In this document: positions 1 through 64,000 of the stretch, in pieces | Layout of the letters: the number at the start of each line of letters is the position of its first letter | How positions within the stretch are numbered: the stretch's first letter is position 1 | Assembly (NCBI GenBank): GCA_964187785.1 | Contig: OZ076409.1 | Coordinates: 63,428,001 to 63,492,000 of the forward strand | Direction: 5' to 3' | DNA: 64,000 nt | From: Amphiscolops sp. MND2022 | Lineage: Eukaryota | Notes under the pieces: model-generated | What the model saw: the letters and a program-made list of their open reading frames with translations, nothing else | Told to the model about the DNA's origin: nothing | The model's database searches: none | Translations under genes and position numbers: made by a program

Positions 1-1007
1 TTGTATTCCTTGCAAAAGGATTACCCAGCATGTTGACTATCCGATCATGGCTGATCTACCTGATTGTCGCTTACCTTCTGCCAACCACTTTCCATTTCTT
101 ACTACAGGACTCAATTTCGTTGGTCCGTTTCCCATCAAAGACAATGGTCAATTCGAGAGACGATATTGCTTGCAATTTACTTGCCTTGTCACAAGAGCTG
201 TTCATATCGAAACTTGTGCTGATCTTAATACTGAGAAAACCCTCATGGCAAAACGTCGTTTCGTTTCTTTGCGTGGAAATCCACAACAAATCTACTCTGA
301 CAATGCGACAACATTCATCAAAGCTAGTAAAGAACTGAAAGATGGCATTGAGAACCTTCGAACGGACAATTCCTTTCGCGACGCCTTGTTACTACTCCAT
401 TTGGATTGGCGCTTTATCCCCCCATCATCGCCTCATTTTGGTGGTTCTTGGGAGAGTTTGGTAAAGGTGTTCAAGAACGCTTTTTACCGTGTAATTGGTT
501 CTCGAACTTTGACTCATGACACCCTCTCGACGTTTGTGTGCGAGGTTGCTGCTATGATGAATGGTCGACCTCTTACTCAAGTATCCAGCGATTTCCGAGA
601 CGTGGAACCAATCACACCAAACCTTTTCCTGCTGGGCCGTCCATCGCCAAATTTTCCACCCGGCATTTTCTTGGACAAGTCAATTACTCAAAATCTCCAG
701 CAGTTGGAAGCAAACACAACAGATCTCTGATCAGTTTTGGAATCGTTTTCTGAAAGAATACACGCCTACTCTCCTCAAGCGTGGCAAATGGTCCACTCCA
801 ACCCAGAATTTGCAGCCTGGCGACTTGATTTGGGTACTAGAAGATTTTACACCACGTGGGTTATGGCCGATGGCAAGAGTTGACAAAGTGTTTCCGGGGG
901 CGGATTGAGTCGTACGATCTTGCAGACTCAAAACGACCTATGGCTACATTCACAGACCAGTCGTGAAGTTGTCAAAAATCCCTGTCGACATCGTAAACAA
1001 AACTTGA
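1..1007 (+). mobile_element. 3' end of a BEL/Pao LTR retrotransposon pol (integrase core + C-terminal domain), disrupted, runs in from the window edge
   Basis: Motifs MADLP..RL, FTCLVTRAVHIE, IYSDNATTF, WRFIPPSSPHFGGSWESLVK, MNGRPL, FWNRFLKEY and PRGLWPMARV. Frameshift near 690 and a stop at 906-908. Confidence 0.93.
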
Positions 1008-1076
1008 AACTTCGCCTTAATTTTACCTGAATAGTGATATCAACTTTCATCCAAACCCTTTTTCGGGGTCGGAATA

Positions 1077-1269
1077 TGTTGTGACTCAACATTTTGATCG
1101 ATGAATTTCGACGTGAAATCTTTTGAATAATTTTTGATTGTTGTTTAATTCGTATTGCTCATAGCAAGTTCTCCTGAATGGAATTATTCAAAAGTTAATC
1201 TTTGCGTTTTTGCAAGATATAGAAACGAAACTCAAGAAAAGAAAAGAGAAAGAGGAAACCAATTCTACA
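1077..1269 (+). repeat. Probable 3' LTR of the BEL fragment
   Basis: Starts TGTTG directly after a PPT-like ggggtcggaata. The CA end at 1269 is a guess because the partner LTR is outside the window. Confidence 0.5.
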
Positions 1270-1320
1270 GGTGAATATATTTTGAAACTGTCCCCTCTTT
1301 GTTACCCCTCCTCTTTTCTG

Positions 1321-1463
1321 ATTATTCTTATATAATAAAAATATTTTATATAATATCAGTTATTTTACTGGTCTCAACCTTTTACTAACCTCAGGTTAGT
1401 AAAAGGTTGAGACCAGTAAAATAACTGATATTATATAAAATATATTTATTATATAAGAATAAT
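1321..1463. repeat. Near-perfect 143-bp palindrome (71-bp arms, 1-nt centre at 1392)
   Basis: attattcttatataa...ttttactaacct-c-aggttagtaaaa...ttatataagaataat, with one mismatch seen. Confidence 0.95.
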
Positions 1464-1799
1464 ATAAGGCTTAGTCAGTGTTTCCGGGCATTTCCTGACC
1501 ATTCATTTTATGGCCACTGTCCCCACGACTGCTATGACGAATTCACCCATTATGCGAGGTCAGTAACAATCGTCGATGATGATGATGAACAGTGTTCTGG
1601 AAAGACTGCCTTTGAAGTCGGCGGTACCACCCAGACTACGGCGGTGAACTATTGCTTAAAATTCGGTCCTGACCCACTGAAGATTTTCTATAAGATGATC
1701 GATCCAACATGGTTGATAATAATTGCATCCGTTAGGTGTAACATAATGTTTTCTAACTTCACGTCAAATAATAATAATTTTGTTAACTTCAGTGAGTGA
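1464..1799 (+). CDS. Candidate exon of an unidentified gene (Cys-containing, no ATG at its start)
   Basis: Stop-free frame 1425-1799 with raised GC: QCFRAFPDHSFYGHCPHDCYDEFTHYARSVTIVDDDDEQCSGKTAFEVGGTTQTTAVNYCLKFGPDPLKIFYKMIDPTW. AG acceptors near 1468-1478. Boundaries uncertain. Confidence 0.35.
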   Translation: MRLSQCFRAFPDHSFYGHCPHDCYDEFTHYARSVTIVDDDDEQCSGKTAFEVGGTTQTTAVNYCLKFGPDPLKIFYKMIDPTWLIIIASVRCNIMFSNFTSNNNNFVNFSE

Positions 1800-2090
1800 T
1801 CAACGATAAAAACAAATTTTCGAAGAAAAGTTGACTGTTGTTCGCTTCATCGTTGAAGCCAAATCCTGGGACCGAGAAGCTGCGAAAAATGTTTTTTTTT
1901 GTATTTGAGGGACAAAGTTAGGAGTCCGGTGAGTCTCTGCCAATAGTGAATACCAGATAAAAAATAACAGGAAAATATGCATAACGATCATCACAAGAAA
2001 CGCGAAGACAAGGACGAACTAACAAATCTTTATAGGAACCATTTGGCAGCACAAACCGTCATAACAATTTATCACAACAAATAATAGAAA

Positions 2091-2477
2091 AACAAGCCGG
2101 GAACGGCCCAAGTCGGCGCCTTATCTAAGGCTCAAAAATAGCAAAAGGATTTCAAAGTGTCAAGAATTCTCTTCTACAGTACCCGCATGAGGAAACAATA
2201 AAAAAATTGAAATTTTCGAATTTTTTTGAAATTTTTTTTGGTCTCCGGTAAGTCGCATAGTGCCGAAAAGTGTAAAAGGGGACCTCAAAAAAGTCTAATT
2301 AACCTCTCTCTCAAGTGTCAGTAGAAGTAGTGTGGCAGTTAGTGTCAATACAAGTCAGCTTATAAAGCTTATAAAATCTGTCACTTCGTTGGTCTTAAAA
2401 AAAAAGAAAAAAGTCACTGCTACAGTCTGCGTTTTCTACGAAAAGCGTCGACTAACAAGCCGGGATGGGCCCAAGTC
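2091..2477. mobile_element. Helentron-like non-autonomous element (HINE family A), followed by the head of a second copy
   Basis: One end is AACAAG-GCCGGGAACGGC stem-loop-AGTCGGCGC and the other is AAAAGCGTCGACTAA (sub-terminal inverted repeat). A new caagccgggatgggcccaagtc begins immediately after 2455. Confidence 0.7.
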
Positions 2478-3616
2478 ATCCTTCTTGAGATCTGGATTAA
2501 ATTGCCGGATCTCTTTTTTGCTTTTTTGATGACTCTTTTTCAATGTCTTCGGACTTCATTGCATCGAGTCATGTACGAATTGCAGACTTGTATACGAATT
2601 TTATTTCTAACTGAGCTCTCGAAAGCTGCTGAAGGAAGTAGTAAATTTTATACGTCCCTCTTCTGTATCATCAATGTACAATCCTAATGGAGAAATAAAT
2701 GGGAGTAGTACGTGTTCCTAATTTGTAGGAAACATATTCTTGAGACTTTTCCAAAACGCATTTTGGAAATTGACTTATCATACTCCCTTTGAATTTATTG
2801 TGCGTATATAAACCCAAACAACTCGTTGCTTCTGTGGTTATCCTTGAATTGTTTTTACTCATTGACATTTTCATATTCAGCACAAACTCGTCGGTACGTT
2901 TTCAGATGTGAATGTCTCGAATCTCACAACTCCCTGTAACTGACCCACCTGAAAGTCTTCAATCAAGTTATAAGGGGTACCGTTTTGATTTCTGAGTATC
3001 AAGAGACTGAAAACAAGATTACCTTCGTTTCAAAGTTTGATTTTTAACAAACTTTCGTTCGAATGATTTCGCTCAAAAATCTCTTTGTGGGGACCATATT
3101 TCTATAAGCGAAGTTCCAGTCCGATTTATTGTGTTACTGTTCTTTTTTAGTCGCAAACAGGAGCTTTTTTCAAGACCAGCGAATTGACAAATTTTTAATT
3201 ATTCTTTCATTTGGAACTTGACTTGGACTATTGGTCAGTGAGGGAGTGACAATCGACTGAGACTGTAAGGCAATGGTTTGTCGGTTCTAAACTCGCGATG
3301 GACCTTTTTCGGATTTTCGCAAAACGGGAGACCAAAGGGTTCAAAAATGCAAACACTTTCAAAATGCGAAGAAATATTTTTTGAAATTTTTCATCAAAAT
3401 TTTTCTTACTATCGTTTCGTAAAAGCACCGTTTTAGGTTATTTAGGTTATGAAAACAACGCATTGTCTGTTTTTCTTTCCAGTATTGTATGCTTGTTGTC
3501 AGAAAAATTGGGATATTCTGCATAGAATATAGTCATGGTTCACTCTAAAAGGAATGGTGTTTTACACCAAAAAGCAAAATGAAAAATGTTGGAATCTGTT
3601 TCAGAAGAATAGAAAA

Positions 3617-3909
3617 ATAATTTCTATTTTGCCGCCCTGAATGGTCACCGAAGAAACAATTCTGCTTTTCTAAGTCGGCGCTCTTTAGGATAGCCAGCTT
3701 TGGTACCATATTTGCAGCAATGGTCGGCTTGAAGCTGTGGTTTCGAAATGACTTGCTCAAGATCACAAAGGTCTGACTGCTCCTTGTTGCTTTTTCTTCG
3801 CCAAATACATCAGTTTTTGTCATTGGCCAACAATGGTGTGTTGACAGATTTTCGAATCTGGTACCGCTTCAATGCAGGCCGAATGCTCTAACCGCTACAC
3901 CATGCTCCC
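3617..3909 (-). mobile_element. tRNA-derived SINE, same family as 43714-44094
   Basis: Minus strand reads gggagcatggtgtagcggttagagcattcggcctg...gattcgaa...tgtgatcttgagcaagtcattt...gcgccgacttagaaaagcagaa, colinear with the + copy. Confidence 0.85.
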
Positions 3910-4922
3910 ACTTTTTAAAACAATGGTTCTTGAAAACAGGTAACTAGTTTTCAAAAATTTTCAAAAAAGTTTGTTGGCACAACATTTTTCCTTGTGTTAT
4001 GGCAATATGTCACGACTCATTTCTTGCCGAAATTGTCGAATTCAATCGAAAAATCATTATTTCGAAAGAGGGCGACAGTACATGGTATATACGAGCAGAA
4101 CATGCAACAAGCACTCAAGAGCTGGCGTAAAAAGACGAAAGGACACAAAATCGTAAAAGGATAGAAACAAGACTTCTCAAAAGATTTTTTCACGTTCAGA
4201 TCAAATTTCCGGATCTCAGAGAACAAGAAAGTTTCAGTTTTTGAATATTATTGGCTCTTTAGGTGTACCTTTTGACGAAGTGTGTCCCATCTTTTCTCGA
4301 TTTCCTCGTTTTGTATTATTGTTACTTTTGATTCGTAAATACATATACCTCACAGGAATTTTGTGTTTTTGGGCTTCTGATTCTTCGCAATTTTAACCCT
4401 GAAGTTTTTCATTTTCAGACCAGATGCAAGTACCAAGTTTAAGTGAGGTTCCGTCCTACACGTTTTTGATAGCTACTTGAACGTTCGTCTTTTGAGCCTG
4501 ATGCAGTTAAAGACGCGAACGTACGATGGAGATAACGCCTTTGAAAGATCCTCTTAAGAACTACTTTCCGTGTAATGTGGCTAAGGTAAATAGTGTCTCT
4601 AGTCCTGGACTATACTAGCTCCTTACGTTTCCCAGGTCGTGTTAGCGACCAGAGCTAGGGACACGTTAGTTACACGCCAGTTTTCGTTGTAGCAATTTGA
4701 GAAAGTGACACTTTCGTGTGTCGTTGGTGGTAGAATGTTTGCTTCAAATGGTTTGGAGAGAAGGTTTTTAACTGGCGTGAATTGCAAAAGAGGAAGTCAT
4801 GCTTTGAATGGCACTGGAAATTTATGACAAAATAAACACTGATGAACATCGAAGGATAAAAAAAGTAGTAATTTGGTAGCTGCAAATTCTTGGAAAATCG
4901 AGAAGTTATCGGAATTCTTTGA

Positions 4923-5701
4923 TTAAGCTTCGGTCACCCGTTTTCTAGCTGCATCGCCGCTTTTGTCTTCGCTTTTTGTGTCATTAAAAGAATGCAGAAG
5001 ATGACCCGATGATTTTCTGGGGTTGTCACAAGACGAAATTGTTGCGTGATCATCTTCGGAACTGCTACGTAACTTTTCAGCCGCTATCTCGTTTGATCTT
5101 TTACGTAAACAGTCTGCAAAATTCAGCAACATGTGAGTAATAGCTTTGTCTACTCTAAATTGTGCAATCCAACTTTTGATATCTGTGGAAAGAAATCTCA
5201 CAAATTCACATTTCTCAGGATCGTTGTCGACTTTTTTGATTATATACCCCATTATTTTACACTCCCCTCTCGTTAGTTTTTCCCTGGGTTTTGATACGTC
5301 TTCGGAACTGCTTGAAATTTGATTTCCTGAGTCGTTGCTATCCGCGTTATTCGTTGGATAATCGATTGAGGAGCCGAAAGAAAACAAAGTATTCCCGATA
5401 GTAGTCGTGCGCATGGCCACTATGAACTCTCGTTGGGCAATGTTGCGTTTACTCTCCATCTCATTGGACACGATTCGCAAGACCTTGGTTACGTCATTGA
5501 TGTCATGTAACAAAGTCGTGCTGTTGACTGTTTTGTCCCACTCCGGCACTAGTTCGTAGTTACATAACTCGGAATGCAATTGTTGAGGCGAGAGGTTGAT
5601 GACCATTTCAAGTTTATAAACTCTGCCTAGTTCGGCCATTTGTTTCATGCAAACACAAGTGCCCAGAGATCCACATTCTTCTAGCTTCCAGTCTTCTCCT
5701 G
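4923..5701 (-). CDS. STARD3: STARD3/MLN64-like, last exon: START lipid-transfer domain
   Basis: Acceptor ttttttttccag| at 5702 (phase 1). EDWKLEE...GRVYKLE...PEWDK...QREFI...LSTDIKSWI resembles the STARD1/3 START domain. Stop at 4923-4925. Confidence 0.9.
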
Positions 5702-8301
5702 CTGGAAAAAAAAGAGAAAAAAGTCACGCCAGAGGTCAAATCTTGAGGTCTCGTCAGAGATAAAGTTGAAATCAAAGCCCATTTAGTTTGTCCATTATGC
5801 GAAAAACGGTTTCCATTTTTTGAAAAGCTCGTTGAAAAGTAATCTCGTACATACATTTTTCATTTATTCCAAGATTAATTAATTTTTAAAATGACTGTTT
5901 CTTTTGCCCCTTTTTTGACAAAGAATAATTATCCAACCTGACTGAGCTGTCAAGTTTTAAATTGAAAGAGATCAGTAATTTCCTTTCAATAATTTACTTG
6001 TAACTCAAAAGCACTGTTGTTCTCAAAGGATTCAATTTGCTTCTTTTCCTAGGATTACCGAGCTTTAGCTAAAATGAAAGTATTCATGTGCGCTTGATTC
6101 GCCAGTCGAGTTTAATAAGAACCACACAAGCATGAATAAAAAGTCCAATAATGGTATTCTTTCAGTCTGATAGTGTGTCCTTGAACACTGTCCAACACTA
6201 GTGGAGACTGTTGCTGTTCAAGCATTGCCTGTATGCATTGTAATTTTTTATGAAACCTAAAACATTCAGTAAGCTTGCGGCGGTAAATTTTGTACACTGT
6301 AGTTTCCACTATTCCCTGCTTGAAACTGCATGAAAATTTTTGTAGGATGCCAAGCTAGTTTATCATGATTTTGCAGAGCTCTCAAAGAAAATTCCATGCA
6401 TCAACATTTCACTGATTCAATTTAATTTTATAAAGATGCCAGAAAGATGCATCCTAAATTTGGCGGTGTTCAGAGTCAAAAAGTTTTAAGATGCATTAAT
6501 TCTATTTTTAAATGTTTTGATTGAAGTTGGGGAAGCTGCATTGTAGTAATCCTACGACGTTTTTCCAGGAATACCTATAGGTATACCAATAGGCTCATGG
6601 AACCTTCCATGTTTTGTAGAAAAAACATTAGCCTAGCATGCATGGAAGCAGCATGAAAAACTTGCAAAAAACCAGGCTTGCAATTAAAATCGGAAATTTC
6701 TCCTACATCGTTACCGACATGATCGCGATTGTTTTCGAACTTTGATTTCTCAACAACTCTTCCGAGGTAGTCTGTTCTCAAATAACACGAAGATGATGGT
6801 AGTTTGCAGTTCACATTGTCAACAAAGTTAATTTGTATTTGATATTCTTGCACTACGCAACTTGCACAATAAATTCAAATAATCACTCCCAAAATACTAG
6901 AAGACCACTATTTTGGTTAATTTTAGACATTTTTTCTGAAGGTTTTTAAACGATTTCTTCATAAAAAAAATTTGATAAGATGCTAGTTTTTGTCCCTAAA
7001 TTATGTGGATAATGATACTCCCAAAAACTTTCGAAAACTGTACAATACTTCTATCAAAATTACAAATCAAAAAAGGCCAACTTCGGAATATTTTTTCAAC
7101 AAATAATTTTTTATAATTAGCTTTCAAGTCTTGGTTTCTTAGGGAGTATAAAACAGGGCAGAACTGAAAAAATTGTTAACTGTTAGTTATAAAGTTATAA
7201 ATCATTGTATTTTGAGGAGTTTTGGAGTTTTCCCAATGAATTACGCAAAATCTCAAAAACTCGGTCAGAGGAAAAACTTCTGAAGATCATCTTTGTAGCC
7301 TTGACACCATTCTCTAACTTTTATGTATAACACTTTCTGAAAATGATTTCTTGAAAAATTAATAGCCAAAAGCGTTGTAGATTCGCCAAAACATTATTTC
7401 CACGAAGTTAATGTTATATTCTACGACTAAATTAAGATAGAAAGAAAAGGAGTTAAACTAAAGTTTCTATTCCCAATCTTCTCTGTAATGTCTTCTGTAT
7501 CAAAACTATATACGAAATGAGTATAAAGTAATACAATCTAATTTGAGTTTGTTTGTAAACAACTCTTAGGTACATCAGAAGATTGAGTAGTAGTTTGTAA
7601 CCGAAACTCGGTAGAGGTCATTCGGATGAACCGTACAACAGTTAAAATGTTGAAAAATTCGAAATTTTTAATGAAAATCTTGATAGAATTTTAGAAAAAA
7701 AACTTAATTTTTCACATTGTCACATTTTTAAGATAGATTGTGGCAATTCCGCGTTTCTGTGAAAATTCATAGATTATGAAAATTTTTCAAACTTCTATTC
7801 GTTTCTTGTAGTGATTTCGAAACTTTTGGAACACTTTTGTGTAGGAGCATTTTGGAAAATCACAGAAAAGTTGTTAGAAACCGTCAAAAACACGTAAATT
7901 TCCAAGCCGTTTAAATGAGGTACTGCAAGCACCGCAGCTTGAGATTGTTAACGAGCGGTTTTATAATGTAGTTAAGACGCACGGCATAAACCCTATTTAC
8001 CAAAAAAAAAGTTTTTGGGAATAACCTTGTATGATATTCCCGAACTTTTCACTCTGCTATCAACGGGCATCATGCTCACAAACTGCTCAACTTAGTTTTT
8101 CAAAACGAGTCAATAAAATGTCAAGATTCACAAAAAACAGCTTGGGAGGGACCCTTTAGGCACGTCCGACTCTGTAGGTTTCATTGACAAAGTAAAAAAT
8201 GAAAGGGGGGACCCTTTGGACTAAGTTTGCCTTGGCCTTAGGTGGTTTCAGGATTGTTTCTAAAAAGTGGACCGATCAGTGTGAGGTATGTGGTCAGAAG
8301 A

Positions 8302-9134
8302 AACAAGACGAGAACGTCTAAAGTCGGCGCTATATCTAAGGCTCAAAAAGCGCAAAACATTTGTTTTGGAAAAAAATTTGAAATTTTAGAATTGTTTTCT
8401 TTCAAAAAATGTCGCACAGTGCCGCAAAAAATCCAAAGGCGGGACCCTTTAGGCACGTCCGGCTTTGTAGGTTTCCTTGAAAAAGTAAAAAAATGAAAGA
8501 GGGGACCCTTTGCACTAAGTTTGCCTTGGCCGGACTTGGCCTTAGGTGGTTTCAGCACGGCCTTAGGTGGTTTCAGCGATGTTCCTAAAAAGTGGACCAA
8601 TCAGAGTGAATGACGTGGTCTGAAGAAAAAACAAGCCGGGAACGGCCCAAGTCGGCGCCATATCTATAGCTCAAAAATACCAAAAGGACTTCAAAAGGTC
8701 AAAGTATTGGTGAATTGGGGGCCCTTTTATGAAAAAAAAATTTTGAAAAAAGTCTCACAATGCCGAAAAAAACTGAAAGGGTGGACCCTTTGGGATTTTT
8801 CAATATCCATTCTGTAGGAAAATATCAAAAAAATGAAGGGGGACCCTTCGGTGAAAATTTTTGTTTCGAAAAAAGTCTCACAGAGCCGAAAATACTCTAA
8901 GGGAGTAGCCTTTGGCCCCCTTGAGTTTCTTAGATGTAAAAATACTACTTCGTAAGCTAAGTAAGAATTGTATGAAATTGAGAAATTGTAATATTGTAAG
9001 AATTGTAAGAAAAGTGGACCATTCAGAGTGAGATTGTCAGCTGAAAAAAACTACCCACTGTAATAGTCGGGCCACTAAAAAAGGTCACTGCTTTAGTCGG
9101 GCATTTTTCCTTAAAAGGAAAACGCGCCGACTAA
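8302..9134. mobile_element. HINE family A, two nested copies (second head at about 8630), in STARD3 intron 5
   Basis: Heads aacaagacgagaacgtctaaagtcggcgc and aacaagccgggaacggcccaagtcggcgc, internal ggggaccctt repeats, tail tagtcgggcatttttccttaaaaggaaaacgcgccgactaa. Confidence 0.8.
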
Positions 9135-9513
9135 AAAGGAAAAAATGAAAACGACCTAATGCCTAATAACAATTACGGAAAAAAATACTTAGTTCGCTAA
9201 ACTACTTCGCTCACAAGTGTCTCGTCGAAAAACATTGTTTCCGAAGATAAAAATGAACGCCTCCAAAATAACCGGCAGTGTTCTTTTGCGATGGTCATCA
9301 AACAATAGTTTTGACTAAATGAACGACCGCCATACTGCGTTCCCAGCACCAAACACCCAATGTAAAACCGCAACAACAGATTCTAAGAATACTGTATATC
9401 TTTTGCTATGAATTTATATTTCACTTTTGTCGTTCGAAAATAGTTTTAGATATTTTCATTGCCATAAATAGAAATGGCAAGATATTTTTCGTCTAACACT
9501 GTAGGAGACTAAC

Positions 9514-9792
9514 GTAGATCGTGTAATCTGACCCCAATCTCGAATGCTTCTCTCGACTCAATCTCTGCCATTTTCTCTATGGTGCTGAGATCTTCGTCTT
9601 CTTCCAAAATTGGAAGTACAATTCGGTTCTCCTCGCCAATCTCGCTGCCGTTCACTGTGACGTAGATGCTGTTGGCGTCTTCGTGGCCAGTAGGGCGATG
9701 CTGTGATGATGACGTCAACCCGACTCTGGCCAGTGCGTCGTTCACGTCTGGCGCTACTTGACCGTTCGGCAAGTTGAAGTTCGTATGATTAG
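9514..9792 (-). CDS. STARD3: STARD3 exon 5: linker and start of the START domain
   Basis: Acceptor tttttgtacag| (phase 1) and donor CTAC|GTTAGT (phase 1). The 279-nt exon keeps frame with both neighbours. Confidence 0.8.
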
Positions 9793-10343
9793 CTGTACAA
9801 AAATACACTAGATGACGGAAAATGCGAATCTTCAAAGATTTGGGCAGGTAATGAAGATCTTGCAAAACTCTTTTAGAAAACTTACATCTTGAAGATTATG
9901 AAAATTATGCATATCGTACAAATACTTACAGATTGTTGGGAGAACCATTTCTTGAAGAAATCTTGCAAGATCATATTTCAAATTTATACAAGGAAAAACT
10001 GAAAGTCTTCATAATCCTGACAAACTGTATCGGAAAGTTGCTTCCGAGAATGACCATAAACAGTAGAGACATAATCATACCTTTTATACATCGGCAAAAC
10101 AAAGCAAAATTATTGATTTGACCCACCCTAGTATGGAAGAGGCCATGCTTCGCCCTTTTACCGGCTTAATTCACTTGAAAATTTGAAGTTCACATATGAT
10201 ATACCGACAAAAAATTCAAATACCAATTCTTGAAATGAATCAGGAGCAAGAGGCGCAGTGACACTGCAATGTTTGTGCGTACATCCCGCTAAAATTACTT
10301 TGAGAAAAGAAACAGACACATTCCACTTTAGATTGTAGACAAG

Positions 10344-11360
10344 TGTCGGAACGTGCATCGTGTCCATTTGCGACGGTACTTAGTAAGTTCCCTTCTCTAT
10401 AGCTAGAGGATATCTTTTGTGTTAAAGCTAGGACCAAGTTTGTCAATTCACTGATTTGTCTGTTCATTTCAGAGAATCGCTGGTTTACGGCATGTCAGTC
10501 TCATTTCGGTGACTTAACACGTTTTCATCATCCAATTCATTCATTTGTTCTCTTGTAAGAACATCTGGCACACTGTCTTTACTCTCAGCATCACTATATC
10601 TGTCCATTCCGCTCATATCTGCTGATCTACTTTTTGTTGTTTGAGATCTTGTATTGACCATAAAGAGATTCTGGAGTTTATGAGATTTGAATTGAATCGT
10701 TGAAGGATATGGTTTAAGTATTGAAAGGAAGAAGTTACGTTAATACAAGTATTGATGTGGTTAGCAACTGCACGTTATGACTTCACAAAATCTACTGCTT
10801 GCACACTCTTGCCTATTATCGAGTATGTCGGTGTTGGTCACTTGGCTACAACGACGAATCAATTTGCTGTGTTATACTGGTGTTGATTCGCACCCCGATT
10901 AGTAATTGCGCAATTTGAGTCTAAATCTGGTATTGCTTAGAAATATAATGTGGTCGCGTTACCATAGTTACGTGACTCACTAATTGGTATACCCATTTAT
11001 TATTGTGATGTGGTTATGCTGCTGTCATTATATGAACTAATGGTTAATATGAATACTAATCATGAGGTTAACTGCATGAAGATAGAAATGAAATTGTTGG
11101 TGGTGTGTCACCCACTTCACGTGCACAATTAACTATTGTATCATGAAATTGATATAAATGGTATAAATGGACAATGTATGGATTGTGACTGTGAAAGTCC
11201 AATGCTTTTGGAAATTATATAAAAACGATGCATCAAAAAAGTATGAGTTCAAGTTTCATGATGTGGTTTAGTTGTCTACATCCTTTTCCTTTTTCCTATA
11301 CTTTTCCTTCCCGTAGTTCACTACATCTTTGTTTGTTGTTTTCATGCGTGAGGCATGACA
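10344..11360 (-). mobile_element. Solo LTR (1017 bp) with 5-bp TSD, containing the start of a gag-like ORF
   Basis: TG...CA termini flanked by ACAAG at 10339-10343 and 11361-11365. ATG at 10661 gives MVNTRSQTTKS... then, after a frameshift, MNRQISELTNLVLALTQKIS...GHDARSD ending at the LTR edge. Confidence 0.8.
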
Positions 11361-13113
11361 ACAAGCCTTTCAAGTAGCTATTAAGCATTTTCAGAATAAC
11401 GCTATAGTAGCCAATAATAACCACACTATAACAGCTGTGAGCTATGTATTATACCGTTAGAGAGTTTCCAACCGAAATGCATATCTTTCAACGTTCTTGC
11501 AAGAAAATTGTTTTCTTGCTTGATTTTTTAAAAGATCTAGACAAGAAAAATGCAATTCCTACAGAGAACTTGAAAAAAATTACAAGAATCCTGCAAGATT
11601 GCCGGTTTTTGACAACTAGGGGAGCATCATGACTGACAATTTAAAAACGCAATATATTGATTTTCATAGGTTTGGATAATATCTAAATCTATGAAGATTT
11701 TTTGACAAACTTTGTTCAACAATTTCAACGAAAGACTGCTTCGACTAGAAAATTAAGAAGATGTTTCGAAGTTTTTTCAAAGTGGTTAGCAAAAAGTTTC
11801 CGCATAGATTTGCGAACAGCAGCCATGTTTGATCCCGATTAATCAAAGTTTCACTCAAAGAGTTCTGGTAATTTTGCACTACTATTGAAATGTTTGGCAC
11901 CTGAGAAACCTAATCAGCAATCTAAGAAAGGAAGTTCAGTTCAACTTCAGCTTTTTTCTTTAAAAATTTGTTTTCCCGCCCAGCAAATCTACAAGTATCA
12001 TAGAATTCATGAGAAATACTTCAAACATGTGGTAGAGCAACGAACATTTGTAAATTTTACTTTCAAATTTGTTTGAAAACACTCGCAAAAAAATATTTTC
12101 ATTTTTGATGGAACTTAATAAGTAAACAGGCACTAGGAAAAAGGGAGCGTTCGTATCTCTGTTCTTCAAGGAATGCTTCAAATTATCTCAAACAATTGTT
12201 ACCTTAATCTTTCAATTTGAGCATAGCACAGCAATTTGAGCGCAGAATCCTTGTCGTTCATGTTGATTAAGTTCTCGAACGCATTTGTAAGATTTTTGCA
12301 AAGTAATATTTTCATGCAAGTCCGCTATAAATTGGGTTTCTAGCAGCTGCTTCTTCGCATTTCAGAAACTAGATGTCAAATTTGCGTGACAATTTTTTGT
12401 TCTTTTTTGGTTGATTACTGGGCCTAAATGTGTAGGTACACCAGTGTTTTGAAAAAAAGCTGAAGCCATTCCGCCGGAAGTTTTCTGTTTCCGAATTGAG
12501 ATTTACAAAAACACCAAAAATTAGCAATAAGATAATTTGGTCTAGCAAACGAACGTCAAATTTTTGTATCTTTTCGAATTAAACGATAATATCGTTTTCA
12601 GATGTTTCAACAATGAAAAATGCTCTGCATGCGACCTTTTGACGTTATTTCCGAATTATATTAGGTCTTGCGTGCAAGGGAAATACTCTTTGCTTTCAAA
12701 ATGGGTTTTTGGAACCCTGTGTTCTTGTATATAAGACCTAGTTTTCAGATCTGTATAGTTTTCTTACTTTAGAATCTTCCATTATTTATTTTGCGAAAAA
12801 TTGGACAGTTGGAAGGTGTTCAATTTTTTTCCTGAATGTGTCTTGTAAAACTATACGAATATTGTCGCAGTGCCACCGTGTCTCTTGTTGCATGTACAAC
12901 CAGCCGCCGTGACAACACTGAACAAGGCGATTCCATTGCAAGAAAAAAATGCTGAAAGATGAACATGCCATGCTAAATTCTTGTTTTTTTAAAGAATATT
13001 TTTTAGAATATTCGACATTTTTGAACTTTTTGAATGCAGGCATGCTACCTATAAATTTAAGTTAGGGTTTTCTGCTTTTAGTGTAGAATATTTATTTGCT
13101 ACTTATATTTAAC

Positions 13114-13346
13114 CTGATTGGTTAGCGTAGTTGCGTAACTTCTTGAAGTCTACCATGTAGGTGGCGATCCAGGTCATGGCGAAGGAGCCGAGGATGGTGA
13201 AGTAGGTGACGGGCTGGCCTGAGTCACTCATGGGGTAGAGGAACACCTTGGTGAGGAGGAAGGCCGATGAACAGACTGCACACAGAGCAGCCACCATCCA
13301 GTGGTTGCCACTCATCATCAGGTACACCAGCACCAGCACCGAGTCT
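13114..13346 (-). CDS. STARD3: STARD3 exon 4: MENTAL domain, second half
   Basis: DSVLVLVYLMMSGNHWMVAALCAVCSSAFLLTKVFL...SFAMTWIATYMVDFKKL matches the MENTAL pattern HWW.IA....SAFL..KV...SF.LAW.ETWFLDFK. Acceptor gtaccag|, donor CAG|GTTAAA. Confidence 0.9.
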
Positions 13347-13523
13347 CTGGTACATCATAAACAGGGATGCCGATCCAATAACCGAACCGTACATGCATCA
13401 TTTTGATATGGCTAGTTTGATATCCCGATATCCCCTAGTTGAGACAAAGTTCTCTCAAAAAATGCTTTCAACATCCTACAGAATTTCTTTGGTTGGGGTC
13501 TTCGAAATGGAGAGTTCTCCAAG

Positions 13524-14511
13524 CTGGGTTGGATGCATAAAACACCTATGTTTAATTGAAACATATGTTTAAAACGCATGTTTTAAACGATTAAAACAAA
13601 GGGTTTAAAAGATTCAAAACATTAAAGTCTCAAATCGCACATCGAGTTCAAAGGAGTAAATGTGATAAGTCACTTGATATTACCGCGCAAACATTGGATC
13701 ATCAGTTCTATCGCTCACATAGACGTGCAACGGCAATACGGGACAGGCACGCGCTTCATACTACATGTCATAAATTCTATTTTGTAAATGCTCTGCATTT
13801 TAGGGGGTGGAATGAATGAACGAATGTATTTAATTTTGGCCATTTTTCAGATAACATGAGTTCAGAAGGACGTCTTAGGGATCCTATTTGGGTACACTAC
13901 GACGAAGTTGAAAACAACAAAGCAAGGTGCCACGAATGCCCGCCACTTTTTCAGCCTTAGTAAAGCGAATGAAAGAGCACTGGATAAAGATGCATGATAA
14001 TGAGACAGAAAGTGACGCTCCAACTACACCAAAACAACCGAAAAATTCAAGTTTTGTGGTTTCAACATCAAAGAATGAAAAAGAGGAAATGGATAAATGT
14101 GTTGGGCGATTTTTCTTGGCAACTATGTTTAGGCTCTCTGCTCCAACCTGCGACCCGGGTATACGCCACCACAACGTAAAGTATTGGAGCTGGTATTTTG
14201 GACAAGATATACGATTTGGTAACAAGTGATGCCAAGAAGCTGAACGGAGAGCAAGAAAGTATCCGGTTTGGCCTCTGGAGGTTTGGAGCGTGTATTTTCC
14301 AGCATGGGATATGTTCATTCCAATATGCGCAATCGACTAGGACCGGAGAAAGTTGAAATTATTTGAGATGTCCTAATGACTAAATATGATTTTACTGCTT
14401 TTTCAATTTTTTAAGTAGAAAATATAACTCTTTGAAAACTTATGTTTCAATCAAACCGTTTTAAACATTCTCAACGTTTTTTTCTCACTTTTGTGTTTTA
14501 ACCCAACCCTT
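13524..14511 (+). mobile_element. Internally deleted hAT DNA transposon in STARD3 intron 3
   Basis: From ATG 13856, a BED finger (DPIWVHY...KARCHEC / frameshift / MKEHWIKMH). Near 14270-14360 a hAT dimerisation motif (SGGLERVFSSMGYVHSNMRNRLGPEK). Degenerate TIRs ctgggttgg..taaaacac / gtgtttta..ccaaccct. Confidence 0.85.
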
Positions 14512-15042
14512 TTTACAAGGAAGAAACACATGACTTCAAAAAATCTTGAAAAAAATCAGCTTAAATTTTGAAAATCTTTCAATATACGCATTCTGTGTCA
14601 TACTGCGTGTTATAGTGTTTACAAGTTAATAGACGTGTTGAATGGTTTGTATAGATTCGAGTAGTTAAATACACGAGTTGGCTGACTTGCTTCATTTTCC
14701 CTTTATCAATTATAAATGATGCACTTGCTTGTTGCACATCTGTAAGCACCCTCAAAACGTGCCGAAAAAAAGGGGTCGAATTTTCTTTTTAAAAATCTTT
14801 GGGTTGACTCGATTTCTCAGACTTGAGGTTGGCACACAAATATAGCAACTGAGAGCTAACGCAGGTCATAAGTTAACACAATTTTGGCGTAGGTTTTTGT
14901 TTGTAACAATGTTCACGTAGGTTCTCCAATCTTTCAAAAAATACATTCTGTACAAAGATCTAGCCAAGTCCTCAAAAATCATGCTAGCGAAGGTTCTTTC
15001 AAAGAATATTTTAACACTAAAAGGGTCTATGAAAGAACTTCG

Positions 15043-15500
15043 AACCAGAGCCGAAAGTGCGGTAAAGAAGTCGGAAACGAATGAATATGTTGGAATACAA
15101 ATTGAAATTGCATGGACAGCAAAGACAGTTTTTTAGAAAATCAAAAATGGTTGTTTTTGGTCCTTTTGGACTAAGTTTGACTATGTTTCTCAATTTTCAG
15201 TCATACATTTTTCATGTCATTGCACACATGAGACCCTAATATGGGGTTATTTGACTATAAAAATATCGTTCGAATCATGTGGACAGTTTTTGAGAAAATG
15301 GCAATTTTTTTCATCATTTTTGGACTAATTTGTCAAATCTCGGCCATGCCATTTCGTTGCCATTGCGCACACACGAGCACCATTGGATGAGGAATAAATG
15401 TGCTAATCATCATAAAATCGTATGAAAATATTTTGAGAACTTTGAAATTTTCATTGAAAGGTAGAAAAAAGGTACGACTGCATATGAACAGAAGTTTTTC
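15043..15500 (-). mobile_element. HINE family B copy (related to 42966-44133)
   Basis: Minus strand has atatgcagtcgtaccttttttctacctttcaatgaaaatttc at one end and ccgacttctttaccgcactttcggctctggtt at the other, matching the ends of the + copy. Confidence 0.7.
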
Positions 15501-16793
15501 CCAACTCCTACAACATTTCAATGTGAAATGAACGAAGATTCTTATAGCAATCGGCGGGAAAACTATAACGAGACGCCCGCTGACCAGCGAGACATTTTCC
15601 GCCGCAAAACGTTCTACAACGAGATCAATTTGAGGCTCATAAGCAGCCAATCCACTACGAAACTGCAAAAAAAACTTGTATCACGCCAGTAGTTTTCTGA
15701 AGTTTTTAAAACCAAATGTTTCAAATACTAAATACAAAATCAAAAAAGTCACAAAATGTCAAAAACATATATTTTTGGCATTTCGCGGTCGATTTCAGGC
15801 TTTTTCCTATAGAAGCCTGCAATTATGTCATCAAAAGACCTACTAGCTAACGAATTCAATCGTCTTTGAAAGTTTTCAATATTCTGAATTCAAAGCCTTT
15901 CAAAAACTACACATAAGTTGCATAAACGAAGATGTTGTAATATTCCGATTTTTCGAGTCTCATTTGGAGTCATTCTGCAGTGTTTTAGAAGCAAAGCGCT
16001 GAAACGCTCTCTTCAAAACGGCGTACTACACCTACCTAAAAATTTCTTTCTTGAAACTTTTGCACCTTCTAACCACTGAAATCGCTCGGAAATCCTACAG
16101 AAATTGCATGAAGAACGACATCAATTGGAAAATTTTAGAATTCTTGAAATTGTTTGAGTCATTATGAGGCATTTTTCTATTACAAACTGTCTTTTTTTCA
16201 TGACGGAAGCCTACTGGACAACGTTTTCTTCCCTTGTTGTACAGTTTAAAAATTTTAATCCACGAAGTGTATCGAAAATTTGAAAAAATTTGAATAACAA
16301 TTTTGAAAGTCGGAAAAAAGTGGATTTTTTTGTATTTTTCGGTGTCAATTCAAGGTATTTTTTAATTGAAAATTGGATTATTCTTTACACAAAGGAACGC
16401 CAGATAGCAATTTTTTCTCGTTGAACGTTTTCAGCATTTTAATCCACGAAGTCTATCGAAAGTTTAACAAAAATTGCATAAAATCTCTGAAACTTGGGAA
16501 ATTTTGGAATTTTGTCATTTTGGGGTCATTTTGGGTCATTCTGGGATCAGTTTGGTCATACCCAAAAAAATCCAAAATTCTCTACACATCGCACAAAGCT
16601 AAATTTTTGTGAGTTGAATCCTGTGGGTGACACTCTTCAGTTTGAATGTAAACATGGCATATTTTGTAAGAAAAAAAACCTTTGAATCAAATATTTTCTT
16701 TTCCCATATGGGAAAATGCCCACCGTATAACTATTATAATAAAAGGTGGTACTATTGCCATTCGAGCCTGTAGTTATAATTTTGTCTGCATCC

Positions 16794-17003
16794 CTGGTTA
16801 TTGACAACAAGACAACGTCGGCCATTGAAGTGGAGATCTTGTAGTGATTGATCTCGTATGAGAACATCTGAAGGAATGTCTGGTTCTTCTTCTTGATGCT
16901 CAGCATGATGGTCCACAGCAGGAACACCAACAGGAAGTCACACAGACAGAACAGACCGAATGTCCGTCTCGGAATCTTCTGATCGTTTGATGAGTCATAC
17001 GAA
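16794..17003 (-). CDS. STARD3: STARD3 exon 3: MENTAL domain, first half
   Basis: RRTFGLFCLCDFLLVFLLWTI...EINHYKISTSMADVVLLSITR matches MENTAL RRTFCLFVTFDLLFISLLWII...Y.F.TS.FD. Acceptor ccacag| (phase 2). The 3' boundary is non-canonical (see findings). Confidence 0.88.
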
Positions 17004-18359
17004 CTGTGGAGTACCAACCGCCAAGCATTTCATTCACTGACTTTTCAAATAACCTTTTAACGAACCTAGACTTAGTAACTCACTTGGCAAAAAACAAGGT
17101 TTCAGCAATGATATTCATTGTCTGAAAACATGTAAAACTTGAAAATAGTATATCAGAATAGTTCATTAATTTCGCTATCACTCATCAAATCATCTATGAT
17201 CACCTCTTTGTTTCATTTGGAAGCATATTATGAATAATTGTTTGATTCTCATTTTAAAAGAGAGCCTACCTCGGTATAAATTTTATCTACTTCAGGTTTT
17301 TTCCACAAAACTGCGTGGATCTTTTTAAAAATAATCGATTTTTGTATTCTTGTCCATTTAGAAGGTTGATATGGCCCTATATATTCCATGTATTACGAAT
17401 GTGCTAGAACTATCTGACCACAATAGTGGATGGATATATCGAAACTATATTTTGATCTTGAAAGTTTTTAAACAAAACATTCTTGTTTTTTTTCGGTTTT
17501 ATAAATCTTCAAAAATGGTTAATGTATGAATTGCCTGTTAAGGGGCTGTGAGGGTGAAATTTGCTGGGGGCGCTGAGGTTGACCCATGTAATGGGGAAGG
17601 TTGTTCATTACCCGGGTGCAAAACTTTTCAGGAGGCTTCCAAAGTAGGTTCAAACAGCTCACTTGTGATGAAAGATCTTGCGATTAAGTTATATCAATAT
17701 AACCAAAATTGTATTCATGAAGTATGAATATGAGAGAGTCGATTTCAATTTGGAAGTATAAGAATTCATTGTTGGCTATTGTGACGCCGTTTGAAATTAG
17801 AGGTACCGTCTTGTAATTTCAGCGTAAATTTCATCTTATGAGTTTTTCATTAGATAATTTAAAATCCGAGGTGGTATAAATTGACTTTTACTTCTAATGA
17901 GGTATAAATTTAGAATATTTAATGAGGAATATGAAAACGTCGGATTAGGCCGTGGAAATTTGGCCAACACTAGAGTATGAACATAAGATAAACCAGTTAG
18001 ACAGCTGATGAAACGCGTCTGTTTTGTTTAAAATAAAAATAACAAATAGACCAGACGGCAGTTGGAGAAAATTGAATCCTTGCTTCAGTAGTTATCCTTA
18101 TGTACTTTATTTATTTCCTTTCCTTGATTCAGTAAACGTGGGTACATTCTGTATGCAATGTATTTATGCAATCATAATTTTTCGTATGCACGGAGCGAAC
18201 TAAACAGCGACAGGAAGAGCCTTGTAAATAGGTGATTTATGCACCTACCAGTACATACAAGTATAGGAAGTCATATATATTTGTAGGTGCATGTTTTGTG
18301 TGGTTGTAAGTGTAAAATATGAGGGTGTATAAGTCACTGTATTCCAGCAAGGCAGTTAC

Positions 18360-18522
18360 CGGTTGGCGTAACAAAGAGAGGGAACGAAATAGGGAGGGGG
18401 GTAGTTAGAGCAAGGAAGCAAGTCTAAGTTAGTCGTCGACTGTCTACGATTGCGACTAACTGCTGCTTGAGAAATCTGAGAAGTCGAAAGAGTGGAAAGG
18501 TAACCGCCGCTTCGGATTGCTG
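18360..18522 (-). CDS. STARD3: STARD3 probable exon 2 (N-terminal, poorly conserved; 5' boundary uncertain)
   Basis: Donor CG|GTAACT at 18359 is phase 2 and matches exon 3. Polypyrimidine tract plus AAGCAG acceptor near 18522-18525. Confidence 0.55.
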
Positions 18523-18644
18523 CTTTGCCGAGGGAAAGAAGAAAATTGGGAAGATTGAATTGAACCTTTAGCCTGCCGAACAAGCAGCGAAATAGTAGTC
18601 GTTCGCGCGCAGGGAAAACTTTTGACTACTACTCAAGTTGGTTG

Positions 18645-18862
18645 CATGGTTCTAACTCCAAAAGACGTTGGTAACAATTATTGAGATTGGACCATCACAG
18701 CTTGACATGCATTGTTCGTTGGTTTGTTGGTAGACTCGAAAAATGAATTTTTGTAAATATAAAATACGACTACACTGTATAATCTAATATATTGTGCTAT
18801 GTTGTACAAAGGCCATATATAGAGCTTATACATGGAAGTATAAAAATACATGTAGAACCATG
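18645..18862. mobile_element. 218-bp MITE-like insertion with 10-bp TIRs, coinciding with the putative STARD3 intron 1 donor
   Basis: CATGGTTCTA (18645-18654) and TAGAACCATG (18853-18862). Flanks gttggttg / gttgcaag are a partial TSD-like match. Confidence 0.55.
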
Positions 18863-19024
18863 GTTGCAAGTAGAAACATTCGTGCTAAAATTATCCGCGG
18901 CTGTTCTCAATTTTTTGGTCTTTTCTTTTTCTTCAGTGTGTCCTATCGTAATTCTTTCCCTTTTGCCTTTTTCCGAGCTCACTTCGAGCAATTTTCCCGC
19001 GCTCGGTAACGACTTTCCCGCCAT
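18859..19024 (-). CDS. STARD3: STARD3 probable first coding exon (MAGKSLPSAGK...STCNH)
   Basis: ATG in gaaATGG context, hydrophilic ORF, donor CATG|GTTCTA (phase 1). No homology support. Confidence 0.4.
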
Positions 19025-20157
19025 TTCTACCAGGAGACAAAAGATTTGGGAATATATACACAAGGAAGGAAACAAGAAAATTAAGTGCTTGAATTTTCCA
19101 TATATTATTCCTACGCATTTTCATATGCCATTTCCCATCTACACATTGTCCTTTCAATAAACCAGAGACGAATTTTGTTGGTAAAATTGAAAAAAGGAGC
19201 GCACGTAACGCGGTAACCTATCATACGTCATAAAAAAGACCGCGGTCGGCACACTCTTTTATAACGAATTATATTTCAATAAAAGGGAGCTAAAATTCTT
19301 TTGTTGTCATTCTTACGCATGAAAGATTACAGCACCCTTTTTTGTTTTTCAACGCGCAGAGAAAAAGCTAATGGATTAACCCATGATTAATTATTATCAG
19401 CCCGTGCCTCTTTTGAGTTTACAGGAACTAAAAAAGGTTGATAAAAGAAATTGCGGAAGTGTAGTTTGGAAATGAACCCAATAACGGGTCAAAAATCATA
19501 ATTGCCTTTTTTCACAAAGGAAATGTCCAGGAATTGTTTTCTGAATAAATCCGTGATTTTAGCCGAAATTTTAAGCGGAATACTTCGACACTGGGACCCA
19601 AAATGCTCAGGGGATAATTAAAATATCACTCAAATTATCTTTTCCCGGACAAAATTGATGAGAATAACCTTTGCAAGGCATACATCTGAAAAAAACCAAC
19701 ACCTTTGACTAAATTACACAACGTGGAAAATTTACTGTAATTCTAGTTGCAGAATGGCGGAAATAATTCCTGCCAGTAGAATACTTTGCTTTGATGATTA
19801 GGAGCAGATAAATCCGACCTTCAATATTGAACAAGATTACTCAAACAAACTGGTAATTCATAGCACGTAAGTTATCCTTTACCTCAAAGCGAGGTTATTG
19901 AAGAAAAAACTTGTTACATTGCCTGTATGTTTCAACTTTCTTCTCAACTTCGTAAAAAACTTTGTTAAAAGAGATGATTTTGATTCACAAACAGATTCTG
20001 TAACTTTTTTGGCTCCTGTTTTACAACGAACTGAACGTATCCTTGAGAAGACAAAACTTGATGACGTATTCTTTTTAAATTTTTAGGTTCATTGCGGTTT
20101 TTCAATATTCTTATACAACTGTTTCAAAATCGGCCATGTTTAGTGGTTATAACTGTA

Positions 20158-20214
20158 AATTCGAACCTCCTCTTGTCTACTGTTTTATTGTGTAGACAAG
20201 AGGAGGTTCGAATT
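20158..20214. repeat. Perfect 23-bp inverted repeat with 11-nt loop
   Basis: aattcgaacctcctcttgtctac-tgttttattgt-gtagacaagaggaggttcgaatt. Confidence 0.95.
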
Positions 20215-20647
20215 GTGCTTAGTACCATTTTATGTTAGAAAATTAGATAAAACTCATGGAACTTTCAAAATAACATTCGCATTGTCAAGAAAATCGAACA
20301 CTGTGCTATTCTTCGTTTCTTTCTACAGCGTTTTGTAACTGGCAGTTCAAATTCATTCAGTGTTGATATGAATTCATTCAGTAAGGTTGGAAAAAAGTGA
20401 AAAATAGTTCGGGAATAACGAAACAAACTGAAATTTGAAAAAGTGAAGTTTTTTTCACATTAACAGATTATGAAGTAACATTCAGAAGAAATTATACGTA
20501 ATCAGCTTTGTCGATTTTCATACTGTGTATATTTTCACACGAGACAGAAAAAGTTTTTTCTGCAGTTAAATTTCTAATGGTGCATTTTCTGAACACTGCA
20601 GGAAGGATTATGTGCCATGCTTTTTAGTTTCAAGTGCTTGGAGACTA

Positions 20648-22429
20648 CCCAGGTTGACCGACAAATTCGGAAATGATGAGTCATACCATGTCATAGTATA
20701 GTCATGATGGAAAAGTATTGTCATACTATGATTATAGTATGGTCATATTATGAATAGCATGTCGATGACTATGATCATAGTATGATTGAACATGTTCAAA
20801 ATTTTCCAAAAACTCGATTATCACCAGCGGTTATTAATGGAAATCGGCGCGCATCCATGAATCATTTTATAAATGTTCTCTTTGAAACCGTTGTCTCTGT
20901 TCTGTTATATGGGTTACTTTATTGGCCCGGATAGCATTAAGGACGTTTTTGGGCACCGCGTTTCCTGAAGCCGCTGGGATAGGTAAGGTTTTCGGGATTT
21001 TTCGGGGTTATTTTTGGTAATTTTTCAATACAAGAAGTACATATGGTTTTATCAATTCAAGAAGTACATAATATGGTTGTATCAATTCAAGAAGTACATA
21101 TTATGGTCCTTAGATGCCATTCTTAGACGTTTTAGATCCATGATATCTGATTTAGACGTTATTCCCGTTTTGCATTTGGACGTTATTTAGACGTTATTTC
21201 CGTTTTGCATTTAGACATTATTCCCGTTTTGCATTTAGACAATTTTGATTTCTACATGTATTTTTGTCTCTCAGTTGTTTCATTTTTATAGAAACGTCAA
21301 TTCAATTCTATTCATTCAATACATTGAACTTTATGCGTTATTCCGAAACATTTTTAGACGTTATTCCGAAACATTTTCAGTCGTTATTATCGCCCATACT
21401 AAAACTCAAGGTCTCTATATAGGGAATGGGCATGACTTGGCTTTCCCGTTTTGCATCATCGTTGTTGCGGATATTTCCAGCATTTGTTTAAACCGAAACC
21501 TGGTTATTATGGTCTTGTTATATCCATAATTCATCGATTCTAGTGTATCTAAATACAAATCTGAATTGTTTTGATTGATTTCAAGCAGTTTTGGTTTTAT
21601 ACTTTCCAAGTTTTGAGACCCGAAGGAGGCCACGTTCTCGTCGTGGGTCTCGTCAAGTGTGATACTATGTATCTCACGAGCTGGGAGCCTCCCTAAAAAT
21701 ACAGCATAAGGACTTTGGCATGCAATTTCTGTGAACTATGTGCATAGGTAGCTGCCATGTTCGACATACTTACTGCAGAAAAGAGAGAGTTCTCTACTAC
21801 TAGAGAAAAGAGTCGACTATAGTCATGGCTTTTCGTCACTGTTTTTAAGACCACCTGAACTGACCAAAATAGTTCTACCAAAAGTTCTACAAAATTTCAA
21901 ATTTCACCTGTTGGCCAAGGGAACAGAACCAAAAAGTTTCCCGCATAACATACAATGCCGGACGAGACCAAAAGGTCCCCCCTTTCAGTTTTTTTGGCAT
22001 TGCGAGATTTTTTTTCGGAAAAAAATTTTCCCCAAAGGGTCCCCCTTCAATTTTCTTTGGGTTTTGCGACAGACTGGGTATAGAAAAATCCCAAAGGGTC
22101 CCCCCTTTCAATTTTTTTCGGCGTTGTGAGACATTTTTCAAAAAAATTTCTTAGTGCTGTTGAAGAGAATAGTTTGAAACTTTGACGTCCTTTTGCTATT
22201 TTTGAGCCTTGGATATGGCGCCGACTTGGGCCGGTCCAGACTTGTTTCTCTTGAAACATGGTTTTCATACTAGGTTCATGATATGAAACATGATGGTCAT
22301 TGTATGATCATACTATGAAACATGGTCGCCATGGTAAGATCTTGGCAAGATCATGATCATGGACTGACCATGATCATAGTATGATCATACTATGATCATA
22401 GCATGGTGAGTATGTTTGGTCAACCTGGG
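20648..22429. mobile_element. Non-autonomous TIR element with TA flanks and CATGAT-type subterminal micro-repeats, carrying nested repeats
   Basis: ta|CCCAGGTTGACC ... GGTCAACCTGGG|ta. catgat/atcata arrays at 20680-20795 and 22255-22410. Internal tandem repeats at 21025-21380 and a HINE-A copy. Confidence 0.7.
21801..22246. mobile_element. HINE family A copy (opposite orientation to 2091)
   Basis: Ends gagccttggatatggcgccgacttgggccggtccagacttgttt. Confidence 0.8.
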
Positions 22430-22679
22430 TATTCAGAAACCCTATGTGTGAAATCAAATAATAATAATACACTCATACAAAGTATTTTATTGATATGAGA
22501 CTGTGCCTAATAGTACTCCGATCTCAGTGATCGCAAGGAGAGTAGATATTCATTACCTCAAAAGAAAAAATGAAAAAAAATTGTTCTGACTTTTTATAAA
22601 AACAACTTTTGAACGTTGATTTTCTGGTTGGCAAATCTTCAGTTCTACGTAAGAATTGTATGATAAATGATGTCTTTAA

Positions 22680-22762
22680 ATAATCTCAAACAAACGCCGA
22701 GTGGATATTAGAGAGTATTTCAAATACTCTCTATAATCCACTTGGTGTTTGTTTGAAATTAT
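22680..22762. repeat. Imperfect 83-bp palindrome
   Basis: ataatctcaaacaaacgccgagtggatattagagagtattt-c-aaatactctctataatccacttggtgtttgtttgaaattat. Confidence 0.9.
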
Positions 22763-23175
22763 GTTGACAAATACTGTATTTGTCAACATGCAGAAGGGCT
22801 TCCGATGTCAGCAAAGATAAATGTCTACTGAAAACTGATAACATTGCAATTTACCATCAAACTTCACGAATTGATTATGGATGAACGATTGGTTATCAGT
22901 GACAAATCATGCAACCATAGCAGCTATGATTATATCCTAGACTCGAGACCTGATTAAGAAATCAATGATCCTGAGCTTTTCGGTTGAGCTATTCTTCCGG
23001 TGTAATAATTACTAATGAATCAAACAGCCTTAATTATTTGTAAAAATTCATGAAGAAGCCAAAACTTACCGAAACTGGCGTAAAAATTAGCACATTTGAA
23101 TTTTGAAATGTATGAAAGTTAAAACCACCAAAATAATTATGTAACTAATTAGGATCCATTAGCTAAAATTAGTTT

Positions 23176-23290
23176 AGGTCGAAATTGCGGACGGTTGAAA
23201 ATGCAATAGGTTGAAATTGTGAGCGGTTGAAATGGCAACGGTTGAAAGTGCATAGGTTGAAAGTGTATAGGACGAAATGTCATGTAACCC
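23176..23290. repeat. Degenerate tandem array with about 15-16 bp period (core GGTTGAAA)
   Basis: About seven ggttgaaa-like cores spaced 14-17 bp apart. Confidence 0.75.
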
Positions 23291-24500
23291 AAAATAACAC
23301 ATAGCTTTACATTTTCGCGCCCACTCTTGAAAGTGATAAGATGTTGTTTGTTTATTTTCGCCCATCTCGAAACTCTTGTTTGTCCTTGTCATCAAGAGTC
23401 CCAAAACAATAAACTTGTATTAGAAACACGAGCTTTCAGTTACTGCTCACGCTACTAGCTAAATTATCATTGATTTTGTTGCATTTGTTATAGAACTTGA
23501 AGTACAGTGTAGGGTGTTGAAAATTTATGGAACGGCATTCAAAACTGTTTCCCAGAATTAGCGTCGTTTCCAATTGGCTAATTTAGGGAATAGGACAAAC
23601 AAAAACTAATGAAATAGACAGCAAATATTAGCCTAGGCTGTGTTACCATCAGGCTATAAATGAAGTAGATATTTCTACTTTTCTTAAGAAATTTTCTTAA
23701 GAATGAAAATGCTGCCACGCGTAACCGCAAATTTTCAATCTTATCTATTCAAGAATTGGTACACGGAAACATTACTTAACTTGACTGTATAATTGCGAGT
23801 CTTGAATGTCCATTTGGAAAATTTATTCTTCCGTCTGATCAGTTCATCAAAGTTGATTGTTGTAATGCAAAATTTCAAAGTTCGACACTTGTGTTGTATT
23901 CCAACGAAAGGTGCTTTTGCACTGCGATTGTTTTTTGAACATTTTTCCGTATACCGTTACACCAAAATATTTCTGAGGGCGGGACCTTTCAGTAAGAAAA
24001 ACAGACTTTTGTTACCTGATATTATCTCAAATCCGAGTTTGTTTTTTTTCGAAAAATTTAATTTCGAAAAAAAATTCCATGTTCTTGCAGTAAACTCTCA
24101 TCAGTCCCTCAGAGTTCATCCTTAACCAAAAAGTCACCCTTAAGACTCAGAAAACGGTTTTCGTTAGCATAAAACCTCAAAAAAACAAAAACTATGAAAA
24201 ATTCAAAGATCAATTTTCCGGAAAAAATTGTGTGAAAATCATCTTTAATTAATCGCGCAGTGCTGAATGACTCTGTGGATGACTCTATGATCGCAAGACT
24301 CTTCGTTACGAGGAAGGAAAAAATTTTAAAAACTTTCCATGCTAAAACTAAGAAAACTGGATTGTTAAGAAAACTAAAAACAATAGAGGATAGCTTAGTT
24401 GGATGCATAGGCAATTGTATAATGTTAGCCGCAGTTAACAATTCATTTTCGTTCATTCGCGTTTATTTATTTTTTCTACAAGCTTTTGAAACGTTCTTTC

Positions 24501-27500
24501 TGTAAAACGGTTAAGTAACGCGTCCAAGTTTATTCGGTCCACGTAAATGCCACTCAAGCTGAAAAAGAACATTGATCAACAAACTATACTTGTTCCTCTT
24601 TTTGTTGATACATGATTTTATACATAGGTACATTAGATTAGTTTTGATGCGGAAACATCGTTGCATTCTTTGATATAAAGTATAGTTTGGCATAGAAGAT
24701 ATATCAATATCCAAATTGTTTTACCTCACCAAGTAGAAATAAAACATGGCGGAGTCAGTCATCTAATTTACAATTTTATACTGATTTTTCAGAAACAAAG
24801 AAGATTACACAAGAAGCAACACAAATCGAAGTTCCGAACTTGGAAGCAACAACCGACGGAAGGAAATAATTCACATCGAACCAATGGCTCGAATGATTCC
24901 GGCAATATACAAAACGAATATTTAAAAAGGATAAAGCGGAATTAATCCGGGGAGAAGAAATGACACAAAACGATTGGGCCATAAAAGAAACCAAGATACA
25001 AGGAGATTTCATATGGGGCATCGGTCCAGAAGCAATATATCAAAAGACAAAAGCAAAATATAAAACCGAACCGGACAAAACTGTATTAAAAGATTTGCTC
25101 CGGTTATTCAACGAACATTTGTTACCGAAAAGAAACACATATCACAACCGCGGAGAATTTTTTGGACCGAACAAATTGAACCCGAGATTTCTGGCGGAGA
25201 TCAATAGAAAGTGAAAAAGAATGTAACTTTGAAAATATAACCGCCAAATAATTGCTAAAAAATAACGAAAAATGAGCATTTGGAAAAAAATGAAACATGT
25301 ATACGAAGATTGTTTCGTATCACCAGTGGTAAAAACGGCAAAGAACGACAAATAGGTAAAAATTGCGCTCTAGACTTACGAAAACTAAGCGACAGCTGCA
25401 TTAAAGTCTGTTCACAGGTGCCGAAATGGAAGGATTGCTGAATCAAATTTCAGTGGAATTAACGAAAGACCGAGCGAAAGAACTAATGATATCAAAAATA
25501 GACGTTGATTACACATATGGTCAAAAGAAGTGATCGAAAGAAACAAGCAGACAATGTGTATTTGCCATTAACGACGGGAACATCAGCGGCTACTCCCGAT
25601 TCAAAAAAAAAGATTTTACGGATTAGCCGACGTGCCCTCAATTTTCGAGGAAAAAATTGACCGAACATTTTAATATTGCGCACCCGCATGGCTAGACGAT
25701 ATCGTAGTAGCATAGTAGTAACACGAGGAGATCGAAAACACCAATAAAAGAAACTGTTCGACGTGCTGAGAAAACTAGAAAAAGCCGGATACAAAGCAAG
25801 CGAAATGAAACCAGAATTTTTTTCATCACAAAACAAAATGGCTCGGACATGAAACAGACGCAAACTGGATCAAACCGAATAAATCAAAAGTCAAAGCTAT
25901 AATGGGTTTGAAACACCCGGACAATCAGAAACAACTAAAATCTTTCCTCAGGCCAATACAGTACCTGGTAAAATTTCGACCGAGATTATCGAAACGAACT
26001 GAGAAATTACGAAAATTATTGAAGAAAATCCCAGAATTGAATTGGGAAACAGAAGAAAACAATTTTGAAATGATAAAAAATATGTTATCTGAACAACCTT
26101 GTTTAGCACATTACGCAAAAGATAAAAACAACATCGTAACAAACGATGCAAGCAAAAGCGGTCTCGGAATAACATTAAGGCAGAAACAAACACGGAGAAT
26201 TGAAACCAATAGCTTCGGAACCAGATTTCTGAACGAAAGCGAGAAGAAGTATTTGATTGGAGAGCTCGAATTTTTAGCAGTCGTGTTGGGGTTAGAGAAA
26301 TTCCGTTCTTACCTATACGGAAAAAAGGTGTTTCTGTATAACGATCATCAAGCATTTGAACCTCTAATCAAAAGAAACAGATGTAACAAACAATACGACG
26401 CTAGACTAATCAAATCGCTAGACCGGCTAGCACACGTCGATATTTCAAAACAATATATAACCGGAAGCAATCCAAAATTTAGGGCTACAACTGAAAACAT
26501 GTATGATGAACAATATGTAATAAACATTCTCACAGATCAAGCCGAATTGAATTTGAAACACGGAAGAATCTTCACGAACCAATCACAACACGCATCGAAG
26601 AATAGAAGTACGTACGAACGCAAATAGAATAACCAATCAGAAACGAGTAGAACAATTGAGAAAAACCGATAAGTTAACAAAATGTACGAACAAACGGAAA
26701 CCAGTCCGAACAGCAACTCGATAAAGTTAAAACGTCAAGAAAAGTTACAAAAACGGAATTGTCAAAAACTGCCATTATCGTCCTCCGAAGAAAAAATGGA
26801 CCGTGGAGATTTTCTTTGGGGAGCAACAGCAGAAGTCGTGAAAATCACTCGAAGACGAGAAAAAAGTCCGAAGATGAAAAGATTATTTGAGAGACGATTG
26901 GAGATAGCAAGACCCAGCACGATGAGAAGATGCTAGGATAAGAATGCACGAAGAACCATCTGAGTCCCGTCGCGACTGAACAAAAGAAGCCAGAAGGAAA
27001 GAGCTCAAATCGACGGAGAACTCATACAACGCACAAACAGATTGGGGGAGGCTACCAATCAATCCAAGCAATCGAAGATGAACCGATCCAAGTTCAACTG
27101 GAGAAGTAACTCCCAGGAGAACAAACGAATGACCCAGAACGTGAAGGGGACAATCAAACCATGCGTGGAGATAATTTGCCAATTGTGGAACTAAGGAACT
27201 CCAACACTGAGGGCAAAGAAGCACACTACGTGCAAATTAACCAATTATTCGGAATCACCAAAGGGAACAATGTGACCGAAAAGATCATAAACCGAGCGGA
27301 AATGGATTTCATGCTAGATCTGAAAAGCATGACTGCAAAATCAGCAACGGATGCCGAATTAAACCGGGTAAAATTACCACTGAACAGAGAAGATTGCACC
27401 ATGGCACCGAAACAATACAGGCAACAATTTGAAAAACTGTCAGTGAAATGGGAATTAACACTCCTAAACGACAAAATCATAGTACCAAACGAATGCCGGA

Positions 27501-29316
27501 AAAGATTGTTGGACATGCTACATTTGGGACACGCGGGAACCATCATAATGACAGGAGAAGCCAAATTTTTTGATGGCCAAACATCAACAGAGATATTAAA
27601 GATAAAGTCAAAAACTGCATAACCAGCCTAGCATCTGGTAACAGCTTAAAATAACAAACGAAAGTGAAAAATTAAAAACTCTCTCCCAACCCGGACAAGA
27701 ACTTCAAATCGATTTTACCGGAAAATTACACAACCAAAAACTGAACGGCGAAAACCAATTACACATCGCAGTAGATAGATTTGGTAATTATCCGAACGTT
27801 AAAATTAGCTAAACTTCCGAAATGAAAGTGATAAAATTCCTAACACAGAAGTTTAACCTGTACGGAATACCGGAGAAATATGAATTGGAAACATGCGGTG
27901 CGTTCATTTTAAAAAAATTTAATGAATTCTGCCAGTAGAAGAATTTTGAAACAGAATACGGAACACGGAGAATACACACTGGTACGGGAGCATTAGAATG
28001 CGCAATATAAACCATAAAGAACTTGGTAGTGGCGAAATTAGAAGACAATTTGTGTTTGAATGTGGTAATACAGCGATAAAGGTATTGCGATTTACTATAC
28101 ACACGGGATTAAAATTAACACCGTTCGATGTGCGTCACGGCAGGAACCTGCGAACCGAATCAACTAATTTGGTTGAAGACGGTAAATCCTACCTTTCTGA
28201 TTGGTCCGAACTATCTGTTTCAGCTGAGTAAATGCCAAAAAGCCCCATCTACTGTCGAGAGGTGACGAGGGGGATATAACGAATTATCTCGTGTTGACGA
28301 AAACACGAGCCGAGGAAAAAGCGGTGGATAAACAACCTAAACAAAAAGGTTTGGTAAGTACCCTTTTACATTTGTAGAGAAAAACTTCATTAGAAAATCT
28401 TTAGAACGTAAATTTCAAAAGAAACAGTAAGCGGAAACGAACACACCGTAACCCATCGAGAATGGAAAATTAATTCGTCGAAAACATATTTCGGGAAAAA
28501 TTTTATTTCGGACAGATAAGAAGAAAAAACAGGCACCGCAAATCGGAGACGAAATCACACCGAAGAACCGACATTGTTTCCGAGGTGTCGACGGAAAATA
28601 CATTCAGTGTAATGAAACACTCCGGGACATAGTCAATGAAAACATGAAAAAATTCAAAACCGGATACGAAAATCTGAATCTGAGTCAGAACGTAAAGAAT
28701 GCGAAATCGACGAGGAATGCAGATTTTGAAATGGAGAATACGGACACTTCCGAAAAGAACGGGTATGAACCGATCAGCAAAAACCGCGAAGACGAGTTGA
28801 ACTTACACACGGACGGTGAGATACCTACCGGTGAGAATGAAAATTATTATTTAACAACCGAAAGTACATCTATTAGAAGATCAAACCGAAAACGCACGCA
28901 ACCTAGTAGATACGGGGAGTGCCATAAACCAAAAACTTTTGGGCGTGAAAAATAAAAATGTATGGTTTGTTTCAGGACTAAACCGAACTAACTTAAGAGT
29001 ACTGCCGAAACCATCGGACTTCGAAAGAGAGACAAGCCCATGCCTGTAACCTCCAAATTTTAAAAGGAAGCCCACAAGGGGGAAAGTAATACGATGAAAT
29101 ACCGCGTCCGAATTCATTCGGTTCACCTAAATGCCAATCAAACTGAAAAAGAACATTGATCAACTATAATTGTTCCTCTTTTTGTTGATACATATTTATA
29201 TACACATGTACATTAGATTACTTTTGATACGGAACCTTTGTTGCATTCTTTGTTATAATGTATAGAAGATATATCAGTATCCAAATTCTTTTACCTGACT
29301 AAGTAGAAATAGAACA
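24501..29316 (+). mobile_element. Old, decayed Ty3/Gypsy LTR retrotransposon with both LTRs
   Basis: Diverged LTRs at 24501-24746 and 29085-29316. PBS tggcggag at 24747, PPT aagggggaa. TSD ctttc/cttgc. RT/RNase H ORF 25902-26627 (DASKSGLG, ELEFLAVVLGLEKFRSYLYG) followed by integrase remnants (LHLGHAG). Confidence 0.9.
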
Positions 29317-31347
29317 CTTGCATACTGTTTAAAGTCTTTCTGAGCATTTTGCTAGGATTGAAATCATGATGTTCATGAAATTGAAAGAATTTTACCAAGA
29401 GATTCAAGATCTGTTTCAATTTGAATTTTTGGTAATAACAGACTTAGACTTTTACGTTTCTAGATTCCAGTATCAGAAAGAGGCAGCGCAGAATTTTTTT
29501 GACTTTGATGACAGGATCTTAAGAGAGACTCCTCCTCGTATTTTTTTAAAATTTTTTATTCCTTTTTTGTAATCAATAATCGCAAGATGACGTACTTTCA
29601 TGGAAGTGGAATTGCAATTCACTGACTCTCGACTGAAATCTGTGTTCTGTAGAATTGCTGTACAATTTTTGAATAATCTGCTTTCAAAGGAAGTTGTAGC
29701 CAGTGACATTGGTAGACTGAGCCGGCTCAACTGGAAACACAAACGTCTGGACCATTCAACTAGAAACATAAATGGAAAAATTGGTATGTCCTGGAGGACA
29801 CCAGTGATAGTAACCAATTAAAAAATAGAATAGTTATGATAACTCGATGTTCATCAAAATGTGGAATCGCAATAACGTTTATCCAGATTTCGTTTCCAAA
29901 TTGGAATCAATTGGAAGAAGCGAATGTAGTACAACTGGTTATACTTTGCTGTAGAGCACGGTGGCCAGCTCTGTCATGTTTGTATTCTACATGTTTGTGC
30001 ATAAATTACTCCGATGCCATTCATAAAACTAGCGAATACATAGTAAACTTATAAACCTGTTTACAAGAATGTGTTACAAACCATATTCGCCTGAGATGGA
30101 TGTTAAGCTCCATAAGGTCAATCTTCGGAAATGAATGCTTGCTAGATCAAACTAAATTGTGAGATGGCGAACTGTCATCAAAATAACTGTCGTCCGTCCA
30201 TCTATGTAAAGAATAAGAAAACATGCATCATAATTCCGAAGTACTGTCTTTCATTCGTAACTGGTACATGTTATGAACGTCCAAAGTTCAACTTTCTAGA
30301 ACCCAATAAATAAGCATGCATGCATGCGCGTTTCTAAGTGTAAAGCTTTGCACAGGCGGGTACTTTAATTTCTGGTAGTACTTGATAAATAAATTGGTTA
30401 TAAATCGAATTAGCGTAGAAATACCATCAAGTAGAAACTTGGCTAAAAGTGTTTGCAACTCGTAATTGAAGCGAAATTCAGGAGATGCGTGCTTAAACAC
30501 CTCAATTGCTGCTTTGAAAATTGCAAATCAAGTGAGCCAGATTGTTGGCTCGACGGTTTCGGTGACGTAATTTTCAGGTGTAATTGACCGGCTTTGATTT
30601 TTCGTATGTTTTAAAATTTCATTCAAGAACAAAATTCAAATACGAATGTTTTCACTATCTGTTCAGCCAAGGTTGACGTCAGAATGTATTTTCAGGTAAG
30701 CATGCAAGTTTTGAGTTTCAGAAATTAATTACAGAGAAGTGCTTTTCAAAACCACGCCGGTAAATTGAACCAATCAATACACTGGATTTCTTGCGAAGAG
30801 TTCAATTGTATGCAAAAATGCAATGAATGTGAATTTTAAATCGTGCGTTGGTTCTGAATCATAAAATACTCATGGATAATGGAATACTCGGTGAAAAACA
30901 GAATGAAAAAATTGATTTTTTTCTTTTCCTTACACTCCGTATTCTGTGAAATACTTCGTATGACGAAATATAATAAATTGCAACCTAGTTATGTGACTTT
31001 TAGTGCCGTCAGTAAAATAGAGTAAAACACACGCTTTAAGAACTTTTTAAAATACAAATAACCCATTCTATCGAATTTTGCTGCAAACATTTTTGAAACC
31101 CAAGGGCCAAAAAGGAAATCAACGACCAGTTCAAACTAAATTTTTAATTTGCATTTTCCTGACATCCATTTTAGATTTAAAAATGGCTTGACTCCTTTTT
31201 CTCATTCTCCCCTGGCTCTTTTTCCTTCCCCTTCACCCCACTCGTCACAAAAACTTGAATTTTATCTAATTCTGAGAATCAAAAGCACTTTTTCTATTTG
31301 TTGTATACTCGTTTCAAGAAAGATAATTCGTTAGCATAAAACTGTAT

Positions 31348-31631
31348 TGTTGCGTTTGCAATAAGATTGAAATTATTTTATTCAATAATCCTTCGAAAAA
31401 ACTTCATAAAATCTGAAATACATAGTAAAAAAATATCTTTTTTTTGGAAATATCAAAAAGTTAGTTCTTTGCTATCTCGAAATCATGGCTCATATTTGTT
31501 CATGTAAATTTCACTTGGTTTCTTTAAAAAGTTGCGGGATTGAATGATTTATTGTTCCCACATATGTTTTCTTCGAGTTTCATTCATTTGTCTTAATTCA
31601 AATACAAACTTTAGTCGCCTAAAGTTTTATA
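31348..31631 (+). repeat. 5' LTR (284 bp, TG...TA)
   Basis: Differs from the 3' LTR by two substitutions and one T in a homopolymer (by eye). Confidence 0.95.
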
Positions 31632-32619
31632 TGGTGGCCATAGAGAGGCACTCACAACCATTCGCGTAGTCTTTACAACAAACAATGAAGAAATGTATAG
31701 CAGAACGTTATCTCGCAAATCTGGCCACAATTATAACCCAAAACTAATTGTAGTGGCTGTTACCTACTCACGCAGTTATCACTGCCACTATTCGAGAATT
31801 CAACTCAAAACCTGGTTAACTTTCATCCACAAGGTCAGCTACGCCAGAGGTCGGATAAAAATCAATAGAAAATCCGGCAGTCTACATTCATTGGTCTTTG
31901 TTCAATCTGCTTCAATTGTTTGACCCACTGCCTCTGTTCAACTACTGGAGGAAACAGAAACTTTCGAAATCCACAACAGTGACCAATTCAGCCAACACTT
32001 ACACTTTTCTCCAACCAATCTCCGCTCCCGACAAGGTTCTAGGTAATCGGACTGAGAAGGGCGAGCGACATCCTTAGTATTGAGGCAGCAGAACGCAAAA
32101 GATAACTGGCGAGCTACTGATGGGAAACCCGTGACGAACAATAGGGAATTCCCCCGATGGCAAATCACTGAAAGTTCTTCCCTGACCTCTGGAAGATATC
32201 GTTACTAACACAACTGTTAGAAACCTATTTACATCTGTATTTTTTAATAGTGTGCTTGGATTTCGAGATAGCAAAAGATTATTAAAAAAAAAACAAAAAA
32301 GCAGCCCATTTGAGTAACTTTTGTAGAATCCTCGTATTTATTTCCTGTTTTTTTGCGACATTCTGCGATTTGAATTGAGCTGTAGTTTTACAAAAAAAGG
32401 CATGTAAAGTTTCATTGAAACAAAATCATCTGACGTTTCGGAATCCGTCTAACAGGAAACCCTGATTTCTTTGATGATTTGACCCAGTCGTTTCAAAAAA
32501 AATCTAAGAAAAATTTTAAAAACAATTTTGAGATTCCTGCGAATCGTTTGAGGTCATAACTGAAGAATAACCCCACATTCTGTTAAGTGATAAATATGAT
32601 CTTCTAACAAAAAACACGC

Positions 32620-33234
32620 ATGGTTTTCATCTTAGCCGCTAGTTCTCTACACCATGCTCTCGAAACCTTAACCATCGAAGAGAAAACTCGATATAACGAC
32701 AAGATTTTCTCTATCCCGGGTCTGAGTCTTAATCCTAAAACAAAAAATCCGAAAAAAGTAGTGCAAAACTTGCTCTCAAAAGATCTCGCCGAAAAAAACG
32801 ACATTGTTATTTGGCATGATGTCCTGAATAACAGCATTTCTCGACACGATAGTAAAAATTTTTGTTCTTTATCAGTACCTGATTTGATTGAAGTCTTAAA
32901 AGGTTTTCATGACAAGCTTTGTGCTCTGGTGTATTGTCATCGCTATCGTACCCCGGACATTTTTGAACAATTGAAAGTGTTAGAAGCCGATCTGCACGTC
33001 AAAGTGTTCAACATTGTCAGAGACTTTATTTCACCGAAAAAACAAAAGGATGCCGAGCTCCTGAAAAAATTTAAAGCACTGCACCAGAGCCCCGAGCTTG
33101 AACTGAAAAATCTCGACTTCTTGCTCCGTAAAGAGAACGATCTTTCTGTGATTACCGAGAAAAGCCGCCCAAAGAGGCCTAGCAAGCGTGCCCAAAACGC
33201 TATTAAAAGAGCATCTGTGAATCCTTCACGGTAA
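32620..33234 (+). CDS. ORF0 of the BEL element: 204-aa protein with SGNH/GDSL-like motif pattern and basic C-terminal tail
   Basis: Intact ORF between PBS and gag. Block-like motifs VFILAASS, SIPGLS, DIVIWHDVLNN and ALHQS. Homologous relic at 61180-61757. The fold call is inference. Confidence 0.7.
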   Translation: MVFILAASSLHHALETLTIEEKTRYNDKIFSIPGLSLNPKTKNPKKVVQNLLSKDLAEKNDIVIWHDVLNNSISRHDSKNFCSLSVPDLIEVLKGFHDKLCALVYCHRYRTPDIFEQLKVLEADLHVKVFNIVRDFISPKKQKDAELLKKFKALHQSPELELKNLDFLLRKENDLSVITEKSRPKRPSKRAQNAIKRASVNPSR

Positions 33235-33869
33235 CACCCCGTTTTCTCTTGACTGTGGAGACAGTGTCCAGACTTCACTGTCTGGTTGAAGTTTCCACAG
33301 CTCGTTGCTTGTTTCAGAGTTGTGTCCAGACTTAGTTGTCTGGTTGATACTCTGTAAACTTATTCAATTTTTTAACGGGGTCCAATTTTTATTGATTGAT
33401 CAAAATTGCGAAAGCTGACTCAAACTTTCTTTAATTACTAGGAAAAGGTTTCTAGTCTTATTCCGGGCCCACATTTAATTTTTCCGATAGTTACCGTTAA
33501 CAATTAATTCTTTTTAGAGTATTCGCTTTTTTTATTAATTAATGATTTTATAATTCAGTTTTCATCTCTCACTGTTAAAATAGTGTCCGGACTTAATTGT
33601 CCAGTTGAAATCCTGCCAGTCCATCTCCTTTAACAGCAACTCGCTTTGAGATAGCGTTTCTAGCGCAACTTCGGGTTTTGTCTTTCGTCTCCGTATTCTG
33701 TGACTACTTTTACACCCCAAAAAGTCAATCCTTTTCCAACTTTCCACGATCAGCCGCGTCTAAGCTTCGTTGCTTGGTTGACGCTGACGAAGGGAAACCT
33801 GAGAACTTTCCTGATCATCACCCAAAGACCACTACCTTGTTGAGTCTATAACGCAATCACTCGAGTAGA

Positions 33870-36716
33870 ATGGCTAACACCATGCAAGAAAAAGTCAAAA
33901 AACTTTTCGAAAGTCGTGCCAAAGCCGAGATCGAGTTACAGAGATTGCATGAGAAAGTCCAAGATGCTGTGGAGAACAAAGATAGACGTGTCCGCATTGA
34001 AAGACTTGTTACTTCCTGTGACGAAGCAATGACTAAATTGTTTGCCAAACATGAACAACTTTTCGAACTCGCAGGCAAAACAGAAGACCCGTCACTTGTT
34101 ACACAAGATTTGGAAACTTGGTTGAAAGAAGTGACCACTCGAAACGATGAGATTTTAAAGAAGGCTCGTGACTACATCGATCAATGTCCACTCGTCGATG
34201 CAGCATCTCAATCGTCAACGACTGTCACCAAAAGCAAGCAACCAAGCAAAACGTCAACTTCAAGGACATCCAGACAATCGAGAACATCCAGTCAACGACA
34301 AAGGGACTTGCTAATTGCCAAACAACGTAAGGTGGAGATAGAAAGGCAAAACGAAGCCGCCCTTAGATTTGCAAAGCAACAGCAGGAACTGGAACTCGAA
34401 CGTCTACAGGAAGAACAGGAACTACTTAGACTGAGAACCGACCGACTTAGGAAAGAACAAGCACTTGAAGTTGAACAGTTAGAAGAAGAAAACCGAAAGA
34501 AACTAGCTGAAGCAACACTCACCGAGCTTGAACTGACAGACGACTTGTCGGACTCTCAATCAGAGCTTCTGGACACGGTGACGCAATTAGCTACTTCGAC
34601 TAAAGCTGACGATACGCTCCGAGTAAGCGAGTGGGTTAACAATTCACCCATTACCACTGCAAGTCACCCCGCAAACACTGCAGTTTTGGACACAAACACT
34701 GTTACCGTTACTACTGCAGCGCCACAATCGGTCGATATGGGGGCTCCCACAAAAACCCCATTACCTAGCAATCCAGTAGTGATTTCTGTAACTCCACCGC
34801 CCGCGCCAACGGCTAACGACAAGCCATCAGTTACGGGACTAGGTTCATTAGTTTACATACCAACTATGGAACCTGTCCAAAATCCACAACTAACTACGAC
34901 TCCTCCGAGAACTTCTCCTTTGATTACCGCTACGGTACAGCCAGCGCCCACAGTCACAGTTCCCGCAAGCCATCTTCTTCCAAACTTATCGGCCTGGACG
35001 TTCCCGACAGGACCAAGCAACCCGCATGTTGGCGCAACTCCTGTAACCACGAATCAGAATGTAATTCCGACAGTTCTTCCGACTACCAGTGTTGCCACAA
35101 CAACCTCGCCTATTATTCCAGTCACCGCTGGAGGAACCGTATACTACATTAACCCGACGTCTATGGCAACAGTGTCCGCACCGAACAGCGCACCAATTCC
35201 GAGTACATTCCCGACCATTCCTTCAGCAACGCAATTTGCACCTCCTACGTTCATCTCTGCACCGCAACCAGCGACAAGCAGTTTCACTGTTCAAGATCTT
35301 GCGCAACTGTTAGCTTCGTCAAAGAGGGACCACCTCCCGGAATGGAAACTGGCACAGTACAGTGGAGACCCACTTCAATGGCACGAGTGGTATGGTCAGT
35401 TCAAGAGTGCCATCGATTCAGCCCCGCTGACCGATGACGTAAAACTGACTTATCTAAAGACACTGGTGTCAGGTAAGGCGAAGACTACTATCGCAGAGTT
35501 TGCCTACAGCGGTACCATGTACAAAGATGCGCTGAAAACGTTGGAACGAAAGTTTGGGCAACCTCAAACCGTGGTTAGTGCCTATCTTGACAAACTTGCC
35601 AACTATCCGCCAGTCAAAATGCACAATAGCGATAGCATCATCAGCTATTCTGCCACTGTTTCCTCACTTTTCGGCGTTTTCCGATCCTTGAATTACCTCC
35701 AGGATTTGTCGAGCGCTTCGCTCATGAACCAAGCAGTTCAAAAACTTCCACCGAATTTGAAGGAAGCCTGGTCTATGAACACTGTCAAACGGAACCTGGA
35801 CCGGCCGACGTTGATTCACTTCAATGACTGGCTGAAGGAAAAAACAGAAGCGCACGAACGCATGAAAGCCACCTCCAGTAAACCAAGGACTGAAGAAGCT
35901 TCTGCCAACACTGTCACTAAGACAAAAACGGGAACCAAGGTTTTTGCGGCGACCACGAGCAATCAAGTGAAAACTGTCCCCAAGATTAGAAGTGAGAAAC
36001 AGTGCATAGCCTGTAAAGACAGTCACCCACTGTGGCGATGCTCAGTATTCCGCCAAAAAACTCCAACTGAAAGAACCAAGCTGGCTGCCGAGAGTAAACT
36101 ATGCTTTTCATGTTTGAACGACGGACATTCATTCCGACAATGCCCGCAACCAAGAAAGTGCACCAAGGAAGGCTGTAGTAGCTCGCATAACACTTTACTG
36201 CACGGCGCCGATAGAATTTTCCCTCAGAAAAGTCTCGGCGATACAGAAACTACCCAAAGTAGTAAAACAAAGGTCAATCAGAAACAAACCGGCAGTGAAA
36301 GTTCCGGCCTGCCTTCCGTAATTGATTACAAAAGCTTGTTGCAAATAGCAGAAGTTCAGTTGGACTCATTGTCAAGCTCCGTGAAAGTCCTCGCTTTATG
36401 CGACTCAGCTTGTAGTCATTCTTGGATCTCAAGGAGTTTAGCTCACAAACTACGAGTCAAAGGCTCAGCAACCAAGTTAACCGTACACGGGATAAATTCC
36501 CAGCAAGTGGTCGACACAGAAACAGTTGAGCTTAAGTTGACGCCCTTTCATTCGGGTGGCTCTTGTTCAACTTTTCCTGTCACGCCTTATGTCCGAGATG
36601 ATTTGAAAGTGGGAAACGACGTCATCGACATTGACAATCTGAAAAAGATTTACCCACATTTAGAACCGATCCCCCTCAGCAAGTACAGCTATTCAAAGAT
36701 GTTGTACAGATATTGA
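33870..36716 (+). CDS. BEL/Pao gag + aspartic protease (frameshifts into pol near 36700)
   Basis: Coiled coil, long Thr/Pro linker, BEL gag core (YSGDPLQWHEWYGQF...KLTYLKTLVSG), three zinc knuckles (CIACKDSHPLWRC, CFSCLNDGHSFRQC, CTKEGCSSSHNTLLH), protease ALCDSACSHSWI. Confidence 0.93.
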   Translation: MANTMQEKVKKLFESRAKAEIELQRLHEKVQDAVENKDRRVRIERLVTSCDEAMTKLFAKHEQLFELAGKTEDPSLVTQDLETWLKEVTTRNDEILKKARDYIDQCPLVDAASQSSTTVTKSKQPSKTSTSRTSRQSRTSSQRQRDLLIAKQRKVEIERQNEAALRFAKQQQELELERLQEEQELLRLRTDRLRKEQALEVEQLEEENRKKLAEATLTELELTDDLSDSQSELLDTVTQLATSTKADDTLRVSEWVNNSPITTASHPANTAVLDTNTVTVTTAAPQSVDMGAPTKTPLPSNPVVISVTPPPAPTANDKPSVTGLGSLVYIPTMEPVQNPQLTTTPPRTSPLITATVQPAPTVTVPASHLLPNLSAWTFPTGPSNPHVGATPVTTNQNVIPTVLPTTSVATTTSPIIPVTAGGTVYYINPTSMATVSAPNSAPIPSTFPTIPSATQFAPPTFISAPQPATSSFTVQDLAQLLASSKRDHLPEWKLAQYSGDPLQWHEWYGQFKSAIDSAPLTDDVKLTYLKTLVSGKAKTTIAEFAYSGTMYKDALKTLERKFGQPQTVVSAYLDKLANYPPVKMHNSDSIISYSATVSSLFGVFRSLNYLQDLSSASLMNQAVQKLPPNLKEAWSMNTVKRNLDRPTLIHFNDWLKEKTEAHERMKATSSKPRTEEASANTVTKTKTGTKVFAATTSNQVKTVPKIRSEKQCIACKDSHPLWRCSVFRQKTPTERTKLAAESKLCFSCLNDGHSFRQCPQPRKCTKEGCSSSHNTLLHGADRIFPQKSLGDTETTQSSKTKVNQKQTGSESSGLPSVIDYKSLLQIAEVQLDSLSSSVKVLALCDSACSHSWISRSLAHKLRVKGSATKLTVHGINSQQVVDTETVELKLTPFHSGGSCSTFPVTPYVRDDLKVGNDVIDIDNLKKIYPHLEPIPLSKYSYSKMLYRY

Positions 36717-36717
36717 G

Positions 36718-39700
36718 ATGATCCTTGGTCAGGATGTCTTCCACTGTATCCGCCCATTGGAGTACTTCGAAGCCGACCGTCCGAATACTCCGATAGCCGT
36801 CCGTTTGCCGTTAGGTTGGGTACTGAGTGGTCCACTTCCTTCCACTACGGGTCTTTTCTCGACTTGTTTCAAAGCTGTCAGTAGCTCAGAGAATGATTCG
36901 ATTCTTGCCGATCAACTTCGCAGCTGGTATGACATGGAGTCATTCGGCGCCTACAAACAAGCTGATTCACGCTCCGCAGCCGATGCGCAAGCGATGAAAA
37001 TTCTTGAAGAGACAACATTCAACGATGGATGCCGTTACCAAGTTGGTATGTTGTGGGCCGATGACGAAAGTACGTTACCGAACAACTACGTCTCGGCTCT
37101 CGTTCAACTCAAGTCTTTAGAACGCCGCCTAGGGAAAGATCCTCAACTGAAAGAAAGTTACAGCAAAACAATCAAAAAGGATTTTGAAAAAGGGTATATT
37201 GTTCAAGTCGATAAATCCGAATGCTTTCGAACTGATAACCGTCGTGAATGGTATTTACCACATCACCCCGTGATACATCCTCACAAACCCGGTAAAGTGA
37301 GAAGAGTTCTGAATGGCGCCGCAAAGTTTCACAGTTATTCTCTGAACAATGCTCTTTTAACTGGTCCAGATCTGCTGCAAAGTTTGATCCATATCGTTTT
37401 TAGATTCCGTCAATACCCCAACGCCGTATCCGCCGACATCAAAGGAATGTTCCTACAAGTAGGGGTTATTCTGAAAGACCAGCCGTCTCTTCGCTTTCTG
37501 TGGCGGGAAGACCCATCAACTGAAGTTGCTGTTTTTCAAAACGTAAGGCACATCTTCGGTTCGAAAGACTCACCGACATGCGCAAATTACGCCCTAAAAA
37601 GGACCGCTACAGACAATGTTGAAGATTTTCCGACTGTCGCCTAGAGCGTGCAAACAAACTTCTACATGGACGACTATCTCGAATCTAGTCCGACAGCTGA
37701 AGAAGCCATTCAAAAAGCTAAAGATTTGACAAAATTGCTTTCAATTGGTGGATTTAAGCTAATAAAGTTCATGTCTAACGACTCCAACATCCTGCAACAA
37801 ATCGAACTGAACTCTGACAGCCAAACCAACGATGGTAAACTGTTACTATCAACAGAGGAATCATCACATGTACTTGGCCTCAAATGGAACCATGCCTCAG
37901 ACACACTTGTTGTTAGCCGAGGCACAACTCCTGATACAAACCGAACTGTTACTCAAAGAATTGTCCTCAGCCTCGTCTCCGCAGTTTACGACCCTATTGG
38001 CCTCGTAGCTCCGTACACAGTGAAAGCCCGACTTCTACTCAAAGACATATGGAGACTGAGTGGCCAGAAATGGGATGACATTCTCCCAGATGACATTATA
38101 ACCAAGTTTCTTGACTGGAGTTCTGAATTGGGTACACTTAGCGAACTCAGGACTCCGAGAAGTTATTTCCAACAAAAGGTGGAACGTCTGGAGTTACATA
38201 TGTTTGGGGACAGTTCACAAGATGTTTTCAGTGCAGTAGCTTTCCTCAGAGGCAAAGTCATCAGCGGCGATGACAGTTCTACTGAAATAGCCTTTGTTTT
38301 CGGCAAAGCACGAGTCGCACCAATGAAAGCTTTGACCATTCCTAAACTCAAACTGCAGGCCGCACTGCTTTCCGCTAGATTGAGAAATGAAGTGCAGCGT
38401 GCTTCAACTCTGCAAATCGAGAAGACTTTCATGTGGACCGACAGTACTACGGTGCTTCAGTGGTTACACTCCCTTGAAAATTAGCCTGTATTTGTTGCAA
38501 ACCGCGTTGCGGAAATACTCGAACTAACGACTGCCGACGAATGGTACCATGTTCAATCCGCTGACAACCCTGCGGATGCTGGAACTAGAGGTTTGTCCGC
38601 CAAAGGTCTTTTGCAGAGTAGTTGGTTAAGCGGTCCCAATTTCTTGAAAACAAATGAATGGCCTTTCAAGCCATCCGAAGGCTTCCGACCGAAACTGAAA
38701 CAAACTAAATTGGATCCTACCGATCAACCCAGTACTGAGTCGTATACAATGCTGTCTGAAACCCAAGTTGCAACAGCGAAAACTTTCGAGTGGCAGAAGT
38801 ATGGCTCGTACGAGAAACTCCTGCGCATTGCAGCCTATGTTTTACGGCTTCTGTCGAGAAATAGGGACTACAGGACAAACTCTTGCGTCATCACTGATCC
38901 TACTGAACTTGGAAATTCTGAACAACGTCTTCTCTACCTGACCCAAGCAGAATCATTCCATGCCGAAAAAAGTAACCTGCTGAAGTCAACCCCGCTCAGT
39001 AAATCTTCGAAAATTGTCCGATTCTCCCCCTTTATTGGACCAAACGGTCTTTTACGAGCGTCTGGCCGAACAAGACTACTCGAAACTGCCACATTTGATG
39101 TCAAACACCCCATTCTATTGGATGCCCGTCATCCACTAGTCAGACTTTTCCTAGAACATTTACACTCCCAACATTGCCATCAGGGCGTTGACTATCTGAG
39201 AGCGTTGGTACAGCAGCGATTTGCTGTAGTCAAGCTGAGAGCTGTCCTGAGAACCATTGTTTCGAGATGCCTAACATGCCGTAAACGAAATGCTGAAACA
39301 CTGACTCCAATAATGTCCGACCTACCTCGCGAAAAGCTGGCGTTTAAGGAACCTCCTTTCTCAAACACTGGGATTGATTACTTCGGACCGTTTTTCGTAT
39401 CAGTGAAAAGGTCGACTGAAAAACGGTGGGGCTTCCTTTTTAATTGTCTGACGACTCGCGCCGTTCACTTTGAAGTTGTTCCCAGTATGGATACCAGCAA
39501 TTGCGTGATGGGGATTGAAAGATTTTGTGCCCGCCGTGGAATCCCCATCAGTAATCTGGTCTGACAACGGGACAAACTTCGTTGCCAGCGAGAAAGAGCT
39601 TTTATCCAACATCAAAATTTGGAATCAACAAGTTCTCAGCGAGTCACTTGTTAAGAAAGGGATCAAGTGGAAGTTTAACCCTCCAAGTGCCCCCCCACCA

Positions 39701-40245
39701 CGGAGGTGTTTGGGAACGTCTAATTCGTAGCTTTTTTCTACGCCGTTTTAGGGAACCGCCGTTTGACAGACGAAATCTTGACGACGACGTTTTGCCTGGT
39801 GGAACAATGTCTCAACGCCCGCCCAATCACACCCGTTAGTCCTGAAGCTACTGACATCGACACCCTCACAGCAAATCACTCTCTTCTTGGAACACCTAGT
39901 TCAACATTGCCGTCACACTTCCGCCCCGAAATAGACCATCGAAAGCGATATGTTCGAGCTCAAACGTATTGGGACGCAATTTGGAATCGTTGGCTCAAGG
40001 AGTACGTTCCACACCTCAACTGTCGCTCGAAATGGTTCCAATCGTCAGACCGACATCTGAAAACCGGAGATCTTGTCTGGCTAGTTGAGCCTACCGCACC
40101 AAGAGGACACTATCCACTTGGTCGCGTGGTGAAGTTAAACTACGGCACCGATGCCATCGCCCGTTCAGCTGAAGTCAAGACCTCAACCGGAAACCTTGTT
40201 CGCCCAGTTGTCAAGCTCGCTCCCGTTCTCCCTATTTCCGAGTAA
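36718..40245 (+). pseudogene. BEL/Pao pol (RT, RNase H, integrase) with in-frame stops and frameshifts
   Basis: WYLPHHPV, LNNALLTGPDL, FYMDD, YDPIG, LHMFGDSS, KARVAP, TGIDYFGP and WSDNGTNF. TAG at 37642 and 38482. Frameshifts near 39545 and 39690-39740. Confidence 0.93.
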
Positions 40246-40382
40246 ACAATAAGTAAAAAGTGAACTATTTCATTCATTTCGTCATATTCATTGTTTTTGT
40301 AACAAGTATAACAACTACAAATAAAAAGTTTTTTTTACTATTGAAGTCTTTCATTTGTCTACATCTTCTTGGGCCCGGAGGA

Positions 40383-40665
40383 TGTTGCGTTTGCAATAAG
40401 ATTGAAATTCTTTTATTCAATAATCCTTCGAAAAAACTTCATAAAATCTGAAATACATAGTAAAAAAATATCTTTTTTTGGAAATATCAAAAAGTTAGTT
40501 CTTTGCTATCTCGAAATCATGACTCATATTTGTTCATGTAAATTTCACTTGGTTTCTTTAAAAAGTTGCGGGATTGAATGATTTATTGTTCCCACATATG
40601 TTTTCTTCGAGTTTCATTCATTTGTCTTAATTCAAATACAAACTTTAGTCGCCTAAAGTTTTATA
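40383..40665 (+). repeat. 3' LTR (283 bp, TG...TA)
   Basis: Direct repeat of 31348-31631, followed by the TGTAT TSD. Confidence 0.95.
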
Positions 40666-40670
40666 TGTAT

Positions 40671-41830
40671 TGTAAGCGCTATCCTTTTGTTAATAAATGT
40701 AGCTTACATTATGATAATAACATAAAATAGCAGGAACTTCAGACAGACTAATTATATATAAATAGTCACAACATAAATGGTCTAAAGTCTAGAGTTTGTC
40801 CTATAGGTATGATGCACTCCCCCCACCGCGATTGGACGAGAGTTAGCCAATGGGGGGAGTCGAATCTTTATGGCGGTGTTCCGTCCATAGCTCTTCTGTT
40901 TCATCCGCGGTGGTCCGCGTCAGGTCATTGTGTGTCGTCCGGTGTGTATTTGTTTCCTGGACTGTCCATACAGGGTGCTGGTTGTTTAATAACTCGGGCT
41001 TTCGTCTGATTCGCGATTGTTTTCCTGGTTCGGTTGCTGACTCTCAATCGTTCAGCCTTTTGACGGTATTTCCTGTAATCAGATGGTACCGGATTATTTA
41101 GTCTAAGTATTGCATTTCTTTTTGTTAGGGGCTTTGATCTACGTAAGGTACTTTCTTTGGTATCTTGTTCTCTTTCTGTGTTTAAACTTAGGTTACTCAG
41201 TACTTCTAATTCGGTTGTTTCTGAATTATTTTCAATATCTTCTTTCCAGCGGGTCGAATATTCAGTAAAATTTTGAGTTACCTTACTGTTCTTGTCTTTT
41301 ATGTGTAGCTCCTAGTTTGCCCTTTTGGCGTCCTCAGTGATGCGGTCCATCTCCGTATCTGTCATGTTTTTGGCTGTTATGGTGAGTGGCTACATACTGT
41401 CTTGGTTTTGGTCCGTTTGTATAGGTGAGCCTCCGGGTGAACCAGAGCTTTGTCTGTTCCGGTTTAGCTTCAGCCGTCCTCTTCCAAATACCCCGGTCTT
41501 TTTCTATGTCTGGTCCGTTGTTGTTGGTATTCGGTTGTTGTCCGAGTTGTCCGAGTTGTCCGATTCTGGATATTTGTGTAGCTTGGGTGATTTAGTGAAC
41601 CGGCCGTCTGGTCCTCGGGGCCCAGTTCCTCTGTTGTTCTACTCCTGTACAAAATCAGAAATGGGTTTACTGATATGTTGTGTTGTGTGTGTATGACTCT
41701 ATTTTTGGAAGTTGTTTAGTGTCCGATATTGCTACTTGTAGTTTATCGGAATATGCACTATTAAACTAAGGTTTTGCTATCTTTTTCTCAAGGAATGTAA
41801 ATGGGTAGTTACTGTCAATCCTAAAACAAT
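40671..41830 (-). mobile_element. Probable 3' remnant of a minus-strand Gypsy-like element whose LTR is interrupted by the BEL insertion
   Basis: Minus-strand PPT ggggggag followed by TGCATC at 40816. Low-complexity post-integrase-like sequence upstream. The LTR would resume at 31347 and end near 31299. Confidence 0.45.
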
Positions 41831-42965
41831 TTAATGTATCTCAGAATAAATTTCTGCGCGTGAGGAAGAGCAACGAAATTTTACACGAACAAAATGCATT
41901 TTGTGACATACGTCACACATTGGAATAGCATAACCGTCAATTAACCCTTTGACATATATACCTGCTAGTTTTGTTCTATTTTTATTCCTCAGTTATAGCA
42001 TCATTAACATTAAAACGAGTTTGTGAACAGAATACAATTTTGAGCAGCAATTCTTATTCTCTGTCATATAAATAGATACAACATGGCACAGTCAGCATAG
42101 TCGATGTCCTCACTCAAACGTGGTAGAAGTTCATCGAACGATGGAGCGCACGAATCCAATACAATTTCGACAATTGCCGCTCTTCGGAAAAAAAAAACAA
42201 AATATGGTGGAGACGTTTCATACAATCCATTAACTTGACACAGTATATCGATTTGAATACCATGACAACCCACATCGAGAATTTTGAGAAAGACAGAGAG
42301 AATTTTGGAAAATCGGATCATGGGCACTGTGCAAAGATGCAGTAACGGAGATGTCAAAAACCGTCAGAGTTAATGATCCGAATCAGATCGATGTTACCCA
42401 ATTTTAGTCACTATTCCGGTTGAATATCAAAACCGGAAAACAATGAGTTCCACTTCGATAAAAGAAAACTGCGAGTTCGAGATTGTAACACTCGCTGATT
42501 TAATTGCATCAAAGTTCGTATCGCCCTGAAATCAACTGAATTAAACAGTGAAAGAATGCTTAGAAACATGAAAAGTGGAACGCTTTTCGAAGTAAACGTA
42601 AATTACATTACCGATAAAAATTTGAATTTCTCCTTAAAAGCGTCATGCTGATTTCAACCAATTTTGAACCTTTGCAACAAGAAACGTCAGACTAAATCCT
42701 TTTTTTTCTGTTTTTGTCAGACTACATGTGAATAAAAAAAATTCACTAGTTTGGGTTTTTTGTTTTCATATGCGATTCCAAACTTCCGATTCTGCATGAG
42801 AATTGCATCAATTCAATCAACATGAAACAAAACCAGTGTCATGTTTCCCCTAAGTGTAATGTCGGACTCATTTCTATCTGTAGAAGATGACAACAGAAAA
42901 CACGACCAATGCCAAAGGACTACTGTTTGAAAATTTTTGCTAATTAAAAAATTGTTTCAATTTTT

Positions 42966-44133
42966 AAAAGTCGGAAAAAATTTTCGACTACTTATGCAAT
43001 CGTGTCGTTTTTTTTTCTTCCGACCTTTTCATGAAAATTTCAAATTTCTCAAAAACTGTCCATACGACTTTCATAAAATTTTGCACAGTCATTCTACACC
43101 CAAAGGGGCCCCTGCGTGCGCAAAGGCATCAAAATCGTATGACTGGAATGTCAGAAACATAGCCAAAATTAGCCCAAAAATGGCCAAAATTAGCCCAAAA
43201 AAAGCCATTTTTCGACTTTTTTCGATTTTCTCAAAAACTGTCCATACGATTCGAACGAAATTTTCTACAGTCATTCTACACCATATTAGAGTCCTGTAGG
43301 TGCAATGGCATCAAAATCATATGGCTGGGATGTGAGAAACATAGCCAAAATTAGCCCGAAAATGGCCAAAAAACAGTCATTTTTCATTTTTTTTTCGATT
43401 TTCTCAAAAACTGTCCATACGATTCGAACGAAATTTTCTATAGTCATTCTACACCATTTTATGGTCCTTTATGTGCAACTTCATTATATTCGTATGGCTT
43501 CTATGTCACAAACATAGCCAAAATTATCCCAAAAATGGCCAAAAAACAACCATTTTTCGACTTTTTTGATTTTTGCAAAAACTGTCCATACGATTCGAAC
43601 GAAAATTTCTAGTCAGTTTCTACACCATAGTGTGGTCTATGTGTGCAATTTCAATAAATTCGTATAACTGGGATTGGAGCGAGGCAGAAGGAAAAAGATC
43701 TAAGCCGACTCCTAAGGGGAGCATGGCGCAGTGTTTAGAGCATTCGGCCTGTACTGGGGCGGTATCAGGTTCGAATCTCTCTCAACTCACCATTGTTGGT
43801 CCTTAAGCAAGTCCTTCATCCCTAGCTTAGTGGTATGGTCAATGACAAAAAATAACGCATTTGGCGGAGAAAAGCAAAACAAAAAGAGCAACGGTGAGCA
43901 GTCAGACCTTTGTGACCTTGAGCAAGTTACTTTGAAACCACAGCTTCAAGTCCACCATTACTTGAGCACTTGGCTGCAAATATGGTACCATAGCTTGCTA
44001 TGGGGAGATAGCATCCGAAAGGGCGCCGACATAGAAAAGCAGAACTGCTTATTCGGCGTCCACCCCGCGGTAATGGGGAAATTAACTTCTCTCTTCTAAG
44101 CCGACTCCTTTACCGCAAATGCGGCTCTGGTTA
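42966..44133 (+). mobile_element. HINE family B element with internal ~170-bp tandem repeats, interrupted by a SINE
   Basis: 5' aagtcgg...ttcgact and 3' ccgactcct-ttaCCGCAaaTGCGG-ctctggtt stem-loop. Repeated aaaaactgtccatacgattcgaacgaaattttcta units. Confidence 0.75.
43714..44094 (+). mobile_element. tRNA-derived SINE with a perfect 15-bp TSD
   Basis: TSD tctaagccgactcct at 43699-43713 and 44095-44109. A-box tggcgcagtgt, B-box ggttcgaatc, CORE-like tgtgaccttgagcaagttactt at 43911. Confidence 0.92.
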
Positions 44134-44202
44134 TTAGATGCAATCTTTACTAGTCAGATCCAATCTGCAATTCCAGGGAAACCGTTCGAGTGAAGGAAGT
44201 GT

Positions 44203-44304
44203 TGAGACATTTCGTATGAGTTTTATTTTTGTGACTAATTTTCTTGATACAATATAATTTTTTAAGAATACTCAGGAGAAACAAAACTCATACGAGATGT
44301 CTCG
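44203..44304. repeat. Small inverted-repeat element (about 21-bp arms)
   Basis: gagacatttcgtatgagtttt ... aaaactcatacgagatgtctc. Confidence 0.75.
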
Positions 44305-44533
44305 AACTGCTTTCCCCAACTAATTAGTTGGATGTGAAATAGATTGGTTGGCAAAATTTGCAAACAAAAATTGAGGTTATTATTTAATCAGCAAAATGTT
44401 TCAATTGGCGATGGTTTTTGAATTGGTAGCTTCCTTTGTTTTGTCATCTTCTACAGATTGAAATGACTTTACACCACAAATATAGGGGAAAACTACACCT
44501 CTACTGTTCCTCTTTCTTTGAGGGAGCAATTTA

Positions 44534-45043
44534 CCGTATATTCAGGCGTAAAAGCCCCTTTTTGAATTTTTGGTGGTCAAAAGTTTGGGGAGGGGGCTTA
44601 TACGACGAACATGAAACGAAGATCGTTTTTCAGAATCAAAACTTTGGCATTCACCCATATGATGACGAGTTGGATGTCGTTGCAGTTGATTTTTTTTTCG
44701 AAAAAGCCAGAAGAAATGACAGAAGAAAACCTTTCAGAGCCAGAAGAAATGACAGTTGATGACTCCAATTTTGACTCCGATTCTAGTCCCTGAGAATTTA
44801 AAACTGAATTAATTCCTCGAAAATTCATACAATTTACACTTATTAAACTTTTTACTTAGGGGGGGGGGGGGCTTATATGACGAACATACCGTAAATCAAC
44901 AAAACAATTTCCCTTTCAAAATTGGGGAGGGGGGAGCTTATGCGGAGGGGGGCTTATGCGGAGGGGGGCTTATGCGGAGGGGGGCTTATGCGGAGGGGGG
45001 CTTATGCGGAGGGGGGCTTATACGCCGGAATATACATGTACGG
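44534..45043. mobile_element. Tc1/mariner-pogo-like MITE with TA flanks and an internal 16-bp x5 G-rich minisatellite (44937-45016)
   Basis: ta|CCGTATATTCAGGCGTAAAAGCCCC ... GGGGCTTATACGCCGGAATATAcatgtaCGG|ta. Repeat unit cttatgcggagggggg. Confidence 0.8.
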
Positions 45044-48000
45044 TAATGAAACTTTAGTGTGATGTTTCTAACAAGTGACCAATACTAAGACCGCGTAAGA
45101 GCTCCAGGTAAATTGAAAAATGGTTTTCAGACGCTCTCAGAGTAAGGCCTAAACATGAGACACTAGCGATCTTGGAGCGCGTTCCTTCTATTTCGGGCAA
45201 CGTTTAACTGATAAGTTTTGGTCCACATTTTTGGCATTATTCGGATTGCAAACTTGTCGTGTGTTTCCAATCCCAAGATAATCAATCACGCGTTGGCAAA
45301 ATGAACTAATGTTTGCAGTAATAGCAACTTGCAAACAAATACGTCTTACAAACATTTTTTAAAATACCTAGAATTCGAGTTTTATTAGTTTTTCATTTGA
45401 ACTCTTCTCCGATGTTCAAAAGCAAACATTTTCAAATTAGATAATTCTGGAAATCCCAACTGCGTTTTTATAATATTCTAAAGAAGTGCACTCGGTCTCT
45501 GTTGAATGTTAAAGATTAGTTGCATTCAAATATTACCGCTATCATCTCGATTTTCATTTCATGCTCAATTAATTCTACACATTCTGAGACGTTTTTTGTT
45601 CGCTTCATTGTTGAGAACAGTATCACTTTGTTTTAACCAAATTCGAGCTATATGATTAGTAGATACTCTTTCCCGCACCGCTTTTGAATTTAATATATTT
45701 ACACATAAAAGTTGGAAAAAGGAAGCGTGTGGAAAATTGTGTCAGATATTAAAATTTCCTGAATCAGAAACTTTCATTTACTCTTTCATCTTGAACTAAA
45801 GCTGTAATGCTGAAAAAAACATTTCACAGGAATTGAAATTCAAGCTTTTTTGCAGTTTTCAACAAACACACGACAATGATTGCAATTATCGAAAAAGTCT
45901 ACCAATGCCGGATACTCAAAGAAAACTTCGCGGGCTATTTGAGTTTCACAGAGTTACAAAAGGCAATTGGAAAGTGAGGCAGAAATAAAGTTGGCATTAA
46001 ACTTCCGGGGAATAGTCTCATTCTTTCGTCCTTTTTAGTCTGAACTTTGGCCGTGTTTTTGAATTGTCCGACAAACTGCCGGGGTATAAAATGAATTTAA
46101 CAGCCTTTGTGGGTACGGTTCTTGAATACTGTCTGCAAAGCAAAGCGGATGATATATCGAAATATATCGGAAATATATCGAAATTAATTTTTGGAAATAG
46201 GGGAAGCTAAATTTAAACGTTTTACAATTATTCACAAAAAATATTATTCAGAATCATTCACAAAAAAAATTAAAATAATCTATTTTTGTTAATTATTCAG
46301 AATTATTCACAAAAAAAGAATTAAAATAATCAATTTTTGTTAATTTTTCTCATCCTTGATTTTTGCCCGCTCATTATCGGATATTACTTGTGCTGGTTCC
46401 TAGTGATCGTCGGTATCTCGCTCGATTTTCTTTTTTATAATCTGGAAATTCGCTTGATAACACTCCGGTGTTCTTCCTTGTGAAAACAGCCTTTTAAAAG
46501 ACAATTTACGATTGATCTTTAGACCATGTATAGTAAACATTTGTTAAACCGGCCGGGGCATGACTTGAAAGTTCGATCGCAAATAATTGTGGAGCATTCC
46601 GATAATGTTTCAGCTTTTTGGTCGGTTGCAAAACCTGCAACCCTGTGCTTTTCTCATGTTTCACCAAAAGTTTTGATGTTTTTTCTATCTGCTTGCAATG
46701 ATATGATGAAACGTCTGGGATCGCTCGGAGTTTTTGGCAAAATGTCAAAACGGGTGCGGGAAAAAGTACTTTTGACTGACTGAACCGGGCGGCACAGCAG
46801 AGGCATTTTTCGCAGAAACATCGTACCTTGTCTGGACTGTTTTTGTACGATCTTTTCGGATGACGTTTTCCAGTTTTTGCATAATGTTTGGCATTCTTCC
46901 TGTCTTGTTTCCACAGGAACATAACTGTGCAATTTAGTCGGAAATTTGTTTTATACACGCAAAGGTTGGAAATACTGTTATTGTGGCCTCACGTCGTGAT
47001 GGGCAACAGACACCAGGTACTGGAGTTTTTTGTACTTAACTCGTACGAATAATTGTGGAGGGAGTCGTTTCTCCCATTTGTTGCTGAAACAAAACTTTTT
47101 TGAACTCATTTGTCTTTAAATTTAAGTCAAACCATATTCCTAATTTTCAATGGTCTAAGAATTGATGTCGCCATTGTTTTAAAATTCACTTGAACACAAA
47201 ATGGTGTCGCCAGAGTTTTAAATTTTATGTTTAGTTTTTATTTGGAGTCGTTTTCCAAATATGATTTGTCGAAGTGATGTCGCCATAGTTTTGAGTTTCA
47301 ATTTGAACTTTATTGAGAGTCCTGTTTTTCTTGTAAAATTTTTGCTGGAAAACTCTCGGTGAACGAAACACTTCTACTGTTTGTGATCATTTCCTTATTT
47401 TCTGCTCTTTGGGATTTCGGCTGTTTGGGAAATTCCTTCCTAATGTAACACTTGGTAAAATCAACTACATCTAAGAATACTTAACTGATACAAAACAATA
47501 TTTGCATCAGCGAACATTAAGAGGAATGATGTAGCTTCTGATGCCCTCCTACCGGAGTGAACGTCTGTTCAATGTGTGAGTACTCCTGGGCAGCTTAGTG
47601 TGCTATCCCGGAGTTTTGTCATACAAATTTGTCGCAGGCGGCAGCATGCCACAGTTTAACGCATGGGCGTGAGATGATTTTAGTCCTAAGATGTGTTTCG
47701 GTGGCTCAATGTTAGTAAACTGTCCCTATAGGCTTCATTGTTCCAGTGCTAAAAAGTTTTGCTTCAACCATTCAGATTTTGTTTTTAATGTTTCTCTGCA
47801 ATTTTATAGATACTAATACATTCATATATACAGATGTACGCCAATTGTGAGTGTTCCTGTTCATTCAAAAATATTGGAAAAAAATCCAAAAATTGTCAAA
47901 CTCATTTTTTCAAGCCTTACAGTTCCTATTTAAAAAAATTGAAAGCAGAAGGTTTTTATTGCATTTTTTACAACTTTGTTTCAAGAACGCTGAGCCAGTT

Positions 48001-49280
48001 TCTGTGATTTTTTGAAGACGTCAACGCAACTTTTTTGTAAATTAGAGTCATTCACAAGTTTGGCATATTCATAGTGTTTCTAAAACACCATCTCTAAACG
48101 GCTAATTCCCAATGCTAGCGAACTATTGTCCTGAAGGGACAAAATGAAATTAAAGTGGCTGAAAGTTTAAGTATTTCGTTTTGTTTCGAAGCCAATAGTA
48201 CATCAGGATAGAACTTATCAAAAATAAGCAAAATTGACCTGATTCAATCAACACATGATAGGCGTTTGATTAAAACATGAAGGAAATCGCGTGGAAATTG
48301 AGGCAAACGGTATCAAATGTCACCGATAGGCAGTTAAAATTAACTACTTTCGAACAAGTACCACATGTTCGGCGTATTAGCCGCCGGCGTATAAGACCCT
48401 CGCGATATAAGTCCTTAAGATCCTTGAGTTCGAGCAGCAAACCCCAATTTCCCAAATTTCAGCAAAGTTTCCCAAACTTTCCCAATGTTTCAACAGTGAG
48501 TGAATTATATGAAAATCGTTTGGCAGTAGAAGTCAGAATTAAAGTTTCATCTTCCGAATCCTCAACAATATAATCAACCGCAGCATCATCGTAAGGGTGA
48601 ACCGGAAATCCTGTTCTGGTTGATTTGGACGTTATCTCAGCTATTCAACATTCACATGTAACTTAATTTCTAGCTTGCTTTTTAGACAGGTCATCCTGTA
48701 ATCTCCCTCCCCCAATCTAGCCCTTACTCAAAAATCGCAACGGGATTTGTACGCCGAACATTACGGCATTTCAGTATAATACAAATGAACCAAAGCTTTC
48801 GATAGTCAAAGGCATATTAATTTTCGACCATCCCCTTTCTCGGAAATAAAATGCTAAAAACGGCTCAACTTAAGGTCTCTTGAAACATGCTTAAAATCAT
48901 TTGTTGTTGAAAGCCATAACTGAAACCGATTTGCTCCGGAAAATTTTCGGCATTTTGATCTCGAAAATGAACTAATCTAATCCTTAGGAAGAAACCCTCG
49001 GTTGTAAAAGCATCGGCCATTTTGTGGCCATTTATAATTCTTATTGAAAATAGGAATTTATTCAATTTTTGGTTTTAAGGATATTTATTTGCAAGGCGAA
49101 ACCTAACTTCTGTGCTTTGGAAAAAACTTCAGTGAAACAATTTCAATTTTATATTCAATTTTATTTTATCAAGGTGAGGTCTTTTGAAGCCAGCCTGCTT
49201 CAAACTTTAAGGGCTCGGGGAAGAAACCATTGCGAGTAAGCCAAATGGCCATGTGGCAACCAGTCAAAAGCCAGGGCGCT

Positions 49281-49476
49281 TCAACCCCTCCATCGACCCC
49301 ATCGACCTCTACCCCTGCCCCATCTTCTGCCGCCCCATCTTCGGCCACCCCAGCCCCAAGGTCTTCCTCCCCAGTAGGGTCTGTATCCTCCGTAATATGC
49401 AGGTCTATAGTACGAAGAGTAGCCGTACGGGTGCACGTATGGGTAAGGGTACGGGTTGTAGCTCCCTATGTAATAC
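49281..49476 (-). CDS. Secreted Tyr/Gly/Arg/Trp-rich peptide, exon 2
   Basis: Acceptor cttgtcctgtttcag| (phase 2). YYIGSYNPYPYPYVHPYGYSSYYRPAYYGGYRPYWGGRPWGWGGRRWGGRRWGRGRGRWGRWRG*. AATAAA at 49165-49160. Confidence 0.88.
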
Positions 49477-50207
49477 CTGAAACAGGACAAGTTTCAAAAA
49501 CAAGACAGTTTCATGTTCATGTTTTTCAAGGTCGTTTGACGTTAAAATCAACGCAAATAGTTGTTCAAATACTTTGCTTGGGTTGAAGATTGCAATCATT
49601 AAGCAATTACGCAATTTGATAGTTTTTAAGCAATGTATTGAATCGTTTTCCCTGGGATTGTGCCGTCTCGATGCGCAGAGTTCAGATGTTTGGTAGATTT
49701 AGTTTTGAATTCTGACCTCAGAATTTGTGGCATCCAAGCTGGCCTTAATAGTTGTACTAATTTTGAAATTTGTTTACATAGATGGTACGAATTGCATTGC
49801 TGCGACATGCATTGACGATTAACCCAAAAAATAAGTTCATATTCATAGCTTCTAAGACGTCGCGAAGACGTCCGGTCTGTTTAGGATCGAAATTTCATTC
49901 AATTTGTCAGAAATCCTGAAATAGAAAATAGACAAAACTAATTTTGAAAGTGATTTTTAGATGTGACAACTGAAGTGGTGACCCATAGAGAAAACTGGAA
50001 GAGCAACGATGCGATATGATTCAATGTTTCCTATAAAAACAAACTTAAAAATTCGAACCATTTGAAAAATTTAAATGTCGTAAAAACTAATCATAAACTG
50101 TCAAGTCAAATTTGGTAAAAGTTAGCTGAATTGGATTAACTTTATATCTTTTTTAACTCACCTTGCTTAGTCATAAAAACTCAAGGTATTAACTGGAGCA
50201 TATTAAC

Positions 50208-50284
50208 CTGTAACATGACGATATCTGCAGAAAGGCGATCAATAATATGACCAGACTCAACTTCGTTGACTTGAAAGAGCCCAT
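50208..50284 (-). CDS. Secreted Tyr/Gly/Arg/Trp-rich peptide, exon 1 (signal peptide)
   Basis: aaagATGG start, MGSFKSTKLSLVILLIAFLQISSCY, donor CAG|GTTAAT (phase 2) matching exon 2. Confidence 0.88.
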
Positions 50285-50414
50285 CTTTGACTAATGATTT
50301 TTACTGACTGAGAAGATCACAAACACACATTGATTGGATTTGTCTTGGCTGGTACACCAGGTTGATGTTTGGTGCCTTGAAACGGCCAACTTATTCAAAA
50401 TCGATGTTGCTACG

Positions 50415-52335
50415 CGGTGAACAAAAAACGGAGCGCACAAATAGTTGCGATCTCAAAGTCGTATTATTTGTAAACAAGGTACTGTAAATCTTCAATTTTC
50501 TGTCAATCGTTTTGATTCAAGCTTTTATTACGTAATCACATCTTTAACTAAGGATAGTTCGATCCATCAGAAATAGGTGAACCGAAAAAAACGGAACGCA
50601 CAAATTTTTGCATCTTCGAAATCGTACTATTTATAAACAAGGCACTGCGAATCGTTCAAATTTTCTGCCAATCATTTCGATTGATGATCATATTACGTAA
50701 TCACATCTGCAACTAAACAGTTCGAACCATCAAAAACAGTCTAGACGTCTTGATCAGTCTTTTCGTACTCCTTTTAACATGTGAAAGTTTTTTGCGTCTG
50801 AGGAAAAATGGTAATTCCAATGATTGACAGCAGCGTTCAAAGTTGTTTTCAAACGTTTGTTGACAAGCATTTAAAACTTTGAGAGGTCAAAAACTTTTGT
50901 GTGTTCCGTTTTTTGGTTCACCTAGTAGACATCCCAACCAGTAACTTCGTACTCACTTTTAATGTTTGATAGCTTTTTGTTCGCTTCTAAGAAAAGATGC
51001 TGATTTGAATGATTGACAGCAGCGCAAAAAGTTGTTTCCAAACGTTTGTTGACAAATATTTGAAACTTCGAGAGCTCGAAAAGTTTCATGCGTTCCGTCT
51101 TTTTTGTTCAATTAGTAGATGACCAAAAAAGGGTTGACGCATTGATCAAATGTGCGCGAACAAACCATCGAAATGGATCTCAAAACGAAGTGAAGCAAGA
51201 AACACGGAACGCGCAAAATGTTCACGGTTCAAAATCGTAATATTTGTAAACAAGACACTGAAAATCTTTCCTTTTCTGTTAACCGTCCTCCTGTTACGTA
51301 ATGTGAATCTTTAACAAAGAATGATCCGAACCTTCCGAAAAAGTCTAGACCAATCATTTCGTTCACACTTTTAATGTGTGAAAGCTTCTTGGCTTCGAGG
51401 AAAAGTCGTCAATTTGAATAACTGGCAAGTTGAATTGGAATGTTCAAAGTTGTTTTGAAATGTTTGATGACAAATATTTGACGTCTTAAGAGTACAAATT
51501 TTTTATGCGTTTCGTTTTTTTTTGTTCACCCACCAAATTTTTTGAGATCTGAAAGTTCCAAATATTTTTCAACAAATGTTTCAATACAACACTGAACATT
51601 GCAGTTCAGCTTGTCAGTCATCTGATTTACGTCTCTTCGAAGCAAATAAACTTCCACACATCAAAAGTGTGAACGAAATGACTAGTAAAGACCTCTGGAC
51701 TTTTCTGAGTGAGTGTTCGGATCTTTTTTAGTCGGCGCTTTTCTTTAGAAAAGAGTCGACTATAGTCATGGCTTTTCGTCAGTGTTTTTTAAGACCACCT
51801 GAACTGACCAAAATAGTTCTACAAAAGTTCTACAAAATGTTATTGCACCAAATTGCACCATTTGGCCTAGCGAACTGAACCAGAAAGGTTTTTCCTGTTT
51901 TTCCGCGTAACATACCATACCGGGCGAAACCAAAGGGTCCCCCTTTCAGTTTTTTTTTGGCATTGTGAGACTTTTTTTCCAAAAAAAAATTTTCCCCAAA
52001 GGGTCTCCCCTTCACTGTTTTTGCTGTTTTGCGACAGAATGGATGTTGGAAAATCCCTTTCAGTTTTTTCGGCATTGTGAGATTTTTTTTCCAAAAAAAT
52101 TTTTCATGAAAGGGTCCCCAACTCACCAATACTTTGACATATTGAAGTCCTTTTTAGTATTTTTGAGCCTTATATATGGCGCCGACTTGGGCCGTTCCCG
52201 GCTTGTTTTGTTGAATATTGGATTACGTGATGGGAGATTGATTGACAGAGAAAGTTTTTCAATGTCTTGTTTACAAATATTACGATTTTGAAGAGTGAAT
52301 TTTTGTACGTTCCGTTTTTTGTGGTTCGCCTAGTA
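50415..52335. repeat. Cluster of related, diverged MITE-like units in both orientations
   Basis: Terminal motif ggtgaacc(a)nacggaacgcacaaa at about 50416, 50576 and 51190, and its reverse complement at about 50895, 51085, 51500 and 52300. Confidence 0.7.
51724..52207. mobile_element. HINE family A, complete copy
   Basis: ttttttAGTCGGCGCtt...gtcgacta at one end and GCGCCGACTtgg-GCCGttccCGGC-ttgtttt at the other, inserted in T-runs. Confidence 0.85.
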
Positions 52336-54102
52336 ATGCGTGTACCGTTTTTGTTTCGGGTAACCTTGGTTCACAAATATCAACTGATTCACGAATATCA
52401 CTTTTTTCAAGCAATCGAGTGAGCCAACTGTAAATTTTTTGACCACTCGAATTACAAAGTATTTTCAAGTTTATTCAAAACAGTTGAAATTCGCTGTCAA
52501 ACTTGCCAATAAACTGGTTCGCCAAAGTAATTGTCGATTTTGGTAAGGGACGTGTCGTTCAAAGGCAAAACATTCATCAAATCAAAGATCTTTCGAAATG
52601 TCTTTGGAATAAAATATCAAAGTTAATAGTTAGTTGATCAATAATTTCTGCTTACAATCCAATTACTGTTCGAGAAGTTATGAGAACCATGTTTTCGACC
52701 AATTTTAGCAAAAAATTTTCACGATTCATTGTTGTAGCCCTGAGTTTCCTCTAGAAGCTTTCAAGCTTTCCGATTTGATTTCCAATTGATTTTTTTATCA
52801 CAAATGAAGACAAACTACAGGAAAAGTTTAATCACAAATGAAACTTTGTTTCACCTAACTTTAATTCATGGGGCAAGATTTTCTGCTGGAGTTTTCAGGT
52901 GTGAAGTTTTGGTAGAAACGTCAATTGGAAACCTTCTAGAGGATACCCTAAATGATTATATCCTGAACTCTGCCACATTCGAAATCATTATAAATTTTGA
53001 TTTTGATTGTGAAGATTTTTTTCGGAAAATAAGTGAATTACAATACAAATCAGATCTTTCCTCATTGATACATCAAAAATTGACAGTAAAAGTTGATTTT
53101 TTGTTGAATGTTTAATGATTGGTCATCCTGAGAAGCCTTGAAACTTCGTGTTTGAAATATTTATTACGTACTACCATATTCACTTTGGGTGGCTGACAGT
53201 AAAACGACAAACGTTCTGTCGCCCCTTTAAAAGATTCAGAGACTAATAAAGTTTCCCCGGTGCACGCCTAGTACTGGGAGACCCGCAAAACGCGGCACAC
53301 TTCAAACGTTCTCAAATTTGACGATACAAACATTTTTCAACAAGAAGTCGAAATTTCTGCAAGTTTCATTTTGTCACTTGTGAATCCCTTAGAACAAAAT
53401 CAATTTCGAAGACAACATATAATTAATTTTCATGTTTTTTTGTCTTAAACTTTTGTCTTTTCGGCCGTACAAATTCATTTACTTCTATCTTTTGAACGGC
53501 AGTAAGAACTTACCACAACATACTCACGAAAACTTGAAAAAAATTGTAACCTTGTTTTTTGGAGGCAACACACTATAAAAGCAAAAGGGGGAAGTTTCGG
53601 AGACCAAAAAGGGCTACCAAAACTTTACCGATGTATAATGCCAAGATATGCCAGTTACGTCCATCAGAAACAAAGAAAGAACCTGTGTCAAGTAGCGCGT
53701 AAATAAGGTACAAGTGAACAGTAGCTCCAGTGGGCAACCCCACCCGAGGTGCAGCGACACCAACGGAGCAAATTGAGGAAGACATCGTCAAGAACTTAAC
53801 CGCGTTTTCCAAAATGTCATGATATCTCACGCGAAAAAGAATCAAGAAGAACCCGGGTTGACACCCCAAACGTAGATCAAATATTTCGGGGTCCGTCAAA
53901 TCTAGGCCGAGAAGTAACAGATATCGTAATCTGACACAGATATGGCCCCATACGAAGAAATTTAGACAAGACGTCCGCTGAGCAACGGGATATTTCCCGC
54001 TTCAACTGAGCCATAGATATTTTAGTTACTTGACTATTTTAGTTACTATTAACTAAAATAGTCAAGTGCATTGAGATCGTGGAGATTTGGCAGAATTTGG
54101 AA

Positions 54103-54590
54103 AACAAGACGAGAACGTCTAAAGTCGGCGCCATATCTAAGGCTCAAAAAGCGTAAAACACTTTTTTTGGAAAAAAATTGAAATTTTTGAAAATTTTTCT
54201 CTCAAAAGAAGTTGCATAGTGCCGAAAAATGTAAAAGGGGGGACCCTTCTGGATTTATTAACAAACATTCCGTTGCAAAATATCAAAAAACTCAAAGGGG
54301 GGACTCTTTGGGGACATTAAAAAATTTTCGAAAAAAAGTCGCACAGTTCCGAAAAAAATCCAAAAGGGGACCCTTTGGGCACGTCCGGTTTTGTATGTTT
54401 CCTTGAAAAAGTAAAAAATGAAAGGGGGGACCCTTTGGAGTAAAGTTTGCCTTGGGCGGACTTGGCCTCAGGTGCTCTGGGCAGAATTGTGAAAAGTGGA
54501 CCGATCAGTGTGAGGATTGTAGTCTGAAGAAAAAAAAAGGTCACTGCTATAGTCGGGCATTTTTCCTTAAAAGGAAAACGCGCCGACTAA
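54103..54590. mobile_element. HINE family A, complete copy
   Basis: aacaagacgagaacgtctaaagtcggcgcc ... tagtcgggcatttttccttaaaaggaaaacgcgccgactaa. Confidence 0.85.
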
Positions 54591-55365
54591 AAACGCTACA
54601 CAGATTATGATTTTCTTCCCCCATTATATGTAGGCGGAAAATGGCAGTCACTGGCAACTAAAACTTCATTTGATTCGTATTGCTTTGTATTTTGTATCTT
54701 GCTTAGTATTTCTTGTATGGTTAGTATTTTGTATAAAATTTCGCCGTCCATAGGCACCTTTCACAGCTCAATACTACCTGCAGATGCATTGGTGACCTGC
54801 AAAGTGGCGATTCCCAGCCAAATCATTTCATATGCGAAAATGTCCAGAACATTACTAAAACGTATCCCTAGTTAATAGCAATTACTAAAATCAGAAACAT
54901 GTTCCCACAACACTACAGCAACAGTAGTTTATCAACACCTCTACCGACGCAGAAGGTCGATACATGCCAAACTTCATTGGCCAAAACGAAACCAATGTCG
55001 TAAATGGGCTTCTCAAACTTGAACAACCACTCTTCGACTGAAATGTATAAAAGTCCGTGTGAAACAAGACTATCGTCCAGAGGACAAATTCCAATTTCCA
55101 GGCGTTGCTTCGTCTCTATCAGGTCTGGGCGAGAGATTTCTTAACGACAGAAACCTCTGGGGTAACCAAAACTTTGAAACGAGAGCAATTAAAACTTTCA
55201 GTGTTACCATATCCATCCCCTCATCATTCTTCTAACAGTCCAATGAAAAACCAGTTTTGTTGTTGGGGAGTTGTGCTATTCCTCACACTTGTATTCACGA
55301 CAAAAAAGCTTTTTCTAATGTCTTGTTTCTATCTCAACGTTGACTTCACCTGAACTTGCTATGTT

Positions 55366-57570
55366 TGTAACGATATAAAAGTGACGGGTACTAAAGATGG
55401 TATATGAGTTCAAGTCTGTAGTTTAGAGTTCGTCCTCTAACTACACTTCATTCTCCATTGTGAATGGCCAGCGGCTGTCATTGTTTTGTGTGGCAATCTT
55501 CCGTCCTTTGCTGCTCGAATTGTTCGTCAACCAGAGCCGTTGACTAGTGTTGATCGGTTTCCCGGACGCCTGTTGACCACAGGATCGCTTGTTGGGGTCG
55601 AACTGGTCTAATGATCACTGCATTCGTCAATTTCCAGGTCAACGTCGCTGCATTTAATCTTTTGACGGCTTTGTCTGTACTCTTTTGATGCCGGGACATT
55701 TATCATAACAGTTTTATTAAAGCGCTTTGATCTGCGCAAATGATCTAGTTTTGTTTTCTAGAACATTTTCATATTAATTTCCGCCCCCACAAATTTAACT
55801 GTGAATAGTGGAGGAAAATCATAATTGGTGTTGCGTCTTTTTTTAACAATTCTGCCAAGTCTCCACTATCTCCATCCACTTCAGTTAATACCTAATTTAG
55901 TTACTTTGGCTCAGTTGGTAGTGCGTCTACCGGCAGACACGAGGTCGTTGGTTCGAACCCGAGCTTAGTCGTTACATTTTAGGCAGAAAATAACCCGGTG
56001 CTTAGCGGGCGTCTTGTTTCAGCTTAGACTGTTTACTTTTTATAGATCAGAGTCTCCTAGGTTATATTTTTTGCCTCTACTGGTGCGAGACGGAATCTCT
56101 AAGCAACACATCGTTTTAGTCCTTTATTTTGAATTTGTTCTATTTCTGCGCCTAGCGTCTCCGGAGACACGGTCTATCTCCTTGTCTGCCGTATTGGTGT
56201 TCACGATTATTTGTAGACCGATGCTGTTTTCTGTCTGGTCGGTTTGTCTCAGTGATCGTTGGGGAAATCCGAAGCTTTGCCGAGTTCTGATTAGCTTCGT
56301 GCGTCTTCTTACGCGTCCTCCAGTACTCACAGTTCTGGTGTTTTGTTCTGGCAGTGCGTTGCCATTGTTTTCCTTGGTGAGGCTGTTGACGTGGACATGA
56401 CATTCCATAGTTGCTATGGGGCTCTAGGTGTGGGAGTCTTGTGGTCGGCTTCGCTGGTGATTTGATAAATCGGTCATCCTGTCTATGTCAGCCAGTCGCT
56501 TTCGTGTTTGGTTCATGTTCAAAGTAGTCAGACCTTGGTTAAAAATTAGGTTTCTTGTGTGTTATTTTGCTATAAACATGTTAAATGTAAGTTCAGTGCC
56601 CGATACCTCTATTTGTAAATTATCGGAAAATGCACAACTTACAGTTTTGGTTCATGAAATTTTTGAAGAAAAGAAAGGATATTGTCAGAAGCTGACATTT
56701 TAGTAGGTTTTCTTTCAGACTTCTCAAACCTGCGCTTGATTAACTCCGATCGAGTATGTAAATACCGTGTTCCGTGTTCTTGTTTTATGCATTGTTGTAG
56801 GCAAACTTCTTTGAATGAATTGTTGTAGTGTCAGTTTTAACTGTTTTTTGTTGTGATGCCATGTACTTGAGAGTATTGTTCGAGGAGGTTTGCCTATGTT
56901 CGGACGTCGGTGGTTCCACAAAGATTGCTACTTACGAAGCTGTTCCATCGATAGTAAGAAATAAAAGTTCCGGTTGTCTTTTGTGTTTGGTCTGATGGAA
57001 TCTAATTGGATTTCCTAGTTCGGGCTGTTTCTTGTTGGTAAGTGTTTTTCTGCACAAAGTTCATTGAGTTTAACTATCTTACCTGACATTTTACAGGGGT
57101 GAAAGAGTCGCATTCTTTCATTATCGAATCTATGATTTTTGGCCACCAGAATTGACCTGCTGCAAAGAAAAATTTGTTAGTGCCTGGGAATACTTCCTTT
57201 AGAGTATTGAATAATGTCGTTCTAAGGTTTTTTAAAACCCAATCGGAAATCCGATCGTAAAAAAAGGCTTGAGAGTTTCTTTTCGTAAGGTAAGGCATCC
57301 TCGGGTATGTTGCTGTGTTGTTGTATCTCGAGAACAGTCAGTGTTTTCAGGAGGGTGGACTCGTTCGTCATCTCCGTCACCAACAGCTGAACATTGGTGG
57401 AGCGATTTTTTGCTGTTCGTTTACAGCGTTGCCAAAGAGGTAAATTGCCGAACGGGTCACTTGGCTTAATCTCATTTTGCATAAAGTCATTTGGCTTGAA
57501 ACATTTGGTCATTTGGCTTTTTTGTTGAATACCATTTGGCCGGAAATCACCAAGAGCAAAAAGCAAAAAG
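55366..57570 (-). mobile_element. Decayed Gypsy integrase region and 3' end
   Basis: Minus-strand remnants FWWPKI (integrase HHCC region) and LEQYSQVHGI...FKEVCLQQCIKQEHGTRYLHT (integrase core). Boundaries approximate. Confidence 0.6.
55900..56012 (+). mobile_element. Short tRNA-derived SINE or tRNA-like head
   Basis: A-box TGGCTCAGTTGG (55907) and B-box GGTTCGAACCC (55950), with no clean acceptor stem. Confidence 0.6.
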
Positions 57571-58249
57571 CGTGACTGGTTGTCGAAATTGCTTCTACAA
57601 CGTAGTCAGCTATTTTCAGATACTTCTAACGCCCTAAACAGGAGCGAAGCGAAGTGCCCAATGACCATTTTTTGATTTTGCTACTTGGCGAATAGGGCGA
57701 AGCCACCGAGCCATACAACAAAAAAGCTGAACATTTCAAAATTTGTTTCGTTTGTTAAAAATTTCAGTAAAAATTCAATGCAGTTTTGGTTTTTTTAGGA
57801 TGTTCTTAAACATTGCTTGAGTTAGAATGGACATGCCGTAATTTTGTTGTCATTTGGAATAAAAACATAGAGCCAAAAGACTGGAGAAAAAAATAAGGCT
57901 AAATGACTTTAGGCCAAATGATTTGTAACCGCCGAGGTCCCAGTTTTTTCCCGAGTGGTTCATTCTCCATTAGTGTCACACTTTCCTTTACCGGATCGTT
58001 CTGACGTCCACAAGGTTGACCCAGTTCCTTGTCAGGACTTACATCGTTGTTGTCGTCGTTGTTGTTGTTGTCGCAGGGAGGCATAACTTATCATGGGTAA
58101 GATCAAAGATTTGTGGAAACATAATTTTGGATGAGCAAAAGTCCTTGGTGAAGTGTTTCGTTTAACCCAAAAAGTCGGCCTTACAACCGTACAACCTTAC
58201 TCAATTTGTTTTTTAATGTGAGTACTTCAGATCAGATCATTTACGACAT

Positions 58250-61060
58250 TAAGTCCCAAGATATCTCATCATTTCTATTCGTTCAATAAATTCATGGTTC
58301 AAGGTTCAAGACAAACGTTGGGTTATCGCCACGGAACTGTAGAAAGCCGTTCTTGGGTCATTGGCAGAGTTCATTCCATTGTCTTTGCTACATTGTTCAA
58401 GATGCTTCATATCCAGGTAAAGTTTTACATTGCCACTAGTTGTGGTGATGAGTTTTAAGTCGTCAGCAAACAGGAGAGTGTGAGAGTACCAAAAACTCCT
58501 GTCAGGTCGTTTATAAAAATGTAAATTAAAAGAGGCCCAATGAATGATCCATGTGGTACACCACTTGTTATTTTAGCGTTGATGATTGGATGTTCCCTAT
58601 TCGGACGAAGTGTTTACGATCTTTCAAGATATTTTCTAATATTTTTAGGAAAAAATCACCGACGCCACTTTGTCGAAAAACTTGGCGAAGTCTATGTAGG
58701 AAGCTCTTGTGACAGTTGTAGTGTTCTTATCCAGTGTCTCATGATTAGAATGGCGATAGAGCAGAATGCTTGTTAGTACAGACTTTCCTCCTGATCAATC
58801 CATTATGAGAATTTGTTAGATGGTTCACGAAAAGTTCATTCAGGGGTTTAGACATACATCTCTCAAGTGCTTTGCTCAAAAAATACAGACGTGTAACTGG
58901 TCTGTAGTTTTCCGACAAAATGATTTTCTTCTTTCTTGCGAATGTGTAAAACAGAAATACTGTTCCACACATCTGGTATCGTCGTTGTTCGCTTGATCGC
59001 TTTAGAGTTCAAATGCAGGGCATGACTACTTGGTTTTGCCAATTTTCGGAAAAATACATGAGGTATCCCTTCAGTTTCTCTAGCTTTGGTAGTAGCTGCA
59101 TTCTGAAGAATCATACTGACAGATTTCTTTGAAATGAATATTTTTGTGAGTGTAGGCTCGTCTTCGTGTTTCGGATTTAAAACTTTTGACTTTGCAGGAG
59201 AGTTGAGAAAATACACCGATTTGAAGTATCGGTTGAATAGCGCAACTTCTTCCTGAACATTCGGGGAAGATTCCTCACCAAGAATCAGTTCATCAGTTTT
59301 ATTCATAAACTTGAAATGTTTGAATAGGATATTCGTCTTTCTGTCCAAAAAGAGTACTTTTTGGTGAACTGATGTGTCACGGTCTGCTACTGATAAAGAC
59401 TTTTCCAGCTCCTTTATTTTCTGTTTTCTGTATGAGGTCGTTTTTGCGTTGTGCTGCCCACGCTAAGTTTGAGGGCGTTTCAAATGTTTGGAGGTGTTCA
59501 AGGAGTACCGAATTGGTGAACTCTGTCGATGTCTTGTTCTTCTTCGTACGAATTGATCTAAAAACTGTTACAGTACTCAGTATATTCAACATTAATGCTG
59601 TTGACGTTGTTGTGAAGCACTGGTTGAAATGGGTGTAATTATATTTGCTCTTGAATGGCATCGTAATCCGTTGATCCATTTTTGAACTTGTCCATTTTTT
59701 GAACTTGTAGTGATATTCAATTTTGGTTTTCTCATTGATAAATTCAAGTTCTTTTCCATCGCTAATGGCTTGTAGTTAGAGATGTAATAATTGTTCTCAA
59801 GACTAGTGTCCACAAAAGTTGTTTACGCTGACATTATGGGCATAGACTACGTCTAGGGTGCTTCTGCCTCATATGGAAACATATACAATCTGTTCAGCGT
59901 TAAGGTGGTCTAATATTTTTAGCCTACCGTTTTCTTCCAAATCTGTGCTCTGATTTGTGTTCCAATTAGTGTGGGAAAATTGATATCACCGCATAGTATG
60001 AACGACGTTTGCTTGTGAAGAAGCAAAGAGTTAGTCAAAGAAGTGAAATCGGCACTTGTGTATCTGTGTGGATTCTTTTTGGAGGATTCAAAAAGTGCAT
60101 GTAACAAATGGCGTTTCTAATTGAACAAGTACTGCCAGGCAACAGATTGGAAGATTGATGTTTCATTTTGTAGACGGAATGTAATTCTTGATAGCAATTA
60201 GTACTAAGCCATGATTTGACGCACCGGTTTTTGTGGGCGCTCCCTCGTTACGAATTGTCTTGAAGTTTTGAGGTATTTTTCAGCAACCAATATTTTTCCA
60301 ACCACCCATATTCCTGTCAAGCACAGTGCCACGAAAGGTCTCCATACTAGTCGCAGTTGCTAATTTCATTCTTTTTTCAGTAGCGATCAAATATCTTGTG
60401 TTAAGTAGCTGACAATGTCGTATTACTAATCGAGCAGTCTCTGCCAACTGAATGCCTTCCAATTCAACTTTTTTGTCTTCCATAAATATTCGAAGTTCCA
60501 CTAAACTGCGATGGCAGAGTGCCGTTATTCAATAATTTTCGCTGTTGGTTCAGACACAAACTTTCCCGTTTAGCGATTTCAGCGGCAAGTGCAAGAAGAA
60601 TTTGTATGCCCTTCTCTTTCTTTTTTGTTGTCTCAGAGCTCTTGGCCAGAGCGATTTGTAAAACCCAAATGTTGCTCAGTGTGACATTTGTGTTTGCAGG
60701 AGTACTTCGTAGTCTCTGAACTTTGTCCCTTTTGACTTGTTTCAATGTTCACGTATTTCAGTATTAACAACGTCTTAAAAACGATTTTTGCAATTTTCAA
60801 AAGCAGTTGTGACACTAGTCTGTCGAGTTGTTTTTCATTCATGTTTTTAATACACTGGTTGGTGTCCAATGTTTCAATTTGTTTTTACTTTCGACACAGT
60901 CGTCGCAGAACAAGATGACACGACCAAGGTCTTTTAGCCTAATTATTGCAACAATTGATAGACCTGTGAGGTGGTAATCATTTTTGGTTCACATGCAACA
61001 TTGCGATCGACGAGGGTTTTTGAGCTGGTGTTTGTTACGCATGTTTTACGGTGGGACATT
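58250..61060 (-). mobile_element. Decayed CR1/L2-type LINE: PHD-like ORF1, AP endonuclease and RT
   Basis: ORF1 remnants QCCM...YHLT...ILFCDDC (about 61010-60890) and RKLLNNG...LRIF. APE remnants HGLVLIAIK and FILCGDINFP. RT remnants ENYRPVTRL..LSKALER, SGVPHGSFIGPLL and LFADDLK. Many stops and frameshifts. Confidence 0.85.
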
Positions 61061-61179
61061 TGAAGGGTCAGTGTAAGGAGCTACTGTGCAAATTCACCGA
61101 GCAACTTACGCGAGAGTGAACCCAGAGCGACGCCCCAAAGTACAGAAAAGTAAAAGCTATTGGACTTACTTTTGTGGTC

Positions 61180-61757
61180 TCAATCGATATAATGCTGCTC
61201 ATCCCTTCTTTTCATTCGAAACTTCCTTCCAACTTTTGATCTTTTCCGTCCAGCTGGTGAATTTGTTTTCGGATAACTTTTGATGGTTTTAAGGAGACGT
61301 GTCTGGGATTCAGCTGAGGGATGTAGTTCTCAAAGATCTGCAAGAACAACGGGATTGTTTTTTCCTCTTCGCTGTCAAATGTTCCCTTACTTGAGAAATT
61401 CCGCACCTATGTCCGTTGTCGAGGTGCAACCAAACTTCCGCTGACAAAGAACCATACCGACGCCGAAATTAGATTTCTGATAGGAGTTCATCCAAGTCTG
61501 CAACTGTGCAAGGGGTATTGTTGTTCGATGAAAGGGGAAAGAGGAAATATTTGATGAAGTCGTGCACGATAAGGAGTTTATGGTTTCTCAATCTTCCTTT
61601 TAGTAGATTGAAGGAATTCATAGCGACTCTTGGCGTTGGGGTTCACGGATAATCCACATTTGACTGCTATGAGCTGGTTTTCTACAGATCGTAGTTGGCT
61701 GCTTCTTTTGTCCTTCAGGGCTCTGAACAAGACACTGGCTGTTACGATATTGTTCAT
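61180..61757 (-). pseudogene. Frameshifted homologue of BEL ORF0 directly upstream of LINE ORF1
   Basis: Stitched translation MNNIVTASVLFRAL...CGLSVNPNAK / NLLKGRLRNHKLLIVHDFI...SNNNTPCTVADLDELL / GMVLCQR / VREHLTAKRKK / NPVVLADL*ELHPSAE...GRKRSKVGRK is colinear with 32620-33234. Confidence 0.8.
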
Positions 61758-62917
61758 AGTTCTGTCTCAAAAGTCCTCTCACAAGAGGCCTTCCACACAG
61801 AACATCATCTTTCCACATTAAACTTATCGATAATGACATGACGCCTTTTGACGCCCACGGGATGAAACTTGTTTATCGCCAGGACTGGCTTCCGGCGATA
61901 GCGTCGAATTTTGACACGTCGATATCCTAACGTCAAATCATTAGAGTCGAAGAACAACGTCGAATCTATTCGAACAGCCATTGTCGAACTATTGTGGAAT
62001 TTATGTCGAATTTCAGTCGAATTAAGGTTTTAGGTTCAAAAAAAATTTTAGGTACTTTTTCCCCACCAAATAAGGGTTCATATACTGTGTATGCACGCTC
62101 ACCCTCACTGTCGCATAGTCCAGCTTCCACTACGATCGCTTCGCGATCTCCGTTCTCGCTAGGTCTTTGCTCCTCTTCGACATCGCTTAGCATGATGGGG
62201 ACATCAGCGGCCCCAAGGGGCCGCGGGGCACTAGATGAAATAGGGGCATATCTGACGGCCAAAACATTGTTTGATCATTTTACATTTGCACATTTGCAAT
62301 GGCATCGACGCAATTACTTCGACAAAAGTTTTTCGGCCATGGGACTTCGACGCTAGGACGAAGCTTCAAATTCGACTATAGGAATTCGACCGTATTATGG
62401 TTCCCTGCCAGGACTGACATTGCCAACAGGTCTTTGTTGATGTCGAAGAACGCTTCTCATTACTTCTCGAAGTGGGTTGTTATATGCATACACGACCGAT
62501 GTTTTGGATGTATCCGGTCTGTCTTCTGATGGTCTTTGTGGTGAGGGTCTTCTTGATTTTTAGAAGGGAGCAACCGTCCAATGTTCGGACCGTCGTGTTT
62601 GAACCTGGTAGACTTCGAGTTGGTATTGTAGTCTTTCTTGTTGAGTCGTCTCGGGCTATTTTCAATTTGGATGTTCATATTAGTTTCTTGTTGTTCATTA
62701 GAATTGAATTCCCATAGAGCATTGAATTGAAAAGTAAAAGCGATGGGAAAAATTGACGTCCTACTCGGCCTTAATTATACGTCGCTCCTTGTTACTCCGG
62801 CTGTTAGGGCACTAGAAATATGTGATTTTGGAAGGTTTCATTGTGATGACTTCCAAACCGCGTTAAAAGACGTTGAAAATGTCAGAAGCGTACTTCAGTT
62901 TGTGCATGTTTAAAATT

Positions 62918-63115
62918 CTCCTGTCACTAGGAGATTTCCATCGTCAGCGAATATGAATTTCCTACAGTTGAGGTTTTTCAACATGTCGAAAACAAAGAAA
63001 TCAAACAGATATGTTATCATCAATTCAGTTCATTTTCTTTTTGCCGACATGTTCAAAAACCTCAACTGTAAGAATTTCAACTTCGCTGACGATGGAAACC
63101 TCCTTGTGACAGGAG
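62918..63115. repeat. Fold-back (inverted duplication, arms about 85 bp) of a LINE RT fragment
   Basis: ctcctgtcactaggagatttccatcgtcagcgaa...acagttgaggtttttcaacatgtcg versus cgacatgttcaaaaacctcaactgt...ttcgctgacgatggaaacctccttgtgacaggag (FADDGNLLVTG). Confidence 0.85.
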
Positions 63116-63700
63116 ACACATAAAATCTATCTGACGGTCAAGTTACTCTCAAACAATTGGAACGGTGGTGCAAAACTCGGAGAATCGCTGTCAGTGGTGA
63201 CGAGACGTCACTCGTCCATCTCAACTCTGAGAACACGCATGCCTCAAAGCTATTCGGAGAAGCTAGTAAGGTCACCAGGAACTTCTACTAATGTTTATTC
63301 AAATCAAAAACCTACTGCTACTATCAGAACTACTAGGGGACGATATGACTCTCAAAATATTCAATTACCTATCATATCTTCTTTTTTGCGCTTCTCTCTG
63401 TTTCAGCTGGGGAGACCAAAAAATGAAACTCTGGAACACGACTTCTTCTACCAAACTTGCAGACTCGCAGTCTTTCTAAGGTTGGATATCACTGACCAAA
63501 CAAATTTAAAGAAGAAACTCCTGACTCTTATTTGTCAGAGTTTCAACAAATTCACTGAATCTGACAATTTCCCTGGTAAATGACATGCGATTGTACGATG
63601 AATAACAGCAGAAGCGAAACGACCACCTAGAACGTGATAACTGTGAGGACGTAATCCCTTGTGTTTATTAACCATAAATCCATTTTACTACTAGTAGTAG
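63030..63700 (+). mobile_element. 5'-truncated, internally deleted LINE 3' fragment
   Basis: FADD motif at about 63082, then QLERWCK, ending in a tactactagtagtag-type tail. Confidence 0.55.
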
Positions 63701-63870
63701 TGTTAAAAACGCGTCTTTACAACTTCAATTTCTTCACCCTCACTGTTCCTAAAACATGCCGCATTTCCAACCTGTGGAGCACTTGAGATACGTGGGGGCG
63801 TAGTCCTTTGTGTTTATAAACCTTAAATCCGTTTTACTACTATTTTTTATTACTAATCCGTTTTACTACT

Positions 63871-64000
63871 CAAAAATTGGAAAGATTTGACTGCCAAGTC
63901 GAACGGGCAAACTGGACTGAATTTTCTCAGAGCCCTAACAAATCTTGTGAATGTGATTCTCGAAGGAAAAGTACCTTTCGAACTTCGACCGTACTTCTTT
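63871..64000 (+). mobile_element. 5'-truncated CRE-clade-like non-LTR retrotransposon RT, runs off the window
   Basis: 63881-64000 reads KDLTAKSNGQTGLNFLRALTNLVNVILEGKVPFELRPYFF, the pattern that precedes GA.L.AL.K..GG.RPIAVG in CRE-type RTs. Confidence 0.65.

Follow-up and report, generated by a model that had tools for sequence, protein, structure and literature searches.

Intron gain is seldom caught in animals, and GG splice donors are very rare. Where maize Ds elements are spliced, GT sites are used and the splicing is mostly imprecise. Sections of Gozashti 2022 (PMC9860276) and Mikina 2024 (PMC11282704) describe introners as elements that carry one splice site, co-opt the other and sometimes add codons, in agreement with the first-pass annotation of the locus studied here, which had pointed to introners with one TIR-derived splice site and one co-opted. 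Introner families classed as hAT are given for plants, fungi and the tunicate Styela clava in part of the supplement of Gozashti 2025 (PMC12130899); the 5′ sites named in the methods section of that study are GT, GC, GA and AT, while gt, gc, ga, at or 'NC' stand in the 13 hAT rows among the matches listed. We found no acoel name in most of the files of this supplement, and the parts of the study covered hold no Eurytemora family. Eurytemora affinis itself has GA/GG donors at ~10-12% of its introns, mostly GA, for which no origin was proposed (Robertson 2017, PMC5714493), and a passage of the same paper cites a frequency of 0.014% of introns for human GG donors. In part of a preprint on Symbiodinium, GA donors are described as converting to GC (bioRxiv 10.1101/2020.10.14.339549). 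Fritillaria borealis has MITE-derived non-canonical introns according to sections of Mikina 2024 (PMC11282704) and Soo 2025 (bioRxiv), and a reference title in the maize Ac/Ds study of Du 2011 (PMC3260210) has Ds1 spliced as an intron. Our searches, which covered literature other than subscription papers and some supplements, found no report linking a hAT terminal inverted repeat (TIR) to a GG donor or describing such introns in acoels. Both hAT introners and GG donors have precedents of their own; it is the link between them that these searches did not turn up.

The intron that we describe lies in the 1.07-Gb genome of Amphiscolops sp. MND2022, a convolutid acoel, within the 64,000-nt stretch of DNA on G000:C1 that was analysed as a whole (the window). 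The host gene, identified as STARD3 by its MENTAL and START domains, lies on the minus strand with its coding sequence split into five exons. The intron had first been called STARD3 intron 3, but it is really coding intron 2 (our numbering counts coding introns). The features of the locus are as follows.

17535..17608, minus strand: STARD3 coding exon 1, with its ATG at 17608 or 17587 (tblastn with protein P0004 and junction scoring; protein P0247 starts at the upstream ATG)
17004..17534, minus strand: intron 1, GC-AG with a CAG/GCAATT donor, 531 nt (junction scoring)
16794..17003, minus strand: exon 2, first half of MENTAL (Pfam PF10457 positions 4-60; tblastn with P0004)
16797..16804, minus strand: exonic 8-mer before the left TIR, putative left target-site copy, placed by analogy with the MITE family (4/8 against the right flank)
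16785..16796, minus strand: left TIR remnant CAGGGATGCAGA, across the exon-intron boundary, putative source of the GG donor (sequence comparison)
13347..16793, minus strand: intron 2, GG-AG, 3,447 nt (tblastn and junction scoring)
15124..16718: nested repeats in intron 2, three blocks, ~77-80% identical to their best copies elsewhere, where searched
13518..14510: two more nested repeats in intron 2 (14510-14273 and 14120-13518)
13362..13373, plus strand: right TIR remnant CAGGGATGCCGA (as on the plus strand), matched to the left TIR
13347..13361, minus strand: 15-nt spacer ending in the acceptor CAG, putatively a decayed target copy (+4 nt) plus the host CAG
13114..13346, minus strand: exon 3, second half of MENTAL (positions 63-132 of Pfam PF10457, continuing those of exon 2)
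9514..9792, minus strand: exon 4, with GT-AG introns on either side (13113-9793 and 9513-5702)
4923..5701, minus strand: exon 5, START domain and stop (Pfam PF01852)

Exon 2 ends in ...ACCAG (16794), and intron 2 runs from GGATGC (16793) to ...TACCAG (13347). The bases at these positions had been read correctly from the start: the intron begins with GG, no GT lies at the junction, and ACCAG is present at both ends. When all donors were scored with AG acceptors, the gapless GG join reached 398, compared with 380 for GC and 375 for the best GT. Protein P0004 (513 aa), which is identical to STARD3 exons 1-3 at 162 of 165 residues and, given its 2,036-nt contig, is probably the mRNA of a close relative, reads LLSITRDSVLV at the junction without insertion. 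Of 99 proteins aligned, 96 span the junction segment and 94 of these are equal in length, and the positions of Pfam PF10457 are continuous across the exon 2-exon 3 junction. The first-pass annotation had likewise aligned the join to vertebrate STARD3 without gaps. Judging from these homologous proteins, splicing of intron 2 would be exact at CAG/GG.

Two other placements of the donor had to be weighed against this one. With splicing at a GC donor (16767), or at a GT deeper in the intron, 8 or more residues would be added and no GG donor used. The GC site had been named early on as an alternative; it is out of frame with the CAG acceptor and does form an in-frame GC-AG model with a GAG acceptor at 13345, and the same gene has a GC donor in intron 1. 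However, this model requires that GAG, 2 nt behind the CAG, together with a donor lacking consensus at +3 to +6, its score is the lower one (380), and among the 96 homologs just 1 has a longer segment, by a single residue; we consider it very unlikely. The second placement moves the boundary by two bases (AT..AG, 16791-13345), giving an identical protein at an equal score with one synonymous base of difference, and would make intron 2 a minor-type intron, but neither ATGCAG nor GGATGC resembles the U12 donor consensus. Further introns of the same build, described below, bear on both placements.

The GG donor lies within one end of an inverted repeat, as the first-pass annotation had pointed out: 11 of the 12 bases at minus-strand positions 16796-16785 agree with those of 13362-13373 in reverse complement, 15 nt before the intron end. 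The chance of a match of at least 11/12 is 2.3e-6 per position (40 shuffles of the window) and ~1e-4 in the last 40 positions of an intron, or about one per 10,000 intron ends. A repeat finder run on intron 2 did not include this 12-nt pair among its longest 25. The final CAG of exon 2 would itself be TIR-derived. The spacer expected from such an insertion is 11 nt (an 8-bp duplication plus 3 nt), and no intact 8-bp target duplication was found at intron 2, where TCAATAAC and TTTATGAT agree at 4/8. The interior consists largely of other repeats, of which the one at 14120-13518 is 76-89% identical to six other genomic places; no other genomic copies of the first ~75 and last ~170 nt were found.

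We found intron 2 to be missing in two relatives. P0247 (87.6-kb contig, 160/165 identical) is unbroken through exons 1-3 and diverges exactly at intron 3, reading into intron sequence, and P0248 (310-kb contig), which clusters with a Symsagittifera roscoffensis protein, is without introns 1-3 and diverges only at intron 4. Their contig sizes and this read-through indicate that both are gene calls on genomic DNA without introns 1 and 2. The comparison with relatives that had been proposed for this locus therefore shows intron 2 absent from both, provided that their genomic origin is as it seems. Because the genomic ORF of a 97%-identical relative is without it, intron 2 appears to be an intron gain, and it occupies a new position missing in relatives, as expected of an introner. 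Intron 1, which has an inverted repeat at its ends (10/13, 18 nt before the acceptor) and only one copy in the genome, is likewise missing from the genomic ORF of P0247. We consider it very unlikely that this STARD3 copy is a broken allele, or that GG is an assembly error for GT. At least one MITE family copy (L191) does lie in an exon-like frame without an in-frame acceptor, but STARD3 exons 1-3 are still 98% identical to the relative's protein while the intron repeats are 11-24% diverged from other copies. In addition, the far TIR independently has the complement of G at +2, and GG is common to six genes.

The ends of intron 2 resemble those of a hAT-type MITE family in the same genome. A first search with the 12-mer gave 52 matches, 40 against 12 by strand, and no family; this became visible only after the TIR pattern was changed. 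The pattern CAGGGATGCCRAAW had 181 genomic matches against 10 for a control, with frequent inverted pairs, and belongs to MITEs with TIR CAGGGATGCC and 8-bp target duplications. In all eight short inverted pairs chosen by coordinates alone, the flanks match at 6-8 of 8 positions, four of them perfectly; six pairs 14-18 kb apart have flanks that match at 4/8 and are shared among them, and are therefore part of a larger repeat. Across 24 MITE pairs, 16 of which had been picked for good duplication, T at position 2 and A at position 7 occur in 31 of 48 orientations. The family has both features expected of its type, namely an 8-bp target duplication and a short TIR that starts with C/TAGGGATG, and maize Ac/Ds, to whose TIR start the locus had been likened, has a TIR C/TAGGGATGAAA and an 8-bp TSD in the relevant part of Du 2011 (PMC3260210). 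For the hAT dimerisation domain (PF05699) there are at least 150 genomic matches, of which 6 of the best 30 end in a TAGGGATG-type TIR; the exact family TIR end CAGGGATGCCAAAA was not found on a transposase copy among these best 30 of at least 150. The first 9 bases of the STARD3 TIR pair are those of the family TIR. Subterminal similarity between nine intron ends and 48 MITE ends was not above that of 200 shuffles, and no shared TIR pairs were found among the relatives of the interior of L093.

Five further GG-AG introns have a far TIR, in a sodium channel, an ENaC (L095), a GPCR (L339) and two unnamed genes (L337 and L346). For the first coding intron of the sodium channel, the GG join scores 273, GC 260 and GT 257; both acoel orthologs are gapless at the join, and a paralog on C10 is without an intron there. 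A sodium-channel exon of the genome is 81% identical to the Convolutriloba macropyga and 77% to the Symsagittifera roscoffensis protein. In the ENaC, the GG join keeps Pfam positions contiguous, although the E-values are weak, and in the GPCR both flanks match 7tm_1 and the join falls in frame inside a membrane helix. L337 and L346 are in frame, with TIRs matching at 11/13 and 12/13; their exons gave no Pfam match. A GC-type escape in the ENaC and the GPCR would probably place charged residues in membrane helices, which further disfavors the GC donor in STARD3. An AT..AG slide exists in the sodium-channel intron too, but there is no gapless slide in ENaC, GPCR, L337 or L346, whereas GG..AG fits all six, and we take the minor-type reading to be highly improbable.

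Two GC-AG introns, L357 and L343 (RING finger), were compared with their own far TIRs: L357 differs only at +2 and L343 at +2 and +10, and this mismatch at +2 suggests a GG-to-GC conversion. L218, a copy of 513 bp, has a perfect duplication whose last bases are TAG and lies in frame within an FN3-like exon after an FN3 exon; the L218 exon itself gave no Pfam match. Its target ends in AG, so that one extra codon would result. The target duplication is intact in L218 and L358, 6/8 in L357 and generally weak (2-6/8) in the five introns with an 11-nt spacer. The spacer from far TIR to intron end is 15 nt in STARD3, 7 in the sodium channel, 11-12 in the ENaC and 11 in L337, L339, L346, L357 and L343, which were themselves found by that spacing.

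Among 50 other sites from the 12-mer search, we inspected 47, and two (sodium channel and ENaC) held up. A motif match in ATP9 was discarded, as the motif is exonic and a GT donor lies ~20 nt further on, no in-frame acceptor was found at an SLC6 site, and the remaining inspected sites showed no gene evidence. For the pattern TIR+8+CAG, 30 of 35 matches were examined and five had an in-frame partner. L363 (motif exonic) and L360 (GT donor used) were rejected; L358 has a perfect duplication in a coding context that is not clear, six matches resemble the beginnings of exons for which the DNA inspected offers no partner, and the rest are repeats or ambiguous. The pattern is not enriched by raw count, with 17 matches against 39 for a 7-nt and 33 for a 9-nt spacer among the first 100 matches listed, and only 35 against 23 for a control. 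In a further and weak control, 0 of 12 acceptor-like TIR+7+CAG sites, hand-picked and including four from one repeat, had an in-frame partner within 2.6 kb.

Because intron 2 is missing in related acoels, starts with GG and has inverted repeats that match a hAT-type MITE family, we judge it likely, with a probability of roughly 80%, that it is a MITE insertion into an exon, which the ordinary spliceosome would remove via the element's CAG/GG donor and a host CAG acceptor. Together with the five further GG-AG introns of like build, this sustains the hAT origin first proposed for it. A MITE copy would have inserted where an 8-bp target precedes CAG, turning target X plus host CAG into X, element, X, CAG. 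Cuts after the first three bases of the TIR and after the host CAG, 11 nt beyond the far TIR, would then restore the exon base for base, and a target ending in AG would add one codon instead. The U2 spliceosome may read the weak GG donor via the strong exonic CAG, +3A and +5G; the common U1 end can form 7 Watson-Crick pairs with the donor, and exonic AG and +3 A are present in 6/6 GG donors, four of which were found by a pattern fixing these bases. Later, other repeats would have accumulated in the interior and the target copy would have eroded, with no damage to the exons, and in some such introns the +2 G may have changed to C, yielding a GC donor. One carried and one co-opted splice site with the frame kept is the DNA geometry of six GG and two GC introns, and at the DNA level the mechanism appears clear and recurrent. 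A single genome would hold the element from which the introns stem, a young copy in an exon, older GG introns and introns converted to GC, with relatives that are without the intron. This offers a base-exact, testable model in which a new intron and its non-canonical donor arise together, and it gives a prediction for other GG/GA-rich genomes.

The first-pass annotation had also concluded that 5′ splice-site recognition is relaxed in this organism. A GG donor is supported in six introns, but the conclusion is overstated for the organism as a whole. Two genes that had not been picked for a GG or GA donor, ATP9 and the channel paralog, gave 37 resolved junctions out of 40, of which 36 are GT (three of them called by tie or second-best score), one is GC and none is GG or GA; at the 12% of Eurytemora, 0/37 would have a probability close to 0.01. 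The first channel gene gave 16 resolved junctions out of 22, 15 of them GT and one GG. U6 has a canonical ACAGAGA box in the 12 copies read. Among the 23 U1 matches listed (42 candidates scored), most have a normal 5′ end and several are variant, and none of the 23 is a variant complementary to the GG donor. Given the absence of GG donors from the 37 junctions in unselected genes and the ordinary U1 and U6, tolerance of GG appears to be narrow and tied to a strong CAG/GGATG context.

Like introners as parts of the cited sources present them, the acoel introns would stem from non-autonomous DNA transposons with TIRs and TSDs, with no change or a whole-codon change to the coding sequence. Unlike introners, their donor is GG and the TIR also gives the last three exon bases. 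They are also long, repeat-filled and dissimilar inside, with only the TIRs in common, and would therefore be missed by a similarity screen. Introners are recognised as introns alike along their length, a likeness that we did not find among these introns; judged from its DNA, STARD3 intron 2 works like an introner and falls outside membership by similarity. Eurytemora likewise has GG donors in which the exonic AG and +3 A are obligate, at lineage-specific positions and alongside a normal U1 end (PMC5714493), whereas in the acoel GG is rarer (0/37 unselected introns) and linked to the end of a transposon. The introner-like elements of dinoflagellates (Roy et al., in part) resemble the acoel introns in their 8-nt TSD classes, several intron-creation frames and a shift from GA toward GC, but their donors are GA instead of GG, they number in the thousands and splicing is transformed, whereas the acoel remains mostly ancestral GT-AG. 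Spliced maize Ds elements are mutant alleles, in contrast to the fixed gene structure in the acoel. Fritillaria, in sections of the sources above, is likewise an animal with MITE TIRs and TSDs at intron ends and a U2 spliceosome, but with dominant AG-AC/AG-AT ends, duplicated U2AF and altered snRNA methylation; in the acoel introns the acceptor is an ordinary CAG, and nothing but the +2 base departs from the norm. More tentatively, with somewhat less than even confidence, we suggest that CAGGG-starting hAT ends are ready-made, length-neutral introners in any GG-tolerant animal, that the acoel is gaining dozens to hundreds of such introns with donors maturing from GG to GC (perhaps GT), that the same route explains GG/GA donors elsewhere, e.g. 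in Eurytemora, and that annotation and introner screens excluding GG miss them. Gene models of the acoel lineage will break at such introns, including those of the sodium channel and the GPCR.

A different account makes the inverted repeat functional whatever its origin: as in the nonconventional introns of euglenids, pairing of the ends would allow a weak donor, GG or GC, to be used. In STARD3 intron 2, the junction pairs with the last 32 nt at -22.2 kcal/mol, reaching into the exon, compared with -17.4 for the best of 500 random intron windows, and the TIRs are better preserved than the duplications. However, pairing would mask bases needed by U1, U5 and U6, the fold of the sodium-channel intron is unremarkable (z -1.7), and for five cases the search pattern itself required a conserved far TIR, the ends found without that filter being more decayed (8-10/13). 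On balance we regard a pairing function as unlikely. An end-to-end inverted repeat score of at least 8 occurs in 5/5 non-GT introns and 1/53 GT introns, where three of the five had been preselected for a TIR-like donor and the two GC introns had not. Both of these GC introns, found without motif selection, have inverted ends, in keeping with a pairing function, and one of them lies at an old intron position, common to a GT intron in the paralog; a simple gain gives no account of this shared position.

A further intron gain is likely in the ATP9 gene of Amphiscolops sp. (loci L174/L175, contig C1 of the genome assembly), judging from comparison with a 99%-identical frame (P0126, on a 109-kb contig) from which its 2.5-kb GT-AG intron is missing; no TIR was seen at this intron. 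Inverted ends (10/13) were found 12 nt before the acceptor in a GC-AG intron of a sodium-channel paralog (contig C10, ~4,928,761-4,930,026). In the other channel gene the same position is occupied by a GT intron, which simple gain does not explain. Separately, the domain III pore exon of a sodium channel on contig C5 is present in two tandem versions (L163:5296-6302), which are possibly mutually exclusive.

A copy of the hAT-type MITE with a 7/8 target duplication lies inside an exon-like frame (L191:1500-2918) that we take to resemble kinesin. This frame had no Pfam match and no in-frame acceptor was found for the insertion; the locus is possibly a null allele or a pseudogene. Six units of 14-18 kb (L219-L230), bounded by the same MITE ends, with identical flanks and with retroelement-like frames within, represent a larger repeated unit. 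Translated frames in the window mark retrotransposon remains at three places:

33852-40242, retrotransposon remains
24897-28952, retrotransposon remains
2-905, retrotransposon remains

By the look of their translations, these are presumably long BEL/Pao-like frames and Gypsy-like fragments.

An SLC6 transporter exon terminates in CAG|GGATGC, the donor type of STARD3 (L070:852-1003 and 6710-6916), with neither an in-frame acceptor nor a far TIR found for it. At six loci (L335, L336, L344, L361, L362 and the trypsin exon L359), the far-TIR motif precedes an apparent exon start at 11 nt and no partner was found within 9.5 kb; some of these may be insertions at old acceptors. On contig C2 (2,333,178-2,359,517), a TIR-like motif followed by CAG recurs in fifteen tandem copies spaced 1.2-3.8 kb apart.

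Among the 23 U1 matches listed, changed 5' ends occur in L120, L126 and L127, in L114, L121 and L128, in L115 and in L116. The first three are predicted to pair perfectly with CAG|GTTAGT, and T is the most frequent base at position +3 of GT donors (21/53). L114, L121 and L128 have one upstream sequence in common, together with a longer variant end.

Follow-up and report, generated by a model that had tools for sequence, protein, structure and literature searches.

A conserved first ORF with a predicted SGNH hydrolase fold is shared by BEL/Pao, Gypsy and LINE elements and carries an apparent leaky-scanning signature

An open reading frame of 204 aa, here called ORF0, stands between the PBS and gag of a BEL/Pao retrotransposon of Amphiscolops sp. 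MND2022, and we find this extra gene to be genuine and subject to purifying selection between families. The family is not specific to BEL elements, as relatives also stand in Gypsy and LINE elements, and its start codons carry an apparent signature of leaky scanning; both points were missed in a first-pass annotation of the 64,000-nt stretch of DNA analysed here (contig OZ076409.1, hereafter the window). The best joint explanation, to which we assign a probability of roughly 0.6, would be a cassette gene that ribosomes pass by leaky scanning and that encodes a Ser-His lipid acyl-esterase.

The ORF had been described as lying inside TSD-bounded LTRs, and it was recovered at the same coordinates with the motifs VFILAASS, SIPGLS, DIVIWHDVLNN, KALHQS and RPKRPSKR in its translation (Table 1). 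The host element is young (an alignment of its two LTRs shows 2 mismatches and 1 gap column), TSD TGTAT flanks it on either side, and LTR, PBS and PPT are all present. The Pfam domains DUF1759, Peptidase_A17, Integrase_H2C2 and DUF5641 place it in BEL/Pao, with a gag-pol that comprises DUF1759, protease, RT, Peptidase_A17 region, integrase and DUF5641. Gag-pol is one frame of more than 2100 codons in 5 of the 40 close copies. In the window copy it is spread over six open frames with at least five breaks, as the first-pass annotation had said of pol. The intactness of ORF0 beside this broken pol had been taken as evidence, an argument that fails since a 615-nt ORF stays whole with a probability of 0.62 at the break rate of this copy. 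Across copies, ORF0 ends in a stop 80-970 nt upstream of the next ORF.

Table 1. Features of the BEL/Pao element and its ORF0 (positions in the window)
Feature	Position	Strand	Remark
Left TSD TGTAT	31343..31347	.	sequence
5' LTR, 284 nt, TG...TA	31348..31631	+	
PBS, TGG-starting 18-mer	31632..31649	+	common to most close copies
Leader, about 970 nt, 7 AUGs	31650..32619	+	unalignable between sister subfamilies
ORF0, 204 aa, predicted SGNH-fold domain (residues 1-177) and basic tail	32620..33234	+	
Ser8, putative nucleophile (block I)	32641..32643	+	72/75 distant relatives
Gly34, putative oxyanion Gly (block II)	32719..32721	+	70/75 relatives
WHDVLNN, putative block III; Asn70 or Asn71 as oxyanion Asn	32812..32832	+	
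His155, putative catalytic base (block V); residue at -3 is not Asp	33082..33084	+	
Lys/Arg-rich tail, predicted helix 189-200	33166..33219	+	
Spacer ORF0-gag, 635 nt, one AUG (3-codon frame)	33235..33869	+	
BEL/Pao gag-pol, at least 5 breaks, AUG with A at -3	33870..40245	+	
Polypurine tract	40365..40382	+	
3' LTR, 283 nt	40383..40665	+	
Right TSD TGTAT	40666..40670	.	sequence

The leader between the 18-nt PBS and ORF0 (window 31650-32608; compared in L031-L069) is unalignable in almost every subfamily, even at 92% ORF0 identity, and similarity picks up again 11 nt 5' of the ORF0 AUG. From the alignments, this slot seems to be exchanged frequently. Captured host DNA was rejected as the source of the leader, which apart from the window itself matches a single sister copy and a 225-nt stretch at 75%.

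The first-pass annotation had made its reading depend on other copies of ORF0 and on purifying selection among them, and both were found. A genome search gave 3385 candidate matches; among the 150 that were scored (67-100% identity) about 125 are stop-free by a count made by eye, and BEL gag and pol follow ORF0 in 39 of 40 close copies fetched. The dN/dS ratio was estimated by the Nei-Gojobori method on unbroken ORF0s (39/41), with 100 of 741 pairs saturated. It is 0.088 for 418 pairs at dS 1-3, and 0.145 (111 pairs) and 0.228 (79 pairs) in further, younger bins, with counts that are not independent because pairs and families are related and with copies chosen by ORF0 similarity. The 23 very young pairs give 0.527, and RT gives 0.057, 0.158 and 0.365 in the bins with data. 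The rise in young pairs is the mark of neutral decay after insertion, so selection acts in the replicating lineages and not on host-fixed copies.

Databases hold 304 close relatives, and 800 relatives among 50%-identity representatives at E <= 0.001; start position and length of ORF0 are fixed across the three element classes. The gene is optional. It is carried by 8 of 40 gag-picked BEL copies (5/12 families) and absent from the other 32 (7/12 families), a sample that represents one Pfam-favoured part of BEL diversity, and the sister families that lack it would serve as natural controls for testing ORF0. No relatives were found in viral contigs, in prokaryote genome contigs (close alignment only) or as longer fused forms of 495-2000 aa (weak search). 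Tandem ORF0 units occur in one BEL copy (L040) and one Gypsy copy (L118), and L093 contains an ORF0-only LINE 5' piece as well as a second 207-codon frame on the opposite strand.

An SGNH-hydrolase-like pattern had been read from the motifs of ORF0, and structure prediction agrees with it. The better of two AlphaFold models, built from 75 diverse relatives, has a pLDDT of 95.3 and a pTM of 0.87. In a VIA search of 48,161 PDB representatives its listed matches were SGNH/GDSL entries over residues 1-177, and the top rows, GDSL lipases included, range from Z 11.4 to 10 with rmsd 3.2-3.8 A over 143-160 residues. The acetylxylan esterase AlAXEase ranks first (Z 11.4, rmsd 3.7, 159 residues aligned), the OatA catalytic domain has the same Z of 11.4 (rmsd 3.2, 143 aligned), and Oskar OSK (PDB 5a4a) reaches Z 8.4. 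The best Foldseek match is the GDSL lipase 3p94 (E 4.8e-4, TM 0.53), and ESM features of ORF0 fall in GDSL clusters. The comparison with SGNH folds that had been proposed as a check thus gave matches. The first model, from 121 close rows (pLDDT 84), gave VIA Z 11.2 and no Foldseek match under 0.001; a BFVD structure search with ORF0 also gave none under 0.001, and the ZfL2-1 structure is not among the VIA matches listed for either model. Sequence searches gave no such match. The Pfam SGNH families (Lipase_GDSL, Lipase_GDSL_2, OSK) are not among the matches listed for ORF0, its 121 close and its 75 distant relatives, PDB sequence searches returned nothing significant, and hhalign of ORF0 against TesA and the canonical esterases of this genome gave a non-significant probability of 0.2-3%. 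A Pfam match to TPR_ZFYVE26 (86/121 relatives, best E 8.8e-5) was set aside as spurious given the predicted fold, and an origin from the LINE esterase L144, tempting by its GSSI/QDGTN motifs, gains no support from hhalign, which was not significant. The predicted fold of ORF0 is the three-layer alpha/beta fold of an SGNH hydrolase; the family, with its 800 representatives at 50% identity, would be invisible to Pfam and is overlooked by annotation.

Residues of ORF0 were mapped to the SGNH blocks by spacing and secondary structure, not by residue-level superposition. Among relatives at 26-76% identity, Ser8 is kept in 72 of 75 and, a single gapped row excepted, in the 78 genome rows with an assigned class; it follows strand 3-6 of the model in a motif G/A-A-S-S/C-L instead of GDSL. 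Gly34 (70/75), Asn70 (62/75) and Asn71 (70/75) are located after strands 2 and 3, and His155 is present in 72/75 distant relatives and in all 78 genome rows. The spacing S8/N70/H155 is close to S10/N73/H157 of TesA, as given in the available text of PMC10792757. The Asp of the DxxH motif is absent in 75/75 relatives, position 152 being K, R, Q, A, L or S. The first-pass annotation was correct about the kept Ser and His; of the replacements that it named, the loss of the DxxH Asp alone extends to the whole family, the block I Gly being retained in 52/75 relatives. Its wording of a 'degenerate' module is not supported, as all 75 relatives together show hardly any variation at the S, G, N and H positions. 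Family-specific invariants are W65, H66, D67, H76, S138 and E161. The model has no transmembrane segment, and the tail is basic in all classes (a mean of 10 K+R in the last 30 residues; pI 8.8-11.7).

These residues bear on whether ORF0 is an enzyme. It could be a catalytically dead SGNH fold like Oskar OSK, which would bind RNA or lipid and package or localise the element RNA, for example in germ granules, through its basic tail. The missing Asp, the extra polar invariants, the high pI and the presence of OSK among the fold matches are consistent with such a role, and membrane binding by ZfL2-1 is independent of its active site according to the accessible part of PMC3905857. On the other side, Ser8, Gly34, Asn70/71 and His155 stay near-invariant in ORF0, whereas Oskar is without the triad (PMC10792757, in part), and active esterases outscore OSK in VIA. 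In five SGNH structures a main-chain oxygen replaces the catalytic acid and some active enzymes lack the DxxH Asp, as described in the accessible portion of the same article (PMC10792757). A Ser-His dyad in ORF0 is thus no less likely than a dead fold of the Oskar kind; on residue conservation we lean slightly towards the dyad, and the dead fold as a whole appears unlikely.

Two distant relatives were used as queries and gave 40 further loci, hand-picked to span subfamilies: 21 BEL, 13 LINE, 4 Gypsy and 2 without class. The RT of the 21 BEL loci is 26-80% identical to that of the window element. The LINE carriers have, where intact, a PHD or zinc-knuckle ORF1 and an endonuclease-RT ORF2, and the Gypsy carriers are 4 copies of one family with PR-RT-RH-INT and 157-nt LTRs. 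In the LINE copies the shared sequence begins 15-240 nt 5' of the ORF0 AUG and runs to the 3' tandem tail; with homology starting just ahead of the AUG, ORF0 is the first ORF of these LINEs. Relatives of ORF0 also occur in 18 metagenome contigs (30-54% identity). In three of these the gene is accompanied by ORF1 and a complete endonuclease-RT ORF2, and several further ones have a similar ORF1. One candidate Gypsy carrier, L070:1601-5327, was rejected: a BEL-type ORF0 is followed by a truncated Gypsy RT-RH-INT, probably rearranged or nested, and transposase-like frames lie upstream on the opposite strand.

In two metagenome contigs ORF0 stands behind a GIY-YIG frame, in one case fused to a PIF1 helicase, and these are Helitron-like. 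The two relatives (L162:1140-1766 and L163:3735-4208, the latter with PIF1 helicase and GIY-YIG) keep their internal Mets, and no ORF was seen behind them. An esterase has reportedly been found in a Helitron before.

The ORF0 tree was computed from 55 of 81 rows after 26 near-duplicate BEL rows were dropped. On it the BEL label needs 5 changes and the LINE label 6, and the AU test rejects a single BEL clade (p 6e-6). At the deepest BEL split, the inner branch of the RT tree measures 5.6 changes per site against a path of about 2.2 for ORF0, and the RT and ORF0 trees (quick trees of 26 rows) pair close families differently. ORF0 has very probably been swapped between element classes as a cassette.

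Start-codon statistics were collected on 33 family representatives (25 BEL, 7 LINE, 1 Gypsy). Internal Met is found in 3 of 6623 ORF0 residues vs 75 of 6550 in the next ORF; Met content is 0.2% in the 75 database relatives vs 2% in canonical esterases. Between the ORF0 start and the next start, ATG occurs 145 times vs 377 expected and ranks first of 64 triplets in depletion, vs 23rd in the next ORF. A purine at -3 is present at only 3/33 ORF0 starts vs 27/33 next starts, and the -3 pyrimidine at the ORF0 start recurs in 18 of 21 deep lineages (p 0.003 vs local composition). The noncoding spacers are AUG-poor as well (BEL 27 vs 97 expected). No AUG separates the two starts in 6 of 12 metagenome contigs examined, and four contigs in which no downstream ORF was seen contain several AUGs. 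Out-of-frame AUGs in LINE number 4 vs 19.3 under a synonymous shuffle (0/200 as low); no such depletion was seen in BEL (98 vs 107.9, 17/200 as low) or in the single Gypsy family (2 vs 1.9). A weak first start is thus followed by a strong downstream start, and the upstream ORF is AUG-free or holds mini-frames only, the last point being partial in the clade of the window.

In the window, the ORF0 start has C at -3 and G at +4, internal Met is lacking, and 5 out-of-frame AUGs open frames of 2-21 codons. The leftover ORF0 AUGs of its clade open frames with a median of 3 codons, none above 30 and none overlapping gag (median 15 in the gag control), and 70% of them have a purine at -3. The leaders of this clade span 420-1558 nt with 1-30 AUGs, and four of the seven AUGs of the window leader have a purine at -3; distant BEL leaders have 0-5 AUGs. 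Plain cap scanning would not cross such long, AUG-rich leaders well, and in this clade, the window copy included, an internal start, shunt or splicing must be added to scanning. No shared acceptor-like sequence was seen by eye before ORF0 or gag. Judged from these codon patterns, leaky scanning with mini-ORF reinitiation probably leads from ORF0 to gag or ORF1, with less confidence for the window's own clade.

The main competitor of scanning is that ORF0 and gag each have an RNA of their own, owing to an internal promoter or to splicing within the variable leader or spacer, with the AUG pattern left as a relic of a scanning ancestor. The long, AUG-rich and unalignable leaders of the window's clade would fit this, as would BEL out-of-frame AUGs that are not below the synonymous null. 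Separate RNAs would not explain why noncoding spacers are also AUG-poor, why leftover AUGs are confined to mini-frames, or why the pattern recurs in an unrelated ORF (type B, below), and the lack of a shared acceptor-like sequence by eye also speaks against them. We regard separate RNAs as an improbable account of the family; the account can be true of the window's clade and scanning of the rest.

The type B ORF has 201 aa and occupies the same PBS-gag slot in a gag-picked BEL family without ORF0. It carries SDSL, VPG, GGN and DxxH motifs and GDSL-like ESM features at 0.94, has 799 candidate genome matches, and shows no profile similarity to ORF0 by hhalign. In eight representatives 4 AUGs were counted where 78 would be expected, none of the 1580 residues is Met, and all eight combine a weak ORF start with a strong gag start. 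Type B thus appears, by its motifs and codon usage, to be an unrelated SGNH-like ORF that repeats the design of ORF0. The type B loci (L174-L176, L178, L186, L208-L216) have a full DxxH and lie in BEL families other than that of the window element, and in L208 the ORF is continuous with gag-pol in a single frame of 1975 codons. A distant BEL lineage (L205-L207) has a complete 198-aa GDSL-type ORF inside both of its LTRs of about 1.27 kb, at 992-1585 and about 8910-9510, which makes two per element; L218 belongs to the same lineage. In a Gypsy family (L132-L139, L143), a canonical GDSL domain with the motifs GDSI, GTND and DGIH lies within the C-terminal frame of the integrase or follows it closely. 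Four probable LINEs (L140, L141, L144, L145) have a canonical esterase ORF of about 300 aa and then an endonuclease frame, which in L140 and L141 begins with a hydrophobic, signal-like stretch. Across BEL, Gypsy and LINE elements, the esterases of this single genome fall into three or more separate families.

That esterases were captured three times independently here, and that ORF0 was gained, lost and exchanged repeatedly, could also point to an arms race, in which ORF0 would be an active de-acylase directed against host defence or against a host protein or glycan (counter-silencing). The top fold matches are acetyl-esterases and O-acetyltransferase domains and the basic tail could be an NLS; however, selection is strongly purifying overall and not diversifying, and at 8-17% identity the fold rank does not tell the substrate. 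We find this reading doubtful, and less credible than the dead fold or separate RNAs. A chance frame, or a captured host fragment in neutral decay, can be dismissed: the intactness of the window copy is uninformative and Pfam gives no match, but a dN/dS of about 0.09, the 800 relatives, the confident compact fold and a start and length fixed in three classes all contradict it.

In the cassette reading that we prefer, ORF0 would be a conserved stand-alone accessory gene, first in the BEL/Pao, Gypsy and LINE elements studied here, and cassette exchange would have moved it between them. Most ribosomes would pass its weak AUG and reach gag or ORF1. The product would likely be a Ser-His lipid acyl-esterase that binds acidic membranes, by analogy to the ZfL2-1 esterase, and, in line with what has been proposed for that protein, may guide particles or RNPs of the element to membranes; we put this membrane role forward tentatively, at somewhat below even odds. 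If it is small, free to diffuse and present in sub-stoichiometric amounts, the protein would suit capsid-forming and non-capsid elements alike. A more general version, at just short of an even chance, would be a plug-in first cistron (an SGNH gene with a weak start and an AUG-free body) whose design BEL evolved twice and which supplies a general lipid-dependent step in trans. If true, such a cassette spreads over BEL, Gypsy and LINE without blocking downstream translation, and BEL evolved the same design from unrelated esterases, once inside the LTR, which would argue for a general lipid-dependent step of retrotransposition. The repeated uptake of SGNH esterases by unrelated retroelements has called for an explanation ever since CR1 and ZfL2-1 were studied, and the free-standing protein of 200 residues offers a small, soluble object for tests of activity, substrate and localisation.

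SGNH esterases have been described in ORF1p of CR1/L2, RTEX and Penelope-like elements, and the ZfL2-1 esterase is slow, basic and binds acidic phospholipids (PMC3905857, accessible part). CR1/L2-type ORF1p and ORF0 are alike in their SGNH fold (predicted for ORF0), in being basic and in standing ahead of pol in retroelements. His66 of ORF0 lies four residues before Asn70, as the transposon-specific H191 of ZfL2-1 lies before N195 in the available text of PMC3905857, and S228 of ZfL2-1 has no clear Ser equivalent in ORF0; both are comparisons of spacing. The ZfL2-1-type esterase is a domain of ORF1p with a coiled coil and a full Ser-His-Asp triad, whereas ORF0 is a separate first ORF without the Asp, stands before an ordinary gag or a PHD-type ORF1, and could not be linked by profile comparison to the canonical esterases associated with LINEs in this genome. 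Oskar OSK resembles ORF0 in being basic and in its SGNH fold (Z 8.4 to the ORF0 model) and differs in having no catalytic triad, where ORF0 retains Ser, Gly, Asn and His.

The GDSL ORF3 of rotifers is shared between retroelement classes, namely bdelloid Vesta LTR elements and Athena/Terminon PLEs, in the accessible text of PMC5408684 and PMC6431247. Like ORF0, it is a stand-alone GDSL ORF in LTR elements and is shared across unrelated classes; it stands behind pol, and in the available part of PMC5408684 its evolution within the genome is reported not to differ significantly from neutral. ORF0 in contrast is 5', under strong purifying selection between families, and present in BEL, Gypsy and LINE. 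Amphibian Ngaro elements have an extra SGNH ORF of unknown role (bioRxiv 2021.08.05.455354, in part); there it sits after the tyrosine recombinase of a DIRS-order element, whereas ORF0 leads its element. Accessory ORFs before gag are known from Gypsy elements of plants and insects, namely rice Retrosat2/RIRE3/RIRE8 (also called ORF0; PMC3485330) and the MDG1 group (sORF1/sORF2; bioRxiv 2025.03.14.642691). In the accessible portions of both sources these are limited to Gypsy lineages and are fast-evolving or transmembrane, with no SGNH fold shown in them. For RTBV and badnaviruses, the available text of PMC5902531 describes experimentally proven leaky scanning past ORFs I and II, downstream of a shunt leader, and RTBV shares with ORF0 a suboptimal first start, a long ORF that is AUG-free or has short internal uORFs, and a strong start of the capsid/RT polyprotein behind. 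RTBV is a plant pararetrovirus; ORF0, known here from its sequence signature, would be a candidate for leaky scanning of the pararetrovirus kind in retrotransposons of animal type. In the literature covered, with Repbase and subscription journals outside its scope, no esterase ORF was found that stands alone at the 5' end, none that belongs to a BEL/Pao element, and none described as having a leaky-scanning design.

Other repeats were noted in the window. To the left of the BEL element, two direct repeats (24502-24685 and 29086-29265) are 85-88% alike and 4.58 kb apart, and perhaps belong to an older LTR element. Repeats of 170-190 nt and other AT-rich repeats are present as arrays and dispersed copies at 43004-43629, 50424-51521, and 8133-8842 with 54100-54593.

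What the first reader, a model, noticed from the sequence alone, without database searches (positions are those of the whole stretch)
49281..50284. Two-exon gene for a 90-aa secreted cationic Tyr/Gly then Arg/Trp/Gly peptide
Seen: a signal-peptide exon missed by the ORF track splices in phase to exon 2. The predicted 66-aa mature peptide (after SSC) has 15 Tyr, 13 Arg, 7 Trp, no Asp/Glu or Cys, and ends in Gly. A poly(A) signal follows. Known: Arg/Trp-rich peptides are often membrane-active, nematode NLP-29/caenacin-type antimicrobial peptides are Gly/Tyr-rich, and a C-terminal Gly is an amidation signal. Inference: a candidate novel antimicrobial peptide. Alternatives are a Tyr/DOPA-crosslinked adhesive, mucus or cocoon protein, or a neuropeptide precursor cut at GRR.
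Basis: partly seen in the sequence, partly recalled or inferred. Interest (0 to 1): 0.72.

Follow-up and report, generated by a model that had tools for sequence, protein, structure and literature searches.

The report
Orphan cationic secreted peptide, acoel worm
A small two-part gene in what is probably an acoel marine worm appears to encode a secreted, strongly positive peptide with no known relatives that could be a germ-killing or a glue-like mucus component, but neither its expression nor its activity has been shown.

Summary
The gene model checks out. Exon 1 (50284-50208) joins in phase across a 731-nt GT-AG intron to exon 2 (49476-49281), giving 90 aa; the residue counts are as stated. 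Codon tests reject the two other long open frames over exon 2. The donor CAG|GTTAAT nearly matches a donor of the neighbouring STARD3 gene, placed using a close relative's protein. The mature 66-mer is a strict diblock: all 15 Tyr first, then all 7 Trp with 10 Arg; net charge +13; no amphipathic periodicity; no confident fold. No homologue was found, but those searches are weak here. A retrotransposon in the window points to a convolutid acoel, a group reported to lack canonical immune signalling (PMC12849515). Best reading: a secreted mucosal host-defence peptide (0.40); close rival: a coacervating adhesive, mucus or cocoon protein like mussel Mfp-3 (0.33). Transcription is untested, and the window's only perfect consensus donor lies 46 nt downstream and would truncate the product.

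The parts
50208..50284 (-). Exon 1 coding part (77 nt): ATG with A at -3 and G at +4, 24-residue predicted signal peptide (basic n-region, hydrophobic core, small residues at -3/-1), first mature Tyr, first two bases of an Arg codon
   Evidence: an in-frame TAG lies just before the two codons preceding the ATG
50202..50207 (-). Proposed 5' splice donor CAG|GTTAAT (phase 2)
   Evidence: 8 of 9 bases equal to the STARD3 intron-3 donor CAG|GTTAAA placed by alignment to P0002
49477..50207 (-). Intron, 731 nt, GC 0.34
50156..50161 (-). Competing consensus donor AAG|GTGAGT. From the main ATG it gives a 31-aa truncated product; from an ATG at 50174 with the acceptor before 49465 it gives a 65-aa signal-less form in the same Tyr frame
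49477..49500 (-). Pyrimidine-rich 3' splice acceptor ending TTTCAG
49374..49476 (-). Exon 2, Tyr/Pro/Gly/Ser block (to mature residue 36): all Tyr, no Trp, 3 Arg in mature residues 1-36
49284..49373 (-). Exon 2, Arg/Trp/Gly block (mature residues 37-66): 10 Arg, 7 Trp, 12 Gly, no Tyr; two GRR sites; a 15-bp tandem repeat at 49317-49352; ends in Gly
49281..49283 (-). Stop codon TGA
49057..49165 (-). Three AATAAA hexamers (49165, 49089, 49062) at the start of AT-rich DNA; 3' UTR 49280-49170 is GC 0.52, the next 110 nt GC 0.25
50308..50330 (-). Acceptor-like pyrimidine tract ending CTCAG, 23 nt before the ATG: possible 5' UTR intron end or spliced-leader trans-splice site (inferred)
   Evidence: 30.2% of S. 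roscoffensis genes are trans-spliced (PMC9911081)
50404..51600 (.). Degenerate 160-190-bp repeat array, direct and inverted copies, directly upstream of the gene

Best explanation
An intact two-exon, lineage-restricted gene of a probable convolutid acoel encodes a 90-aa precursor: signal peptide, then a 66-aa disordered peptide with no pro-piece. Shown from sequence: gene anatomy, reading frame, diblock composition, charge +13, no Cys. Inferred: it is spliced at AG|GTTAAT and made in epidermal or digestive gland cells; the signal is cut near Ser-Ser-Cys; the final Gly may be turned into an amide. In mucus, the Arg/Trp/Gly block binds anionic microbial envelopes by Arg and sinks Trp into the membrane interface as an extended, non-helical chain. 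The Tyr/Pro block self-associates or holds the peptide in the mucus by aromatic and cation-pi contacts. The most likely job is host defence or control of the mucus microbiota.
For: Gene reality. Small, secreted, Cys-free and strongly cationic; no confident fold (pLDDT 54.8, pTM 0.11, single-sequence model). Tested antimicrobial families share the composition: C. elegans NLP/CNC are described as glycine- and tyrosine-rich (PMC2453101); myticalin A is Pro/Arg/Tyr-rich, Cys-free and predicted amidated (PMC12294457). Arg-rich C-terminal motifs raise killing (PMC12371492 abstract). Setting: the acoel mucus layer is suggested to harbour a specific bacterial community (PMC4183113); acoel secretory cells are proposed to act in defence and adhesion (PMC8097308); acoels lack canonical immune signalling, and about half of the genes responding to Vibrio are uncharacterised (PMC12849515). 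That Arg/Trp peptides such as indolicidin act as extended chains is recalled, not from a call.
Against: No homology to any known antimicrobial family: Pfam 0 hits, PDB 0, Atlas best scores 0.82 and 0.77, and 2 weak phmmer hits, one an unrelated fish phosphatase repeat. No paralogue within 64 kb, whereas nlp-29 genes are clustered. No acidic pro-piece, unlike myticalins. Hydrophobic moment of the basic block is no higher than shuffles (P 0.34-0.80). The final Gly is expected often by chance. A 42% aromatic Tyr block is what DOPA adhesives and matrix proteins look like. The strong downstream donor may win. The acoel assignment rests on a retrotransposon.
Confidence: 0.4

Rival explanations
1. 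Structural secretion: a coacervating adhesive, mucus, cocoon or extrusome protein working like mussel Mfp-3. Stored in gland granules; on release seawater salt screens Arg-Arg repulsion, so cation-pi contacts between the Arg block and Tyr/Trp condense it, possibly with acidic polysaccharides; Tyr may be oxidised to DOPA and cross-linked.
For: Strict diblock: every Tyr precedes every Trp (Mann-Whitney P 1.2e-5; Tyr versus Arg P 3.3e-4); 33% aromatic, 20% Arg. Mfp-3 is about 6 kDa, cationic, DOPA- and Trp-bearing, with asymmetric Trp distribution; seawater salt triggers coacervation of cationic recombinant Mfp-1 (PMC12721214 passages). W2R2 and W3R3 self-coacervate (PMC11323023 abstract). KRMPs are a basic block plus a Gly/Tyr block (PMC4498902). 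Acoels make adhesive mucus, jelly cocoons, rhabdoids and sagittocysts.
Against: No homology to Mfp-3 or KRMP. No tyrosinase or other Pfam domain in the 148 ORFs of 55 aa or more at 40.3-64 kb. Tyrosinases are reported for Xenoturbella; I found no statement for acoels among the 15 of 45 papers listed. Acoels only rarely bear sclerotised parts (PMC3789126). No Lys.
Confidence: 0.33
2. The locus does not yield this peptide: the consensus donor AAG|GTGAGT dominates and gives a 31-aa stub, or the gene is silent or decaying, or exon 2 is joined to another first exon (including a signal-less form).
For: The only AG|GTRAGT in 128 kb of strand lies 46 nt after the proposed donor. 58 of 486 tested joins are open to the same stop, several without a signal peptide. 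No orthologue was found although a close relative's STARD3 (P0002) is in the collection.
Against: None of the 4 homology-placed STARD3 donors is GTRAGT (GCAATT, GGATGC, GTTAAA, GTTAGT), so this genome does not seem to need the consensus. Both exons are intact. Exon-2 codon use is like the host gene's (GC3 0.55 versus 0.56; same-codon test P 0.23). The homology searches are insensitive here: STARD3 orthologues of the two annotated acoels in the collection did not appear either.
Confidence: 0.15
3. Neuropeptide or hormone precursor cut at the two GRR sites (and monobasic Arg) to give amidated Trp-ending peptides.
For: Signal peptide, two Gly-Arg-Arg sites and a terminal Gly.
Against: The two RR sites are 5 residues apart, so the middle product would be a dipeptide amide; no KR sites, no acidic spacers, no repeated clean peptide. 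Motifs WGGRR, GGRRWG and YYRP are absent from the supplement of PMC6188537; RWGR occurs only in one partial nemertodermatid candidate and PYWG only in receptors.
Confidence: 0.05
4. Other gland product: a seminal or copulatory secretion, or a deterrent against predators.
For: Orphan, small and secreted; acoel copulatory organs have glandular parts and sagittocytes lie near them (PMC3789126); damaged Convolutriloba release a toxin (PMC12849515).
Against: No feature points specifically to this; no Cys scaffold or known toxin fold.
Confidence: 0.07

Closest known systems
C. elegans NLP-29 cluster and caenacin (CNC) antimicrobial peptides (PMC2453101)
   Same: Short, Gly- and Tyr-rich peptides; epidermal defence is the proposed role here. 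That they are Cys-free, secreted and lack a pro-piece is recalled.
   Different: No detectable homology; no gene cluster within 64 kb; separate Arg/Trp block of 30 residues; much Pro; infection induction untested.
Mytilus myticalins, especially subfamily A (PMC12294457)
   Same: Linear, Cys-free, cationic, Arg/Tyr/Pro/Trp-biased secreted peptides of a marine mucosal surface, with a possible amidation Gly.
   Different: No anionic C-terminal extension after a dibasic site; no PRX repeats; phase-2 rather than phase-1 coding intron; 66 aa rather than 26-37; Gly is the commonest residue.
Mussel foot protein 3 (Mfp-3f/3s) (PMC12721214)
   Same: Small (8 versus about 6 kDa), cationic, Tyr- and Trp-bearing secreted protein with uneven Trp placement.
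   Different: No homology; DOPA untested; strict Tyr-then-Trp split; only one Asn (Mfp-3 being Asn-rich is recalled); no byssus in this animal.
Pearl-oyster KRMP shell matrix proteins (PMC4498902)
   Same: About 100-aa precursor with signal peptide, one basic block and one Gly/Tyr block.
   Different: Basic residue is Arg with no Lys; block order is reversed; no shell.
P0004 (unnamed ENA protein, 217 aa, 4 Tyr-rich repeats between KR and acidic X-Ala/X-Pro spacers)
   Same: Its repeat unit aligns with the Tyr block (60% identity over about 31 aa, E 2.7e-4; score 100 versus shuffle mean 47, maximum 84 in 5000).
   Different: Multi-copy precursor with acidic spacers and no Trp; no match to the basic block (score 23). 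It was picked as one of two hits among 1.8 billion proteins, so convergence is likely; its function is unknown.

Membership tests
NLP-29/caenacin antimicrobial peptides | Gly- and Tyr-rich small peptide | tested here: met
   16 Gly and 15 Tyr of 66; family description in PMC2453101
NLP-29/caenacin antimicrobial peptides | Sequence homology to the nematode clade | tested here: inconclusive
   No such hit; low complexity weakens the searches and no direct pairwise test was run
NLP-29/caenacin antimicrobial peptides | Tandem cluster of paralogues | tested here: not met
   tblastn of exon 2 against the 64-kb window: next best E 0.17; the rest of the genome was not available
NLP-29/caenacin antimicrobial peptides | Epidermal expression induced by infection or wounding; antimicrobial activity | not testable with these tools
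   No reads or assay possible
Myticalins | Tripartite precursor with anionic C-terminal extension after a dibasic site | tested here: not met
   No Asp or Glu after residue 24; sequence after RR is cationic; definition in PMC12294457
Myticalins | Phase-1 intron in the coding sequence | tested here: not met
   Intron is phase 2
Myticalins | Cys-free cationic mature peptide rich in Arg and aromatic residues | tested here: met
Mfp-3 | Small cationic protein rich in Tyr/DOPA with Trp | tested here: met
   8.2 kDa, 15 Tyr, 7 Trp, +13; PMC12721214
Mfp-3 | Homology to Mfp-3 | tested here: not met
   No Pfam family at E 0.01; no such hit
Mfp-3 | Tyr converted to DOPA; present at an adhesive interface | not testable with these tools
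   Needs native peptide and localisation
KRMP | Lys-rich basic region followed by Gly/Tyr region | tested here: not met
   No Lys in the mature peptide; order reversed
Xenacoelomorph neuropeptide precursors | Repeated peptides between basic cleavage sites; match to catalogued precursors | tested here: not met
   Two RR sites 5 residues apart; five motifs searched in the one supplement file of PMC6188537 gave no matching acoel precursor
Amphipathic helical antimicrobial peptides | Helical hydrophobic moment | tested here: not met
   Best 11-mer moment 0.69 versus shuffle mean 0.70; no confident structure

The most novel reading that the evidence does not exclude
A secreted, self-condensing defence peptide of a new design: a Tyr-sticker block fused to an Arg/Gly/Trp block (a miniature, exported version of the Tyr-rich plus RGG layout of FET proteins; that likeness is recalled) that seawater salt turns into a coacervate in the worm's mucus, where it traps or kills microbes. 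It would be a candidate direct immune effector in a group that has lost canonical immune signalling. The second donor and acceptor might also yield a signal-less intracellular form from the same exon.
Probability: 0.1. Interest if true: 0.8.

Novelty: new variant of a known kind. Interest (0 to 1): 0.5.

Why it matters
Acoel immunity was undescribed until 2026, and that study found the usual signalling pathways missing and many responding genes uncharacterised (PMC12849515; the word 'antimicrobial' does not occur in its main text). None of the papers listed (20 of 164; 15 of 22) describes an acoel antimicrobial peptide by title or abstract start; subscription journals are mostly outside this library. 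A 66-residue Cys-free peptide can be synthesised, so the question becomes directly testable. If it is instead a glue or mucus protein, it would be a very short natural diblock for underwater coacervation. Either way it is one more small low-complexity secreted orphan, a common kind in invertebrates, which caps the surprise.

Tried and rejected
Whole-genome paralogue search: no genome is held. Exon-2 peptide searches: 0 of 21 candidates at E 10 among proteins of 35-112 aa; not in the collection by exact sequence; 2 hits among 1.84 billion representatives, of which P0003 is a salmon phosphatase repeat and P0004 a probable convergent; 595 pattern matches in metagenome contigs, none confirmed; PDB 0; Atlas below 0.9 in both calls. 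A family search by the signal peptide, often the conserved part, could not be done because the exon is under the 40-residue minimum; this is left open. Rfam: 0 matches in the window. Pfam on 148 ORFs at 40.3-64 kb: 0; 96 ORFs at 17.6-33.8 kb were listed but not scanned as a set (three of them were). Rejected readings: antisense mucin-like Ser/Thr/Pro frame (all 5 Thr ACC, 11 of 13 Val GTA; 278 same-codon pairs versus 133 expected, 0 of 5000); second minus frame, acidic 98 aa; amphipathic helix; micro-exon use of the strong donor (the short candidates hit a stop or shift frame; read by eye). The single-sequence AlphaFold model was too poor for a fold search, so none was run. Earlier scan notes: nothing relevant. 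The FASTA supplements of PMC12849515 could not be read, and its table of 29 responding genes gives no sequences, so I cannot say whether a relative is among them.

Full report
The observation. On the minus strand an ATG at 50284 opens a 77-nt exon that ends at 50208 before GTTAAT; a 731-nt intron ends in TTTCAG at 49477; exon 2 runs to a TGA at 49283-49281. The joined frame is 90 codons. After residue 24 there are 66 residues with 16 Gly, 15 Tyr, 13 Arg, 7 Trp and 7 Pro, no acidic residue, no Cys and no Lys; calculated pI 10.5 and mass 8.2 kDa. Three AATAAA hexamers follow at 49165, 49089 and 49062.

Is exon 2 coding, and in which frame? Its Y/W/R/G/P content is 56 of 64, against at most 28 of 64 anywhere else in the window. 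Two other frames are also open over it. The antisense frame reads like a Ser/Thr/Pro mucin, but it would need all 5 Thr as ACC, 6 of 7 Ala as GCC and 11 of 13 Val as GTA; its same-codon count is 278 against 133 expected from the host STARD3 codon use (0 of 5000), whereas the proposed frame is ordinary (236 against 216, P 0.23). A second minus frame gives an acidic protein; if that were real the Tyr frame would be open and as simple as observed in only 0.00025 of 20,000 resamplings, while the reverse costs nothing. GC3 is 0.55, as in STARD3 (0.56). The Tyr frame is therefore the coding one.

Is exon 1 its partner? A rule-based scan, written after seeing the candidate and so only indicative, found signal-peptide-like ATG exons at three starts in the window; two end at AG|GT and only this one is in phase 2. 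An in-frame stop sits just upstream of the ATG. To calibrate donors I aligned the neighbouring STARD3 gene (MENTAL and START domains) to P0002, a close relative's protein (80-98% identical per exon). Its four best-scoring donors are CAG|GCAATT, CAG|GGATGC, CAG|GTTAAA and TAC|GTTAGT; the candidate's CAG|GTTAAT differs from the third by one base. Against this, the only AG|GTRAGT in the whole window lies 46 nt downstream and would give a 31-aa stub, and open joins are easy to find (58 of 486). I put the spliced 90-aa product at about 0.8-0.85. No RNA run was listed, which says nothing either way.

The animal. A Bel/Pao retrotransposon at about 33.8-40.2 kb has 912 relatives; of the best 120 listed, 3 carry names: two Symsagittifera roscoffensis (56%) and one Convolutriloba macropyga (55%); unnamed hits reach 95%. 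Window GC is 0.38, against 36.7% and 39.1% for two convolutid genomes rich in LTR elements (PMC9911081 passages). A convolutid acoel other than those two is likely, but this is indirect.

Relatives. None found, and no paralogue within the window. These blanks are weak: the peptide is short and of low complexity, intron-split small genes are poorly called, and the word-based search did not even return STARD3 from the two annotated acoels. The one suggestive hit, P0004, is a multi-copy precursor whose Tyr-rich unit matches the first half beyond shuffles, but it was selected from 1.8 billion proteins and does not match the basic half.

Anatomy of the peptide. All 15 Tyr lie in mature residues 1-36 and all 7 Trp in 37-66 (P 1.2e-5); the first block is 42% aromatic with net +3, the second has 10 Arg, 7 Trp and 12 Gly. 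The hydrophobic moment of the basic block is no higher than that of shuffles at helix, polyproline or strand angles, and a single-sequence AlphaFold model has pLDDT 54.8 and pTM 0.11. It is best read as a disordered diblock. The last Gly could signal amidation, but 12 of the last 30 residues are Gly. Two GRR sites lie 5 residues apart; a cut there would leave a long Tyr peptide and a 13-residue Arg/Trp tail.

How it probably works. Shown: gene, frame, composition. Inferred: secretion from gland cells; the Arg/Trp block binds anionic surfaces; the Tyr block sticks to itself or to Arg by aromatic and cation-pi contacts. What it binds decides the function. If microbial envelopes, it is a mucosal defence peptide (0.40): Gly/Tyr-rich nematode NLP/CNC peptides (PMC2453101 passages) and Pro/Arg/Tyr-rich myticalins (PMC12294457 passages) are the working models, Arg-rich tails raise killing (PMC12371492 abstract), and acoel mucus is suggested to carry its own bacterial community (PMC4183113 passages). 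If itself, mucus polysaccharide or the substrate, it is an adhesive, mucus or cocoon component (0.33): Mfp-3 and salt-triggered coacervation of Mfp-1 (PMC12721214 passages), W/R peptide self-coacervation (PMC11323023 abstract) and two-block KRMPs (PMC4498902 passages) are the models, and acoel secretory cells are proposed to serve both defence and adhesion (PMC8097308 passages; gland types in PMC3789126 passages). The two roles can coexist. A neuropeptide is unlikely (0.05), a reproductive or deterrent secretion is possible (0.07), and a wrong or unproductive model gets 0.15.

Membership. It fails defining tests for myticalins (no anionic extension, intron phase), KRMP (no Lys, order reversed), helical peptides and catalogued xenacoelomorph neuropeptide precursors, and shows no homology to NLP/CNC or Mfp-3. 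It may work like them; it cannot be filed in any of them.

Novelty and weight. Small secreted low-complexity orphans are common in invertebrates, so the kind is known; the strict Tyr then Arg/Trp layout and the probable acoel host are the new part. Acoels are reported to lack canonical immune signalling and to respond to Vibrio largely with uncharacterised genes (PMC12849515: abstract, passages, sections 13 and 17, supplement file 3; its FASTA supplements could not be read). My searches listed no paper describing an acoel antimicrobial peptide, within a library that lacks most subscription journals. Whether acoels have tyrosinases for DOPA was not settled (listing; PMC10951248 passages on Xenoturbella). 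Verdict: a real-looking gene, function open between two testable readings; new variant of a known kind; interest 0.5.

Noticed in passing
window 16794 (donor) to 13346 (acceptor), minus strand, STARD3 intron 2: The best junction with an AG acceptor against P0002 needs a non-canonical CAG|GGATGC donor (score 188, tied with an AT donor; best GT/GC solution 170 with an insertion); intron 1 uses GC. AG|GGA fits the pattern of GG/GA donors reported as common only in the copepod Eurytemora (PMC5714493, part 1 of 2 read). Searches listed no report of this for acoels. One intron only, protein-level evidence; worth a genome-wide check.
   Followed up: partly
window 17587-4923, minus strand: Five-exon STARD3/MLN64-like gene (MENTAL plus START), very diverged; only one relative found among 1541 candidates.
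   Followed up: yes
window 33852-40245, plus strand: Near-complete Bel/Pao retrotransposon (DUF1759, protease, Peptidase_A17, integrase zinc finger) broken into several ORFs; a second Pao-like integrase remnant near 561-908.
   Followed up: partly
window 24897-28955, plus strand: Decayed Ty3/Gypsy-type element with RNase H domain hits at 25809-26624.
   Followed up: no
window 49280-49170, minus strand: The 3' UTR is unusually GC-rich (0.52 versus 0.38), and the peptide frame stays open for 26 more codons after the TGA; could be chance, a former coding extension or read-through.
   Followed up: no
window 50174, 50162 and 49465, minus strand: An internal ATG, the consensus donor and a second acceptor give a 65-aa signal-less form in the same frame; such joins are common by chance.
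   Followed up: partly
window 50404-52335; related copies at 2089-2163, 8301-8915, 21804-22255, 54101-54410: Two interspersed repeat families flank the 5' side of the gene: a 160-190-bp array with inverted copies, and a family dispersed across the window. Could be MITE- or satellite-like and may carry the promoter.
   Followed up: partly
window 32608-33234, plus strand: 208-aa ORF just before the Pao element with no Pfam hit; identity unknown.
   Followed up: no
P0004: Unnamed 217-aa secreted precursor with four Tyr-rich units between KR sites and Glu-Ala/Glu-Pro spacers, a layout that recalls apidaecin-type precursors (recalled); single-member cluster, no name.
   Followed up: partly
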